NCBI GenBank assembly: GCA_949358305.1 | Contig: OX442314.1 | Span: forward strand, 19,344,001-19,408,000 | Source: Strigamia acuminata | Taxonomy: Eukaryota | Reading direction: 5' to 3' | DNA: 64,000 nucleotides | Part shown: positions 1 through 64,000 of the stretch, in pieces | How the letters are laid out: every line of letters begins with the position of its first letter | How positions within the stretch are numbered: the first letter of the stretch is position 1 | Translations under genes and position numbers: made by a program | The notes under the pieces: model-generated | Told to the model about the DNA's origin: nothing | The model's database searches: none | The model's input: only the letters and a program-made list of their open reading frames with translations

Positions 1-190
1 TAGCACAATTCTACTAAATATTTCATTTTATTATCAGAATAATTTTAAATGTATATATATTTTTAATGAATTTAAAAAGAAATTAGAATGAGTAAGCAAT
101 TCTAAAATGAGAAGAAGTTTTCGTATCTATCATTTCTCATCAAGTGTTACAAACTTTGAAAGGGTGGTACAATACATTTTTAAATTGCAG

Positions 191-546
191 GTAATATTCT
201 CAGCATTGCGTTTTTCAATTTTGCTGGAATCAGTGTTACCAAAGAAATGAGTGCTACAACGAGAATGGTGCTGGACAGTGTGCGGACAGTTGTTATATGG
301 GCAGTCTCCTTAGCATTTAACATCGGAGGTCAAAAGTTTCATTATTTACAAGTTATTGGTTTCATATTCTTGATTATCGGCATGTGTTTATACTACGATA
401 TTATTATAATGCCATTCCTTCGCGCCAAGGGTTGCTGTGGACCTAGAGTTATTGCAGGAGCACATACTGAAAACAACATACAAGAAAATGGGAATGATGC
501 ACACAAAATTGATGTAAATGATAAAGCCAATTTAGTTGAGCCGTAA
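191..546 (+). CDS. SLC35F6: Last coding exon of solute carrier family 35 member F6 (TANGO9/C2orf18-like)
   Basis: Acceptor ttgcag ends at 190; the exon reads GNILSIAFFNFAGISVTKEMSATTRMVLDSVRTVVIWAVSL, the conserved SLC35F6 C-terminal TM motif; stop at 544-546. Confidence 0.9.
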
Positions 547-894
547 ACTTAATTTGAAACATTTCATGTATAATAGAAATAACTAAACAAATCAATCATG
601 TAATAAATTCTGATTATAGCAATTAATTTATTGCATTATGGTACGGCAATTATAATTTGTTTGCTTAGTTAGGCTGAAGGTCTTCTTTCTTTACAACAAA
701 CGGGAGATTTAAAATAATTATTTACATTTGATTGATCAACCCAGCACCCTCTCAGTGTCCGTTCTTGGTCACAGTCACAACAGAAACGTTACAACTGCCA
801 CCAGAGACCTTACCTTGTGATAACCAACCACAGGGTCAGAGCTCTTTGCTGGCGCATATCTATGGGGGTAGCTGAGAGGCTGCAGTTAGCCGGA

Positions 895-1415
895 TTCCCT
901 GAAAAAAATTTTTGAAAATTTGAAATTCTTTAATTTTTTTATGTGGTGTTCAGCATTTATCAGACCAAAATTTTGGTATAAAACTGAAGTTGTTAGATTG
1001 GTATCCAAAACAGCAACTTTTTGGAAACTTACCGCAGTAACGACGGTATTACTCCGCTGTAAGCAGCATGCCATTGGACATGGGTTTACCAAGTTTTTAG
1101 AATTTCAGTAAAACAGTTTTAACTGACATGCCAATATAAGTAAAAAAGCTGTTTTTTTTTTTTTATTTAATAAGATGAACAATTATGTTGGAATTTGGGC
1201 CTGAAATTTGAGTTGTGGGTAAATTTATAGAAATTTAAGCCAATTTCCTACATTCAGGACATCTAAAAAGGATTTTTATGCTTGTTTTGGCTGAATTCTC
1301 ATTGAAAAAAATGCGTACTCACATCGGCATGACAGTAAAAACGGGGTTTATCGGCATGCCAGTAAAACTCGCGGCTTAAAGCGGGCTAATACGGAAAATA
1401 TTTTTTGATAGGGAA
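895..1415. mobile_element. Possible degenerate non-autonomous foldback/MITE-like element
   Basis: Imperfect terminal inverted repeats (TTCCCTGAAAAAAAATTTT vs reverse complement of AAAATATTTTTTGATAGGGAA); internal GGCATG(A/C)CAGTAAAA-type motifs occur in both orientations. Confidence 0.35.
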
Positions 1416-2397
1416 CAGTAAAATACCTTTTTAGGTTTAAAGCTAACTAGCATGGAAACTCACCAACTTTGGTTAGCATGTTTTACTGAGGACATGCAAC
1501 AATTCAATCAAATGGAAGGAATGTTGTACTATAAATGGTTTTTGTATTTGCCAAGAAAATCTGAAGCCTGGATTTAAAGTAATGTAAATAGAGCTACCGG
1601 TAACTGTTTTTACATGCAAACTTGTGTATCAAACTTAATTTACGTCAATAAACAGACCTTGAACTGTATGCTAATCTATATCATTTAGCCAAAGGCAGGA
1701 AATTTTAAAAATTTCGTTTCCACTTTCTTAAATTCGACTTGAATTTCTATTTTGGGGATTGTGGGCACATTCAAACATACCAAATACAAATGAAGATTTA
1801 TACTGATTAATGCCGCATTTATTTGTCAGCTGTTTTAGTCAAGCATCAACACAAATAAAACTGAAAATTCTTGTCTGTGTTAGGTGTTTGGGTGTTTTCA
1901 CTGCATTCAGTTTGACGTTTTTAGTTCATACAGTTTGTAAATCGTAACACGACATAAACCCAGCACTTTTTTTCAAGATGCCAACAACACAATACAACTG
2001 ACAGAACTCAGGAGATCTTTTGAAAGTGAAGACGATGTAATTTTCATTTGATTAAAAGGTCAACGTACAACGGAAATATTCATTAAACTTAATGTGTTAC
2101 AAATAAGACCTTCACCTTTGTGGAAGATAAAATATTCAACTGATTGATTGGTCACAACCAAAAAAATGTTTGGCCTACTTTAGGCAATAATAAAAAATTT
2201 AAATGTTACTCAATTATGAGTGAATAACTTTCAAAGCCATCATTCATTTAACACTAACAAGCTTGGAAGAAGTGTATTGTCAGTTGGGACTATGTAAATC
2301 ATTTTTGTTCAGTTTTTCCTTTCCGTTTACATACAATTTTGCTCGACTCTGCAATAGTTAACCATTTATTTCTTTAATTCAATTTTTTTTACGATCA

Positions 2398-5300
2398 GGG
2401 CAAAAAAAAAAGGATGTTGTTGGAAACCAAATTCGAAAAGCGAAAGAAATCTTTTCATATTGCTCATTATTTTTATAGTTACGTCAATTTTTCTAATAAT
2501 TGGATTAATTTTAAAATCAAGATCACGTAAGTAATTTAATCTTGTTTATAATTTGATTTTACGTTTAGAAAATTAAATTGCAGAGGAAAAAGTTTGTAAT
2601 TCCAAAGTATGCATTGAAGCAGGTAATAATTTTTAACATACACAACATACATATTTAATTTTCCCGTAATTTATTTTGTATTTTTGCGATTAGCTTACGA
2701 ACTTCTCACAAATATGGACCCGACAGCTGACCCTTGTGTGGATTTCTATCAGTTTGCCTGTGGAGGATTTGCAAACACAACAAATGCATTGCAGCATTCA
2801 GCACTCAATAAGTTTGAAGCAAAGATGGTGGAAAACTTGGAACAGTTAAGAAGTAAGAATTGAAATAGCGCGGAATTATTTTACTAATTATTTATCATTT
2901 AATACAGAAATCATTATTCAACCGTGGAAATCTAGCGAGCCTAGATATTACAAGCTAGTCAAAGATTTATATTCATCGTGTCTGAATGAATGTGTGTAAG
3001 CTTTATCATTATTTATTGCATATTTTCGTAAGTGACAAGTATTGTCACTGTCACATAAATTTCAGATTCTGTTCTATTAATTGAAAGATTAGGATCATGT
3101 AATTTTATGATATTAACCAAATTTGGTCCATGGTCCAACCCATCATTCTTTAAACTATGCATAAAAAGGGCTAAGTAGCCATAAAAGTTTGCGAAACGCT
3201 GATAATTTTCTGCTACGGCTGAAATTGAAAGCCGTGTCTAGTAGTTTAGTTTATCAAAATAATTCTAAAATTTGAAAATGGTTACCGACGTAGGGCGCAG
3301 CATAGTTTTCTGTAGTTGTTTTGTTTTGTTCTATTTACCGTAGTAGTTATTGGTAAAGTAACTAGTAGTATTGCTGCTTGTAAAAGTGGTTTGTTGTGTT
3401 AATATATATTTTTTTTAAACCTTGAAAAAAATAGCTAAAATTGAAGAATTAGTGGATTCTCCTTTACGCACAATGTTAAAAGAAGTTGGAGGATGGCCTG
3501 TTTTGGAAGGATCTGACTGGAAGGAAAATAATTTTGATTGGAGGCAAACTCTTGTTCAGTTCAGAAGCATGGGGACCAACTTTAATTTATTTTTCTACTT
3601 GGATGTGAGGTCGAATTTATTGAATTCTGACGAATACGTTCTAAGTGTAAGTCACTAACGGTAGATGTTTTATTTCTTTAATTACAATTTAAAATTGCAG
3701 ATAGGCGAGCCATCGACGGTGCTACCTATAGAATATTACAAGAAAAAGAAATATCGTGAAGGTTATTTAAAATTAATGGTAGATATAGCAGTATTGCTTG
3801 GTGCAGATAAAACACAAGCTGAACGCGAAATGAAATCAGTACTTGACTTGGAGACGAAAATTGCTGAGGTAAACTATTCAATCGAAATGCTGGAATATGT
3901 TTAATTGCTTTATTTTGCAGTTTCTAGTGCCGTTGGAAGAAAGACGAAATGTTTCAAAATTTCACAACGAATTTATTGTTGATGACCTTCAAAAAATAAT
4001 GTCTCACATATCGTGGGTTGATTTCTTAAATAGTATGAAATTTTCAACGGTAATATCCAAGTACGACAAAGTTTTTGTTACTGTTCCAAACACCTTGAAA
4101 CAATTATCTGCTTTGCTTGAAAAAACAAACAAACGGTCAGTTTTATAATGGGCTGTGCTGTGCCCATTTCTGTCCAGCCCTATTCCGACGGTCCCTAAAC
4201 ATCGCAAAATGGAGGCTTTGCATATGCTCACAATCAAAAGAATGGGGGAAAACAATAAAATAAATAAATTTGAAGTGTGGGACCGCGTGGAATAGGACTG
4301 CATTGAATAATTGGTGCGGAATTGGGCTGAGCCGGTTTTAATCTCTGAATAAGTTTTCTTAGAGGTGTATAATTAATTCTAATTTTGTTTCTAGAATTAT
4401 TTCTAATTACATGTTGTGGAGAATTGTTTTGGGTCACTGTCAGCTTCTGCATAAGAAACTACAAACAGTGTGCAAGGAATTCTATGAAAAATTCCTAGGA
4501 TATGTTCCTTTTTCAACGAGAAAACACTATTGCATTAACACCGTCTTCTCTGCTTTGAAAATGGCAACTGGTGCTATATATGCTAAGAATCTATTTGATC
4601 CTGAATCTAAAGCAGTGGTATAACTGAGCTATTTTGTTATTATTTTGTTAGCTAATTAGTTATTCATCGGCCATCGCAGGTAACTGATCTTATTTTAAAT
4701 GTAAAAGAAGTGCTATCTCATAGTTTGAGCAATACCAAGTGGATGGATCCAGAAACACTAACGAAAGCTATGGAAAAAGTTGTAATTTCATAACACTTTA
4801 AGCTCATTTATTTTTGGATGATTTAATTTCAGTTAGGAACAATGAAAGAATATATTGCTTATCCTAAAGAACTATTAGATGATTCCATAATTAATAATTT
4901 TTACAAGTCGGTATGTTTTTCTTGCAAAACTGTCTAGTTTTTGAGCAGCAGCATTGAATAGACGGCACTGAAGCTCACTTCAAATATCGTGGAATATTTA
5001 TTATGTTTAATATTTTTACAGCTTAAAATTACCAGAGATGAGTATTTTCAAAACCTCTCAAATTTGTCTAGGTTTGTGACTGATTTTTATTTTTCTTTGC
5101 TAAACAAAAGAGTTGATGAAACGAGGTAAATTTATAGACATTTTATAGACATTTTTTTTTTTCAAGTTATTTATTTTAATTCAATTATTTCAGTTGGATT
5201 AGGTTTAGTGGCAGTGCAACAGTAAATGCTCATAATTTTTTTTCGGCAAATCGCATACGTAATTTAATATCGTAATAACTTAACGGCTTGTTTTATAAAT

Positions 5301-6566
5301 AATTTTATTTTCAGAGATTTACGCCGGGATATTGGGTGGTAGTTTTTTTAATCCTCATTGGCCTAAATATTTAAACTACGGTGGCATTGGTACTATTGTA
5401 GGACATGAGTTTGTTCACGGTTTTGATGACATAGGTACATTTGAAGAAAGAGAATCGTCCAGAGCTTTGATTTTAATAATTAATCATGGGGTGTGTGCCG
5501 AGCACTATTACGAAAATCAAACACCTTTCCAGTTCCCACTGACATGGGGATTCAGAATTGGTCTCTTAGTGAGAAATTTCTATTACAAGCACCTGCAGCT
5601 GGGACAGATTTCGATGTTTTTCATTTTCGAATATGTTCGCAGAACATTGAAATTCGAACGAACACCTTTCGGATTTATTCCTTTTCGTACAAATTAAATT
5701 CTAGCCCAATTATATTTTTTTTGAACTTCAAATTATTTACGTTGACGATTGAAAGCATATTTGATTTTTGATTAAATGTTTTCGACTAAAATTGAAGCTT
5801 TGATTACGAATACCTTTTTTGTATGTGAGTTACTAAAGATTTACATTGCAGGGAAGCAGTTTGATAAGCACGGCAACCTAAATAATTGGTGGGCAAATGA
5901 AACTTCGATGAAATTTCGTGAGAAGGCCGATATGGTTGTTCGGCAGTATTCAAGTTTTGTAGTTACTGCTATTAATATGACGGTAAATCAATTTTTATTC
6001 TAATATATTATTCAAACCCTAATATTCAATGCAGGTAAATGGTATAAATGTTCAAGGAGAGGCCATCAGCGATATAGAGGGTTTTAATCTAGCGTACAAG
6101 GTATGCTACTGTCTTAAAACTCATTTCTTTGCAACTAATTTATTGAAATTGATGACATTTTTGTGGAGGCATATGAAAAATGGGAGAAAAAAAACGAAAA
6201 AGAACATGGTTTGCCTGGTTTATCATTCAATTCAAGACAGTTGTTCTGGCTGAAAGCAGCTAATGTAATTACTATTGAAAATTTCTGCTGCATTATGGTT
6301 ACTACTACATATCTATTACTTTCTTAAAGCTCTGGTGTTCGAATCGACCAGAAGAGGCTTTAATTCTACAAATTCTAAACGGTGTGCATCCACCATCTCA
6401 GTACAGGTAGGAAAAAATTAACATCTAATGAAATTAAAGTATCTTACACTTTATAATGTTTTGCAGAGTAATAGGGCCACTTATCAATTCAAAATATTTT
6501 GGTAAAGATTTTAACTGTCCTGTTGGGTCACCAATGAACCCATATGAAAAAATTTCCTTTTGGTGA
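2398..6566 (+). CDS. Neprilysin/ECE-like M13 metallopeptidase, copy 1 (multi-exon, zinc site intact; 5' start unresolved)
   Basis: N-terminal TM segment, [40 protein letters not shown] (HExxH at 5404-5418), GEAISDIEG (ExxxD), [18 protein letters not shown]...FW stop at 6564-6566; many short GT-AG introns. Confidence 0.92.
4151..4334. mobile_element. Small MITE in an intron of neprilysin copy 1
   Basis: Imperfect inverted arms of about 50 bp: GGCTGTGCTGTGCCCATTT...CAGCCCTATTCCGACGGTCCC vs GGGACCGCGTGGAATAGGACTG...AATTGGGCTGAGCC. The host intron is longer than the equivalent intron in the paralogs. Confidence 0.55.
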
Positions 6567-7886
6567 CAGTTTTTCTTAAATACTAGTCTTTTTTATTCTG
6601 TAATACTTATATTTTTAGTTATTATTGTAACATGCAATTTATGTTAATAGGAACCAATTTATTACAGTACATCTTAATACGAATAAATTCATGCTAATGG
6701 TTGGATTAAAGTCGTTTCCTATGTGTAAGATAGTATTACATAATATACAATATGAAAATATTAACCTTATTGACTTGTTTTCTTTGCCAATTTTGGAAAG
6801 TTGTGCTGACTTAAAGGGCTTTTGTTGACAGCAAAAGCCGACTCAGATTTGATTTAACATGATTACATGACAAATAATAAAGTTGTGAAAAGCATTAAAA
6901 ACAATTTACCCGTACTGAATTAATTCTACACTATTGCAAACAATTGGTTATTACTTATCCAGACAATTAAGCAGCAATTGAACGCCACGCGTCCTGAGTG
7001 ACGTCCAATTGTATTGCTTATTTGTCTTTCTCGTTCTAATAAGAGAGAGCTACTGGTATCTTAATTTTTAAAAAAAAGTTTGACCAAGTCGGCCAATTAT
7101 GTGGGATCAAAAAGAGAATTTATAAATTATTGACATTTGTTTTATCCGTCTAAGTAAAATTAATTAATAGGCACATTAAATTACTCTCGTATCATACTGA
7201 CTTTTTTGTTTTAAGCCCACCAAACATCCGGGCCTGAGGTCTGCTTCAGGATGTGGGGGCTAGGCATATAGCTCATATTTTTGGATTTTCAGTTAAACAG
7301 TAAGAAAATAAAAATATGGACATGTATTTTTATCCAAGGTCCACTAAGTCTCTATCATCTTGAAGGACAAATTTAGTTATTGCACTGTGGCTACAAGCAC
7401 AGGGCGCCAAAACTTAGGGGCTCATTCATGCGCCTTAAATTCACCGACCACCTGAAAAATACCGATTTTAGTTTTCGTGCATTCAAAGCAATGTACGACG
7501 GGGAGCATAAAAAATCGCACAGGGCGCTGATAAACCTGGAGACGATCGGCCTCGTGTTTCCGTTTGTAGTTGTGCAAACGGAACTATTCATTAAGTTGGA
7601 ATTAGAAATAAGACCTTCGCCTATTTTTCGTCTTTAATATACGGCAACATTTGTCATTCTCAACAAATGTTTGGCCTATTAAATAAAATAATGAAGTAAT
7701 TACATCTTAGTACATAATCGTTAAAGTTTCAACTTATCACTTGGCAAACTCGTGCAGGAGTTGGATTAGACCGGTCGGTCTGTTCTCTCGGTTCGTTTTG
7801 TTTGTTTTCTAATTTTGCTGTTGTAGGTAAGGTAGTATCTACATCATTTCTAGGGTACTCGAAAAATTGTATCATCCCGTGTAGAT

Positions 7887-10800
7887 ATGGATAACAAAAA
7901 AAGAAGCAGTTGGAAACCGATTTCTAAATATGAAAAAATTTTATTTGCGATTGCAATTATTTTCATTCTGTTGTCAGTTTTTCTTGTAATTGGATTAATC
8001 GTCAAGTCAAAATCAGGTAAGGAAGGCAATTATGATATTATAATTAGCTTAAGAAACGTAAATTTTTAGGGAAAAATATTTGCAATTCGAAAGCGTGCGT
8101 CGAAGCGGGTACAGTACGAAAAATACTCAAATGCTTCAAATGTGAGAAATATGGGTCACAATTTTCTTTTAGCGTATGAAATCATCACAAATATGGATCC
8201 GAATGCAGAACCATGCACTGATTTTTATCAGTATGGTTGTGGAGGTTTTGCAAATAAAACAAGCATTCTAGGTTTAGAAGCTTTTTCTGAAATGTCATAT
8301 GATGTGATTAGGATGGAGATCTTGGAAGAGTTCCGAAGTAAACAAAATTTCCTTATTCCGCTACATCTCCATTAAGTACTAATCATGCATAATTATTTGC
8401 TCCAGAAATTGTTAATCAACCTTTGGAGGAAAGAGAAAATAGATATTCTAAGCAAGTTAAAGATTTATATTCTTCGTGTATGAATGAATGTACGTAATTT
8501 TACCATTTTACCAGTACGGTATGCATTTTAAAATCACTTTTTTAAAAATAAAACAGCAATACTCGAGGAATTAGGCGCGTCCCCATTAATTGAATCGTTA
8601 AATGAAGTTGGAGGATGGCCAGTTCTTGTGGGATCCGATTGGAAAGAAAATGAATTTGATTGGAAGCAAGCTCTTGTTCAGTTTCGAAGTATGGGAATTC
8701 CAATTAACTATTTTTTCCATATACGTGTGTCAGCTAAACTCGGTAGCCCACATTCCGCAACAAATATCATGAAGGTAAATAAATTTTAGTTTCATCTTAA
8801 TTTGAAATACCATTCATTTACTCAAATTTTAGATAGATCCGCCGTGGTCAACACATGTGCCATCAGAAGAAGATGATCGCAAAGCTTATCTTGATTACAT
8901 GATTGATTTAGCTGTGCTCTTAGGAGCAGAGAGAGCGAGAGCTGAACGTGAAATGAAAGTAGTGCTTGATTTTGAAACTAATCTTAACAAGATTTTGGTA
9001 AGTAAATGAATAAAAATTGTCAATATTAGTTACACCACTTTGCTTTTTGTACTTTTAAATAGCCACCTCCAAAGAGCAATTCTTCTGCAGAAATTACAGT
9101 ACGGGTGCACGAATTGGAGAACTACATGTCCCAAATTTCCTGGTATGACTTTCTCAACAGCTTAGACTTTTCAACACCAATAACTAATTATAACGAAGTA
9201 GAAGTCCTTGAACCAGACTATTTAAAACAACTTTCTACTTTACTTTCATCAGCCAATAAAAGGTGAGCTCTTTTATTTTCATTTATCAGGGTTTTGGAAT
9301 CAATTAAATAGCTGTTTATAGAATTATTGCTAATTATATCATGTGGAACGTGGTCGAGGATCATTGTAAATATCTAAATAAGAAGTTTCGAAATTTCTGT
9401 GCGGAATATCACAAGGACTATCGAGGATTTCCTAGTTTTCCATCTAGACAATTTTTTTGCTATTCAGAATTGCGTGACGTCATGACTGTGGCAACTGGTG
9501 CCATGTATGTTAAAAATGTACCGGATCCACAATCTAAACCTATGGTAAGAATTATAATTTTACTAAAAAATAATAAAAAATAATAATTTATGGAAAATTT
9601 AGGCGACTGACATTGCGAATAGCATCCGAGATGTTCTAACTCGAAGTATTCAGAAAGCTAAATGGATGGATTCATCAACATTGACATCAGCAATGGGAAA
9701 AGTAATAGTTTAACTTTTCCCCATATAAATTTATAGACATTTTTTTAAAAAGTTATATAATTTCAGCTTAAAACATTGAATTTGTTAATTGGTTATTTGG
9801 ATGAGCATATTAATGACACTATCATAAATGATTTCTACGCTCCCGTAAGTCAATTGCTGCAGATATCATTTTCTCTGGTAGCGATTTATTTTATATGCGA
9901 ATACAGATTATACGGCAAGTAAAACTCTTTGCCTATAGGGCACTCTGTATTCGCTTTATCACACGAGAGAGTTTGAGAGGCATTTGTAAGGACGCTATTA
10001 CAAATGCGTCTCCCTCTCTCGTCATTAGAGCATAAACACTGGCCACTTGTAGAGGAACCAAAGGCAGAAAATTGTTTTTGGCGGATCCGCAGTGATAAGA
10101 ATGACCCGGTGGTTATGCTCAAAATGACAATCAACACTTATTAATATAAAGATTGTGTTCATTCAGCTCGTCATTTCAAACAATACATTTTTTAAAAATA
10201 TGCTGCACTCGAATAAATTTGAAGTTGACCGACAATTTTCCAAAATAACAAAGAAAACGGCTGATGACTTAGCGTAAGTGGTCACGGTTTTTACAATGTA
10301 CGGTAGGTTAACTTCGTACGGAAGTACAAACTTATTTCGACCCTCTGTAGACTGTGCAATGGTAGTTTTGGTCAAGAGGCAGTGGCTAATGAATGGGTGA
10401 AGGAAAAAAACTCAAATTCCACACTTTTGGTTGGCACTTTGAGCTGCAATCCTTCCCTCAATCTTTCATCGGCAATATTACAAAATAAATTTTAAATTTA
10501 CAATATGTTTCAGAACTTTTATCTTCGACCGTCATGATATCTGGACATTTGAAACGTATTATCGGCAATCATTAAATCGTGTTGGTAATTTATTAAACAT
10601 GCTTTAAAATATCAAACTTTAAAACCGAAAGTAATTCCGGTATTTAATTTAGAAATATACGCCAGCTTATTGAGACCTCCGTTATTTAATGTCGAATGGC
10701 CAAACTATTTAAACTATGGTGGCTTCGGTTCTATGTTTGGATTTGAGATTCTTGAAGGATTTGGTTCTACTGGTAATTTTTTTTTTACAATTTTTAAATC

Positions 10801-11550
10801 AAGAAAAAAAAAAAACATTCTCAAACGAATCGAATTGCAGGAAAATATTACGATCGTCACGGAAACCGTTACAAGTGGTGGTCAGATGATACTGAAAGCA
10901 AGTTCCGTGAAAAAAGCGATTTGGCTTTACAGCAATACTCCAATTTAAATATTGGAGTGAATGTAAGTTTAAGATTTAATGAATCATGCAATACAATACG
11001 GCAAAATGTTCTGAAGTCAGATTATTTTTATTCAGAAAGACCGTTTCCAATCAATATTCCTCAAAGTAAACGAAGGAACGAATCTGGCTTACGAAGTAAT
11101 GATTACTCCGTATTTAAAGCTAATTTTAATGTTTAGAAAAAAACCACATTATTACAATTTTTATTTATTGAAGGCTTATGAAAAATGGGAAAAGATTAAC
11201 AAGGTGGAACCTGGCTTACCGGGTTTAACATTAAATTCAAGACAACTATTTTGGATACATGGAATTAATGTATAGTAGAATCTTTTTTTTAATGGAAAGA
11301 TTGATTTGAATAACATTGCCATTATTATCTTTTTAAAAAGGCATTTTGTGCAAAGACAGTGGGCAGTGACGTGAAATATTTGTAAGAAAGCTCAAAAGGA
11401 AAAATACAGTTTTAATGCGCCTTACTAAATCGTTTATATTTTTATAGAACAATTGGGCGGGTGATCAATTCACAACATTTTGGCAAGGATTTTAACTGTC
11501 CCGTCGGCTCGCCAATGAATCCGAAAGAAAAGATAAACCTCTTTTCATAA
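7887..11550 (+). CDS. Neprilysin-like M13 protein, copy 2; predicted non-catalytic
   Basis: MDNKKRSSWKP plus TM segment, EPCTDFYQYGCGGF, LNYGGFGSMFGFEILEGFG (HExxH replaced by FEILE at 10742-10756), C-terminal [19 protein letters not shown] stop; splice sites are conserved. Confidence 0.88.
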
Positions 11551-12066
11551 AAGTCAAATAATTTTGGTTTGATGTTTTTCTATTTGAATATTTCATAATC
11601 ATTCTACTTTGTTGTGTACGCTGTGTAAATTACTAATGATATTTTATATAAAATATTTAGTACTGCCATTTGTGTTTGTGTTGATAAATTTTTTAGTTTT
11701 AGTACTTCTTACTTGTACAACGGAGGACTTGCTGGCTGAGAATATATCATTTACGTGTAAAATTGAAACCATTTTAGTGGCAGCAATTAAACGTCTCGCG
11801 TCTAATTGCAGCTATTTATCTATCTCGTCAATTTTTTAAAAACTATGACCCAGTCAACCAGCTCTGTGAGATAAACAAAAGACAAGAAGATGCTTTATAA
11901 ATTATTGACATTTGTTTTATCCATCTAACTAAAATTAATTGCTTTAATAGGCACGTTACATTACCCTCGCATCATACTGACTTTTTGTTTCCTCATTAAT
12001 TCGCCCTAAACTCACCGAATAGCTGAAACGTTCCGAAAAAAGAGCGATTTTAGTTTTTGTGCATTC

Positions 12067-12246
12067 TGATGGTGGATGAGTTAGATTTATGTAGATATAT
12101 ATATTTTAGGTCGCAGAGCAACTTGTGCTGCGACTAGCGTTTATTCTAGTAGGACAGGAAGTGAAGGGGTAAAGGGGGAAGGGAGTGACCAGTGGGTGGT
12201 CCAATACAAAACATCATGCCGAGATGACGTATAAAACATTCCAACA
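12067..12246 (-). repeat. 3' LTR of copia A
   Basis: Identical by eye to 23590-23769; preceded on the minus strand by PPT GAGAAGGAG. Confidence 0.96.
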
Positions 12247-12295
12247 CTCCTTCTCATCACAAATGATGTTGGTTACATAAAAAAAACAATAAAAA

Positions 12296-13900
12296 TTAAC
12301 TCAAAAATAAGTTTAACATTTTTAAACAATCTTCATGCTTCGGTCGGTAGAGTCCTTTGGTGAAGACATCTGCTGCCATTTGAGTGGTTGGCAGGTAGTG
12401 GAGACTCATTTTCTTATCTTCTACGACTTCTTTGGCGAAGTGAAAGTGCATATCGATGTGCTTGCTATCATGATAGCTCGAATGATCTTGTGAGAAGCAA
12501 ATGGCGGCCTGGTTGTCACAAAAGACGTCAGTTGCTTCCTGTTGCATTGTTTGGCAGCCCAACTCAATTAGAAGTCCTCTGAGGTGCAGGAGTTCCTTTG
12601 CTGCCTCCGATACCGCCATGTACTCAGCCTCCATGGTCGAAAGTGCAACGGTATGTTGCTTCTTGGATGCCCACGAGATTGGGCTTCCGGCCAAAATGAA
12701 CACATATCCTGTGGTCGATCTTCTGTCGTCGATGTCGCCACCCCAATCCGCGTCGGCGAATCCGTACAAATTTTCTTCAGTCTTCTCGTAGGTGATGCCT
12801 AATTTTCGCGTCCCTTTCAAGTATGAAAGTACCCTTTTCGCAGCTTTCCAGTGTGTTTCACCTGGATTTGCGCAGAAACGACTGAGGCTGCTCACTGCGA
12901 AGGCCAAATCTGGGCGAGTCGAATTCGACAGGTAAATCAATGCGCCAATTAACTCGCGATATGGCACGTTTTTCATTTTCTTCTTTTCTTCGTTTGTCTT
13001 GGGTGACATTTCTTTGGTTAGCTTCAGTGCAGGGTCAATTGGTGTGCTGACGGTGTTGCAGTTTGTCATGTTGAAGCGTTCCAAAATTTCATCGATGTAT
13101 TTGGTCTGAGTGATTTGCACAGTGTGTTCTTCCTCGTTTTGATTAATTTCAATCCCCAAGCAGTATTTCAGCGATCCGATGTCTTTCATCTTGAATTTAT
13201 CGCTTAAGTCGGACTTAATCTTGTTCATAGTTTCGGAGTTTTCAGCTATTATGATTAGGTCGTCTACGTAGACTGCAATTATGGTGGATTTTCCCTCTTC
13301 CAATCTGTAGAAGACACACGGATCTTTGTTGCTACGATTTAATTTCATCTTTTTGCGGAGGTGGCGACTTAGCTTCTTATGCCAATTCCTTCCGGCTTGC
13401 TTGAGTCCGTAGAGTGATTTCTTTAGCAAACAGACTTTATCTTCCTGTCCTTCTTCAACGAAGCCATCTGGTTGTCGCATAAATATTTCTTCATCGAGTT
13501 CGCCTTGAATATAGGCGGCGACAACATCCATTTGGTCGATTAGCCATCCCTTCTCAACTGCATACGCGATGAGAGTGCGGATAGAGTTGTAACGGACCAC
13601 AGGGGCGTAGGTTTCGTTGAAGTCAACTCCTTCTTTCTGCATAAAACCCTTGGCAACCAATCGTCCTTTGTAGCGGTCTATGTTGCCTTGCTTGTCCCGT
13701 TTGATGCGGAAAACCCAACATGAAAAAATCACTTTTTGATTTTTGGGTTTGTCGACAAGTATCCACGTTCCCATCTCCTTCAGCGCGTCGATTTCGTTTT
13801 GCATGGCTTCGCGCCATTCATTTCGATCGTCTCTGGACATCGCTTCTTCGACGGTGATGGGGTCTGATGGGAGTGAGCCGCAAACGAAATTTGCTGATCC
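12296..13900 (-). CDS. Copia A reverse transcriptase / RNase H
   Basis: DPITVEEAMSRDD...[44 protein letters not shown]. Out of frame with the upstream integrase ORF; the 5' limit is approximate. Confidence 0.93.
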   Translation of the reverse strand, partial: GSANFVCGSLPSDPITVEEAMSRDDRNEWREAMQNEIDALKEMGTWILVDKPKNQKVIFSCWVFRIKRDKQGNIDRYKGRLVAKGFMQKEGVDFNETYAPVVRYNSIRTLIAYAVEKGWLIDQMDVVAAYIQGELDEEIFMRQPDGFVEEGQEDKVCLLKKSLYGLKQAGRNWHKKLSRHLRKKMKLNRSNKDPCVFYRLEEGKSTIIAVYVDDLIIIAENSETMNKIKSDLSDKFKMKDIGSLKYCLGIEINQNEEEHTVQITQTKYIDEILERFNMTNCNTVSTPIDPALKLTKEMSPKTNEEKKKMKNVPYRELIGALIYLSNSTRPDLAFAVSSLSRFCANPGETHWKAAKRVLSYLKGTRKLGITYEKTEENLYGFADADWGGDIDDRRSTTGYVFILAGSPISWASKKQHTVALSTMEAEYMAVSEAAKELLHLRGLLIELGCQTMQQEATDVFCDNQAAICFSQDHSSYHDSKHIDMHFHFAKEVVEDKKMSLHYLPTTQMAADVFTKGLYRPKHEDCLKMLNLFLS

Positions 13901-15690
13901 TCGTTCGGGTCGAATGCGGTTTCTTGATTTTCGTTGGCGGGTTCAATGTCGTGTGTTCGGATTAAGTTGTATTGCTTCGACGGGCGCCCCGGTTTTCCGG
14001 TCCTTACGAGTTTTGGACGTCCCGGGCCTCGTTTGGTTTCAGCAGGTTGATTTTCAATCGGAATTTGCGCGTCGGCTTCATCGACATCGATTTCTCCTTC
14101 TGTTTCAACTTCGTTGTCATTGTTGCGCGCAGTAATGGCGTCAGGCGGCAGGCTTTCGGGTTCGTCAAAACTGGGAAAAATAAAAAATGGATCAGCAAAT
14201 GATTTTTCGCCATTATTTGAGATGGCATCGGTTGACTCGAAAATTTTGACGTGGCAGCTTTTCACGACTCTTTGTCGGGCAGCATCATAAAGTTTGTACG
14301 CTTTTGATTCAGCTGAATAGCCTATTAGTGTCAATTCATTTCCTTTTGCTTCAAATTTTCCTCTTCCCGGCCCCTGCTGCAACACGATGGCTTTGCTGCC
14401 CAGTCTTCTCAGGAAACCAATATATGGCTTTTTGCCGTGCCATACTTCAAATGGTGTTTGGTTCTGCAATGACTTGGTTGGGCAACGATTTCTGATGAAG
14501 ACAGCACTGTCTATAATTTCAGCCCAAAGGTGTCGTGGCAAATTCGATTCTATCATCATGCATCTTGCCATTTCACACAGCGTGCGGTTCATGCGCTCAG
14601 AAACGCCATTTTGTTTTGGTGTGTACTCGACCGAGAGTTGGCGACGAATCCCTTCGTCTTCTAAGAATTTGGTGAACGTGGCGCTGACGTATTCCTTGGC
14701 ATTGTCGCTGCGAATTTTCTTAATTTTTCGTCCGGTTTCGAGTTCGACTCTTCGCTTGAAGTTTTGAAATGCTCGGAAAATTTCGCCTCTTTCTTTCAAA
14801 ATTGCGACTTCGGTGTAGCGAGATTTGTCATCGATGAACGTGGCGAAATATTTGGCCCCTCCAAGCGAAGTGATTGGCATTGGTCCGCAAATGTCGGAAT
14901 GGATCAAATCGAGTACGTTTTCAGCGCGTGTTGACGACGGTGGGTGTGAGCTTCGGTGTATTTTCCCCTTTGCACAGGTCTCGCAGTCGAATGTTTCGCT
15001 TGTGGCGTCGAATTTTAGTCCATTTACCATTTCGTGTTTCTTTAGTTGCTGTAAAGCGGCCAAATTTAAATGTCCGAAACGATGGTGCCATATTTTCGAG
15101 TTTAAACTAATTTTCCCGGTGGCGACGTTTGCAATCTGCAGCGGTTTTGTTCGTATGATGAACATGTCGCCCCGTCGTTCAGCTTTCATGATCGTTTTTC
15201 CCTTCTTGCTGATTGTTGCGTTGTTTTCGGTGAAAATAACTTCAGCGCCCTGACTGGTAATGCGTGGTACTGACATCAAATTTCCGCTTAAGTCGGGTGC
15301 AAACATGACATTCTCCAAAACAATTGGTTTTTCGTAATCGTCCACGTCAAGGTGTATTTTTCCAAGTCCCTCGCTCTTCACGTACGTCTTGGAAGCGGTT
15401 CGAATTTGTCCCTTCATTGTTTCGTTTAGGCTGGAGAACATCTCACGATTTTTGCACATGTGGCGCGATGCGCCGCTGTCCAGGCACCATTCGACATTAT
15501 TCAGTGTGTGGTCGCTTTGGTAAGCGACGGCATAATTTGCTGATTCGGGCTGGTCATTTGCTGTTGCGATTTCTACATCACGTTCAGTCGGCGTCGCCTT
15601 TCCGTCAAGCTCAGTCGGTGTCATTTTTCCGTCTACGATTTGATACGTCGATACGACGGTCGCGGTAAGTGCTTCAGCGTCGACTGTCTT
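13890..15690 (-). CDS. Copia A protease / GAG-pre-integrase / integrase
   Basis: WCLDSGAS, WHHRFGHLN...CETC, HSDICGP, RSDNAKEY, QNGVSERMNRT. In frame with gag 22607-23364 once element B and one TSD copy are removed (NNNKT-VDAEALTA...GKMTPT). Confidence 0.93.
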
Positions 15691-16155
15691 TATTGGTTTG
15701 CGATGAATTATTTGCGATAATTATATTTGTTGTGCATTTCCGAATAGGCACAATAAGCGCGTTACTTCATATATTGTTACGAATGGTCAGCCAGTTGATT
15801 CTGCTTTTTAAACTACGCTTGTTTCGTACTCCAACTGGCTGTGTCTATGTGATAACGCGCGTCCCGTCGTCTGCTTGTTAAGCGACGATCGTTTAATTTG
15901 GTTTGGTATTGTTTATCGATTACTTTAGTCTTTACGTTGTATTATTGTAAAGAATAAATCTATTTGGTTATACTAATAGATTTGTTCTCGTTGTTACTCT
16001 GTAACCTGAGTTGAGATCAAATAGCCTCAACCCAGATCACTTGTTTTATGCTTTCATGGTGAATAAAGATGGCGGTCGCGTGTTGCGAACTAACCGCACT
16101 TTATAATCGGTTTGCAAGTTATTTCCGCATGCTCCAGGTCCAAATACGCTCTTCA
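15691..16155 (+). repeat. 5' LTR of copia B
   Basis: Identical by eye to 22142-22606; contains AATAAA signals; followed by AA and the PBS. Confidence 0.96.
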
Positions 16156-16157
16156 AA

Positions 16158-16171
16158 TGGTAGCAGAGGAT
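16158..16171 (+). promoter_or_regulatory. PBS of copia B, complementary to the 3' CCA end of tRNA-iMet
   Basis: TGGTAGCAGAGGAT, 2 nt after the LTR; it matches the complement of the animal initiator Met tRNA 3' end (...CAUCCUCUGCUACCA). Confidence 0.9.
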
Positions 16172-17279
16172 CGGCGACGACCAGCGCCGGCCAATTTTAG
16201 AAGAATTGAAGAGAAACGGACATTTTTCCGACTCCAAGAAGTCGCGAAGTGCGCGCCCGCCCAATTCGTCGTGAAAACGGATTTTCGGTGCGGCAAACGT
16301 CTGGATTACGTGTGCGGACCATTCTGCAAAGGAATAGGATTCCAACGGTGTAAGGAATATTTATTTCGAACGATTTAAACTGTATTTTTGCCGATATAAC
16401 CGGGCTTTCTCGGGCGGCGCCATTTTTGTTGAGCTTCGCTGCAGAATACGGCGAAGTTAGTGTGTCTACGCGTGTGTACGGACCGGCACACGCACGCCCA
16501 ACGATTCTACAACGGAATACGTCGACAGGACGGTATTTTGGAGCAAAGAAGCGTCCCAAAACCGTCAATTTTTTCGAGAAATCACCGTGAATCGACGATT
16601 TTGTTACGGTGGCCATTTTTCGTCAAAAATAGACGGAAAAACGACGATTTGATTCACCGAGAAGTCCTGCACACGATAAGCGTGTGTGTGGGCAATTGTT
16701 TCCGTACCTCGCACCAGGAAAGCGAGTACGAAGGCGCAGACGGGCGCTACGACGATTTTCTCCGCGCTTACACGGATGTGTGTACGCGGATTGCACGTCG
16801 GCCCCAGTTCCGTGCGAAGACAACGTGAAGCCGACGTTTAATTCAACGTGGGAACCAGTTACGACGCGTGAAACCCGTAACTGGCCAACTTCACATCGGA
16901 AACTGTATTTTTCGAATTTTTCTCGTGAAACTCTGTTATTTCTTAAGGTTTTTGTGTTGGGTCACTTAGAATATTCTGTACCCTTCGGGCAGTCGCCCCA
17001 GTACAGTCTCATTCCAGTCTGGGCTTGTCCGTGGCCAACTAGTCGTCCCGCGTCCCCCAGGTGGGCCGGTCGGAAGCTAGTAGGGCGACCAGATTTGGGT
17101 TTTTCATCTCACTTATTGAGGTGCCCCTTGGGAAGTGTAAAATTATTTCGCCTTCAATTTTTGGGGGCAAATTGCTTCTCCGTGCGACATATTCACGTGT
17201 ATTGTGAATATTTGTGTTTTTCTTCGGAAATTTTGTGATTTAGCGATTTGTGCGTCGTTTTTCGTCGAATTTTCTCAAC

Positions 17280-20200
17280 ATGGCAAGTTGGGATCGCCGG
17301 GACGACTATAAGGACGTGGAAAAATTGAATGGAACGAACTATTCGACGTGGAGTGTTCAAATCCAACTCCTTTTGCAATCATATGGAGTTTGGGGCCACG
17401 TGACTGGCAAGGAGAAGCCCTTGCCAGCCACGGCTTCTGCAAAAGAAGTTAGGGAGTTTGACAAGCGCGAGGAGAAAGCGCGCTCCACCATTTGTCTGGC
17501 TTGTGGAAAAGCCCAACAGGTAGTGGCTGTGGCACACGAAGGGGCCAAAGAGGTTTGGGAAGCGCTCAAAGCTGCTTACCAGCCCACTACCAGGGCACGC
17601 AAAGCCCGACTTCGTCGCGAATTTCTCATGTTGAAACTCCATGAGCAAGAGGAAATGATGGTTTTCCTAGCCAGAGTCGACAGGAAGGCGCTGGAACTGA
17701 AAGACGTCAAAATAGACATTTCCGACGAATTCCTGGCCTTCCAGTACCTGGATCTGCTGCCACATCAATACGAAACGGTCAAGCAGACGGTCTACCACTG
17801 GGGAGACCCGGAATTCACCTCGAAGGCCGTCAAAGAACGTTTATTAGGCGAATATAATCGCCTCTACGAGCAAACGGATGAATTTGGTGTTTCATTGGGC
17901 ACAATTGAGAATACGGGTGCCTATTTCACCAAAGGCAGATGGCAACGTGGCCGGGGGGGAAATGCCCCCAGTTCTCCACGCGTCTGTTACAACTGTGGCG
18001 GAACAAATCACTTCGCCCGGGAATGCTCGTCCCCACCAAAACAGCAACAAGGTGCTACGAGAGGAAACCCGACAGGACAGTTCAGCAGGGGCAGTCAACG
18101 AGGGAAGAGTCGTGGGAAGAGCCAGCAGACGGCCAACGTCACGCAAATGGACATTTTTAGCAATTCCCCGGTGTCTTATTTCTCCGCAGCGATTTGCCAA
18201 GAACAACCCCCTGTTGTAGTGTCTTTATTGTCGCATGCGAACTACGATTCGCAATGGTACGTCGACACAGGTGCGACGGACCACTTTTCGTTCAACAAAA
18301 CCTGGTTTTCGGACTTTAAACCATTGACTGGTTATTCTGTTCAACAAGGAGACGGAAAGTCGAAAATCGAGGGCATTGGAAATGTGACTTTAGTTTCGAT
18401 TAATGGACGACAAACACGTGAACTAACGTTGAAAAACGTTTATTACGCACCCAACTTCAAAAAGAATTTGATTTCTTTAGGTCGTACGGATGAAGCTGGG
18501 GCGACGACCATTGTGAAAAATGGAAAAATGTTTATTTATGATGTGACAATTGATGACCCTTCTATCACTGCGATACGTACGAGTGATAGGATGTACAAAG
18601 TCAATTGTCGCATTAATGCAAAGAATTCTGTAAACACAGTTGCACTGTCTGCGCAACAGAGTGCAACAGTGGCACCGACTCCACCTTTAGCGGGTGAAGA
18701 AATTGTGAAATCTTTACTAACACACGTTGATTTTAGAACCGCATTAACCCAAAATTTGAGTAAATCAGGGAAACCTGTACCTGCGAATGAGGGGCAAGCG
18801 AAAACTGCGAATAATGCGCCAGCGATCGTTGCAAACAATGCGAGTATGGAAATTTCGAATCAACAATCGAGTGTTTTGACCGACACACAGTCTAGCTTAG
18901 TGGCCAGCAAGGGCAATAAGCCCAAGGATGCGAAAATTTTGAAAACAATTGTGCAAAACAATTTAACAAATGGAAATGGGGTTGTAAATGGAAAGAATGC
19001 TTCCATTAAACCAGATAAACCCCAAACGATGGACATCTGGCACTCTCGTATGGGACACCTTAATGCAAAGGGAATTGCATTGTTAAACAAATCTACTGAA
19101 GTGTTTGGTTTGAAGTTGTCCAACACGGAATTGTCGAGTTGTGATGCTTGTTCGAGGGCGAAAAGCACACGTGCCAGTTTTCCCCCCATTGCGACCATTT
19201 CGACCAAAGGGATTTTAGAAATTGTCCATTTAGACGTGTGGGGCCCTTCACCAGTTAAGAGCATAGGTGGGGCGTACTACTATTTGGTCATGGTCGATGA
19301 CTTCTCACGATTGATGTGGATCGTGATTATGAAGAAAAAGAGCGAAGTTTTGGGCCATTTTAAGAAGTGGTTAACCGAAATTGAAAGAACGACTTCTAGG
19401 AAAGTCAAGTCGATCAAAACTGACAATGGAGGGGAATTCGTATCCAAACAATGGGATGAATATGCCGGTAGCATTGGGCTGAAGTGTATGCGGACGAACG
19501 CATACAGCCCTGAGATGAACTCCATCGCTGAAAGAACGAACCGTACCATTCTTGGTGGAATTAGAGCTTTAATGATTGAAAATAGTCTTCCTCCATCCCT
19601 GTGGGCAGAACTCGCAGTTTCTGTCGTTTATTTAAAGAACCGGTTTCCGCATGCGGGATTGGGTGGGAGGACACCTTATAATGTGTTTTTCAATAAGAAA
19701 TTATCCCTACGACATGTCAAGTGCATTGGAGCTTTAACTTATGTACATGTCCCTTCGCAGACAAGGGCTGGGAAGTTACAAGAGAGAGCATGGGCGGGGG
19801 CCTTAGTTGGATATGCCTCTTCCACCCGTGGTTATCGGATTTGGGATCCGAACAAAAACCAAGTTTTTCTCTCAAAACACGTTAAAATTTTGGAACAGAA
19901 TTTCTGGTACGAGAATGTAAAGAATCCCCCATCTGGCCCATCACCTGCTACTGACGATTCAGATTTATCAGGTGAAGAGTCTTGTAATGACTCTGACACG
20001 GACAGTGTTCACAGCGAACCTATCCCTGAAGAAGAGGTCAAAGTGGTTGAAAAACTCGTGGAGAGACCCATTCAGGCCAGACCACCTGGGGGACCCGACT
20101 ATGTAGATGCCATGCAATACATCATTGGAGATATACATGGCCTAAATTTTGATGAAATCGGTGGGGCGAAGGGGGATGATAGGGATTTCTTCAATATTTA

Positions 20201-22124
20201 TCCCGACGACGATGAAGGAGAAGTTGAAGAGGAAGTTGAGGACCCAGATGCAAGTGCTCAATTGTCGCCCCAATTGTCACCCACACCCCCTCGTCGGAAC
20301 CCGCCTAGAAAAGGGAAAGACATTGGCGAACGCACAGCTTCAACGAGTGACTTGTTGCCTCTAGATATGACTTTGTGGCAAAGACGGCAGACTGTACGTC
20401 AAAGCGGGGCAACAGCTGGGAAAGTTGATGTTTGGTACATCACACCAAAGCACGAGAAGCTCCGCAGCCGTGTTGAGGTTGTCCGTTGGTGCAAAGCCGA
20501 GGGATATGAATATAAATCGGAATTGTTTAACTTCAAAGATGTGACTATCGGTTTTGCTGGTTGCTGCTCTGTCGAGCCGGACACGTACGAAGAAGCGGTC
20601 AAAGGCGCCAGCAAACCTGATTGGGAAAACGCGATGGAAGACGAAATAAATATCTTCAAAGAGCGTGAGGTTTATGTCGAAGTCGACAAAGACCAAGTTA
20701 AAGACAAAACCTTATTGGGATCAAAATGGATATACAAGTTAAAAAGGGATCACACGGGTACGATTAGAAGATATCGTGCTCGTCTCGTTGCACAAGGCTT
20801 CAAGCAGAAGCCAGGCATTGACTTTACTGAGGTATTTTCCCCAGTAGTCAATTTTGTGTTAGTCATGATGTTCTTCTGTGTCTTAGTGGTACTGAGGGGC
20901 TGGCGTGACGTACACCTTGACATTAAGGCCGCATACCTATATGGGGACCTCGACGAAGTGCAATATATCCACATCCCAAAAGGATATCGAACGACTGAAA
21001 ACCAACACAAATGTTGGGAATTGAGAAAGTCTCTTTACGGGCTCCATCAGTCTGGTCGTATGTGGTACCAGCGACTCCACGACCAGCTGATTGAAATTGG
21101 ATTTGAACCGGTCTTGGGTCTCAATTGCGTGTATAGCTTGGGCACTGACGCTATACTTATTTTCTATGTCGATGACATAGTATTGTTTTCAAAAGACAAC
21201 ATAGCAGAGGAGTGCGTTTTGGATTGGATTCAACAATCATTTGAGATTGTCAATTTGGGCCCCGTCACCCTTTTGTTAGGGATAGAGTTTTGTAGGGACG
21301 GGGAGAATATCTTTATTCATCAACGCGCTTATATTGCAAAGTTGTGTAAGCAATATGGGATTGACTCTTGTCATCGAGTTAGAGTGCCTGGCACTCCGGG
21401 CACCATGATCCAAAAGGTTCAGACGGGGGAACGTGTCAATTCGAGTTTTCCGTATCGGTCTCTTGTCGGCAGTTTGCTCTTCATTGCTAGTCGCACAAGA
21501 CCCGATATTTTGTTTTCGGTGATAGTGTTGTCTCAATACAACGAGACTCACTCGACTCGACACGTGAACATGCTGCTCCAAATCTTGCGGTACTTGGGGA
21601 ACACGCCAAATTTCTCTATCAACTTGGGAAACTGCCAAAGCGAAAATTTGACCGTTTATACGGATGCGTCCTTCGCATTAGACCAGGACAAACGTCGGAG
21701 CTTTGGTGGGCACATCATCTACCTGGGAGGTGTCCCAATCTCATGGAACTGCCATAAGCAGACCATTACACCACTTTCCATTATGGAAAGCGAATTTTTG
21801 GCGGTGGTCGATGGTGTAAAGGAGATAATTTGGTTGGAGCGCATATTTGGTGCGGATGTAATGATGGAGGGGCTCAACCGGGAAATACCATGTGTTTACG
21901 CTGATTCAATGCCAGCGATCCAATATGCGAAGAATCGCATAGAAAATCGCGCAAACAAACACATTGATGTTAAACTGCATTTCGTGCGCGACTGGTTTGA
22001 AAAAGGTGTTTTTCGAATCAGACATATCCCGGGAACCCTTAACGTAGCCGACCTTATGACCAAGTGGCTATCTCGCGCAAAACTAGATGCATTGTGCGAG
22101 CATATTTTTGTAACGGCAAAGTAG
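17280..22124 (+). CDS. Copia B gag-pol polyprotein: Gag, CCHC knuckle, PR, IN, MBD, RT, RNase H
   Basis: First ATG at 17280; EKLNGTNY, CYNCGGTNHFAREC, WYVDTGAT, WHSRMGH, HLDVWGP, KTDNGGEF, MBD at about 20358-20537, YVDDI, YTDASF, KHIDVK. Confidence 0.96.
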   Translation: MASWDRRDDYKDVEKLNGTNYSTWSVQIQLLLQSYGVWGHVTGKEKPLPATASAKEVREFDKREEKARSTICLACGKAQQVVAVAHEGAKEVWEALKAAYQPTTRARKARLRREFLMLKLHEQEEMMVFLARVDRKALELKDVKIDISDEFLAFQYLDLLPHQYETVKQTVYHWGDPEFTSKAVKERLLGEYNRLYEQTDEFGVSLGTIENTGAYFTKGRWQRGRGGNAPSSPRVCYNCGGTNHFARECSSPPKQQQGATRGNPTGQFSRGSQRGKSRGKSQQTANVTQMDIFSNSPVSYFSAAICQEQPPVVVSLLSHANYDSQWYVDTGATDHFSFNKTWFSDFKPLTGYSVQQGDGKSKIEGIGNVTLVSINGRQTRELTLKNVYYAPNFKKNLISLGRTDEAGATTIVKNGKMFIYDVTIDDPSITAIRTSDRMYKVNCRINAKNSVNTVALSAQQSATVAPTPPLAGEEIVKSLLTHVDFRTALTQNLSKSGKPVPANEGQAKTANNAPAIVANNASMEISNQQSSVLTDTQSSLVASKGNKPKDAKILKTIVQNNLTNGNGVVNGKNASIKPDKPQTMDIWHSRMGHLNAKGIALLNKSTEVFGLKLSNTELSSCDACSRAKSTRASFPPIATISTKGILEIVHLDVWGPSPVKSIGGAYYYLVMVDDFSRLMWIVIMKKKSEVLGHFKKWLTEIERTTSRKVKSIKTDNGGEFVSKQWDEYAGSIGLKCMRTNAYSPEMNSIAERTNRTILGGIRALMIENSLPPSLWAELAVSVVYLKNRFPHAGLGGRTPYNVFFNKKLSLRHVKCIGALTYVHVPSQTRAGKLQERAWAGALVGYASSTRGYRIWDPNKNQVFLSKHVKILEQNFWYENVKNPPSGPSPATDDSDLSGEESCNDSDTDSVHSEPIPEEEVKVVEKLVERPIQARPPGGPDYVDAMQYIIGDIHGLNFDEIGGAKGDDRDFFNIYPDDDEGEVEEEVEDPDASAQLSPQLSPTPPRRNPPRKGKDIGERTASTSDLLPLDMTLWQRRQTVRQSGATAGKVDVWYITPKHEKLRSRVEVVRWCKAEGYEYKSELFNFKDVTIGFAGCCSVEPDTYEEAVKGASKPDWENAMEDEINIFKEREVYVEVDKDQVKDKTLLGSKWIYKLKRDHTGTIRRYRARLVAQGFKQKPGIDFTEVFSPVVNFVLVMMFFCVLVVLRGWRDVHLDIKAAYLYGDLDEVQYIHIPKGYRTTENQHKCWELRKSLYGLHQSGRMWYQRLHDQLIEIGFEPVLGLNCVYSLGTDAILIFYVDDIVLFSKDNIAEECVLDWIQQSFEIVNLGPVTLLLGIEFCRDGENIFIHQRAYIAKLCKQYGIDSCHRVRVPGTPGTMIQKVQTGERVNSSFPYRSLVGSLLFIASRTRPDILFSVIVLSQYNETHSTRHVNMLLQILRYLGNTPNFSINLGNCQSENLTVYTDASFALDQDKRRSFGGHIIYLGGVPISWNCHKQTITPLSIMESEFLAVVDGVKEIIWLERIFGADVMMEGLNREIPCVYADSMPAIQYAKNRIENRANKHIDVKLHFVRDWFEKGVFRIRHIPGTLNVADLMTKWLSRAKLDALCEHIFVTAK
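20358..20537 (+). other. Methyl-CpG-binding domain (MBD) within the copia B polyprotein
   Basis: PLDMTLWQRRQTVRQSGATAGKVDVWYITPKHEKLRSRVEVVRWC...ELFNFK aligns by eye to the MBD2/MeCP2 pattern W-x7-R-x-SG-x2-AGK-x-DV-Y/x-Y-x2-P-x4-(F/L)RS...F-D/N-F. Confidence 0.92.
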
Positions 22125-22141
22125 TTCATCGAAGGGGGATT

Positions 22142-22606
22142 TATTGGTTTGCGATGAATTATTTGCGATAATTATATTTGTTGTGCATTTCCGAATAGGC
22201 ACAATAAGCGCGTTACTTCATATATTGTTACGAATGGTCAGCCAGTTGATTCTGCTTTTTAAACTACGCTTGTTTCGTACTCCAACTGGCTGTGTCTATG
22301 TGATAACGCGCGTCCCGTCGTCTGCTTGTTAAGCGACGATCGTTTAATTTGGTTTGGTATTGTTTATCGATTACTTTAGTCTTTACGTTGTATTATTGTA
22401 AAGAATAAATCTATTTGGTTATACTAATAGATTTGTTCTCGTTGTTACTCTGTAACCTGAGTTGAGATCAAATAGCCTCAACCCAGATCACTTGTTTTAT
22501 GCTTTCATGGTGAATAAAGATGGCGGTCGCGTGTTGCGAACTAACCGCACTTTATAATCGGTTTGCAAGTTATTTCCGCATGCTCCAGGTCCAAATACGC
22601 TCTTCA
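22142..22606 (+). repeat. 3' LTR of copia B
   Basis: Follows PPT GAAGGGGGA plus TT; followed by TSD GTCTT. Confidence 0.96.
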
Positions 22607-23364
22607 GTCTTGTTGTTGTTCGATTTTCCCGCGTGGCCTGGCTTCCTTTTACGGCAGTCTTTTGCCAAATGTCCCACCAATCCGCATTTGTTACATTTTC
22701 CTTTAAATTTAAAAGAAGTGTTATTAGTTTTGATAAAATTGTTTTTGGCGGTTAAAGCGTTTTGAGGCGCTTTTTCGTTTTTGCGTAAGTCCTCGTCCTC
22801 CTGCAGCAATTTAATTTTCACTGCGGCGAGGTCGGGTAGCGTTTCCCTCATTTTTATCGATGAGCGGAACAATGCGAATGTGTCGGGAAGCGTGTCCATC
22901 AGTAATATCACTAACAGGTCGTCGTCGAGCGAGCTACCGGTCTGTTTTAAGTTCTGCGCCGTTTCATCAAAGTTGTTCAAATGCGTGTTCATCGTCTCGT
23001 CGTCAGATTTGCGCATATTGATTAGTTTTTTGAATAAAAACATTTTTCGGTGCGGGCCCTTCGGTTGAAAGAATGCTTCCAACTTGTCCCACGCCTCGGC
23101 GGACGTTGTGGCTGTACTAATGGCGCCTTGGTGCGTGCGATTTATGCCCAATCCGATGGTTGCGAGGGCGATTTCGTCCTTCTCTAGCCATTCGTTCACT
23201 GCAGTTGTGTTTGGAACATCTTCCGTGGCTTCCGGTTTGACTGTTCGTTTACACACGTACGCCCAAAGTTTGTTGCAAATTAACACGTTTTTCATCTCAG
23301 TTTTCCAAGATTCATAATTGTCCTCACCGAGTTTTTCTACCTTAAATCCTCGAACTGATTCCAT
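22607..23364 (-). CDS. Copia A gag (N-terminal part, cut by insertion of B)
   Basis: MESVRGFKVEKLGEDNYESW, gag helices, knuckle CNKCGLVGHLAKDC. Confidence 0.92.
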
Positions 23365-23577
23365 TTTTCGTTTTCAAAAGTTCAAAAATATTTGCCTGGC
23401 ACTGTTTGAATTGCGTTTGGTGGTTACACGGCTTGATGTGGCTTGATGCACGTCTCTCAGCTCGGGTGTACACGTGGTCGCTCGTTCACGGCTTGACTTT
23501 TCGATTTTTTGATGTATTTTTGCGATTTTTCGGGAAAAATGTTCGTAACTCACTGTTGCGTAGTGTATGCAGGTGTT

Positions 23578-23589
23578 GGACCCATAACC
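23578..23589 (-). promoter_or_regulatory. PBS of copia A, internal (half-molecule) tRNA-iMet type
   Basis: GGTTATGGGTCC immediately after the LTR's terminal CA; resembles the Drosophila copia PBS GGTTATGGGCCCAG. Confidence 0.82.
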
Positions 23590-23769
23590 TGATGGTGGAT
23601 GAGTTAGATTTATGTAGATATATATATTTTAGGTCGCAGAGCAACTTGTGCTGCGACTAGCGTTTATTCTAGTAGGACAGGAAGTGAAGGGGTAAAGGGG
23701 GAAGGGAGTGACCAGTGGGTGGTCCAATACAAAACATCATGCCGAGATGACGTATAAAACATTCCAACA
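23590..23769 (-). repeat. 5' LTR of copia A
   Basis: Identical by eye to 12067-12246. Confidence 0.96.
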
Positions 23770-23885
23770 CATTCAAAGCAATGTACGACGGGGAGCATAA
23801 AAAAATCGCACAGGGCGCTATTAAACCTGGAGACGGTCGGCCCCGTGTTTCCGTTTGTAGTTGTACAAACGGAACTATTCATTAT

Positions 23886-26800
23886 TGTAGTTTTTGTTCT
23901 AATATGTTGGAGGCATAAAAATGGAGACGTGTGGTTGTTAGGTGAAAATATTAACAGTGATGGTTTTAATCTTAAACAGATGTTAAAAAGTGCGTGGAGC
24001 ACCAAATACAATTCGGGTCACTGATTGGTCAGTGTCAGTGACAGGTGCACAGGTGACAAAGACACCTGGCGGACAGGAATACAACATTCAATAAACAACA
24101 CTTCCCCTGAATGGCAATATTCCTACATTTTAAAATTCAAAACATTTTTCTTAAACAATTCAGACATTTAAAAAATTAAAGTATTCATTCACAAACAATT
24201 CAAATATTAAAAACAATATTTCTTAAACAATTTCCTTCAATCCAAATTGGGCGATCAATTCTTCGTGTTTTGGCTTAAAAAGCCCCTTGGTCAACACATC
24301 GGCGACCATCTTCTCACTCTCCAGGAATTCTATGTCGATATCTCCCCGCTCACATGTTTCTCGAACGAAATGGTGGCGAATGTCGATGTGCTTGGTCCTG
24401 GAATGAAAAATTGGGTTTCGCACCAATTTGTGTGCCCCCTGATTATCGCTATAAATGAGGGTCGTTTCTTTCTTCTTGTTGATGTATTTAATTTCGTCTA
24501 GGAAGTTTCGCAAGTAGATTGCTTCTTTTGACGCTTCGGCCAACGCCATATATTCTGCTTCGGTCGACGAGGTTGCGACGGTCTTCTGCTTTCTTGCTTC
24601 CCAGCATATTGTCGCGTTCGCGAGTTTAAAGCAGTAGCCGGTGTACGAGCGACGGTCGTCCAAGTTTGCTCCCCAATCTGCATCCGTGTAGCCGACTAAG
24701 TCTTTTCCGGTCTTTTCGAATTTTAGCCCGAGATTCGATGAGTGCTTCAAATATCTTAGGACGCGTTTTGCTGCTGTCCAATGAGTTCCGGTGAAACACG
24801 TATTATATTGACTTAATGCGCTGACGGTGTAGGAAATATCGGGTCGAGTGCAAACGGCGAGGTACATGAGTGATCCGATTAAACTTTGGTACGGGAAATT
24901 CTCTGGATCCAGTAGCTCTTCGTCGGTCCCATCCTCCTTTTTCTTGTTTTTCTGCAATTTCTGATTTGCGTCGAGTGGAGTTGTGTTTTTCGAGCAGTCT
25001 TGCATTCCGAAACGATTCAGTATGTCCTTAACGTATTTTTTCTGCGCCATCGTGATTGATTTCGTCTTTTCGTCCTGTTTAAACTCGATTCCCAAGCAGT
25101 AGTGAATTTGTCCTAAATCCTTCATTTTGAACTCGCTCTTCAGGTTCGATTTTAATTTCTCCAAGTTTCTTTTGCAGTTCGTTGCGATGATAAAATCATC
25201 CACGTAGATTGCGACGAGCGTGATGACTTCTCCATTCGTTTGGTAATACACGCATGGGTCTGCGTTTGTTGGCTTCAGTCCGTGCTTTTGCAACTTCTCG
25301 TCCAGTTTTTTGTACCACTGGCGACCCGACTGCTTCAATCCGTATAATGCCTTTCTCATCCGGCAGACTTTTCCTTTCTTGATTTTTATTCCAGCGATAA
25401 ATTCCAAATATTCGGGGAATTCCATAAAAATTTCCTCTTCGATTTCGCCGTTCAAATATGCCGTTATCGCGTCCATTTGGTGTACGGTCAATCCCAACTC
25501 GGCTGCGATTGCCATCATCATTCGAATTGATCCCGGTCGTGCGACGGGCGCGTAGGTTTCAAAGTAGTCGATGCCTGGCTGCTGTGCATATCCTTTGGCG
25601 ACCAGTCGGGCCTTTCTGCGTTCGATTGACCCGTCTGCTTCAAATTTTGTGCGGAGGACCCATCTACATCCGATTACGTTTCTATTTTTCGGTCGGTCGC
25701 ACTCCTCCCACGTTTCGTTTTCAATTAAAGCGTCGTATTCGTCCTTCATCGCTTTCATCCATTCTTGTGGGTCGTTTCCATTCAAAGCTTCGGCCGCTGT
25801 CGTTGGATCGTCGAGAATTGCTATCTGTGCAATTTCGTCCAAAACTTCATTAGTTGTTGTCGGATTCTTTCTGGTGTATTTCTTTCTGGGTGGGTCCCCA
25901 TTTCGATTTGGGTAAGGTTTTGGCGTTCTCGAGGATCGTCGTGGAATTATTTGCGCGTTTTCATTCTGACGAGGTTCGGCTTCTTCGTGTTGCGTCTCTC
26001 TCTCGTCCTCATTGTCGGGCTCGTTCTCGCCTGCGCTCTCGACTTCGTCCTCGGAAATTTCGGTTCCATTCTCGATTTGATCTGTTCTGCAATCGGTGAG
26101 AATGTCATTAAAATTATTGTTATTATCGTTTTCTTCACATTCTTCATTCGTTTCATTTTCCGATTTTTCGACAAATTTCACGTCTCGACTTTTTATAATC
26201 TTATTTTCGCTTTTCGACCATAAACGATACGCCTTCGATCCGTCCCAATATCCGATGAGAATACATTCTTTTGACTTCGGTTCGAACTTCCCCTTGTTTG
26301 GTTTCTTGTCCAACGCAAAAACTCTGCTCCCGAAAACTCGAAAATAGTCAACATTTGGTTTTCTTCCGGTCCAGACTTGATGCGGTATTTCATTTTCCAA
26401 ACTTCTAGTCGGGCATTTATTTCGGATGTGGCACGCAGTGTTGATTGCTTCCGCCCAGTATGTGTTGGGCAATTTTGCTTGCAGTAACATGCATCGTGCC
26501 ATCTCGATTAAAGTTCTGTTCATTCTTTCAGATACGCCATTTTGTTCCGGTGTGTGGGCGACGCTGGTTTGACGTTTTATGCCGTTTTCTCGCAGATAGT
26601 TGTCAAAGTTCTTGTTTACGTATTCCTTCCCGTTGTCCGATCGTAAAACTTTGAGTGCGCAACCAGTTTCCCTCTCGCAAAACGTTTTAAATGACTTGAA
26701 TGCCTCGAAAACTTCGCTTTTGTGCTTCAGAAAATACACTTTGCACCACCTCGATTTGTCGTCGGTGAAGGTCACGAAGTATCTTGATCCGTTCATGGAC

Positions 26801-28659
26801 TTTGTTGGCATTGGTCCGCAAACGTCCGAGTGTACAAGTTCCAGCAGTTTTTCGCTTTTTGACGTGGAGTCAGGAAATTTCGTACTTGCGTGCTTCCCCT
26901 CGATGCAAGTTTCACAAGTTGGCAGCTTGGCGTCCTTTTCCAAGTTCATTCCGTCCGCCTTTTCGTTTAGTATTTTCAGACTTGACTCGTTCAGGTGCCC
27001 AAGTCTTTTGTGCCATTCTTGTATTTTCGTACTTGCGGGTTTTGCAGGTTTTGATCCGGTTCCGACTTCGATTTCCGCTGCAGTCGCAGCATCCTCGGTC
27101 TCGTCGACGATGTAATACAATCCGTTCCTTTTTTCGGCGGTGAATATGATTTCTCCCTTCGGATTTATCACTTCTGCTGATTTATCATCGAAAATCACCT
27201 TGTGTCCCCGTTCTGTGATCTTCCCGACTGACATCAAATTCGTTCGCAAATCTCGTACCAAAAGAGTTTCCGCCAAATCCAGTTTCATATTTCCGTTCCC
27301 GGTGTTGACGACAATTTTCGCGGTTCCTTTTCCGTCGATTTTTGTACTCGCTTTGCTGGCCAAATTCAGTTTTTGGTTTTTCAGGAATTCGATCGTCGAA
27401 AATGTTGAATCGTTCGAGCACATGTGGGAGCTGGCGCCGCTGTCCAAACACCAATTCTTTGGTCGTGACTTCTCGCTTATCAGGGCTGTCTCGATTTGCT
27501 CGCAAAAAAATAATTCGTACTTGGATTTCTCGGCTCTTGATGCGCTTTCCTTCTTGCTTTTACTTCGGCAATCGGCGATTTTGTGGCCAATTTTTCCGCA
27601 ACCGTGACACTTGTATTTAAAAGCTGGCTTCTCGGTCGAATTCGAATTTTCGTCGCCGTATTTCTTTGGTTGCTTACGTTTTTGGAACGTTTTTCTGGCC
27701 ATCATGGCGTCCGATACGTCTTCTTTCCCTTTTCCGCGGGCGATTGACTCGTCTTTGATCTTTCCCTCCAAAACTTCCAGCGAGGGCAATTTATCTTGCG
27801 ATTCTATTGCGCATCTGAAGTTGTCGTAAGAGTTCGGCAGGCTTAGTAGCAGTAAGATCGTTGTGAAGTCTTCGGGCATCTTGAAATCCATGTCTAGTAG
27901 CTTATCCACCAGCTCGAAGAATTCTTTTAAGTGGTTCTCCACGTTTTCTCCGTCCGCCATCTTGTGTGTTGCGAGTCGTTTTAACAACGTGATTTTTCTT
28001 GCCGGTCCTTTCGATTGGTACACACTATGCAGCTTCCTCCACAATTCGTTCGCGGTGTTGCAATTTTTAGCCATTCGAAGTTCCGATTGTTTTATATTTA
28101 GCAAAATGTCATTTTTGGCTGTTCGATCACTTTTCTCCCACGTTTCGATCTCCTTCATACGTTTCGCGTTTCCTTCAATGGTTTCTGGTCGTTTCGACGT
28201 ACCTTCCGCGTGCACGAGTAGGTCCCGTTGATCCAAAATTGCTTCCATCTGGATCTTCCATGTGTCGAAGTTTTCCTTTCCCAACGCCTCAATTCGAGCT
28301 GAATTTCCGCCGCCGTTCGCCATCGTTTCTTAGTTCTGTTTCTTGTGGAATGTTCGTGTTAAATTCGTTTTTAACTTCCTCGAATGTTCCGGTACAAAAC
28401 TTGATGATTTTTAAGCGCAGTGGAAGCGTGCTGGGCCCATAACCTGTAGTTTTTGTTCTAATATGTTGGAGGCATAAAAATGGAGACGTGTGGTTGTTAG
28501 GTGAAAATATTAACAGTGATGGTTTTAATCTTAAACAGATGTTAAAAAGTGCGTGGAGCACCAAATACAATTCGGGTCACTGATTGGTCAGTGTCAGTGA
28601 CAGGTGCACAGGTGACAAAGACACCTGGCGGACAGGAATACAACATTCAATAAACAACA
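23886..28659 (-). mobile_element. Ty1/copia LTR retrotransposon C (intact)
   Basis: 215-bp LTRs at 23886-24100 and 28445-28659; TSD ATTAT at 23881-23885 and 28660-28664; PBS GGTTATGGGCCCAG at 28431-28444; PPT AGGGGAAG at 24101-24108. Confidence 0.97.
24223..28323 (-). CDS. Copia C gag-pol polyprotein (1366 aa, uninterrupted)
   Basis: CHGCGKIGHKIADC, WCLDSGAS, WHKRLGHLN, HSDVCGP, RSDNGKEY, YVDDF, GYTDADWG, RTKHIDIRHHF. Confidence 0.96.
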   Translation of the reverse strand: MANGGGNSARIEALGKENFDTWKIQMEAILDQRDLLVHAEGTSKRPETIEGNAKRMKEIETWEKSDRTAKNDILLNIKQSELRMAKNCNTANELWRKLHSVYQSKGPARKITLLKRLATHKMADGENVENHLKEFFELVDKLLDMDFKMPEDFTTILLLLSLPNSYDNFRCAIESQDKLPSLEVLEGKIKDESIARGKGKEDVSDAMMARKTFQKRKQPKKYGDENSNSTEKPAFKYKCHGCGKIGHKIADCRSKSKKESASRAEKSKYELFFCEQIETALISEKSRPKNWCLDSGASSHMCSNDSTFSTIEFLKNQKLNLASKASTKIDGKGTAKIVVNTGNGNMKLDLAETLLVRDLRTNLMSVGKITERGHKVIFDDKSAEVINPKGEIIFTAEKRNGLYYIVDETEDAATAAEIEVGTGSKPAKPASTKIQEWHKRLGHLNESSLKILNEKADGMNLEKDAKLPTCETCIEGKHASTKFPDSTSKSEKLLELVHSDVCGPMPTKSMNGSRYFVTFTDDKSRWCKVYFLKHKSEVFEAFKSFKTFCERETGCALKVLRSDNGKEYVNKNFDNYLRENGIKRQTSVAHTPEQNGVSERMNRTLIEMARCMLLQAKLPNTYWAEAINTACHIRNKCPTRSLENEIPHQVWTGRKPNVDYFRVFGSRVFALDKKPNKGKFEPKSKECILIGYWDGSKAYRLWSKSENKIIKSRDVKFVEKSENETNEECEENDNNNNFNDILTDCRTDQIENGTEISEDEVESAGENEPDNEDERETQHEEAEPRQNENAQIIPRRSSRTPKPYPNRNGDPPRKKYTRKNPTTTNEVLDEIAQIAILDDPTTAAEALNGNDPQEWMKAMKDEYDALIENETWEECDRPKNRNVIGCRWVLRTKFEADGSIERRKARLVAKGYAQQPGIDYFETYAPVARPGSIRMMMAIAAELGLTVHQMDAITAYLNGEIEEEIFMEFPEYLEFIAGIKIKKGKVCRMRKALYGLKQSGRQWYKKLDEKLQKHGLKPTNADPCVYYQTNGEVITLVAIYVDDFIIATNCKRNLEKLKSNLKSEFKMKDLGQIHYCLGIEFKQDEKTKSITMAQKKYVKDILNRFGMQDCSKNTTPLDANQKLQKNKKKEDGTDEELLDPENFPYQSLIGSLMYLAVCTRPDISYTVSALSQYNTCFTGTHWTAAKRVLRYLKHSSNLGLKFEKTGKDLVGYTDADWGANLDDRRSYTGYCFKLANATICWEARKQKTVATSSTEAEYMALAEASKEAIYLRNFLDEIKYINKKKETTLIYSDNQGAHKLVRNPIFHSRTKHIDIRHHFVRETCERGDIDIEFLESEKMVADVLTKGLFKPKHEELIAQFGLKEIV

Positions 28660-28950
28660 ATTATGTTGGAATTAGAAATAAGACCTTCGCCTATTTTTCT
28701 TCTTTAATATACGGCAACATTTGTCATACTCAACAAATGTTTGGCCTATTAAATGAAATAATGATGTAATTACATCTTCGTACATAATCGTTAAAGTTTC
28801 AACTTATCACTTGGCAAACTCGTGTAGGAGTTGGATTAGACGGGTCAGTCTGTTCTCTTGGATCGATTTGTTTGTTTTCTAATTTTGCTGTTGTAGGTAG
28901 TATCTACATCATTTACAGGGTACTCGAAAATTTTAACATCCCGTGTAGAT

Positions 28951-31900
28951 ATGGAAAACAAAAAAAGAAGCAGTTGGAAACCGATTTCTAAATATGAAAA
29001 AATTTTATTTGCAATTGCAGTTATTTTCATTCTGTTATCAATTTTTCTTGTAATTGGATTAATCGTCAAGTCCAAATCAGGTAAGGATGACAATTATGAT
29101 ATTATACAGTAATTAGCTGAAAAAAAGTTAATTTTTAGGGAAAAATATTTGCAATTCGAAAGCGTGCGTCGAAGCGGGTACAGTACGAAAAATACTCAAA
29201 TGTGGGAAATATGGGTCACGATTTTCTTTTAGCGTATGAAATCATCACAAATATGGATCCGAATACAGAGCCATGTACCGATTTTTATCAGTATGGTTGT
29301 GGAGGTTTTGCAAATAAAACAAGCATTCTAGGTTTAGAAGCTTTTTCTGAAATGTCACATGATGTGAGTAGGATGGAAAGCTTGGAAGAATTCCGAAGTA
29401 AACCAAATTTCCCTCTTCCTCTATATCTCCATAAAGTATTAATCATGTATAATTATTTGCTCCAGAAATTGTTAATCAACCTTTGGAGGAAAGAGAAAAT
29501 AGATATTCTAAGCAAGTTAAAGATTTATATTCTTCGTGTATGAATGAAAGTACGTAATTCTACCATTTTACTAGTACGGTATGCATTTTAAAATCACTTT
29601 TTTTAAACATAAAACAGCAATACTCGAGGAATTAGGCGCGTCCCCATTAATTGAATCATTAAATGAAGTTGGAGGATGGCCAGTTCTTGTGGGATCCGAT
29701 TGGAAAGAAAATGAATTTGATTGGAAGCAAGCTCTTGTTCAGTTTCGAAGTATGGGAATTCCAATTTACTATTTTTTCGATATACATGTGAGAGTTAGTT
29801 ACGCTAATCATCAATCCGCAATAAATACCATGCAGGTAAATAAATCTACGTTTTATTTTAATCTGGAATACCATTCATTTAATCAAATTTTAGATAGAGC
29901 CGCCGTGGTCAACACATGTGCCATCAGAAGCTGATGATCGCAAAGCTTATCTTGATTACATGATTGATTTAGCTGTGCTCTTCGGAGCAGAGAGAGCGAG
30001 AGCTGAACGTGAAATGAAAGTAGTGCTTGATTTTGTAACTAATCTTAACGACATTTTGGTAAGTAAATGAATAAAAATTGTCAATATTAGTTACACTGCT
30101 TTGCTTTTTGTACTTTTAAATAGTCATCATCAGGAAGCAATTATTCTGAGGCAATTACAGTACGAGTGCACGAATTGGAGAACTACATGCCCCAAATTTC
30201 CTGGTATGACTTCCTGAACAACTTAAACTTTTCAACACCAATAACTCATTATAACGAAGTAGAAGTCCTTAATCCAGACCATTTAAAACAACTTTCTACT
30301 TTAGTTTCATCAACCAATAAGAGGTGAGCTATTCAATTTTCATTTATTTGGGTTTTGGAATCAATTAAATAGCTGTTTATAGGATTATTGCTAATTATAT
30401 CATGTGGAAAGTGGTCGAGGATCATTGTAAATATCTAAATAAGAAGTTTCGAAATTTCTGTGCGGAATATCACAAGGACTTTCGAGGATTTCCTAGTTTT
30501 CCATCTAGACAATTCTTTTGCTATACCGAATTGCGTGACGTCATGACCGTGGCAACTGGTGCCATGTATGTTAAAAATGTACCGGATCCACAATCTAAAC
30601 CTATGGTAAGAATTATAATTTTACTAAAAAATAATAAAAAATACGAGTAATAATTTATGGAAAATTTAGGCGACTGACATAGCGAATAGCATCCGAGATG
30701 TTCTAACTCGAAGTATTCAGAAAGCTAAATGGATGGATTCATCAACATTGACATCAGCTATGGGAAAAGTAATAGTTTAACATTACGCCATATAAATTTA
30801 AAAAAAAAAATTTAAAAAGTGATATAATTTCAGCTTAAAACATTGAATTTGTTAATTGGTTATTTGGATGAACATATTAATGACACTATCATAAATGATT
30901 TCTATGCTCCCGTAAGTGAAGTCAGAGATCTTTTTCTCTGGTAGCGATTTATTTTATATGCGAATTTAGATTATACGGCAAGGAAAACTCTTTGCCTATA
31001 TGTACTCAGTATTCGTTTTATCAAACGAGAAAGAGATTGAGAGGCATTTGTAATGACGCTATTACAAATGCGTCTCCTTCGCTCGTCATTAGAGCATAAA
31101 GACTGGTCACTTGCAGAGGAACCAAAAATTGTTTTTGCCTGTTCCGTAGTGATAAGAATGACCCGGTGGTTATGCTCAAAAAGATAATCAACACTTATTA
31201 ATATAAAGATTGTGTTCATTCAGCTCGTCATTTCAAAGAATACATTTTTTAAAAATGTGCTGCACTCGAACAAATTTGAAGTTGACCGGCAATTTTCCAA
31301 AATAACAAAGAAAACGGCTGATGACTTAGCGTAAGTGGTCACGGTTTTTACAGTATACGGTAGGTCAACTTCGTACGGAACTACAAATTTAATTCGTTCC
31401 TCTGTAGACCGTACAATCGTAGTTTTGGTCAAGAGGCAGTGGCTAATGGAGTTTGAAGGAAAAATAACTCAAATTCCACATACCGGTAGGTTACATTGAC
31501 ACTTTGGGCTGGCAATTTGAGTTGCAATTCTTCCCTCAATCTTCCATCGGCCAATATTACAAAATAAATTTTAAATTTACAATATATTTCAGAATTTTTA
31601 ACTTGGGCTTTTATGATATCTGGTCATTTAGAACGTATTATTGGCAATCATTAAATCGTTTAGGTAATTTATTAAACATGCTTTAAAATATAAAACTGAA
31701 AACCGAAAGTAATTCCGGTATTTATTTTAGATATGTACGCCGGCTTATTGAGACCTCCGTTATTTAATGTCGAATGGCCAAACTATTTAAACTATGGTGG
31801 CTTCGGCTCTTTATTTGGATTTGAGATTCTTGAAGGATTTGGTTATCATGGTAATTTTTTTTACAATTTTTAAATCAAGAAAAGAAAAATCTCAAAACGA

Positions 31901-32621
31901 ATCGAATTGCAGGAAAATATTACGATCGTCACGGAAACGGTTACAAGTGGTGGTCAGATGATACTGAAAACAAGTTCCGTGAAAAAAGCGATTTGGCTTT
32001 TCAGCAATACTCCAATTTAAATATTAGAGTGAATGTAAGTTTAAGATTTAATGAATCATGCAATACAATACGGCAAAATGTTCTGAAGTCAGATTATTTT
32101 TATACAGAAAGACCGTTTCCAATCAATGTTCCTCAAAGTAAACGAAGGAACGAATCTGGCTTACGAAGTAATGATTACTCCGTATTTAAAGCTAATTTTA
32201 ATGTTTAAAAAAAACACATTATTACAATTTTTATTTATTGAAGGCTTATGAAAAATGGGAAAAGATTAACAAGGTAGAACCTGGCTTACCCGGTTTAACA
32301 TTAAATTCAAGACAACTATTTTGGATACAAGGAATTAATGTATAGTAGAATCTTTTTTTTTAATGGAAAGATTGATTTGAATAACATTGCCGTTATTACC
32401 TTTTTAAAAAGATGTTTTGTGCAAAGACAGCGAACAGTTACGGGAAACATTTGTAAGAAAGCTCAAAGGAAAAATACAGTTTTAATGTGTCTTACTAAAT
32501 CGTTTAATATTTTTATAGAACAGTAGGGCGGGTGATCAATTCGCAACATTTTGGCAAGGATTTTAACTGTCCCGTCGGCTCGCCTATGAATCCGAAAGAA
32601 AAGATAAACCTCTTTTCATAA
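28951..32621 (+). CDS. Neprilysin-like M13 protein, copy 3; predicted non-catalytic
   Basis: Same exon structure as copy 2; LNYGGFGSLFGFEILEGFG (FEILE at 31820-31834); ends PKEKINLFS stop. Confidence 0.87.
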
Positions 32622-33584
32622 AAATCAAATTATTTTGGTTTGATGTTTTTCTATTTGAATATTTCATAATCATTCTACTTTGTTGTGTACGCTGTGTAAA
32701 TTACTAATGATATTTTATATAATATATTTAGTACTGCCATTTGTGTTTGTGTTGATAAATTTTTTAGTTTTAGTATACTTTCTATTTCTACATGTACAAC
32801 TGAGGACATGCCTGGCGGAGAATATATTATACGGTACGTGTAAAATTGAAACCATTGTTGGTGGCAGCAATAGAACGTCTCGCGTCTAATTGCAGCTTAT
32901 TTATCTATCTCATCACATGCTATTTCAATTTTTTAAAAAAAAGTCTAACCCAGTCGGCCAGCAATGTGGGATAAACAAAAGATAAAAAGAGACTTTATAA
33001 ATTATTGACATTTGTTTTATACATCTAACTAAAATTAATTGCATTAATAGGCACATTATTACCTTCGCATCGTACTAACTTTTTGTTTCGCTATTAATCA
33101 GCCCTAAATTCACTGACTAACTGAAACGTTCCGAAAAAAGACCGATTTTAGTTTTTGTGCATTCAAAGCAATGTACGACGGGGAGCTAAAAAAATCGCAC
33201 AGGGAGCTGATAAACCTGGAGACGGTCGGCCCCGTGTTTCCGTTTGTAGTTGTGCAAACGGAACTATTCATTAAGTTGGAATTACACAAAAGACCTTCGC
33301 CTATTTTTCTTCTTTAATATACGGCAACATTTGTCATACTCAACAAATGTTTGGCCTATTAAAGGAAATAATGAAGTAATTACATCTTACAAGTTAGTAC
33401 ATAATCGTTAAAGTTTCAACCTACTATCACTTGGCAAACTCGTGTAGAAGTTGGATTAGACGATTCGGTCTGTTCTCTCGGGTGGTTTTGTTTGTTTTCT
33501 AATTTTGCTGTTGTAGGTAGTATTTACAATCATATTTATAATCATTTACAGGGTACTCGAAAAATTGTAACATTCCGTGTAGAT

Positions 33585-36500
33585 ATGGAAAACAAAAAAA
33601 GAAGCAGTTGGAAACCGATTTCTAAATATGAAAAAATTTTATTTGCGATTGCAATTATTTTCATTCTGTTATCAATTTTTCTTGTAATTGGATTAATCGT
33701 CAAGTCCAAATCAGGTAAGGAAGGCAATTATGATACTACAATTAGCTTAAGAAACGTTAATTTTTAGGGAAAATTATTTGCAATTCGAAAGCGTGCGTCG
33801 AAGCGGGTACAGTATGAAAAATACTCAAATGCTTCAAATGTGGGAAATATGGATCACAATTTTCTTTTAGCGTATGAAATAATCACAAATATGGATCTGA
33901 ATGCAGAACCATGCACTGATTTTTATCAGTATGGTTGTGGAGGTTTAGCAAATAAAACAAGCATTCTAGGTTTAGAAGATTTTTTTTTAACTTCATCTGC
34001 TGTGAGGAGGATGGAGATCTTGGAAGAGTTCCGAAGTAAACAAAATTTCCTTATTCCTTTATATCTCCATAAAGTACTAATCATGCATAATTATTTGCTC
34101 CAGAAATTGTTAATCAACCTTTGGAGGAAAGAGAAAATAGATATTCTAAGCAAGTTAAAGATTTATATTCTTCGTGTATGAATGAATGTACGTAATTCTA
34201 CCATTTTACCAGTACAGTATGCATTTTAAAATCACATTTTTAAAAATAAAACAGCAATACTCGAGGAATTAGGCGCGTCCCCATTAATTGAATCGTTAAA
34301 TGAAGTTGGAGGATGGCCAGTTCTTGTGGGATCCGATTGGAAAGAAAGTGAATTTGATTGGAAGCAAGCTCTTGTTCAGTTTCGAAGTATGGGAATTCCA
34401 ATTTATTATTTTTTCCGTATACGTGTGTCGGCTAATCTCGCTAGTCGACATTACGCAACAAATATCATGAACGTAAATAAATTTACGTTTCATCTTAAAT
34501 TGGAATACCATTCATTTAATCAAATTTTAGATAGATTCGCCGTGGTCAACACATGTGCCATCAGAAGAAGATGATCGCAAAGCTTATCTTGATTACATGA
34601 TTGATTTAGCTGTGCTCTTAGGAGCAGAGAGAGCGAGAGCTGAACGCGAAATGAAAGTAGTGCTTGATTTTGAAACTAATCTTAACAAGATTTTGGTAAG
34701 TAAATGAATAAAAATTGTCAATATTAGTTACACTGCTTTGCTTTTTGTACTTTTAAATAGCCACCACCACATAAAAATTCTTCTGCAGCAATTACAGTAC
34801 GAGTGCACGAATTGGAGAACTACATGCCCCAAATTTCCTGGTATGATTTTCTCAACAGCTTAAACTTTTCAACACCAATAACTAATTATAACGAAGTAGA
34901 AGTCCTCGAACCAGACTATTTAAAACAACTTTCTACTTTACTTTCATCAGCCAATAAAAGGTGAGCTCTTTAATTTTCATTTATCTGGGTTTTGGAATCA
35001 ATTAAATAGCTGTTTATAGGATTATTGCTAATTATATCATGTGGAAAGTGGTCGAGGATCATTGTAGATATTTAAATAAGAAGTTTCGAAATTTCTGTGC
35101 GGAATATCACAAGGACTTTCGAGGATTTCCTAGTTTTCCATCTAGACAATTTTTTTGCTATACAGAATTGCGCAACAGCATGACTGTGGCAACTGGTGCC
35201 ATGTATGTTAAAAATGTACCGGACTCACAATCTAAACCTATAGTAAGAATTATAATTTTACTATTGGCTGTTGAAGAATAAAAACTTATGATTTATGGAA
35301 TATTTAGGCGACTGACATAGCGAATAGCATCCGAGATGTTCTAACTCGAAGTATTCAGAAAGCTAAATGGATGGATTCATCAACATTGACATCAGCAATG
35401 GGAAAAGTAATAGTTTAACTTTACGCCATATAAATTTATAGACATTTTTTTAAAAAGTGATATAATTTCAGCTTAAAACATTGAATTTGTTAATTGGTTA
35501 TTTGGATGAACATATTAATGACACTATCATAAATGATTTTTACGCTCCGGTAAGTCAATTGGTGTAGAGATCTTTTTCTCTGGTAGCGATTTATTTTATA
35601 CGCGAATTCAGATTATACGGCAAGGAAAATTCTTTGTCTACATCTATTCTGTATTCGCGTTTGAGAAGACAAATCGATTTATCAAACGAGAGAGAGAGAG
35701 AGAGCATAAAGCCTGGCCACTTGTAGAGGAACCAAAGGCAGAAAATTGTCGTTGTTGTTTCTGAATATAAATGACCCGGTGGTTATGTTCAAAAAGACAA
35801 TCAATTTATTGATATAAAGATTGTGTCCATTCAGCTCTTCATTTCAAACAATACATTTTTTAAAAATATGCTGCACTCGAAGAAATTTGAAGTTGACCGG
35901 CAATTTTCCAAAATAACAAAGAAAACGGCTGATGACTTAGCGTAAGTGGTCACGGTTTTTAGTCATTTTTACAGTATACGGTAGGTCAACTTCGTACGGA
36001 ACCACAAATTTATTTCGTCCCTCTGTAGACCGTACAATGGTAGTTTTGGTCAAGAGGCAGTGGCTAATGAATGGGTGAAGGAGAAGAGAAATAACTCAAA
36101 TTCCACATGGGTTACATTGACACTTTGGGCTGGCACTTTGAGTTGCAATCCTTCCCTCAATCTTCCATAGGCAATATTACAAAATAAATGTTAAATTTAC
36201 AATATATTTCAGAACTGTTACCTTGGGCTTTCATGATATCTGGTCATTTAGAACGTATTATTGGCAATCATTAAATCGTTTAGGTAATTTATTAAACGTA
36301 CTTTACAACATCAAACTTTAAAACCGAAAGTAATTCCGGTATTTATTTTAGATATGTACGCCGGTTTATTGAGACCTCCGTTATTTAATGTCGAATGGCC
36401 AAACTATTTAAATTATGGCGGCTTCGGCTCTTTGTTTGGATTTGGGATTCTTGAAGGATTTGGTTCTAAAGGTAATTTTTTTTTACAATTTTTAAATCAA

Positions 36501-37257
36501 GAAAAAAAAAACAATCTCAAACGAATCGAATTGCAGGAAAAGATTACGATCGTCACGGAAACCGTTACAAGTGGTGGTCAGATGATACTGAAAGCAAGTT
36601 CCTTGAAAAAAGTGATTTGGCTTTTCAGCAATACTCCAATTTAAATATTTCAGATGCCAGAGTGAATGTAAGTTTAAGAATTAATGAATCATGCAATGCA
36701 ATATGACAAAATGTTCTGAAGTTTGATTATTTTTATACAGAAAGACCATTTCCGAACAATGTTCTTCAAAGTAAACGAAGGAGCGAATCTGGCTTACGAA
36801 GTAATGATTACTCCGTATTTAAAGCTAATTTTAATGTTTAAAAAAAAAAAAACATTATTACAATTTTTATTTATTGAAGGCTTATGAAAAATGGGAAAAG
36901 ATTAACAAGGTAGAACCTGGCTTACCAGGTTTAACATTAAATTCAAGACAACTATTTTGGATACAAGGAATTAATGTATAGTAGAATCTATTTTTTTTTA
37001 ATGGAAAGATTGATTCGAATAACACTGCCGTTATTATCTTTTTAAAAAGATGTTTTGTGCAAACACAGCGGACAGTTATATGAAACATTTGTAAGAATGC
37101 TCAAAGGAAAAATAGTTTTAATGTGCCTTACTAAATCGTTTAATATTTTTATAGAACATTAGGGCGGGTGATCAATTCACAGCATTTTGGCAAGGATTTT
37201 AACTGTCCCGTCGGCTCGCCAATGAATCCGAAAGAAAAGATAAATCTCTTTTCGTAA
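33585..37257 (+). CDS. Neprilysin-like M13 protein, copy 4; predicted non-catalytic
   Basis: Same exon structure; LNYGGFGSLFGFGILEGFG (FGILE at 36441-36455, so the catalytic Glu is also lost); in-frame 9-nt insertion near 36650. Confidence 0.87.
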
Positions 37258-37469
37258 AATCAAATTATTTTGGTTTGATGTTTTTCTATTTGAATATTTC
37301 ATAATCATTCTGTTTTGTTGTGTATGCTGTGTAAATTACTAATTATATTTGAGATATAAAATATTTACTACTGCCATGTGTGTTTTGAGTTGGCGAAATT
37401 TTTAGAATATATCATACGTGTAAAATTAAAACCATTTTGGCGACCTAACCTAGAGTCATAGAGCTGAGA

Positions 37470-37750
37470 TGCATAATACAATCCCAACACCAATAGCATT
37501 CGCCCACCTACATTGGCAAAAATTAAATACCTCAAGAAAGTACTTGATTTGCCTTCTAGTAGCCAAAATCTTAGCTTCATAGAAAATATATGAGAAATAA
37601 TAAAAGGAAAATTGCAAAAACAACAGCCATACACCTGGGCCAGTTGATGAAGGAGTTGAACAAATAATTGCCTGAATTTGCACAAAATAAATGTCAACAG
37701 TTTTTAACATCGATATAAACAGAATTAATGCTGTAATAGAAGCAAAAGAT
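37470..37750 (+). mobile_element. Degraded Tc1/mariner transposase C-terminal fragment
   Basis: Broken translation PSSQNLSFIENI*EIIKGKLQKQQP ... RINAVIEAK resembles the Tc1 consensus PSQSPDLNPIENLW...RxxAVIxAKGG; contains stops and indels. Confidence 0.65.
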
Positions 37751-38219
37751 AAGGTGAGCGAATAATTTTGATGTTGGGTTTGTAAATGAACTGACATTTC
37801 TGGTATTATGCTGAAATATATTATGTACAAGCTATAAATGTTGTTAATCAAGTTTCGCAGCAACTTTTGAAATGTAGTTGTATACAAACGGAAACATTCA
37901 TTACAGAGGTAATTATAAAAAAATAAAAAAAAATAAAAAAAAAACCTGACCGTCGCCTGGTTTTCTTTTTTAGTGTAATAAATGAAGCATTTGCCTGGGT
38001 CAACAAATGTTTGACCTCGTCTATTATAATAATGAAATAATTACATGCTGGTATGTAATTTTCAAACGAATCAATTCCCAGTCCAACTTGAGTAGAAACT
38101 TGAAATAGATGGGGCACTCTTATCCTCACTTCTTTTTGTTCGCTTTCTAATCTGGTTGTTGTAGTTATAACATTTTTACACGGTGTGTGTATTCGAGGAA
38201 TTTTAATACCGTCATATAC

Positions 38220-38510
38220 ATGGCAAACGAAAAAAAAGAAACTGTTGGAAATCAAATTCTAAATATGCAAAAATTATTTTTGTATTATCAATTATTTTCA
38301 TTTTTTTCTTGTAATTGGATCAATTTTGAAGTCGAAATAAGGTAAGGAACTAAAATTGTATGTTATTAATTAGCTGTAACCTTATTAACGGGAAAAATTT
38401 TCAATTAGAAAACATCCATCGAAGCAGTTATTCAAAATACTCATGCTGATGCATCAAATAGTATGTATGAACTTAATGCTTCACAATTTTCTTTTAGTTT
38501 ATGACTTAAT
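38220..38510 (+). pseudogene. 5' fragment of another neprilysin-like copy
   Basis: Degenerate match to exons 1-2 of copies 2-4 (TGTTGGAAATCAAATTCTAAATATG...GTAATTGGATCAATTTTGAAGTCGAAATAAGGTAAG) with a stop and indels; no downstream exons. Confidence 0.7.
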
Positions 38511-38946
38511 TTGAATTAAGCCTGATATTTGTTGTTTGCTATCCGATTGCAATACTTACGTACCTTAAAGTTCTTTCTGGCTATCCAATCACAGAAGGTG
38601 AAATGCACTTTAATCTCAAGTTAAACAAACTGCTAGTACTATTGTATTTCTGGAACTACTACTGGTATTTCTAGTACTAAAATCGACATTTATTTGACGA
38701 AATCTTAACCCTTTGCTGCACAACCTTATACATGCCGATTGGCTTTCACATTTTCTGTGTGTAGATTTACACGCTGCACTCGTTAACTTGAAAATCAAGT
38801 TAAAAAAATGTTTATGTTTTAAAACAAATAGTTATGTTTAGAAGTATTTTTAACGCATAACATTTTTATCAAAGTAATTTAATACTTCTCAACAAGGTCC
38901 TGTATCAAGGATCACAGATTGAATTTTGTGTTTTAGTTGCGAGAAA

Positions 38947-41900
38947 ATGGGTAGCTAACTTTTGAAGTTTGAATTGTTAAATCATTTAAATTTAAATTTT
39001 ATTTTTACAGGGCGCTGTAAATTCTTTATTCTGCTCTTAATTATCCTTACCCCAACTTCAATTTTAATTAGAACGAGTGACGACATTTGCAATACTAAAA
39101 ATTGCCGTACAACAGGTGAGGACTTTTGTAAATATAACTGCAAATATTCAAGTTTACTTTTGTTTGGCTGTACAGCTTTAACATTACTAGATAATATGAA
39201 TAGTGAGGTTTTTCCTTGTGAAGATTTTTACGAATACGCTTGTGGAAATTTTCCGAAAACTGTAAATTTATCACACGAGATGCCGTTTACGGCTGTTCTT
39301 TCAGAAAGATATGCTGAATACTTGGAAGAAATAAAAGGTATTTATACAATTCTTTCATGAATCAAGGCCCGAAGTACATTTATGTATAGTGTTGCTATAT
39401 TTTGCTATATTCGCTTCACAGCCGATGCTAATAATGCATATTATTAAAGTTTTGTTAGAAAGTAGAAAGACACTATCTGAGCCAGACTCTGTGAGAAAAG
39501 CTAAGGATTTTTACACTGTCTGCATGAATTCGAGTACCGTAATTTATTAAGCTAATTGGACTCAGATTACACATTTTTGTAAATTTCATGAAGGAATATC
39601 TTTAAAAATGTATAGTCTGAGACAGATTTTTTTTTCTTTAAATTTTTAATTTGTTTTAATGGTTTTTAATTTATTTGCTTATAGCGGTTGAAGACGAAAT
39701 TCAAGATATCAAACTTTATGTCGAAGACTCTTTAGGGAGTATGCCATTGATAATGAAAGATGAGTGGGAAGAAGACCGCTTTAATTGGCAAGAAATGCTC
39801 GTTTATCTCATAAGAAACGGTTTCAAGAATACAGGCTTATTTGATATTAAAATTGAAGTAACTTCATTATCTGATAAGACAACCAGATTCGTATTCTATG
39901 TGCGATTTGTACTTTTGTAATACAAAGAAAAATTAATTAATCTGTAAGAATGACTTATATTTTTAGATAGAATATCGTCCATCCGCATTGCACACACTAC
40001 TCGGCAATTATTCCTTGATTTCTGATGAAGCTAGCATAAAATTAAATGAAATTTTGCAAAACTTATTATCAACATTTGCAGTTCCTGTAACTGATGAAGA
40101 GAATTTTTCAAATCAAATTCGTCAGATTGTTAGATTTATGCACTTGTATAAAAGGGTATAATAATTCAAATTTATTGCTCATTTTAGTTTAAAAACTTAT
40201 GTATTTTCAAGTTACCCACATATTCAAGATTAGTGACTTTGCATAGCATTGAAGAACTTCAAATATACATTCCTGAGGTATGCATTTTGAACTGATGCAA
40301 ACGTTTGAGAACTGTGTGGAGCGTTAACATTTACCTATTTTAATCATACAGTTCAATTGGATAAAGTTCTTTCAAAAACTCGGCAACAAATACTTGGAGC
40401 TAGAAACAGAAGTGTATGTTGAAGGAATTGATTGGCTAAAGTCAGTGATTAGAACTGTTCACAGGACCACAAAGAAGTATAAATACTCGAACTAACTAAT
40501 TGTTTGTTGCAAATAGCTTTCAAATCAACATAATATTTTTTTTTTAATATTCAGGACAATCGCCAATTATCTTGTGCTGAATACAATTGCATCGCTGTAT
40601 GTGAACCAAGAATTATCGATTTCATTCCAATCAAGAATAAGAGAAATTATACAAAACGTCACTTATACTTCACCACCACACGAACCACTAACACCGAAGA
40701 GGTAATGATTAATTTAAGGCAGATAAAACTATTTTATATTTACATTTTACAATAATATTTCAGAAGTCATTTTTGCATTCAACATAGCGGTCATATTTCT
40801 AATGCTGTCAAAGCGATACATTATAAGAAATATTTATTTCATCGGATAAGAGATTCAGTAACTATTTTGCGAGTACATTACCGTACATTATTATCGTATA
40901 ATTGTCCTGTTTAATTTTTTTTAGGTTCAGCAAATAATCAAGCAAATACATGATACATTCCATACATTTTTGTATGCTAGTTACTCAAATGAAGACTTTA
41001 TTCTGAACGTTTTACAAATTTTAGAAGTCAGAAATAATTTTTAAAAGTTTTAGTTTAGATATATCTTATATTTTTAATAAGCAGTATCGGAATAACAGCT
41101 GGGATATCCCTACGGAGATAGCTATCGATGAACAATATTTGGACGACATGTATTTGGACAGCCAATACGAAAAAGTAAGAACGTGTGTGGTAAAGATCTT
41201 AGTTTAACAAAGCACTTATGTACGGTAATAAACTGGAATTACTTCTGCAAAACTAGTCATTACACGTGCGAATTGCATCGGTTAAAGAGAAAATTGCATT
41301 TTATTTCAGCTGCCATCTGATTGGAGTTCTTACTTCAAGAACTTACTTGCAATTAAAAAATTTCAAGTGGTACAATCGATAGCTGGGTAAGGCAATCATG
41401 TTTCAATGCACTTACTCAAATCAGAAAATGCTATTCATATTTCAAACAGAAAAATACCATCCGAATTTCAACAACCAGATGTGAAATACATAGGCAGTTT
41501 AAAGCGTGGACTTCAAAAAATTAGTTTGTGTTATTGACTTGTAATATTGTGAGGACAGTTTATTCACCGTCTAACTGAATTATATTTCAGTCGTTCCAGC
41601 TTGTTTATTAAATGGTATTGTGTATGGAGTCAATCGCAATTCTGGCTTTAATTTTGGCACCCTGGGTTTTAAAATTTGTGAAGGATTGATTATGTATTTA
41701 CGACCACTTATGGGTGACTTTTACGGTGTATATTCATAAATAGCATTATAACGTTTATTTTTATTTGCTTAGAATTATACCTACACCAACGTTTTCCCTT
41801 GTTCACCGCAGACCCTATTTCAGAAACGCCAGATTACATGCTTAAAATGTTTTCCAGTAACGTAAAAACATTCCCCGAGTTTCAGCAATGGCCAAAGGTG

Positions 41901-42433
41901 AATATAAATACACGTAGTTAAAACCAATTGCTTATTTCAGCTTTAATAGTGGAAAGAACAGGATCTATACAAGACTGTTTTATTTGAAAGCTTAACAGCC
42001 AAATTAGCTTATGGTGTAAGTATTGCGTGTAGATTATATTATAAAGTAATTTCAAGTGGTTTGATGTTATAGGCTTACGAAGATTGGCTAAAGAAATATG
42101 GTGATGATAGACAGTTGCCAGGAATCGAATTAAATTCGACACAATTATTTTGGCTTGGTTATACAACTGTATGCTTGAAAATGACTACTTAGTATCCACT
42201 ATGTGATTTATTGAAAGCGCTTTTCTATTTTCAGTTGCATTGTGCTGCATATGAGGAAAATTATACAAGGTTTTTGCCATTTTATACTCCCAACGAGAAC
42301 AAATTAAGGTTGTGATAGTAAACAATTTACGATGTATAGTGCTAAATGCGGTTTAATTCTTTTTTTCAGTGTTCTAAGTTTGTTTCATTTAATACCAGAG
42401 TTTAATAAAATGTTTCAGTGCGAAGATGCGTAA
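38947..42433 (+). CDS. Divergent neprilysin-like M13 protein, copy 5; predicted non-catalytic
   Basis: ICNTKNC, PCEDFYEYACGNF, KAKDFYTVCMN, MPL...WEEDRFNWQ, RTIANYL; NFGTLGFKICEGLIM in place of NYGGIG...HExxH (about 41650-41697); ends EFNKMFQCEDA stop. Start codon tentative. Confidence 0.75.
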
Positions 42434-43406
42434 TTAGAGTAATGGAGTTTACTGATTATTGAAAACCTATAATAAATCTGCAAACATGATAATTACATGT
42501 GCATGAAGGGAAAAATACATAGAATGACCACAAGATCACACCCAAAAGTAATCCCAAAAGCTTCAATCATGGCTACAGCCTACACCACCTTGCTCAATTC
42601 CCCACATCTGGATAAAATCGAGTAGATACAGTACCCGAGTTGAAAATCTTAAATATACGTAAATATATGAACAGCATAATAAATTTTGTATCACTTCATT
42701 GAAGTGAAAGTTTGTTGATTGGAGGGCTCCTATAATTTGTTTGCCCTCCCACCCCTCCCGTTCCCACACTTTTGAATCCAGCATACATTTTAGGAGAAAG
42801 AAATTATTTCTCTACTTTCATTTGTGTTGTTTATCAGTCAGTTATAATTATTGTAAATTATACGATTAATACATATATTTTTTAAATAAAATGACAATGA
42901 CTTTATAAAAGAAATAAACAAACTTACCGTTAAGACGTGGACTTCCAAGGATAAAGCTATGTACTCTATTGTGGAATGGACCTTCTTAACTATTTAATAC
43001 CTAATGTCAAAAATAAACACATTAACACTGCTGATAAAGTTCGCTGGTTTTAATTACCTGTTGCTCTAAATTCTTGATCAGTTGTGGGGCGAAGGTATAA
43101 AATTATAGCTAATATGCAAAAGAGCTAACATGGCTAGGAGTTAAAAAATCATACACATGAGCTAAAATGCAGAAAACCTAATGTGTACAAGAGCTACTAA
43201 ATAAATCTTGAACAATGTTTTTTTTTTGTCTGACATACCTACATGAACGCAAAATTATGCAAATGATCACGATATTAACATAGTGATGACAGAAATAAAA
43301 TGAACAAACCCCCCTGATTAATTAAAAATTGTATCATGAATTCATGAGTGTCATAATAAAAAAAATTAAATAATTATAATTATTCTTTCTCTGAAATTAT
43401 ATTTAT

Positions 43407-44550
43407 CTAAAAACCTATAAATGTAATTATATGCTCAGATATTGTTTTAGGATCGTTCAAGTGTACATAATGAGTTCCTTCCACTTCGATGTATTTAACG
43501 ACCGTGCAATGTTTCTGATAAAATTTTTTGAATTCTTCATACACTTTTTGCTTTTCATAAACTAGTCCATCTTTTGCTTTGATAATTAAGAGCTTGCATC
43601 TCATATACTCAGCTAACTTCTTCAATTGTTCAGTGCTGAGTAAAGAATCAGTCGGAAATGGTAGCCCGATTCTGAGATCCAACACCAAACGTACTTTTCT
43701 ATCATCCAACATCTTACATCCTCTTTTCATTAAAATTTTAGCCGACTCAGCAGTCAATCCACTGTTTTTCATCATGTCTTCCAATAATTTGTCCGTCGAA
43801 TAGGTGTGAGACTGATAATCGCCTTCGTTTATCTGCATTCGTGAATTATAACAATTTCTCACAACTATTTGCAGCAGCGGGTCAGCAGCCGCCAGCGTAA
43901 ATCTTTTAATCGCGTCTAAACTGACGAGATTATTCACAAGTTCAGGAAATAAACTGGCAAAAATTAATCCAGTTTCAGCACCTCCACCATGTCCTATGTA
44001 ATCGAATTTCTCCCATTTGAAAAATCTAGATGTACGTAAAACGGCTGTAACATAGTCCCACAAATAGTAAATATGTCCTTTCGCAAAGTGGGAGCTTTGA
44101 CCATGACCAGGTAAGTCGACACAAACTATGTTCCAATGTTTAGGCAACAGTCTCACCAACGTATCAAAAGTCCCAGCATTGTCTTTAATTGAATGAACTG
44201 CAATAACTGGATAGCCGTTAATATTGCCCCACTGTTTAACTGCAATGGGATGAAAATTGTTGGTTCCATCATACTATACAGAAAAAATTAACATATATGT
44301 ACCTGCCATGTGTCCCCATGGCACTGGAATGTTCAACTCTTTACACGGAGAATTCCCTATGCGTTGTATTTGGGAAAAATAACATCTTCCTATTAACCCT
44401 GCAATTAAAATGTAAATGATATTTAGTCCTACATTTGGTATTCACTATTCATGTGGGTATTCTTAAATATGAGACTATACCTTGTGCCTTAAATAACTGG
44501 TAGTTGGGTTTTAAACGGACGATTATTAATTTTGAAAAAATTACAAACAT
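43407..44550 (-). CDS. SERHL/kraken-like alpha/beta hydrolase, copy S1 (3 exons); nucleophile Ser replaced by Gly
   Basis: Exons at about 44550-44481, 44399-44302 and 44239-43407; IPVPWGHMA, VDLPGHGQSSH, YIGHGGGA, VEGTHYVHLNDP. Confidence 0.85.
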
Positions 44551-44708
44551 TCTTCACCCTGTTTGATGTCCCACCATTTTGTAACTATTGTTTACTCCAA
44601 TTAACGCCATCTGACATCACAGTTTCAAACTTAAAAGATGAATTCAAAATTTTAACACAACTCCAAACATAAAACATTTCGTTTTAATCGATAATAAAAT
44701 AATAACAT

Positions 44709-47700
44709 TGTTATGCTGGGGCATCACGTTGAAATAAAGGAGAGGTTTTTAAAGTGGAAAACAAAACACACGTCTTTACTCGTGGGTAAAATACAAGCAA
44801 GTGAGGAGTAATACAACATTGTCATGGTAACGCTTTTACAACAATGTAACAGTATGATATAGCAGTAACACGTTCTTAACAATGAACTCAACATCACATT
44901 AACATAACTTAACATTACTTCCCCTGAAACCCATTATGCCCTGATAATTGGTTTCACACCTAATAATTCTCTGAAATTACTTAATTTCACTTTATCTAAA
45001 GGCTTTGTCAATAAATCAGCTTCATTGTTCTCGGTTGGAACAAATTCCAATTTGACTCGTTTCGCCTTTATCTGTTCTCTGATGTAGTGGTACCGGACAT
45101 CAATATGTTTTGATCTCCGGTTCTCCACATTGCTTTGTGCAAAAACTTTAGCTGGTTGGTTGTCGCATCTCATGATTGTTGGTCCTCCGATCAACGTTGA
45201 CAAATCCAACTCTTCGATCAGTCGTCGCATCCATACAATGTCTTTCGAACAATTGCACATCGAGATGTACTCGGCTTCCATGCTGCTGGTGGCTACGACC
45301 TTCTGCTTGCTGCTCTGCCATATTACTAAATTCTCGGCTAGTTTCAGCAAAGTTCCGCTGTAAGATCTTCGGTTAATCTTGCAATTCGCCCAATCTGCGT
45401 CTGCGAATGCAGTCAAAAATCCTTTATTCTCATTGTAAACCAATCCGTGTTTCTTGGTTCCCGACAGATATCGTAGAATGCGTTTGGCCATTTGCCAGTG
45501 ATTGGTTTTTGGTTTGCTGTTAAATTGTGCTAACACATTTACAGCGTGTGAAATGTCCGGTCTCGTACTGTTGGCCAAGTAAGATAAGCAGCCAATTACC
45601 TCTCTATAAGGCTCGACCGTCAGATCTTCAAATTCTTCTGGCTCTTTCTTATTGTTGTCAGTACATTTCACCATTGGTGTCGCCATTGGTTTTGAATCAG
45701 TCATGTTGAATCTCTTCAGGATTTTCTCAACATATTTTTCTTGCGTTAAAAACATGTTTCCGTTTTTATCCCGTCCAAATTCGATTCCTAACATGTACTT
45801 CAGAGTTCCAAGTTCTTTGATTTCAAAACATTTACGCAGTCTCTTTTTGATTTCTCGACACATGTTTTCTGATTGTCCGGCTATCACCATGTCGTCGACG
45901 TAAACCCCGATAATTCCGCGTTCGTTTCCTATTTGAATCCAATAAACACACGCGTCGGAAAAACAACGTTTGAAACCCTGTTTCTCGAGTTCCTCGTCCA
46001 ACTTGTCATTCCACGCACGTCCTGATTGTTTTAATCCGTATAACGACTTGATTAGTCTGCACACTTTGTTTTTCCATTTTCCCACTAAGCCTTCGGGAAT
46101 TTCCATGTAGACTTCTTCTTCGAGTATACCATTTAAGTATGCTGTCGTTACATCAACTTGTTCCAACACCCAACCCAAAATTACAGCTATAGCAATTATG
46201 AGTCGCATTGTCGCAATTCCGGCCACTGGAGAATATGTCTCGGTATAATCATGACCGTAGCGCTGTGTAAATCCTTTGGCAACTAAGCGCGCTTTATACC
46301 GCTCAACTGAACCATCTGGGTTTTGTTTGACTCGAAACACCCATTTACAGCCAATCGCTTTGCTGTCTTTTGGTAAATCCGTAATCTCCCATGTTTCATT
46401 CTTGTGTAAGCTGTTTAATTCGTCATCTATTGCGGTTTGCCATTTCGTTGCGTCCTTGGAATTCAATGCCTCTTGGTAGGTAGAAGGTTCTTCAAAATGA
46501 CAAAACATTGCTGTTCCTATCAAATCCTCTTCATCTTCCTCCTCAGCATCTTCCGTTTCTGCAACTTCCGGTTCCGCTTGTTGTTGCACCTGACTTCGGA
46601 GAATCATCTTTGTTGGTTCGTACTGTTTTTGAACGGCTTCAGCTTTTGTCGGTCGTCCACGTTTTGGTTTTGCCGCTGGCGGAACTTGTTTCGGTTCGTC
46701 GAAAGTGAGAGTCATTACTTCCTTCGCGTCCAATTCATCCGTTTCGTTGAATCCGAATTCATTTTCTTTGAACACGACGTCACGTGAAGTCATCACTTTT
46801 CTTTTCTTGGTATTCCACAACCGATATGTCTTCTCCCCGGCTGAATACCCAAGAAATATGCATTTTTCTCCGCGATTGTCCAATTTTCTTCTTTTGGCCG
46901 CGGGAACGTGCATCACTGCATTGCAGCCAAACACTCTTAAGTGTTTCACGGATGGCGTTCGCCCGTACCAAACTTCATACGGCGTTTTCCCAGTGATTTG
47001 TGTCACTGTCCGGTTTCTCACGTAAACTGCAGTATTGACTGCTTCAGCCCAAAAATCTGCACCCAATTGCGTTTGGATCAAACTTGACCGCACCAGATCC
47101 AGCAATGTCCGGTTTAATCTCTCAGAAATTCCATTTTGTTCTGGGGTGTACACTGCGGTGCGTTGATGAGAAATTCCTTTCTCCTTCAGGAAACGGTCAA
47201 ATTCTTCGTTGCAGTATTCGAGCCCGTTATCCGTTCGCAAGGCTTTTATTTTCTTCCCCGTTTTTCTCTCCATTCTCGTCATGTAATCTTGAAATTTTTC
47301 AAGCGCTTCAGATTTGTGGGTCAGAAAGTAGACATCTATTTTCCTTGACTTATCATCAATAAACGTAATGTAGTAACGATGCCCTCCCTTGCTCTTTGTT
47401 TGAAGTGGACCCGCAATGTCCGAATGGATCAAATCCAGTACTTCGGATGCCAACTTCCGTTCTTCCTTGTTGAATGGTTTTCGGGTGGATTTTCCTTGGA
47501 GACATGAATCACATTTGCTGATTGCATCTTTGTTGATCTCCAATCCCCTGACTTTGTCTTTTTCGGCCATCTTTTGTAGACTGTCCAAAGACACGTGCAT
47601 GTATCTTTGATGCCAAATTTCGTTTTTGGTCGCTTCCGTTGTCGCCGTCATCCCGTGATGTGACGCCTCGTTGACCAGATACATTCTGTTTTCTCTCTTC

Positions 47701-49578
47701 GCTCGAAGAATCACGACATCCTTTGAATTCATCACGTTGCAAAATCCGTTCTTGAATGACAACCAGTAGCCTTTTGCTTCCAGTTGCGCGACGGAGAGTA
47801 AATTCATCGTCACTTCCGGCACGTAAAGTACTTCTTTTAAAATCGTTGGTACTGTCTGCCCATCGTACACGAAATCTACGTTGATGTCCCCTTGAGCTTC
47901 TACTTTGACCTTCTTTCCGTTTGCGATATTTATTTCCGCCACTTTGGGATTTTGAAGTTCCAAAAATTTCCCTTTCTGCGCTGTCATGTGATGACTCGCT
48001 CCTGAATCGATCACCCAAACGTCCTTATCCGCTCGCGCCGCAAATGCCGACATAACATTGGCCTTCTTGTGGTCACTGGAATTCTTGGACTCAGTGCTTC
48101 TTTCCTTCTTGGGCTTGTGGCAGTCCCGCGCATAATGGCCAAATTTGTTACAATTGTAACATTTGATCTTTTTAAGATCACGTTGCTGTGGAATCTTGTT
48201 CGCAATTAGCACAGCCGAATCCCGTTTGGTATTGTCTGAAGTCTCTCTTCTTGAAGACTCCGCCAATATCATGTCTTTTATTTTGTTCGACGTGAAATCC
48301 GCTTTTGCAATCGTGTGTACTGACGTAATCAGTCCTTCGTATTCTTTGGTCAAACCACATAACATGGCCCAAGCCAAATCTGTGTCCCCGACCGTTTGGC
48401 CCGCATTCGTTAATCTCTCGGAGCATTCGGACACTCTCATGAGATACTTGTCCATATTTTCACCGGTCTGCTTCATTGTTGAATAAAGTTCTCGGCGGAG
48501 TTGGACGATGCGTAACGAGTTCGTCGGTTCGTAGACTTCTTTCAGTCGATCCCAAGCTTCTTTTGGACTTTGCAATCCCCGTATATGTGATTGCTGTTGT
48601 GTTTTGATTGTCAAACCAATTATTGAAAAAGCTTTATTGGTCAGCTCTGCCAATTTCGTCGCGTCAGCTTCTTTTTCAGTCCCATCAACTACAGCCCAAA
48701 GTTTCTTCTCAGTAAGTAGCAGTTTGACACTAAATGCCCATGACAAATAGTTGGACCCGTCCATTTTTTTCAATTCCGTAGGACGTAATGCCTGATGATG
48801 ACGTCGTATCTGTCATCTCGTTTCGGAAAATTTTCAAAATTGCAAATAGCACAGACTGTTGTCAGTTTCAAACAATTTTCCCCCAAAATAGCAACAACAA
48901 TTGAAACAAACTTAATGCTATCTTAAATCTACAACAAAGCTTCGTTGCGCAGATCCTAACAATACAAGTTTTAAACAATTGCATGCACAAATAGTTCGTT
49001 TTGCTTCAATAATGGCGTCGTTTTCTTCTTGTTTCGATTGCACGTGCAGTTCGAAAATGGCGTCGTTCGAATCCCGTTCGTTGCAAACTCGTTGAAAATT
49101 ATGCCTTTCGTCCCTTATGGCTCATGAAGCTAATTACTAGTCGAAAATAACTCACAGTTCCCGACCTCGTTTGCGTCCTCGTTCGATTTAGGCCCGTCTT
49201 GCCACACGTTCGATTCCGCTCGTTTTTCCGTTTTCTCGGAACGTCTGCCGCACGTTCGAATCGTCTGCCGTACGTTCGAATCGTCTCGTCGTGCCGTGGA
49301 AACGTTCGTCTACCTTTCCGATATTCGTTGGACACACCCGCGCTGCTTAACGTCCTGGACCCATAACCAATTTGTTATGCTGGGGCATCACGTTGAAATA
49401 AAGGAGAGGTTTTTAAAGTGGAAAACAAAACACACGTCTTTACTCGTGGGTAAAATACAAGCAAGTGAGGAGTAATACAACATTGTCATGGTAACGCTTT
49501 TACAACAATGTAACAGTATGATATAGCAGTAACACGTTCTTAACAATGAACTCAACATCACATTAACATAACTTAACA
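44709..49578 (-). mobile_element. Ty1/copia LTR retrotransposon D
   Basis: 206-bp LTRs at 44709-44914 and 49373-49578; TSD AACAT at 44704-44708 and 49579-49583; PBS TGGTTATGGGTCCAG at 49355-49369; PPT AGGGGAAG. Confidence 0.97.
44934..48816 (-). CDS. Copia D gag-pol polyprotein (apparent +1 frameshift in an A7 run just after the start)
   Basis: CYNCNKFGHYARDC, WVIDSGAS, WHQRYMH, HSDIAGP, RTDNGLEY, YVDDM, AFADADWA, RSKHIDVRYH. The ATG at 48816 joins the main frame if one A is removed at 48764-48770. Confidence 0.93.
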
Positions 49579-49630
49579 AACATAATAAAAATAACATTAA
49601 CAACAAGAACGGAAATTAACTTTTCTGAAA

Positions 49631-50661
49631 TTACTTCATAAAATTTATAATATCTTCCGATACAAGTTCGGGATTATTTAAGTGAAGGTGATGAGTTCCT
49701 TCAACTTGAACGTACTTAAAAGATTTACAATACTTCTCGTACAGTAATATCACCTCTTTGTAGAGTTCTTCCGACTCGTAGACGCCTCCTGGTTTGCCTT
49801 TAATAATGAGAAAATTACACTTCATGGACTTAATTAATTCTTTGTACTGTTCCGTTGACACCACAGTCAAAGATGAAACTGGCATAACAATTTTCCTGTC
49901 TCTATTAAACCGAACTCTTCCATCGGGTAAAATCTGCACACCTCTTTTGAACAATACTTTGATGGATTCATCAGAAACGGACTTGTCCGAGCCCAAATAC
50001 CACTTTTCCATCGCTTCTTCCATGGAGTAAATAGGAGCTGACTTATTTTCCTGAACGGCCTGTTCATGTTTCAATCTCTCGATGCAACAAAGTCGGAGAG
50101 ATTCCCACACTTTTGGACTGTCATAGTTTTCCGTAAGTCCTTTGATCAAATCCAAACTAACGAGATAATTGATCCGATCAGGAAATAAGCACGCATATAA
50201 AATGCCCAGTGCGGAACCTAAGCTGTGTCCAATGTAATTGAAATGCTTCCAATTGAGAAACTTCAAAGTACGTAGAACTGCTGCAAGATATTCACCAATG
50301 AAATACACATGACCGTCTTGATACTGCGATGAAAGCCCGTGGCCTGGTAAATCGATGCAAACTAAATCCCAATGGTTGGGTAAAAGTGATGCTAAAGGGT
50401 CAAATGAACAAGAATTGTCTTGCCAACCATGAACTGCTAACACGGGCTTGCCATCCACTTTACCCCATCGCTTAGCTACAAATGACAAAATTAAACATCG
50501 TGATAAATAAATAAAGAAATAATATAAATAAAACCTGCTATGTGACCCCATGGTACAGGAATTTCAAAATCTCTGCTCAATGAACTGCCAATTCTAGGAA
50601 TATTGGCAATACTTTGCGAATGAGTTGCACGTATAAACGCTACACCGAATTTAAATACCAT
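49631..50661 (-). CDS. SERHL/kraken-like serine hydrolase, copy S2 (2 exons)
   Basis: FEIPVPWGHIA, intron, then KRWG...AVHGWQDNSCSF, IDLPGHGLSS, YIGHSLG (nucleophile elbow), VEGTHHLHLNNP. Confidence 0.9.
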
Positions 50662-50887
50662 TTTTAAAAAAATAAATCATACTTAGTGAAACATTTACAA
50701 GTTCAAAATAACTGTTCTCATATTTTTACTTCCCCAATAATACACAAACTTAATCGTTGTTTTAAACAATGCATTTGGCTACAACTATTCGTTATTACAT
50801 ACAGAATTTATCTCGCATCGTAATTTACACAATGTGTACTGTACAAGTGTTCATTATTACAAATAATTCAAAAAAAATTATTTATAA

Positions 50888-52173
50888 CTATTTTATAAAT
50901 TTAATTATGTGGTCTACAACTCTTTCGGGATTATTTAAATGAACGTGATGAGTTCCCTCAACCTCTACATAATCTAATGATTTACAGTGTTTTGCAAATA
51001 GAATTTTAAACTCTTCGGATTTTTCAAATTCTTTGGATTTTTCAAACCCAATCCCTGATTTTGCTTTGATAATTAACAACTTGCAATCTATAAACGTAAA
51101 CAAATTTTGAAGTTGCTCCGTACTGAGAAGTGCGATCGCTACAAGGGGCAAAACAAGTCTTCTATCGCGTACAAATCGAACTGTCCCATCTGGAAGAAAC
51201 TCGGCGCCTCTTTTCATCAGGATTTTGACTGAATTTTCGGTTAAAGATCCGTTCAATTTCCCCATAACCTTCTTAACTGCTTCATCCAATGGCAGAACAG
51301 GTGCCGACCTCTCATATTCTTTTTGAAACCTCATTTTCTCTTGAAAGAATTTCCTAAGTTCCTTTTGCAGACGAGGATTAGACCCACTTACTGATGGAAT
51401 TTTGATTAAGTCCAAGCTTATCAAGTGATCTATATTTTCCGAAAATAGGGAAGAATACAATAGACCTATTCCGGATCCCATACTGTGTCCAATGTAATTG
51501 AACTTTTGCCATTCAAGATAAGCCGTGATTTCTTGAATTGCCGAAACATATTCCCACACGTAATACGCAAATCCTTTTGGAAAATGAGATGATTGACCAT
51601 GGCCCGGAAGGTCAACACACACCAAATTCCAGTCCTTGGGTAAAAGAGGTGCCAAAGTGTCAAATGATCCTGCGTTGTCCTGCCAACCATGCACTGCTAG
51701 AACTGGTTTACCACTGCTACTGCCCCATTGTTTTGCTAAATTAAAAACAATTATAATTATTACTTATTCTGCTTACCAAAAAATTGGAAAATAATGCGGA
51801 AGAAATAAACAGGTTCGAGATTTAGGTCATCTTAATATAACTCATTGCATCATACAATTTCATTATGTAATTACATCATGATTTTAAAATATAAATATTT
51901 TACGGGTCTCTCATACTATTTACCTGCAATATGTCCCCACGGAACCGGAATTTTTAACTCTGTCGGTGACGGCGACGAATTTTCTGTGGCTTTTACTTCT
52001 GTCGATGCTGTAGTAAACAACTTCGCACTGCCGCCTGTATAATATCGTGTAAAATTAAATTTAAATCGTTCTATAAAACATGGATACTTACGATTAATTT
52101 TTCCGAAGATTTCTGTCGGTTTATTCAGAATGTTTGTAGTTTGACAGCGCAATAAGCAATACCACCGAAACAT
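50888..52173 (-). CDS. SERHL/kraken-like serine hydrolase, copy S3 (2 exons; basic N-terminus, possible mitochondrial presequence)
   Basis: Exon 1 MFRWYCLLR...LKIPVPWGHIA; exon 2 HGWQDNAGSF, GHSMG, VEGTHHVHLNNP. Confidence 0.9.
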
Positions 52174-52962
52174 TTGAAAACGTGCACTTGGATCTCACAA
52201 AAATGTAACGAGTGCCGGTAAAAAGTAATTACTATTTCTTCCACTAGGGTACAATAACATTTCCTCATGTCATCAAGGCGTTCCGTGTACTATTACTTTT
52301 GCGATATGACGTCATTTTTAATTCAGTGTTAAAAATTGTAAAACTTAATATTTATTTGCACAATATTCTTTTATTTTTTTTTCAGCCTGTCGTTTTATTA
52401 AAATAAATTATAAAAATAACAAAAACAGACACTAATACACCACACAGTTTACTATTCTAAGTCTATCGACCTGGTAGCATAAAAACCCATTGAGATTTAA
52501 TGACATCAATCTTAGCCCAGTCTGTTGACTGAAAAATGTCTTCAACTATATTCTCGCTTTGACCACAGTGTTGAGACTCATGTCATTAAATCTCAGTGGT
52601 TTTTTATGCCTCTTTGTGGACAAACTTACGAAGAATTTTTTTTTCAGTCTACTGGTGTCAGTAGTTAAGTTTTTCCGCCGTCCTGTGCATTTGACCACCT
52701 TCACCTTTTCGCACAACCCTAAACTCAAAACTAATGTTATCGTGACACAAACTCATCCTGCGCGATATATCGGTGTACGGAGCCACGATTACCCAAGAAA
52801 TTGAAATGCCAAGATAACTAGCCTTAGGTAATCATATTGTGTTCGTGGTATAATAAACCAAACATATGGTGTTTAATCAGCGTTGCGATGGTGGAGGAAA
52901 GGATGTCAATGTGCTTTGTATTTGACACGCCAATAGAAGTTCGTGTATCAAAACCACAAAAA

Positions 52963-55900
52963 TGTTATGAATATGGAAATAACGGTTGAAGTTTAATACA
53001 AGGTTAGAGCAACCTCACTGTTCTACATCAAGTGAAAGAGTGGGGAAAAAACACAGGAAGGATGTTCACTCCATATATGGTAGGAGTGTCACCACAGGAT
53101 ATAAAAAAACTCAAACTACATCAATTACACAATGACATCAAGTGGTGATTTTCCACATCAAATAATCCCAACAAATTCCCCCAAAATCAACAATTCGATT
53201 TCATCACAAAAACACTTCTCAAAAACACAATTATATAAAAACAATCAATATGAACACTGCACACAATAAAGTCATTATTCCCCCACAGTCTTTAGTCCTA
53301 ATGCTTCTAGTATTCCGTTCAGTGCAGGTCCGGCTAAAGGCTTCGTTAAAAAGTCTGCTAACATGTCTTGGCTTGCGACATGTTCCACGATAATGTTTCC
53401 ATCCTCGATCTCTTGCTTAATGAAATGCACTTTTCGATTCAAGTGCTTGGTCCTCGTCTTCTGTGCACCGCCTCGCAACAGTTTCACTGCGTTCAAACTG
53501 TCACAGTGCATCGTTGTGGCATTTCCGTCGTCGACTTCTCCATTTAGTCCAATTGCGAGTTGTTTCAACCAAATTAATTCTCGCACTCCTTCGGTCAGCG
53601 CCAAGAGCTCACTCTCTGTACTCGACATCGCGACTATCGCTTGTTTCTGGCATTTCCAGTTAATAATCGAACTCCCGTCAAGTGTGATGAATCCGGAGAA
53701 CGATCGTGCGTTCGATGTCCGGTCCCAACTTGCGTCCGAGTAACCATGGATATGGCTCTCTTCTCTCCCGTAGCTCAGCTTGTAGTCCACCGTCCCCTTC
53801 AGGTATCTCAGCACACGCTTCAATGCTGTAAAATGAATCTTTCGTGGGTCCTTGTTATATTGCGATAACAGGCTCATTGGGAAGCTCAGGTCTGGTCTCG
53901 TGTGTGTGGCAAGGTACATCATCTTGCCCAGCAGTTCCTGGTACTGTGTTGCATCAACCTTTTCGCTTTCCTCAAATTCATCCAAGTTTTGATTGGGGTT
54001 CACTGGGGTTATTGCTGCATTGCATCCCTCCAATCCTTCACTCTCCACCAATCTTCTAATGTATCCGCCTTGGTGGATGCTGATTCTTCCATTTCCATAC
54101 TCAACTTGGATTCCCAGGATGTATTCCAGTCTTCCTATGCTCACGAACTCAATTTCTGCCTTCATTTTCGACATTAGTTCCGTCTCAAATTCGTCTGTGG
54201 ATGCCAAAGATAAGTCATCGTCCACGTACACGCCTAGGAACATAAAGTTGCCATCAACAAAAATCACATAAAGGCATGGGTCCTCTGGAGATGGTCTAAA
54301 TCCAATTTTCTTCAATGTTTTATCTAACATCTCAAACCAACATCTCCCTGCCTGTTTCAATCCATAGATGCTCTTAATTAGTTGGCACACATGTCCTTTT
54401 CCTCCTTCAACGTATCCTTCCGGCTGCATCATAAATATTACTTCTTTTAGCTTGCCGTGAAGATATGCGGCTTTTACGTCATGTTGCTTCAATGGTCTGT
54501 TTATTTTTGCTGCTACATTGATCAGCATTCTCAAAGTCTCTATTCGGATAACCGGGGCGAAGGTCAGCTCGTAATCGTCCCCGAATTTCTGCGAGTATCC
54601 AGTGGCTACTAGTCTTGCTCGGAATCTTTCCGGTTCCCCCTCGGAATTTAACTTCACTTTATAAACCCACTTGGATTTCACCGCCTTCTTTCCTTTTGGC
54701 AATTTTCCTATTTTCCACACTCCGTGTTGTTTCATCGAACTCATTTCGTCATCCATCGCGGCCTTCCATTCCGTCGCGTGATGGGAGTTTGTTGCTTCGT
54801 GGAAGTTTTTCGGCGTTAAGATTTCTTCTACTAGTAATGCCATTTGCTTCGTCTTAATTCTCTCTGATCTTCGCGCTCCCTGGTCAACCAGTCTCTTCTC
54901 GTGTTCTTCTCTTTGCACTTTATCGGCGACCAACTTCATTTCCCTGGTCACCCCTGCTGGTCGTCCCCTCCGTGGTGGTTCGTCACGTTCGACCTCAGTG
55001 TCGTTTTCTTCCGTGTTATCTTCCGATTCATTGGCTTCATTTTCTTCTTCATTTATCTCGTTTTGCTCTTCATCCTCAGCATCGTCTGATTCGTCTTCGT
55101 TTTCTTCGCAGTTCAGATCGATTTTGACTGTCTCAATCTCTTCATCGTCTTTGATTTCTCCATTCAGCAAATCTGCGCCAATTTCGCTCTCGTCAAATTT
55201 TACGTCGATTTCTTCACTAATTGAATCGCTTTCCGGATGATAAATTCGGTACGCCTTCCTTGTATTCGAGTATCCAATGAATACTGCTTTCTCTGCTTTG
55301 GGATCCAATTTCTTTCGTTTGTGATCCTTAATTAGCACATATGCTATACATCCAAATCTTCTCAAGTATTTCAAGTTTGGTTTTCTCCCAAACCATATCT
55401 CAAATGGTGTGCGTCCATGAACTGAGGATTTGCACCGGTTGCGGATGTGCGCCACCGTCGATACGCACTCCGCCCAAAACGTCTTTGGCAGTTTGCAATC
55501 TTTTAACATTGCTCTCAACATCTCAAGTATTGTCCGGTTTGCGCGTTCCGCGACACCATTGCTAGCCGGATTAAATGCTGTGGTCAGCTGATGCTCAATG
55601 CCCCTCTTTGTCGTCCATTCCTTCATGCTTTTGGACAAGAACTCGCCGCCATTGTCGCTCCTTAATTTCTTCAGCTTTTTATCAGTTTGTCTCTCCATGC
55701 ACGTGATTAGTTCTGTCAACTTCTCTTTTGCGTCGCTTTTTGCATTTAATGTTTTTACCATCAACATCCTACTCCAATCGTCCACTACCGTCATTACATA
55801 GTTTGCACCTCCTCGAGATTCGGGTCCAATTGGTCCAATTAAATCAATGTGCCATAATTCCATGATGCTGGACGATTGTCGGTCTGTTACCGATTTGTGC

Positions 55901-57936
55901 GACGTCTTTTTCATTTTTCCTGCGATGCATGGTTCACACACGGCGCCACCTTTGCTGCTAATTTCTATGCCGTATGCTAGTTCTTCATTTTTCATTTCTC
56001 TCAGGGTGTTGTAATTCAGGTGTCCCAATCTCACGTGCCAATTGTTGTCGTTTTCCTCCGCTTTGTACGACTTCTCGCATTGTTTAATGTTCGCGTGCAA
56101 CACAAACATGTCTCCTTTTCTTGGTACCGTCATAACTTCTTCTCCATTCTCATCGTCAATTGTTGCGCTCGTTTTGGAGAATGTGACTTTTAGTCCATTA
56201 TCGACAATTTTCGATACTGATAGCAAATTGCTTCCAATTTGCGGCACGCACAACACCTTCTTCAATCTGGAATTTTTCCCGTCGTGTTCGAGCACAATCT
56301 CGCCCATTCCAATCGATTTCATGCTTTTTCCTTTCTTCGCCATTCCGATGTTCTTCTCATCTTCATCAAATGTGTCGAAATGTTTTGCATCCAGCGCCGT
56401 CATGTGGCTTGTCGCTCCGGAATCCAACACCCAATCGTTTTCTTCATTTGGTTCTTCATTCGTCTCTTCATCATTGGTGTTTTCATCCATCTCATACGTC
56501 ATGAGCGTGAATTCAGGCTTTTCCTCGTACGCCATCATTGCTATTTCGCTTTTTCCTCTGCCGCGACCTCGCTGATTGCCTCTGCCTCGACCACGTCCTC
56601 TTGAGTCGCCACTTTTAAATTCTCGTTTCGGTTTCGAACAATCTTTCGATAAGTGACCAAACTCCTGGCAGTTGTAACATTTTGCTTCACTGTAGCATTC
56701 TCTTGCCATATGTCCTCCACGGCCACAGTTGAAGCATGTGCGCTTTGGCTTTTGTCCCTTCTCTCGTGTTTTTAGTGCAGCCTCGTTTGTTGTCGTATTT
56801 TTCTCTTCTTTTCTAGTTGAAATTCGACCTTCCTCCATTTTTAGTATGTTGCGGATTTTTGACATGTCTAAATCCGCCTGCACTTCAATCGCGCGCACAT
56901 TCGCGTCAAACTCTCGTCTCAGTCCTTTCGTCACGTAAAACTTGCACTCGTAGTCGTCTATATTTTTGCCAAGTTTCGCACAGCGGTTAATTATGGCTTC
57001 GGCCCTGTTCATGTACGTGTCAACATCTTCTTTACTGCTCATTTTCAGCTGTGTCAGCTCGCAGGCACTCCTCATTTGTAATTCTTGGGTTTTTGCCGCC
57101 ATATTTGTTTTCACCAAATCCCAAAGTGCCTTTGCACCTTTTGTGTTTGAGTATTTCAAAACTTGTGGTGCCGTCATGGTGCTGATCATCGTGAAGTGGG
57201 CCGCCGCGTTTTTATCGTCCCAATCGTTCCAAGTTTTCTCTTGTGCGGCAAAATCCGCTTCTCCTTGGACTCCTCGTTGCGGTTCGGCTCCAACTATTAC
57301 TTCTTTCCACAATTTCTTGGCCCTGAGGACTCCCTCCACTCTCGATTCCCATAGGAAATAATTCGCATCATTTAATGGCTCAATGTTAGCCAAACTCCAA
57401 TTACCGGTGTCGCTCATCTTTGTTGGTTTCGTCTCAATTTGCACGTATTGTTCAACTTTTTCCTCGTCTCAGTTCTGTGGCACAATCTCAATATTGTTTA
57501 ATTCACCTCGAATCGAATTGTTGCTCACAGTCTTTGTTAAAGTTGTTTCTCGTCGTCTCGTATCGTGCTCTTCAAGATGGCGCGTCGTTACTCTCGGTTT
57601 TCGCCTCGTGGTTGCTCTCAACCGTCGCCTCAAATCCACTCAAAACTTCTTGTTTTTCGGTCTCAATACCGTTTTTCTTCTATTCAGTGTGGCTGATGAT
57701 TGTTCAACCATCCTCTGCTACCATTTGTTATGAATATGGAAATAACGGTTGAAGTTTAATACAAGGTTAGAGCAACCTCACTGTTCTACATCAAGTGAAA
57801 GAGTGGGGAAAAAACACAGGAAGGATGTTCACTCCATATATGGTAGGAGTGTCACCACAGGATATAAAAAAACTCAAACTACATCAATTACACAATGACA
57901 TCAAGTGGTGATTTTCCACATCAAATAATCCCAACA
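52963..57936 (-). mobile_element. Ty1/copia LTR retrotransposon E (intact)
   Basis: 211-bp LTRs at 52963-53173 and 57726-57936; TSD AAAAA at 52958-52962 and 57937-57941; 18-nt PBS TGGTAGCAGAGGATGGTT at 57706-57723 (tRNA-iMet 3' end); PPT GGGGGAA. Confidence 0.97.
53275..57417 (-). CDS. Copia E gag-pol polyprotein
   Basis: ATG at 57417; two CCHC knuckles plus [58 protein letters not shown]. Confidence 0.95.
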
Positions 57937-59009
57937 AAAAATTCCTTGCAGTTGTTCGTGATTGGTCTCTTGAATCGCGATTTTTCTCAATAAACCACAT
58001 TTTAAATTTCCGTTGTTTGAAATCCATCACAGATTTAAACGTTATTTCCAATCTGAATGTTCTACAAACAAAAAAAATTGTAAACCTATTTTACTTATAA
58101 ATATTTTTGCTTTATTTTTCCTTAACATCTTGAATTATTTTCATTTGTTTCATTATGCTTCACCTCCATGTCCTCCCTCCACCCTCCATCATTCCTAATC
58201 TCTGCTTATGTTTTAACAATATAAGAAATCACTGATCATGTTTATCTTTTCTTTTCTATTTGGTGGATTTGATGGATGAGGCTGCTATTACGATTACCAT
58301 CTCCGAAACAAAAGCTCACTTCAGTCTATCACTGAAAGCATCCATTTATCTTTCAGATGACATATAATCAATCCCCAAGTAATGTTTGAAGAAAAATGAC
58401 AAGACAATGATGAAGTTACGAAGACGACTTACAAAAACAAAGGTTTTTAAAAAAAAAAATTTCCGAAATTAGAATAATTAATACGGTACTCAATTAATAA
58501 ATTCAGGAATTGGGGAAGGGAATGGCGAGACTGGACAGATCGTTTGCCTCCCTTGTCTTTGAGTGGGCTTAATCTGGGGTGTGAGACACATTACACACCT
58601 TACATGACTGTTTTACATTGAAATTCAAAGGGCTCGTGATTTAATTTGACATACCGATTACCACAGAAATAAATAGGGATGCTTATGACATCTGGCGCTC
58701 CTGGTCTTACCGTTACGAGTGTTGAGCGAGCACCCAATCAAAAGCTTACATTTTCTGCAAAAATCTAGTAAAATCAAATTCTTTTTTGTTAACAAAATAT
58801 ATATTTTAGGAATGCAAATCAGAATTAAGCCCTTGAAAATAAAACACGTGATAATGTAGGTTTATCTTACTTGTTAGTTTTCATTGAATATTAATTTCAC
58901 AGCTGTGTGAACATGTGCACAATGAGAACCCACTTAGAATGTAACTTCTGGAACTTTTATGGTTTCAAATAAATAGAAACAAGGCTTTATTTAAAATTAT
59001 TTTGTATAT

Positions 59010-60073
59010 ATAATCACGTGGCTGCAACTCTTTTCGGGATTATTTAAATGAACACGATGAGCTCCTTTAACTAGTACTCATCGTATTTTATTTTTTCAAG
59101 TACTCGTATTTAGCATAGGGCTTTTTAAACTCTTATGTTAGTGCACTTGTGGTTTTTCATACATATTTACTGGTTTCGCTGTAATAATCAAGAAATTGCA
59201 TTTCATGAATGCCAATAAAAAGAAGGAATTCAGCGCCTCATCGGAATTTTGACTGAATCTTCAGTTAAAGATCCTTTCCTTTTCTCCATAACTTTCTTAA
59301 CTGCTTCATCCTCCGGCAGAACATACTTTTTACGAAACCTCATTTTTTCTTGAAAGAATTTCCCAAGTTCCCTTTGCAGACGAGAATTAGGTTCATTTAG
59401 TGATGGAATTTTCACGCCATGGTCTTTATTCTCCGAAAATAGGGAAGAATAAACCCATTCCAACACTGTCTCCAAAAAATTAAACTTTTACCATTTAAGA
59501 AAAGCAGTAATTTCTTGAATTGCTGTAACATATCACCACACACAATAAGCAAATCCTCTTGGAAAATGAGATGATTGACCATGGTCCGGTAGGTCAACAC
59601 ATCCAAAATTCCAATCTTTTGGGTAAACGAGGTGCCGAAGTGTCAAATGTTCTTGCGTTGTCTTGCCAACCTTGTTACTGCTATTCTGTGGAACGACCAT
59701 AGTTTACCACTGCTATTGACTCATTGTTTTGCTAAATTAAAAAAAGAAATCGATAATTATTCTTTTGAGCAACCACCATGATTTATAAATATAAGTAAAT
59801 ATTATTCTAACTTAAGCCTCTTATATCAATTACCTGCAATATGCCTTCACAGAACCGGAATTTTAAACTCTGCAGATGATGAATTTTCTTTAGTTTCTGC
59901 TCCAGGCATGATGCATACATATGCAAATTACGACTGCCATCTAAATGAAATTTATAATAATTAAATTGACTCGTTTAAAAACATTTTATACCTCCGATTA
60001 TTTTTTCCAAGAAAATCTATTGGTTTACTACAATGTTTATAGTTTAGCAATAACAGCAATAACAGCGGAACAT
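59010..60073 (-). pseudogene. SERHL/kraken-like pseudogene S4 (degraded copy most similar to S3)
   Basis: Clear nucleotide similarity to S3 (RLQRELGKFFQEKMRF, GSLTEDSVKI, intron in the same position), with frameshifts, deletions and no nucleophile motif. Confidence 0.85.
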
Positions 60074-60745
60074 TTGACAACGTGAATTTGGGTCCACAAA
60101 GATGAAATGAGTCTCTGAAAATAATTACTACGGATTTCACTTGCACAATACACATTATGTTTGCAGTATGATGCCTGTTAACCCATCAAAAGCGTAAATT
60201 CTCTGCACCATTCTTCATCTAAAAAATTTAGTCGAATTAACTTTTTATTTTGTTGATATTTTACAAACAAATGTCGGAAAAATAAAACAGCTGGCAGGTA
60301 AAATTATCTTCATTTAAAATTCATTCAAAGTTCATTTAACAGCTGTGTGACTAGTCATGCACCTGTACACCAATGAAAACCAATTTAGATTTGAATTTGC
60401 AATCATTGAAAATTGATGTCCTCCATCGAGCACATTTTCTAGGCAAATGACTTTTGGTAGTGGCTATGTCCGATCATCACGTTTTTTTAATTTTTTTGTT
60501 TTGTTTTTAATTTTATTTTGAATAACGGGCAGTTTTAGGAATCTATAATTTAGCCATTCAACTTTTGTTTTTTAAATGTCTCTATTTCTCGAAATGTCAA
60601 ATGATTTTTAAATATCAAATGCCAAGACATTTCTGGCATTTTTACGCACTGATAAATGAAATTTACAGAAAGCTGATTATAATTTTTATGCTACACGGCT
60701 GAAAACAATTATAATTGAATTGAATTGCAAGTTCTTTCGCTAATC

Positions 60746-61216
60746 ATGAAACGTTGGACTATATTTCCTTTTCTTTGCTTATTTTGTCTCCGCATCAATT
60801 TTATACACGCTGACAGTTTTCTATTGGTTTTACCTGATGGCGAAGAAATTCGTGGTGATATCGTGGAATTAAATGACTTAGTGGACAAAAAATATAGCAG
60901 ATATTTCCAAGACCACTCGGTAATTAAGCTATTCAATTCCGGTCTATTTCGGTACTTTAATTTCTAAAATTTTATTTCTTAATCTTAGATTCAAAAACGA
61001 CTTCATAATGCTTACAAATTAATAGGAAAAGAAATACCTCAATTTCACGAACTGTTTTTTGAAAGTGAACGAACGGAGGAAGAAGAAAAGGAATTCGTCC
61101 AACTTCTCGAACAAACAGTTCGAAAATATTACAAACAAATTTTAACAGATGCGTTTGCTCTTGGCGGAATCAAATTTACTTTGATTGAAAGTTATGAAGA
61201 GACTGCTTACAAATGA
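60746..61216 (+). CDS. Orphan small secreted protein, 2 exons (60746-60919, 60989-61216), 133 aa
   Basis: Signal-peptide-like MKRWTIFPFLCLFCLRINFIHA-DS; 69-bp phase-0 GT-AG intron; exon 2 open for 75 codons to TGA; ATTAAA near 61260. Confidence 0.65.
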
Positions 61217-62287
61217 TTTTAGGCTATAAAGCCTAAATAATACTGTACTTGGCGCAAAGATTAAAAAATTATACAGTATCTAAAACTTAGTTTATTTAAT
61301 TTTTTACGTGTGTAATGCATTTTGGAAGTGATGTCATGAAATATTGAGCAGTGTGATAAAAAGTTCAACTTTTATCTGTCACTATATAATATTGGCTTTG
61401 AACTTCGGAAATGTAATCTAATTTTTTATTTTATAAATAATACAACGCAATGGGTGTGTTTAGCCCTCGCCACATTGGTTCCAACTTGCGCAAGTTTCGA
61501 TTATGGTTTCCGAATGACCAGTATTTTAAAGAAGATATTGAACTGCAACTCCAAAAGCAAAACAGCTGTTGCAGGGAAACCAAGCTGTCTGAACGCACAA
61601 GGAAACATTTGAAAAACGTAAAACCATTCAGGCATACATCATCCACTGAAATATCGAATAGAAATCCGTTAGAATTAATTCTATTAATATGCTCTTCTAA
61701 TTTTGTTCAAGATGATTTATTCAAACAAAATTCATTTCTAATTTTTATTTCAAATCACAGGTTAAAAATAATCTTTTTCTCACCTACTTTATTACACGTC
61801 TACATCTGCATATTGATTGTTATTCTCATTATCAGCTGATGAATCAGAGTTCATTGTGACGTAAAATAATGCAAAAAATCAAATTTTATTGCATTGTTTA
61901 ACCAGACGTGTTCTATACATTTTATTTCTATTTAGCCAATCAATCATTTTGTTTTATCGAGCTGTTCGCATGAGGTCACAACCAGGGAATACGTAATCTA
62001 AAAATCAGTTTAAAGTACGAAAATTATGTATGGTTAACACACACAAAGAACAAAGAACGCCCTGAAAAAAATTTCACAGAATATCCTCTTGAAAATGCTA
62101 CGGTATTAATTATTTTACTTTTCTTGGTGGAATGTTATACTTATCGCTTATCGGAATGAATCCTAAAATTTATTTTTTTATTTTTTTATTTTTTTATTGG
62201 TTTATTGGTTTGCACTCCAAAGGAGTAAATTGCACTAATCTTCAACTTCGTTAAATCTTGTGATTAACCGTGTGAAATATATTTCAG

Positions 62288-63412
62288 ATTCTTCTGTTTT
62301 TGGCCATCTCGACTGTGATTTTCATTTGCGTTGTAATTTATCGAATAATTTTTGCGGAATCGCACGTCTATACACGGTATACGTCTCGAACACCAATAGA
62401 AGAAAAAATGCAAAATCCAAAAGGTTATAAACCTGTTGTTATTATTCACGGATTACTCGATCCAAAATCCAATCTGAATCGTTTCACTGAGACAATTCGC
62501 GAAGTAAGTTCCTGAGTACATATTCCGAGGAGAAATTATAATTACTTAAATTTTTTTTTACTTTAAAAGGTACATCCAGGTACGGAGGTTGAATTTATAG
62601 ATTTGTATGCTGGAGTCAAAAGTTTTGCGCCACTTTGGGACCAAGTAGCAAAATTTCGAGAAGCAGTAGAATCAATTAGTGTCTTACACCCTAAAGGAAT
62701 TCATATGATAGCAATTTCTCAAGGTACATACACAACAAGTTATTCGTTCATTATTCAACATGTGTGATTACAGGTGCATTAATTGGCAGAGGAATTATAG
62801 AGTCCTCTCGCAGCCACAATATAAAAACATTTGTTTCCATCGTTGGGCCTCAGTTGGGACAATTTGGACGTATGTATAAAAAATTTCTTACCTGTTGAAT
62901 TTTTAAAAAATTATATTTAATTTCAGTGTCAGATGTGGATAAGTGGCCATTTTACGATTTACTCCGTCAAAATCTGTACAAGTAAGTACATCAAACTTAA
63001 TTGAATTAATCATCAGGATTCAGACAATTGAATTGCTTGCAAATTGGAAAATTACATTCATTTACATCTTGATAGGTTATTTTATTCGCCGATATGCGAT
63101 TGGTTCTCGGTTGCAGAACTATGGCGAGGTAAATATTCAGACAACTTTAATAAATCACTTATATTTCTCTAATTTTTTAATCTAGATCCTAGACGATTGG
63201 ATGTTTATAAAGAGAAAAATATATTTTTGCCAATCCTGAATAATGAAATTGAACACAGCCAGTCTGCTGGTATGCTGTGCTCCTTGGTGCTACAACTCCA
63301 ATACTATTAATTATTATTTTATTTATAGAATATAAAGAAAACTTTTTGAAATTAAGGAAAATGGTATTAATTGGAGGACCCGATGATGGAATTATCACAC
63401 CCTGGCAGTCTA
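62288..63412 (+). CDS. PPT2: Lysosomal thioesterase PPT2-like (palmitoyl-protein thioesterase family); start unresolved, 3' end beyond the last identified exon
   Basis: [90 protein letters not shown]. Confidence 0.88.
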
Positions 63413-63590
63413 GGTATAATCATAGATTATTGTCATAATTATTAGGACTCCAACTGGGATGAGAATCTACTGGGTCAAAATTCCCTAAACTCTTACCGTG
63501 TTGGACAACTTTACTGCAGAAATTTTTAATTATTATTTTTTATCTTTCACTTCAGCAAACTTTGTTTGGGATAATTAAGGATTTTAATTA

Positions 63591-63892
63591 GGCAGTGGCT
63601 ACGTTCATATCCGACATGAATGTATTATTTTAATGACGCGCTGTGATTGGTTGAGATGCTGTGATTGGTTGAGATCTATTGATGTCGGTTTGTTTCCTCA
63701 ACGCACTTTTTCTAAAACTATGTTTTCCAGGTTTTATCTTCTTTTTTTCCCTCCAAACACAACCTTATTCGTATTTAGCAACATAGACTGAATCGAGTAT
63801 TTTCATCAATGTATCTCAATACATCTCTCAACCAATCACAGCGTGTCGTGAAAATAATACGTTTATGTAGGACATGAACGTTGCCACTTCGC
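63591..63892. mobile_element. MITE in a PPT2 intron
   Basis: Inverted arms of about 70-90 bp (GCAGTGGCTACGTTCATATCCGACATGAATGTATTATTTTAATGACGCGCTGTGATTGGTTGAGA vs its near reverse complement ending GCCACTTC); flanked by direct repeat TTTAATTA at 63583-63590 and 63893-63900. Confidence 0.85.
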
Positions 63893-64000
63893 TTTAATTA
63901 GGAGATATAATAATTTCAAAAAAAAAATCTAAAATCTCAGGAGGAGGAAAGTTACTGTGCAATTAAAGGGATTTAATTATGGCTTGGTATGGTGTTCCAA

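Follow-up and report, generated by a model that had tools for sequence, protein, structure and literature searches.

Element B, one of five Ty1/copia LTR retrotransposons (A to E) that lie amid tandem host genes in the 64-kb stretch of DNA analysed here (the window), is an intact and recent CopiaMBD, a copia with a methyl-CpG-binding domain (MBD), and is nested inside element A. With somewhat more belief than doubt, we consider that its MBD biases integration towards DNA that is dense in CpG and probably methylated, transposon bodies for example. Methyl-CpG binding by CopiaMBD MBDs and a bias in the flanks of these elements have been described for published relatives (PMC6673714), and by analogy would hold for B. 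The idea that this creates a safe harbour was already published (PMC6673714), and the original prediction for this locus restated it from one insertion. The new details are the small-intron host, the TA...CA ends and a Trp that replaces the methyl-sensing Tyr.

Structure of element B and its nesting in element A

Five distinct copia families, with zero or one LTR difference each, make up about 41% of the window and represent a very recent multi-family burst. All four MBD-less elements lie on the minus strand, and the target-site duplications (TSDs) of the five elements are those originally given. A, B and C each seem to be multi-copy, judging from rough contig depths. The elements, their parts and one host spacer are as follows.

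12067..23769, minus strand: element A, MBD-less Ty1/copia, split by B; TSD CATTC
12067-12246 and 23590-23769, minus strand: LTRs of A, 180 bp, identical
12296..13942, minus strand: RT-RNase H open frame of A, in a different frame from its protease-integrase part
13780..15690, minus strand: protease-integrase part of A, holding the left flank of B
15686..15690, plus strand: left TSD of B, GTCTT
15691-22606, plus strand: element B, Ty1/copia with an MBD, intact, single frame
15691..16155, plus strand: 5' LTR of B, 465 bp, with non-canonical TA...CA ends
16156..17279, plus strand: leader of B, 1124 bp, CpG-dense (9.25 CpG/100 bp, observed/expected ratio (o/e) 1.57)
16158..16171, plus strand: primer-binding site of B, 2 nt past the LTR
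17280..22124, plus strand: gag-PR-IN-MBD-RT-RH polyprotein of B, single intact frame, open from 17244
20376..20540, plus strand: MBD of B, amino acids 1045-1099, Pfam PF01429
22131..22139, plus strand: polypurine tract of B, 2 nt ahead of the 3' LTR
22142..22606, plus strand: 3' LTR of B, 465 bp, identical to the 5' LTR (0 differences)
22607..22611, plus strand: right TSD of B, GTCTT
22612..23366, minus strand: gag part of A, which includes the zinc knuckle and shares the frame of the protease-integrase part across the B junction
23770..23885, no strand: host spacer between A and C, 116 bp, with 9 CpG (7.8 CpG/100 bp) and 46% GC
23886..28659, minus strand: element C, copia without an MBD, frame intact; one difference between its LTRs, TSD ATTAT
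44709..49578, minus strand: element D, copia without an MBD, frame intact; lies in AT-rich DNA, TSD AACAT
52963..57936, minus strand: element E, copia without an MBD, frame intact; TSD AAAAA

The frame of B runs for 1626 codons without a stop and encodes gag, zinc knuckle, protease, integrase, MBD and RT in that order. The primer-binding site is of a type that we take to be complementary to initiator-Met-tRNA. Both LTR copies start with TA, not TG (15691-15692 and 22142-22143), and a family with such ends is invisible to tools that demand TG...CA. The leader is among the CpG-densest stretches of the window.

B was placed inside A by the original prediction, and the GTCTT duplication was confirmed on both sides. 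Within A, B separates the zinc knuckle from the protease, and its removal restores the frame of A across the junction, as had been claimed. Contigs joining 15685 to 22607, which represent A without B, were found in three of four sequencing runs, from two studies, one of which is possibly the source of the window. An assembly artefact was ruled out by the perfect TSD, the primer-binding site and polypurine tract in place and the uninterrupted A contigs in three runs. The nesting, and the arrival of B after A, are real. Among the 15 joints listed, of 28 in all, none had an end of B joined elsewhere in A, B or C, a result that carries no evidential weight.

The identical LTRs correspond to a divergence of at most 0.64% for B and up to 1.65% for A (180 bp, 0 differences; both at 95%). 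Both elements are thus young, and the age gap between them is only loosely bounded; the identity of the A LTRs stands, and it sets no more than a loose limit on the earlier conclusion that B arrived soon after A. The frame of A is also broken a second time, between its integrase and RT parts; this break is independent of B and is missing from the A-family contigs of three runs, so that it is either peculiar to this copy or was introduced during assembly. The statement that B destroyed a functional element is therefore not justified. The proposal that B inactivates competing elements is not supported, in view of this break and of the uninterrupted A copies elsewhere.

Relatives of element B and the residues of its MBD

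B is a Ty1/copia element by its LTRs, 5-bp TSD, primer-binding site, polypurine tract and gag-PR-IN-RT order with RVT_2. Among elements A to E, the Pfam MBD was found only in B (E 2.8e-10; 40.1 bits against a cut-off of 21), in line with the original prediction. CopiaMBD was described by de Mendoza, Pflueger and Lister in 2019 as a Ty1/copia group in which a single frame encodes an MBD flanked by integrase and RT (PMC6673714), and B has the same arrangement as the published elements of Strigamia maritima and Stegodyphus spiders. On sequence grounds we assign B to this family; the original prediction had thus rightly spotted an element of a kind already known.

When the MBD-RT stretch of B was used for a search together with a local profile, 32 of 165 proteins, B among them, proved to have an MBD-like domain. 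A quick IQ-TREE phylogeny of the RTs, with SH-aLRT and no bootstrap as support, covered 75 of the 165 (72 short proteins, 17 thinned MBD-less ones and one without an RT were dropped). B, 29 other MBD-bearing copias and five N-truncated rows that start too late to hold an MBD formed one branch (SH-aLRT 97), and A, C, D and E fell outside it. Independent capture of an MBD by B was dropped as unnecessary, since its RT lies inside this single branch. The named members of the branch are all spider proteins, whose MBDs resemble the Stegodyphus rows; the branch is anchored indirectly, through them, the published Strigamia and Stegodyphus RTs being absent from the tree. A helix cysteine of the B MBD is shared with 19 of the 22 published CopiaMBD rows and with no host MBD row at that column, as aligned by eye.

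MBD-bearing copias were observed in Trichonephila clavipes, Parasteatoda tepidariorum, Araneus ventricosus and Argiope bruennichi (rows P0135, P0197, P0235, P0264, P0218, P0160, P0174, P0190, P0226, P0230 and P0243); in some of them the arginine fingers are degenerate. Parasteatoda and Nephila clavipes were scanned in the earlier study, and its available text reports none outside Stegodyphus (PMC6673714). The family is therefore wider in spiders than that text reported. Of the 77 loci returned by a metagenome scan, two had an MBD; these were short (1.7 and 2.9 kb) and had no usable flanks. Two word-index searches found no MBD-bearing relatives, the matches being nine generic copias in one and seven over-long proteins in the other. 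In the open literature searched, no paper other than PMC6673714 was found on CopiaMBD or on integration of methyl-CpG-binding retrotransposons in spiders.

B differs from the published CopiaMBDs in several respects. Its host is a different one, with small introns; its LTRs are 100% identical and have TA...CA ends, which are not discussed in the available text of PMC6673714. TA...CA termini with a 5-bp TSD are known from maize Hopscotch, a non-TGCA copia with TACA ends, but the TACA-ended copias described are from plants, and an MBD is not mentioned in the accessible part of that source (PMC9804982). The placement of a chromatin reader beside the integrase recalls the Chromoviruses, Ty3/gypsy elements with a chromodomain at the integrase C-terminus that is thought to steer them into heterochromatin; they belong to another superfamily, however, and the chromodomain reads histone marks whereas the MBD reads DNA (PMC6673714).

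The MBD of B retains R22, K30, D32, R44 and S45 (MBD1 numbering), including the arginine fingers. At the position of Tyr34 it has Trp (codon TGG, 20433-20435). Tyr occupies this position in 28 of the 32 aligned domains and in all 22 published CopiaMBD rows; Trp occurs in B alone of the 32 and in none of the 22. Since TGG is two substitutions away from any Tyr codon, a single-copy error is unlikely. The available text of PMC6673714 describes the methyl-sensing Tyr as kept in "most" CopiaMBD copies, so it is typical but not strictly defining. Mammalian MBD3 (Phe34) likewise lacks the Tyr34 hydroxyl and keeps the arginine fingers; there, the change from Tyr to Phe lowers mCG affinity about tenfold without abolishing it, and mCG binding is said not to "strictly require" the Tyr (bioRxiv 10.1101/338061). 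By its sequence, B differs from MBD3 in having Trp and not Phe. A single-sequence fold of the B MBD (pLDDT 57.6) was set aside.

CpG content of the insertion sites

The flank of B had been described as packed with CpG, which is true of one side: the left 100 bp hold 14 CpG and the right 100 bp only 5. Whichever of the seven flank sizes was used, B had a higher flank density than the other four elements. With 100-bp flanks it was 9.5 CpG/100 bp, compared with 7.5 for A, 4.5 for E and 2.5 for D; with 150 bp per side it was 8.0, against 5.3, 5.0, 2.3 and 3.3 for the other four (bounds of A and C good to 1-2 bp). This comparison of the B family with other LTR elements rests on one versus four insertions in one window. 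Only 0.9-7.6% of non-B windows were as CpG-rich as the B site. Within A itself, the site was matched by 24% (50-bp), 2.6% (100-bp), 12.8% (200-bp), 26% (300-bp) and 14.8% (600-bp) of windows, percentages that come from five sizes of overlapping windows and are uncorrected. The protease-integrase part is the CpG-richest coding part of A, with 7.7 CpG/100 bp at 13943-15690.

The four MBD-less elements were originally said to lie in AT-rich host DNA. This holds for D and E, but A and C share one CpG-rich host patch, where 116 bp separate them. The empty paralogous site of this patch has 14 CpG/200 bp and ties for the top of 737 host windows, and the CpG o/e of the B site (1.6) equals that of the host site of A (1.59 at 100 bp).

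The host is probably an arthropod, and its genes have small introns. A tandem array of diverged small-intron genes occupies 2400-11700 and 28660-41500, with units of about 4.6 kb and 90-91% identity among the three youngest; from their motifs we take these genes to be neprilysin (M13)-like. A cluster of serine hydrolase (alpha/beta hydrolase) genes lies at 43407-44357, 49631-50563, 50888-52234 and 58963-59743, the copy near 59000-59700 being split into several frames. Among the best 120 matches of the host hydrolase, identity did not exceed 42%, and the best (33-42%) were spread across insects, chelicerates, myriapods and crustaceans. The exons at 62276-63438 presumably belong to a palmitoyl-protein-thioesterase-like gene, a label also taken from motifs, and a CpG-rich host patch (62192-62540) lies at its 5' end.

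C and A lie upstream of a neprilysin-like first exon, C at a distance of about 290 bp and A, not counting C, at about 410 bp; D lies about 350 bp, and E 0.7-1.2 kb, upstream of serine-hydrolase genes. This pattern, measured post hoc to the coding starts of host genes (regions 23770-23885, 28660-28951, 44357-44709 and 51736-52963), suggests a promoter-proximal preference of the MBD-less copias. Any contrast between the site of B and those of A, C, D and E would be one between a transposon body and gene-proximal DNA, and so perhaps one of methylation state rather than of CpG density as such. Targeting of tRNA genes in the manner of Ty1 was ruled out, no tRNA or Rfam element being found near any insertion in the window.

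Explanations for the insertion site of element B

Under the favoured explanation, the MBD encoded at the C-terminal end of the B integrase would stay with the integration complex, A would have been methylated when B arrived, and this site in A would have been chosen through the bias of the MBD. The gain for B would be the avoidance of genes, and the damage to A a side effect. Integration into methylated transposons as a safe harbour is itself a hypothesis of PMC6673714, whose available text does not reject other roles of the MBD. In that study, three Strigamia CopiaMBD MBDs bound methylated, CpG-dense DNA enriched in LTR elements in DAP-seq, and the flanks of young CopiaMBD copies were CpG-richer and more methylated. 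We counted for the MBD-bias explanation that the nested element is the MBD bearer, that its site is among the most CpG-rich of the window, and that R22, D32, R44 and S45 are retained while the Tyr is not strictly required for mCG binding (bioRxiv 10.1101/338061).

Several observations were counted against it. There is one insertion, its site is ordinary at most scales within A, and the MBD-less elements A and C also lie in CpG-rich DNA. The Tyr34 position holds Trp, in the spider of the earlier study CopiaMBDs accumulate in introns and not in transposable elements (TEs) (PMC6673714), and high TE methylation was recorded in only 2 of the 13 arthropods in Table 1 of PMC7343188. Signs of methylation from CpG transitions are weak: among the best 40 of about 794 variants, 11 of the 28 TE transitions listed were in CpG context, against an expected fraction of 0.258 (p 0.08), and the CpG-transition ratios of host paralogues were 1.7, 1.0 and 1.4.

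The chief alternative, which we regard as unlikely but in need of serious weighing, is that B landed by chance and survived, in a gene-dense region and during a copia burst in which landing within an element is common and harmless and all elements are CpG-rich. MBD-less elements occupy 34% of the non-B window. With random insertion by length, at least one nesting among the five elements has P 0.69-0.87 and nesting of B has P 0.19-0.30, which bears out the original caution that a single insertion cannot exclude chance. Element bodies average 5.0-6.8 CpG/100 bp and host DNA 2.5, so that any nested element acquires a CpG-rich flank, and most of the richness of the B site comes from this. However, B is the sole nested element of the five and also the MBD carrier (P 0.07-0.08 for B alone being nested), the part of A that it entered is the one richer in CpG, and for two other species a bias of the family as a whole has been published (PMC6673714). 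Because the site is unremarkable within A at most scales and nesting of B by chance is not rare, the site fits a CpG or methylation bias but does not show one. The predicted MBD-guided safe harbour has a published model and a fitting site in its favour, with one insertion, the chance of nesting and the absent Tyr against it.

It is improbable, in our estimate, that the MBD with its Trp responds to CpG density largely or wholly regardless of methylation and steers B to CpG-rich TEs in a host that may not methylate them. The Trp, unique among the aligned domains, absent from the published rows and two substitutions off any Tyr codon, would agree with such a change, as would the lack of CpG depletion in the elements (o/e 1.08-1.41) and the weak excess of CpG transitions. 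The methyl-recognising arginine fingers are nevertheless intact, and MBD3 with its Phe still prefers mCG (bioRxiv 10.1101/338061). Strigamia TEs are CpG-dense although methylated (PMC6673714), so a high o/e in young elements tells little, and CpG-rich promoters should then be targets too. A wider reading seems to us equally improbable: B would found a CopiaMBD lineage whose Tyr-to-Trp MBD reads CpG density and homes, within the compact genome of an arthropod, on other young retrotransposons that are rich in CpG, while MBD-less copias land just upstream of genes, a target-niche split among co-active families.

Least probable of all is a role of the MBD elsewhere, with no part in site choice, such as binding the CpG-dense 1.1-kb leader of B or competing with host MBD proteins: such roles are listed as not rejected in PMC6673714, but the leader of D, which has no MBD, is equally CpG-dense (8.77 CpG/100 bp), and by analogy with chromodomains the MBD is placed where integrase targeting domains sit (PMC6673714).

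The authors of PMC6673714 asked whether integration is steered by the MBD or the bias stems from selection acting on copies already inserted. For this question, B and four MBD-less copia families with near-identical LTRs in 64 kb would make a better test system than the copies of 90% identity used before. B also widens the host range of CopiaMBD, and it represents a natural Tyr-to-Trp variant of a methyl reader.

Follow-up and report, generated by a model that had tools for sequence, protein, structure and literature searches.

The window, a 64,000-nucleotide stretch of DNA, carries at 15691–22606 an intact, 6.9-kb copia LTR retrotransposon, element B, in which integrase (IN) precedes reverse transcriptase (RT, RVT_2) between LTRs. 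Four further copias (A, C, D and E) were found in the window; they have identical LTR pairs and target duplications (TSDs), and none encodes a methyl-CpG-binding domain (MBD). Element B sits in opposite orientation inside element A, directly after the Gag zinc knuckle of element A. Elements A and C, both without an MBD, lie 115 bp apart. The features of element B are compiled in Table 1. Its primer-binding site is one that we take to match the initiator tRNA-Met. A sequence-only reading of this DNA had placed the open reading frame at 17250 to 22124. The stop is the same, and 17250 is an in-frame GTG ten codons upstream of the ATG at 17280; residue numbers in this analysis are lower by 10 than in that reading.

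Table 1. Features of element B and of the element in which it is inserted (positions refer to the window).
Feature	Position	Strand	Remarks
Element A, MBD-less copia hosting element B	12067–23769	−	Identical LTRs of ~180 bp, 5-bp TSD; pol part also split over two frames
TSD of element B, 5 bp, GTCTT	15686–15690 (left copy), 22607–22611 (right copy)	+	Contigs skip 15686–22606; 5 letters fit both sides
5′ LTR, 465 bp, termini TA...CA (not TG...CA)	15691–16155	+	3′ LTR identical
Primer-binding site, same type as that of element E	16158–16171	+	
5′ leader, 1.1 kb, CpG-rich	16172–17279	+	9.25 CpG per 100 bp over 16156–17279
Gag-PR-IN-MBD-RT-RNase H ORF, single, 1614 aa	17280–22124	+	No stop or frameshift; carries PR, IN (HHCC, DDE) and RT motifs
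Copia Gag (PF14223) and zinc knuckle	17364–18029	+	Pfam
Protease (PF22936)	18255–18500	+	Pfam
Integrase: HHCC region, rve core, SH3-like domain (aa 804–877)	19014–19910	+	Pfam
Acidic linker, then basic Pro/Arg/Lys stretch	19911–20354	+	Net charge −27 over aa 878–990
Methyl-CpG-binding domain, aa 1026–1087	20355–20540	+	Pfam, PDB sequence match, AlphaFold model, Foldseek
Short spacer with putative IN/RT protease site	20541–20573	+	
Reverse transcriptase (RVT_2 aa 1139–1370, YVDD at aa 1296) and RNase H	20574–22121	+	
Polypurine tract	22131–22139	+	
3′ LTR	22142–22606	+	

The element had been described as very young and intact, and the uninterrupted ORF, the TSD and the identical LTRs bear this out. 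No difference was found over the 465 bp of the LTRs. By the rule of three, they have diverged by at most about 0.65% (95%), and the insertion of element B is therefore very recent. In three of four runs, contigs without element B join the two halves of element A through a 5-letter overlap, and the junctions of the insertion are thereby confirmed; one of the contig runs, X6, covers 7 of 30 bins. No RNA data set containing the element was listed, which has no bearing on its expression. These contigs probably come from other copies of element A. A chimera produced by an assembly error is unlikely, given the single ORF, the identical LTRs, the TSD and the empty site in three runs, and one contig from a diverged subfamily spans 20340–20570 in two runs. 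A joint that skips 20215–20714 in one run was considered as a possible MBD-less copy and rejected; its short side comprises 23 letters, with unknown letters in between.

The region 20358–20537 had been read as an MBD lying in frame in an intact ORF. It does translate without a stop, into the peptide reported as the domain (20376–20537) preceded by six upstream residues. A Pfam scan of the element B ORF matched PF01429 at aa 1033–1087 with 40.1 bits (cut-off 21; E 2.7e-10), in the same ORF and between the SH3-like domain of integrase and RVT_2. None of the nine other window proteins scanned with Pfam contains an MBD, and a six-frame scan with a CopiaMBD profile gave no second site in the whole window. 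The best PDB sequence matches of the domain were MBD1 (E 6.7e-8) and MBD2; matches to the Ika8/Ika4 beta-propeller and to tankyrase contained no significant stretch and were attributed to chance. An AlphaFold model of the domain, built on a 25-row alignment, reached a mean pLDDT of 91.3, and its top Foldseek matches were MBD4, MeCP2, MBD2 and MBD1. When superposed on the DNA complexes of MBD4, MeCP2 and MBD2, the model fits over about 55 columns with an rmsd of 1.2–1.6 Å in the best rows. The sequence-only reading had proposed both the PF01429 scan and a superposition on MeCP2/MBD2 as checks, and both came out in its favour. It is confirmed that element B encodes an MBD fold between integrase and RT, far beyond chance.

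Within this fold, R1040 (20397), D1050 (20427) and R1062 (20463) align with the Arg, Asp and Arg of MBD1, and they are presumably equivalent to R111, D121 and R133 of MeCP2. The residue after Asp-Val is W1052 (codon 20433–20435), where MBD1, MBD2 and MeCP2 have Tyr. According to the alignment, its position is that of MBD1 Y34 and MBD2 Y178, and we assume it to be that of MeCP2 Y123. The MBD2/MeCP2 signature ascribed to the domain is hence present as far as the two Arg and the Asp are concerned, but it is not complete. In table S3 of the supplement of PMC6673714, compared by eye, all 22 published CopiaMBD rows have Tyr at this position and none has Trp. Among the 38 MBD-bearing relatives collected here, the residue is Tyr in 34, Phe in two (one Argiope cluster), His in one and missing in one, and it is Trp in none. 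Trp does occur in one of the 51 host-protein rows of the published alignment, namely in human BAZ2A.

This Tyr is singled out for methylcytosine recognition in PMC6673714, which describes it as conserved in most CopiaMBD copies. It is reported to make a water-mediated contact to methylcytosine, and methyl selectivity has been tied to its hydroxyl group (PMC5240623). For MBD3, loss of the hydroxyl is stated to cost about tenfold, and mCG binding “does not strictly require” the Tyr (bioRxiv 10.1101/338061). The Arg fingers, on the other hand, are described as essential and as making cation-pi contacts to methylcytosine (PMC8600091). Because of W1052, we do not class the MBD of element B as a canonical methyl-selective reader. 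The earlier statement that it reads host DNA methylation was overstated, since in the absence of the Tyr this property is not transferable from the Strigamia domains that have been tested. A literature search for “tyrosine to tryptophan” together with MBD, with subscription journals mostly outside its scope, found no description of a Trp variant. Judged by its residues, the folded domain likely binds CpG and probably discriminates less sharply for the methyl group than the Strigamia domains do. For Trp, this weakening is carried over from what is seen with Phe, and the indole NH might stand in for the hydroxyl. An MBD with Trp and intact Arg fingers is a useful probe of the discrimination between mCpG and CpG.

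Compared with named host proteins, the domain shares the fold, the two Arg fingers and the Asp with the vertebrate proteins MBD1, MBD2, MeCP2 and MBD4. It differs from them in lacking the Tyr hydroxyl and the repressor or glycosylase partner domains and in being encoded by a mobile element. Arg fingers combined with an aromatic residue other than Tyr at the selectivity position are also found in mammalian MBD3 and arthropod MBD2/3; in the published rows, the MBD2/3 of Strigamia, Stegodyphus, Daphnia and Drosophila have Phe there. Binding of mCG by MBD3 is described as weaker in bioRxiv 10.1101/338061. Unlike MBD3 and MBD2/3, element B has Trp instead of Phe and no NuRD coiled coil.

We assessed whether the Trp is maintained. 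A subfamily about 80% identical to element B keeps the Trp codon. Its contig covers the whole MBD in two of three runs and has 46 differences in 231 bases, and none of the 35 that are listed falls in the Trp codon. Over codons 1031–1087 (57 codons), 19.7 synonymous and 15.3 non-synonymous differences separate the subfamily from element B, corresponding to a dS of 1.0, a dN of 0.12 and a dN/dS of 0.12 (Fisher p 8e-8). Among nearer variants, taken together from short contigs, eight synonymous changes stood against one replacement (dN/dS 0.03). R1040, D1050, W1052 and R1062 are unchanged in all contigs compared; C1071 is likewise unchanged. More distant contigs matching only 20411–20447 have no listed change in the Trp codon either, which carries little weight as they were chosen by matching there. 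Purifying selection acts on the MBD among subfamilies in this host, and the Trp is a selected change, not an accident of one copy. Neutral decay of the domain is excluded by the dN/dS of 0.12.

These data bear on the reading that the MBD serves something other than CpG binding (protein or RNA contact, or structure), its Trp being buried in the core like that of the TAM domain of BAZ2A/TIP5, or that it is a decaying relic. TAM resembles element B in having Trp at the selectivity position, and W551/Y552 of BAZ2A, the equivalent pair, contribute to the hydrophobic core (PMC4446428); degenerate MBDs do occur in the clade of element B (P0100). However, a subfamily whose dS is near 1 retains both Arg fingers and the Asp without change, and a relic in decay is incompatible with the dN/dS found. 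Furthermore, TAM is described as carrying Lys where the two Arg fingers would stand, together with an additional alpha/beta extension, and as binding the DNA backbone and RNA (PMC8600091 and PMC4446428). Both hallmarks, the Lys and the extension, are absent from the MBD of element B, and the RNA surface of BAZ2A uses R545 and W546 besides the extension (PMC4446428). We therefore regard a role apart from CpG, or none, as very improbable. The idea that the Trp itself marks an RNA binder like TIP5 was downgraded for the reason that W551 is a core residue and other residues contact RNA.

The descent of element B was examined using its relatives. A HMMER search of representative proteins, with the MBD and the start of RT as query, returned 150 proteins. 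Of 158 proteins collected, 38 contain an MBD at an i-E below 1e-4, 24 of these 38 having also helped to build the profile; with these relatives, the CopiaMBD class is wider than first reported. A word-index search with polyprotein region 1015–1110 found none among 33 candidates, which reflects the sensitivity limit of that search, as HMMER did find relatives. Among 30 matches whose names were looked up, the species given are spiders of the genera Araneus, Argiope and Trichonephila. A tree calculated from 77 RT rows unites every one of the 20 MBD-positive rows in a group of 23 (SH-aLRT 98). The other three rows of the group begin no earlier than where the MBD position ends and were assigned to it once the first tree had been seen. 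With 29 redundant or long-branch outgroup rows removed, the resulting tree of 48 rows supports the same group, including element B, at 99/97. The RT phylogeny, which had also been suggested as a check, thus places element B with other MBD-carrying copias, 19 in number, one of them an Araneus element (P0056). The nearest rows are about 51% identical in RT, and forcing the RT of element B together with the other copias of the window was rejected (p-AU 0.0005).

A second trait supports this grouping. The Cys in the helix of the MBD, C1071 in element B (20490), was found by eye in 19 of 22 CopiaMBD rows and in 0 of 51 host rows (3 lack the stretch); the comparison with the published Strigamia and Stegodyphus sequences covers MBD rows (PMC6673714, table S3). 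Because of the RT clade and the helix Cys signature, element B is, on sequence grounds, a CopiaMBD by descent, with an MBD capture that is old and shared with spider elements. A recent independent capture was rejected on the same two grounds and because the GC3 of the MBD (0.48) is like that of IN (0.47) and RT (0.50). The term “captured” used earlier for the domain is consequently right as to the capture, but not as an event of element B itself. The remark that the class is not new also holds: the position of the domain, the RT clade and the MBD features published for CopiaMBD (PMC6673714) agree. Thus, the class is already published, and element B adds the Trp at the methyl-selectivity position. 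In the literature searched, the name CopiaMBD turned up in a single paper, and no follow-up was found among the matches listed.

Element B and the CopiaMBD elements of Strigamia maritima and Stegodyphus have in common the copia order with RVT_2, the LTRs, PF01429 beside the integrase in one ORF and purifying selection on the MBD. The motif RQSGATAG is common to element B and a Strigamia clade D row. Element B is unlike them in its Trp for Tyr, in LTRs that start with TA and in the spacing of MBD and RT, which at 14 aa is the shortest of 29 proteins measured (median 31).

As to the function of the domain, PMC6673714 reports DAP-seq binding of three CopiaMBD domains from Strigamia to methylated, CpG-dense DNA. 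According to the same paper, young CopiaMBD copies lie in CpG-denser flanks, and in two species the bias of insertion changes along with the methylome of the host. Integration targeting is an inference there too; the paper notes that IN and MBD could be cleaved apart, and it argues that carrying an MBD should be unstable once host methylation patterns change. For element B, the reading we prefer, giving it an even chance, is that the MBD likely remains attached to the integrase C-terminus, from where it likely directs integration to CpG-dense DNA, the Trp being predicted to weaken the preference for mCpG. A protease would cut in the 11-residue stretch that separates the MBD from the beginning of RT. 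We place this IN/RT site after the MBD because relatives show a similar hydrophobic/Cys stretch just before the RT start motif. The MBD would then remain joined to the integrase through an acidic tether about 150 aa long, and its Arg fingers would bind DNA and hold the integration complex on CpG-dense DNA, here that of other retrotransposons. The exchange of Tyr for Trp would make the domain less selective for methylated CpG.

Chromoviruses, too, are described as bearing a chromatin reader at the end of their integrase, in the form of a chromodomain, though these elements are Gypsy instead of Copia and read histone marks. In Ty5, a Sir4-targeting motif at the integrase C-terminus reads a protein.

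The insertion site was compared with those of the other copias. The 300-bp flanks of element B contain 24 CpG, compared to 7, 10, 15 and 16 for the four MBD-less copias, this being one insertion. None of 748 overlapping host windows reaches 24 CpG, whereas 31% of the 85 windows taken within element A match this density. The other retrotransposons have 5.0–6.8 CpG per 100 bp versus 2.5 in host DNA; outside the elements, the GC content is 33%, and the host CpG o/e is 0.94. The flank evidence amounts to one event, and LTR elements that have no MBD commonly nest as well. A family that looks active and whose selectivity residue carries a selected substitution provides a natural test of CopiaMBD target choice, for which the four equally young MBD-less copias beside element B can serve as controls.

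If the Trp were simply tolerated, the MBD could still be a fully methyl-selective reader, as the sequence-only reading had proposed, and direct the integrase to transposons or gene bodies that carry methylation, just as its counterparts do in Strigamia and Stegodyphus. The retained Arg fingers with their cation-pi contacts, the Asp, the residual binding of mCG by MBD3 with its Phe (bioRxiv 10.1101/338061) and the landing of element B in a CpG-rich retrotransposon would all agree with this. We consider it unlikely in view of the Tyr found in all published CopiaMBD rows and in most relatives, and of BAZ2A, the host row with Trp, which is reported to bind DNA regardless of methylation, though it lacks the Arg fingers as well. 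The lack of a CpG decay signal also argues against it: in five overlapping alignments of tandem host duplicates, CpG changed at 76 of 364 sites (20.9%) and GpC at 86 of 403 (21.3%; p 0.93), showing no CpG hypermutability, and among the transitions listed in the elements, CpG enrichment was not clear (11 of 30 versus 26% expected, p 0.13). Germline methylation has therefore left no local sign. Even where an arthropod does methylate its DNA, lineage-specific genes like the duplicates of the window may lack methylation. For transposons, methylation is reported to have been gained and lost across arthropods (PMC7343188). A retuned reader, which would read CpG-rich DNA regardless of methylation or prefer unmethylated CpG and nest in a host that does not methylate transposons, is conceivable but rather unlikely. 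If true, it would represent a retrotransposon that tracks the loss of a host epigenetic mark.

Alternatively, the MBD might bind DNA outside of target choice, acting on the CpG-rich LTR and leader of element B (o/e 1.59 and 1.57) or on its cDNA, or competing with silencing by host MBD/NuRD. Roles outside integration are among those that PMC6673714 could not reject, and purifying selection is silent on which step is served. Moreover, some relatives, namely P0100 with its degenerate MBD and P0003, have lost DNA-contact residues and kept the fold, which fits a second role for the domain. We assign this explanation a minor share of the probability. It is at odds with the site at which the MBD is fused, where in other elements chromodomains direct integration, and with the insertion bias that follows the host methylome in two species (PMC6673714); in addition, no repressor-recruiting part was seen in element B, and the protease site likely follows the MBD instead of preceding it. 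Tethering to CpG-dense DNA with a weakened methyl preference remains our preferred reading.

Apart from the retrotransposons, the window contains tandem neprilysin-like units, a name taken from reading ORF fragments, and intronless serine-hydrolase-like genes, the latter with 32–40% identity at best among the matches listed. A tree of the serine-hydrolase-like genes suggests as host an arthropod that is neither a spider nor a hexapod, either a myriapod, with a centipede being compatible, or another chelicerate. A different host had been considered possible for element B, and one other than the spiders of the tree is probable. The tree comprises 79 rows, from 76 of at least 120 matches and three window copies, and it represents one fast gene with a long branch and a midpoint root. 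In it, the window copies cluster with rows from millipedes, scorpions and spiders (SH-aLRT 98) without entering the spider group, and they are separate from crustaceans and insects.

Together with element B, the intact young CopiaMBD retrotransposon, the other four copias of the window (A, C, D and E, which do not carry the MBD and all belong to different families) bring the number of very recent copia insertions within 64 kb to five, and this number suggests a burst or a hotspot as their source. Copias A and C are separated by 115 bp and both are sited between tandem gene units; D and E lie between tandem serine-hydrolase-like genes. The tandem 4.6-kb units are 89–94% identical to one another; their coding fragments are putatively neprilysin-like, a name taken from reading ORF fragments and not from a database match.

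Features of the window accompanying element B
Feature	Window position	Strand	Remark
Copia A	12067-23769		identical LTR pair, 5-bp TSD
Copia C	23886-28659		identical LTR pair, 5-bp TSD
Copia D	44709-49578		identical LTR pair, 5-bp TSD
Copia E	52963-57936		identical LTR pair, 5-bp TSD
Tandem 4.6-kb units	about 2400-12000		neprilysin-like coding fragments
Tandem 4.6-kb units	about 28660-38350		neprilysin-like coding fragments
Serine-hydrolase-like gene	43410-44240	minus	intronless, tandem
Serine-hydrolase-like gene	49634-50476	minus	intronless, tandem
Serine-hydrolase-like gene	50891-51736	minus	intronless, tandem
Serine-hydrolase-like gene	59000-59674	minus	intronless, tandem, broken
Short inverted-repeat pair	52458-52628
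Short inverted-repeat pair	63594-63888

The database protein P0100 belongs to a copia related to B (49% identity across the RT start). It retains a weak MBD-like stretch at residues 440-498, in the same position as in B, from which the Asp, the Tyr and the second Arg have been lost. At the selectivity position (Trp, W1052, in B), most CopiaMBDs carry Tyr, whereas Phe is found in the MBD2/3 rows that supplement table S3 of PMC6673714 gives for the host proteins of Strigamia, Stegodyphus, Daphnia and Drosophila.

Between its protease and the integrase HHCC region, element B contains a low-complexity insert of ~135 aa (aa 445-580, window about 18612-19019), for which a Pfam scan returned no match. 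Its LTR starts with TA (window 15691-15692) and those of the other four elements with TG. The two inverted-repeat pairs are possibly old MITEs.
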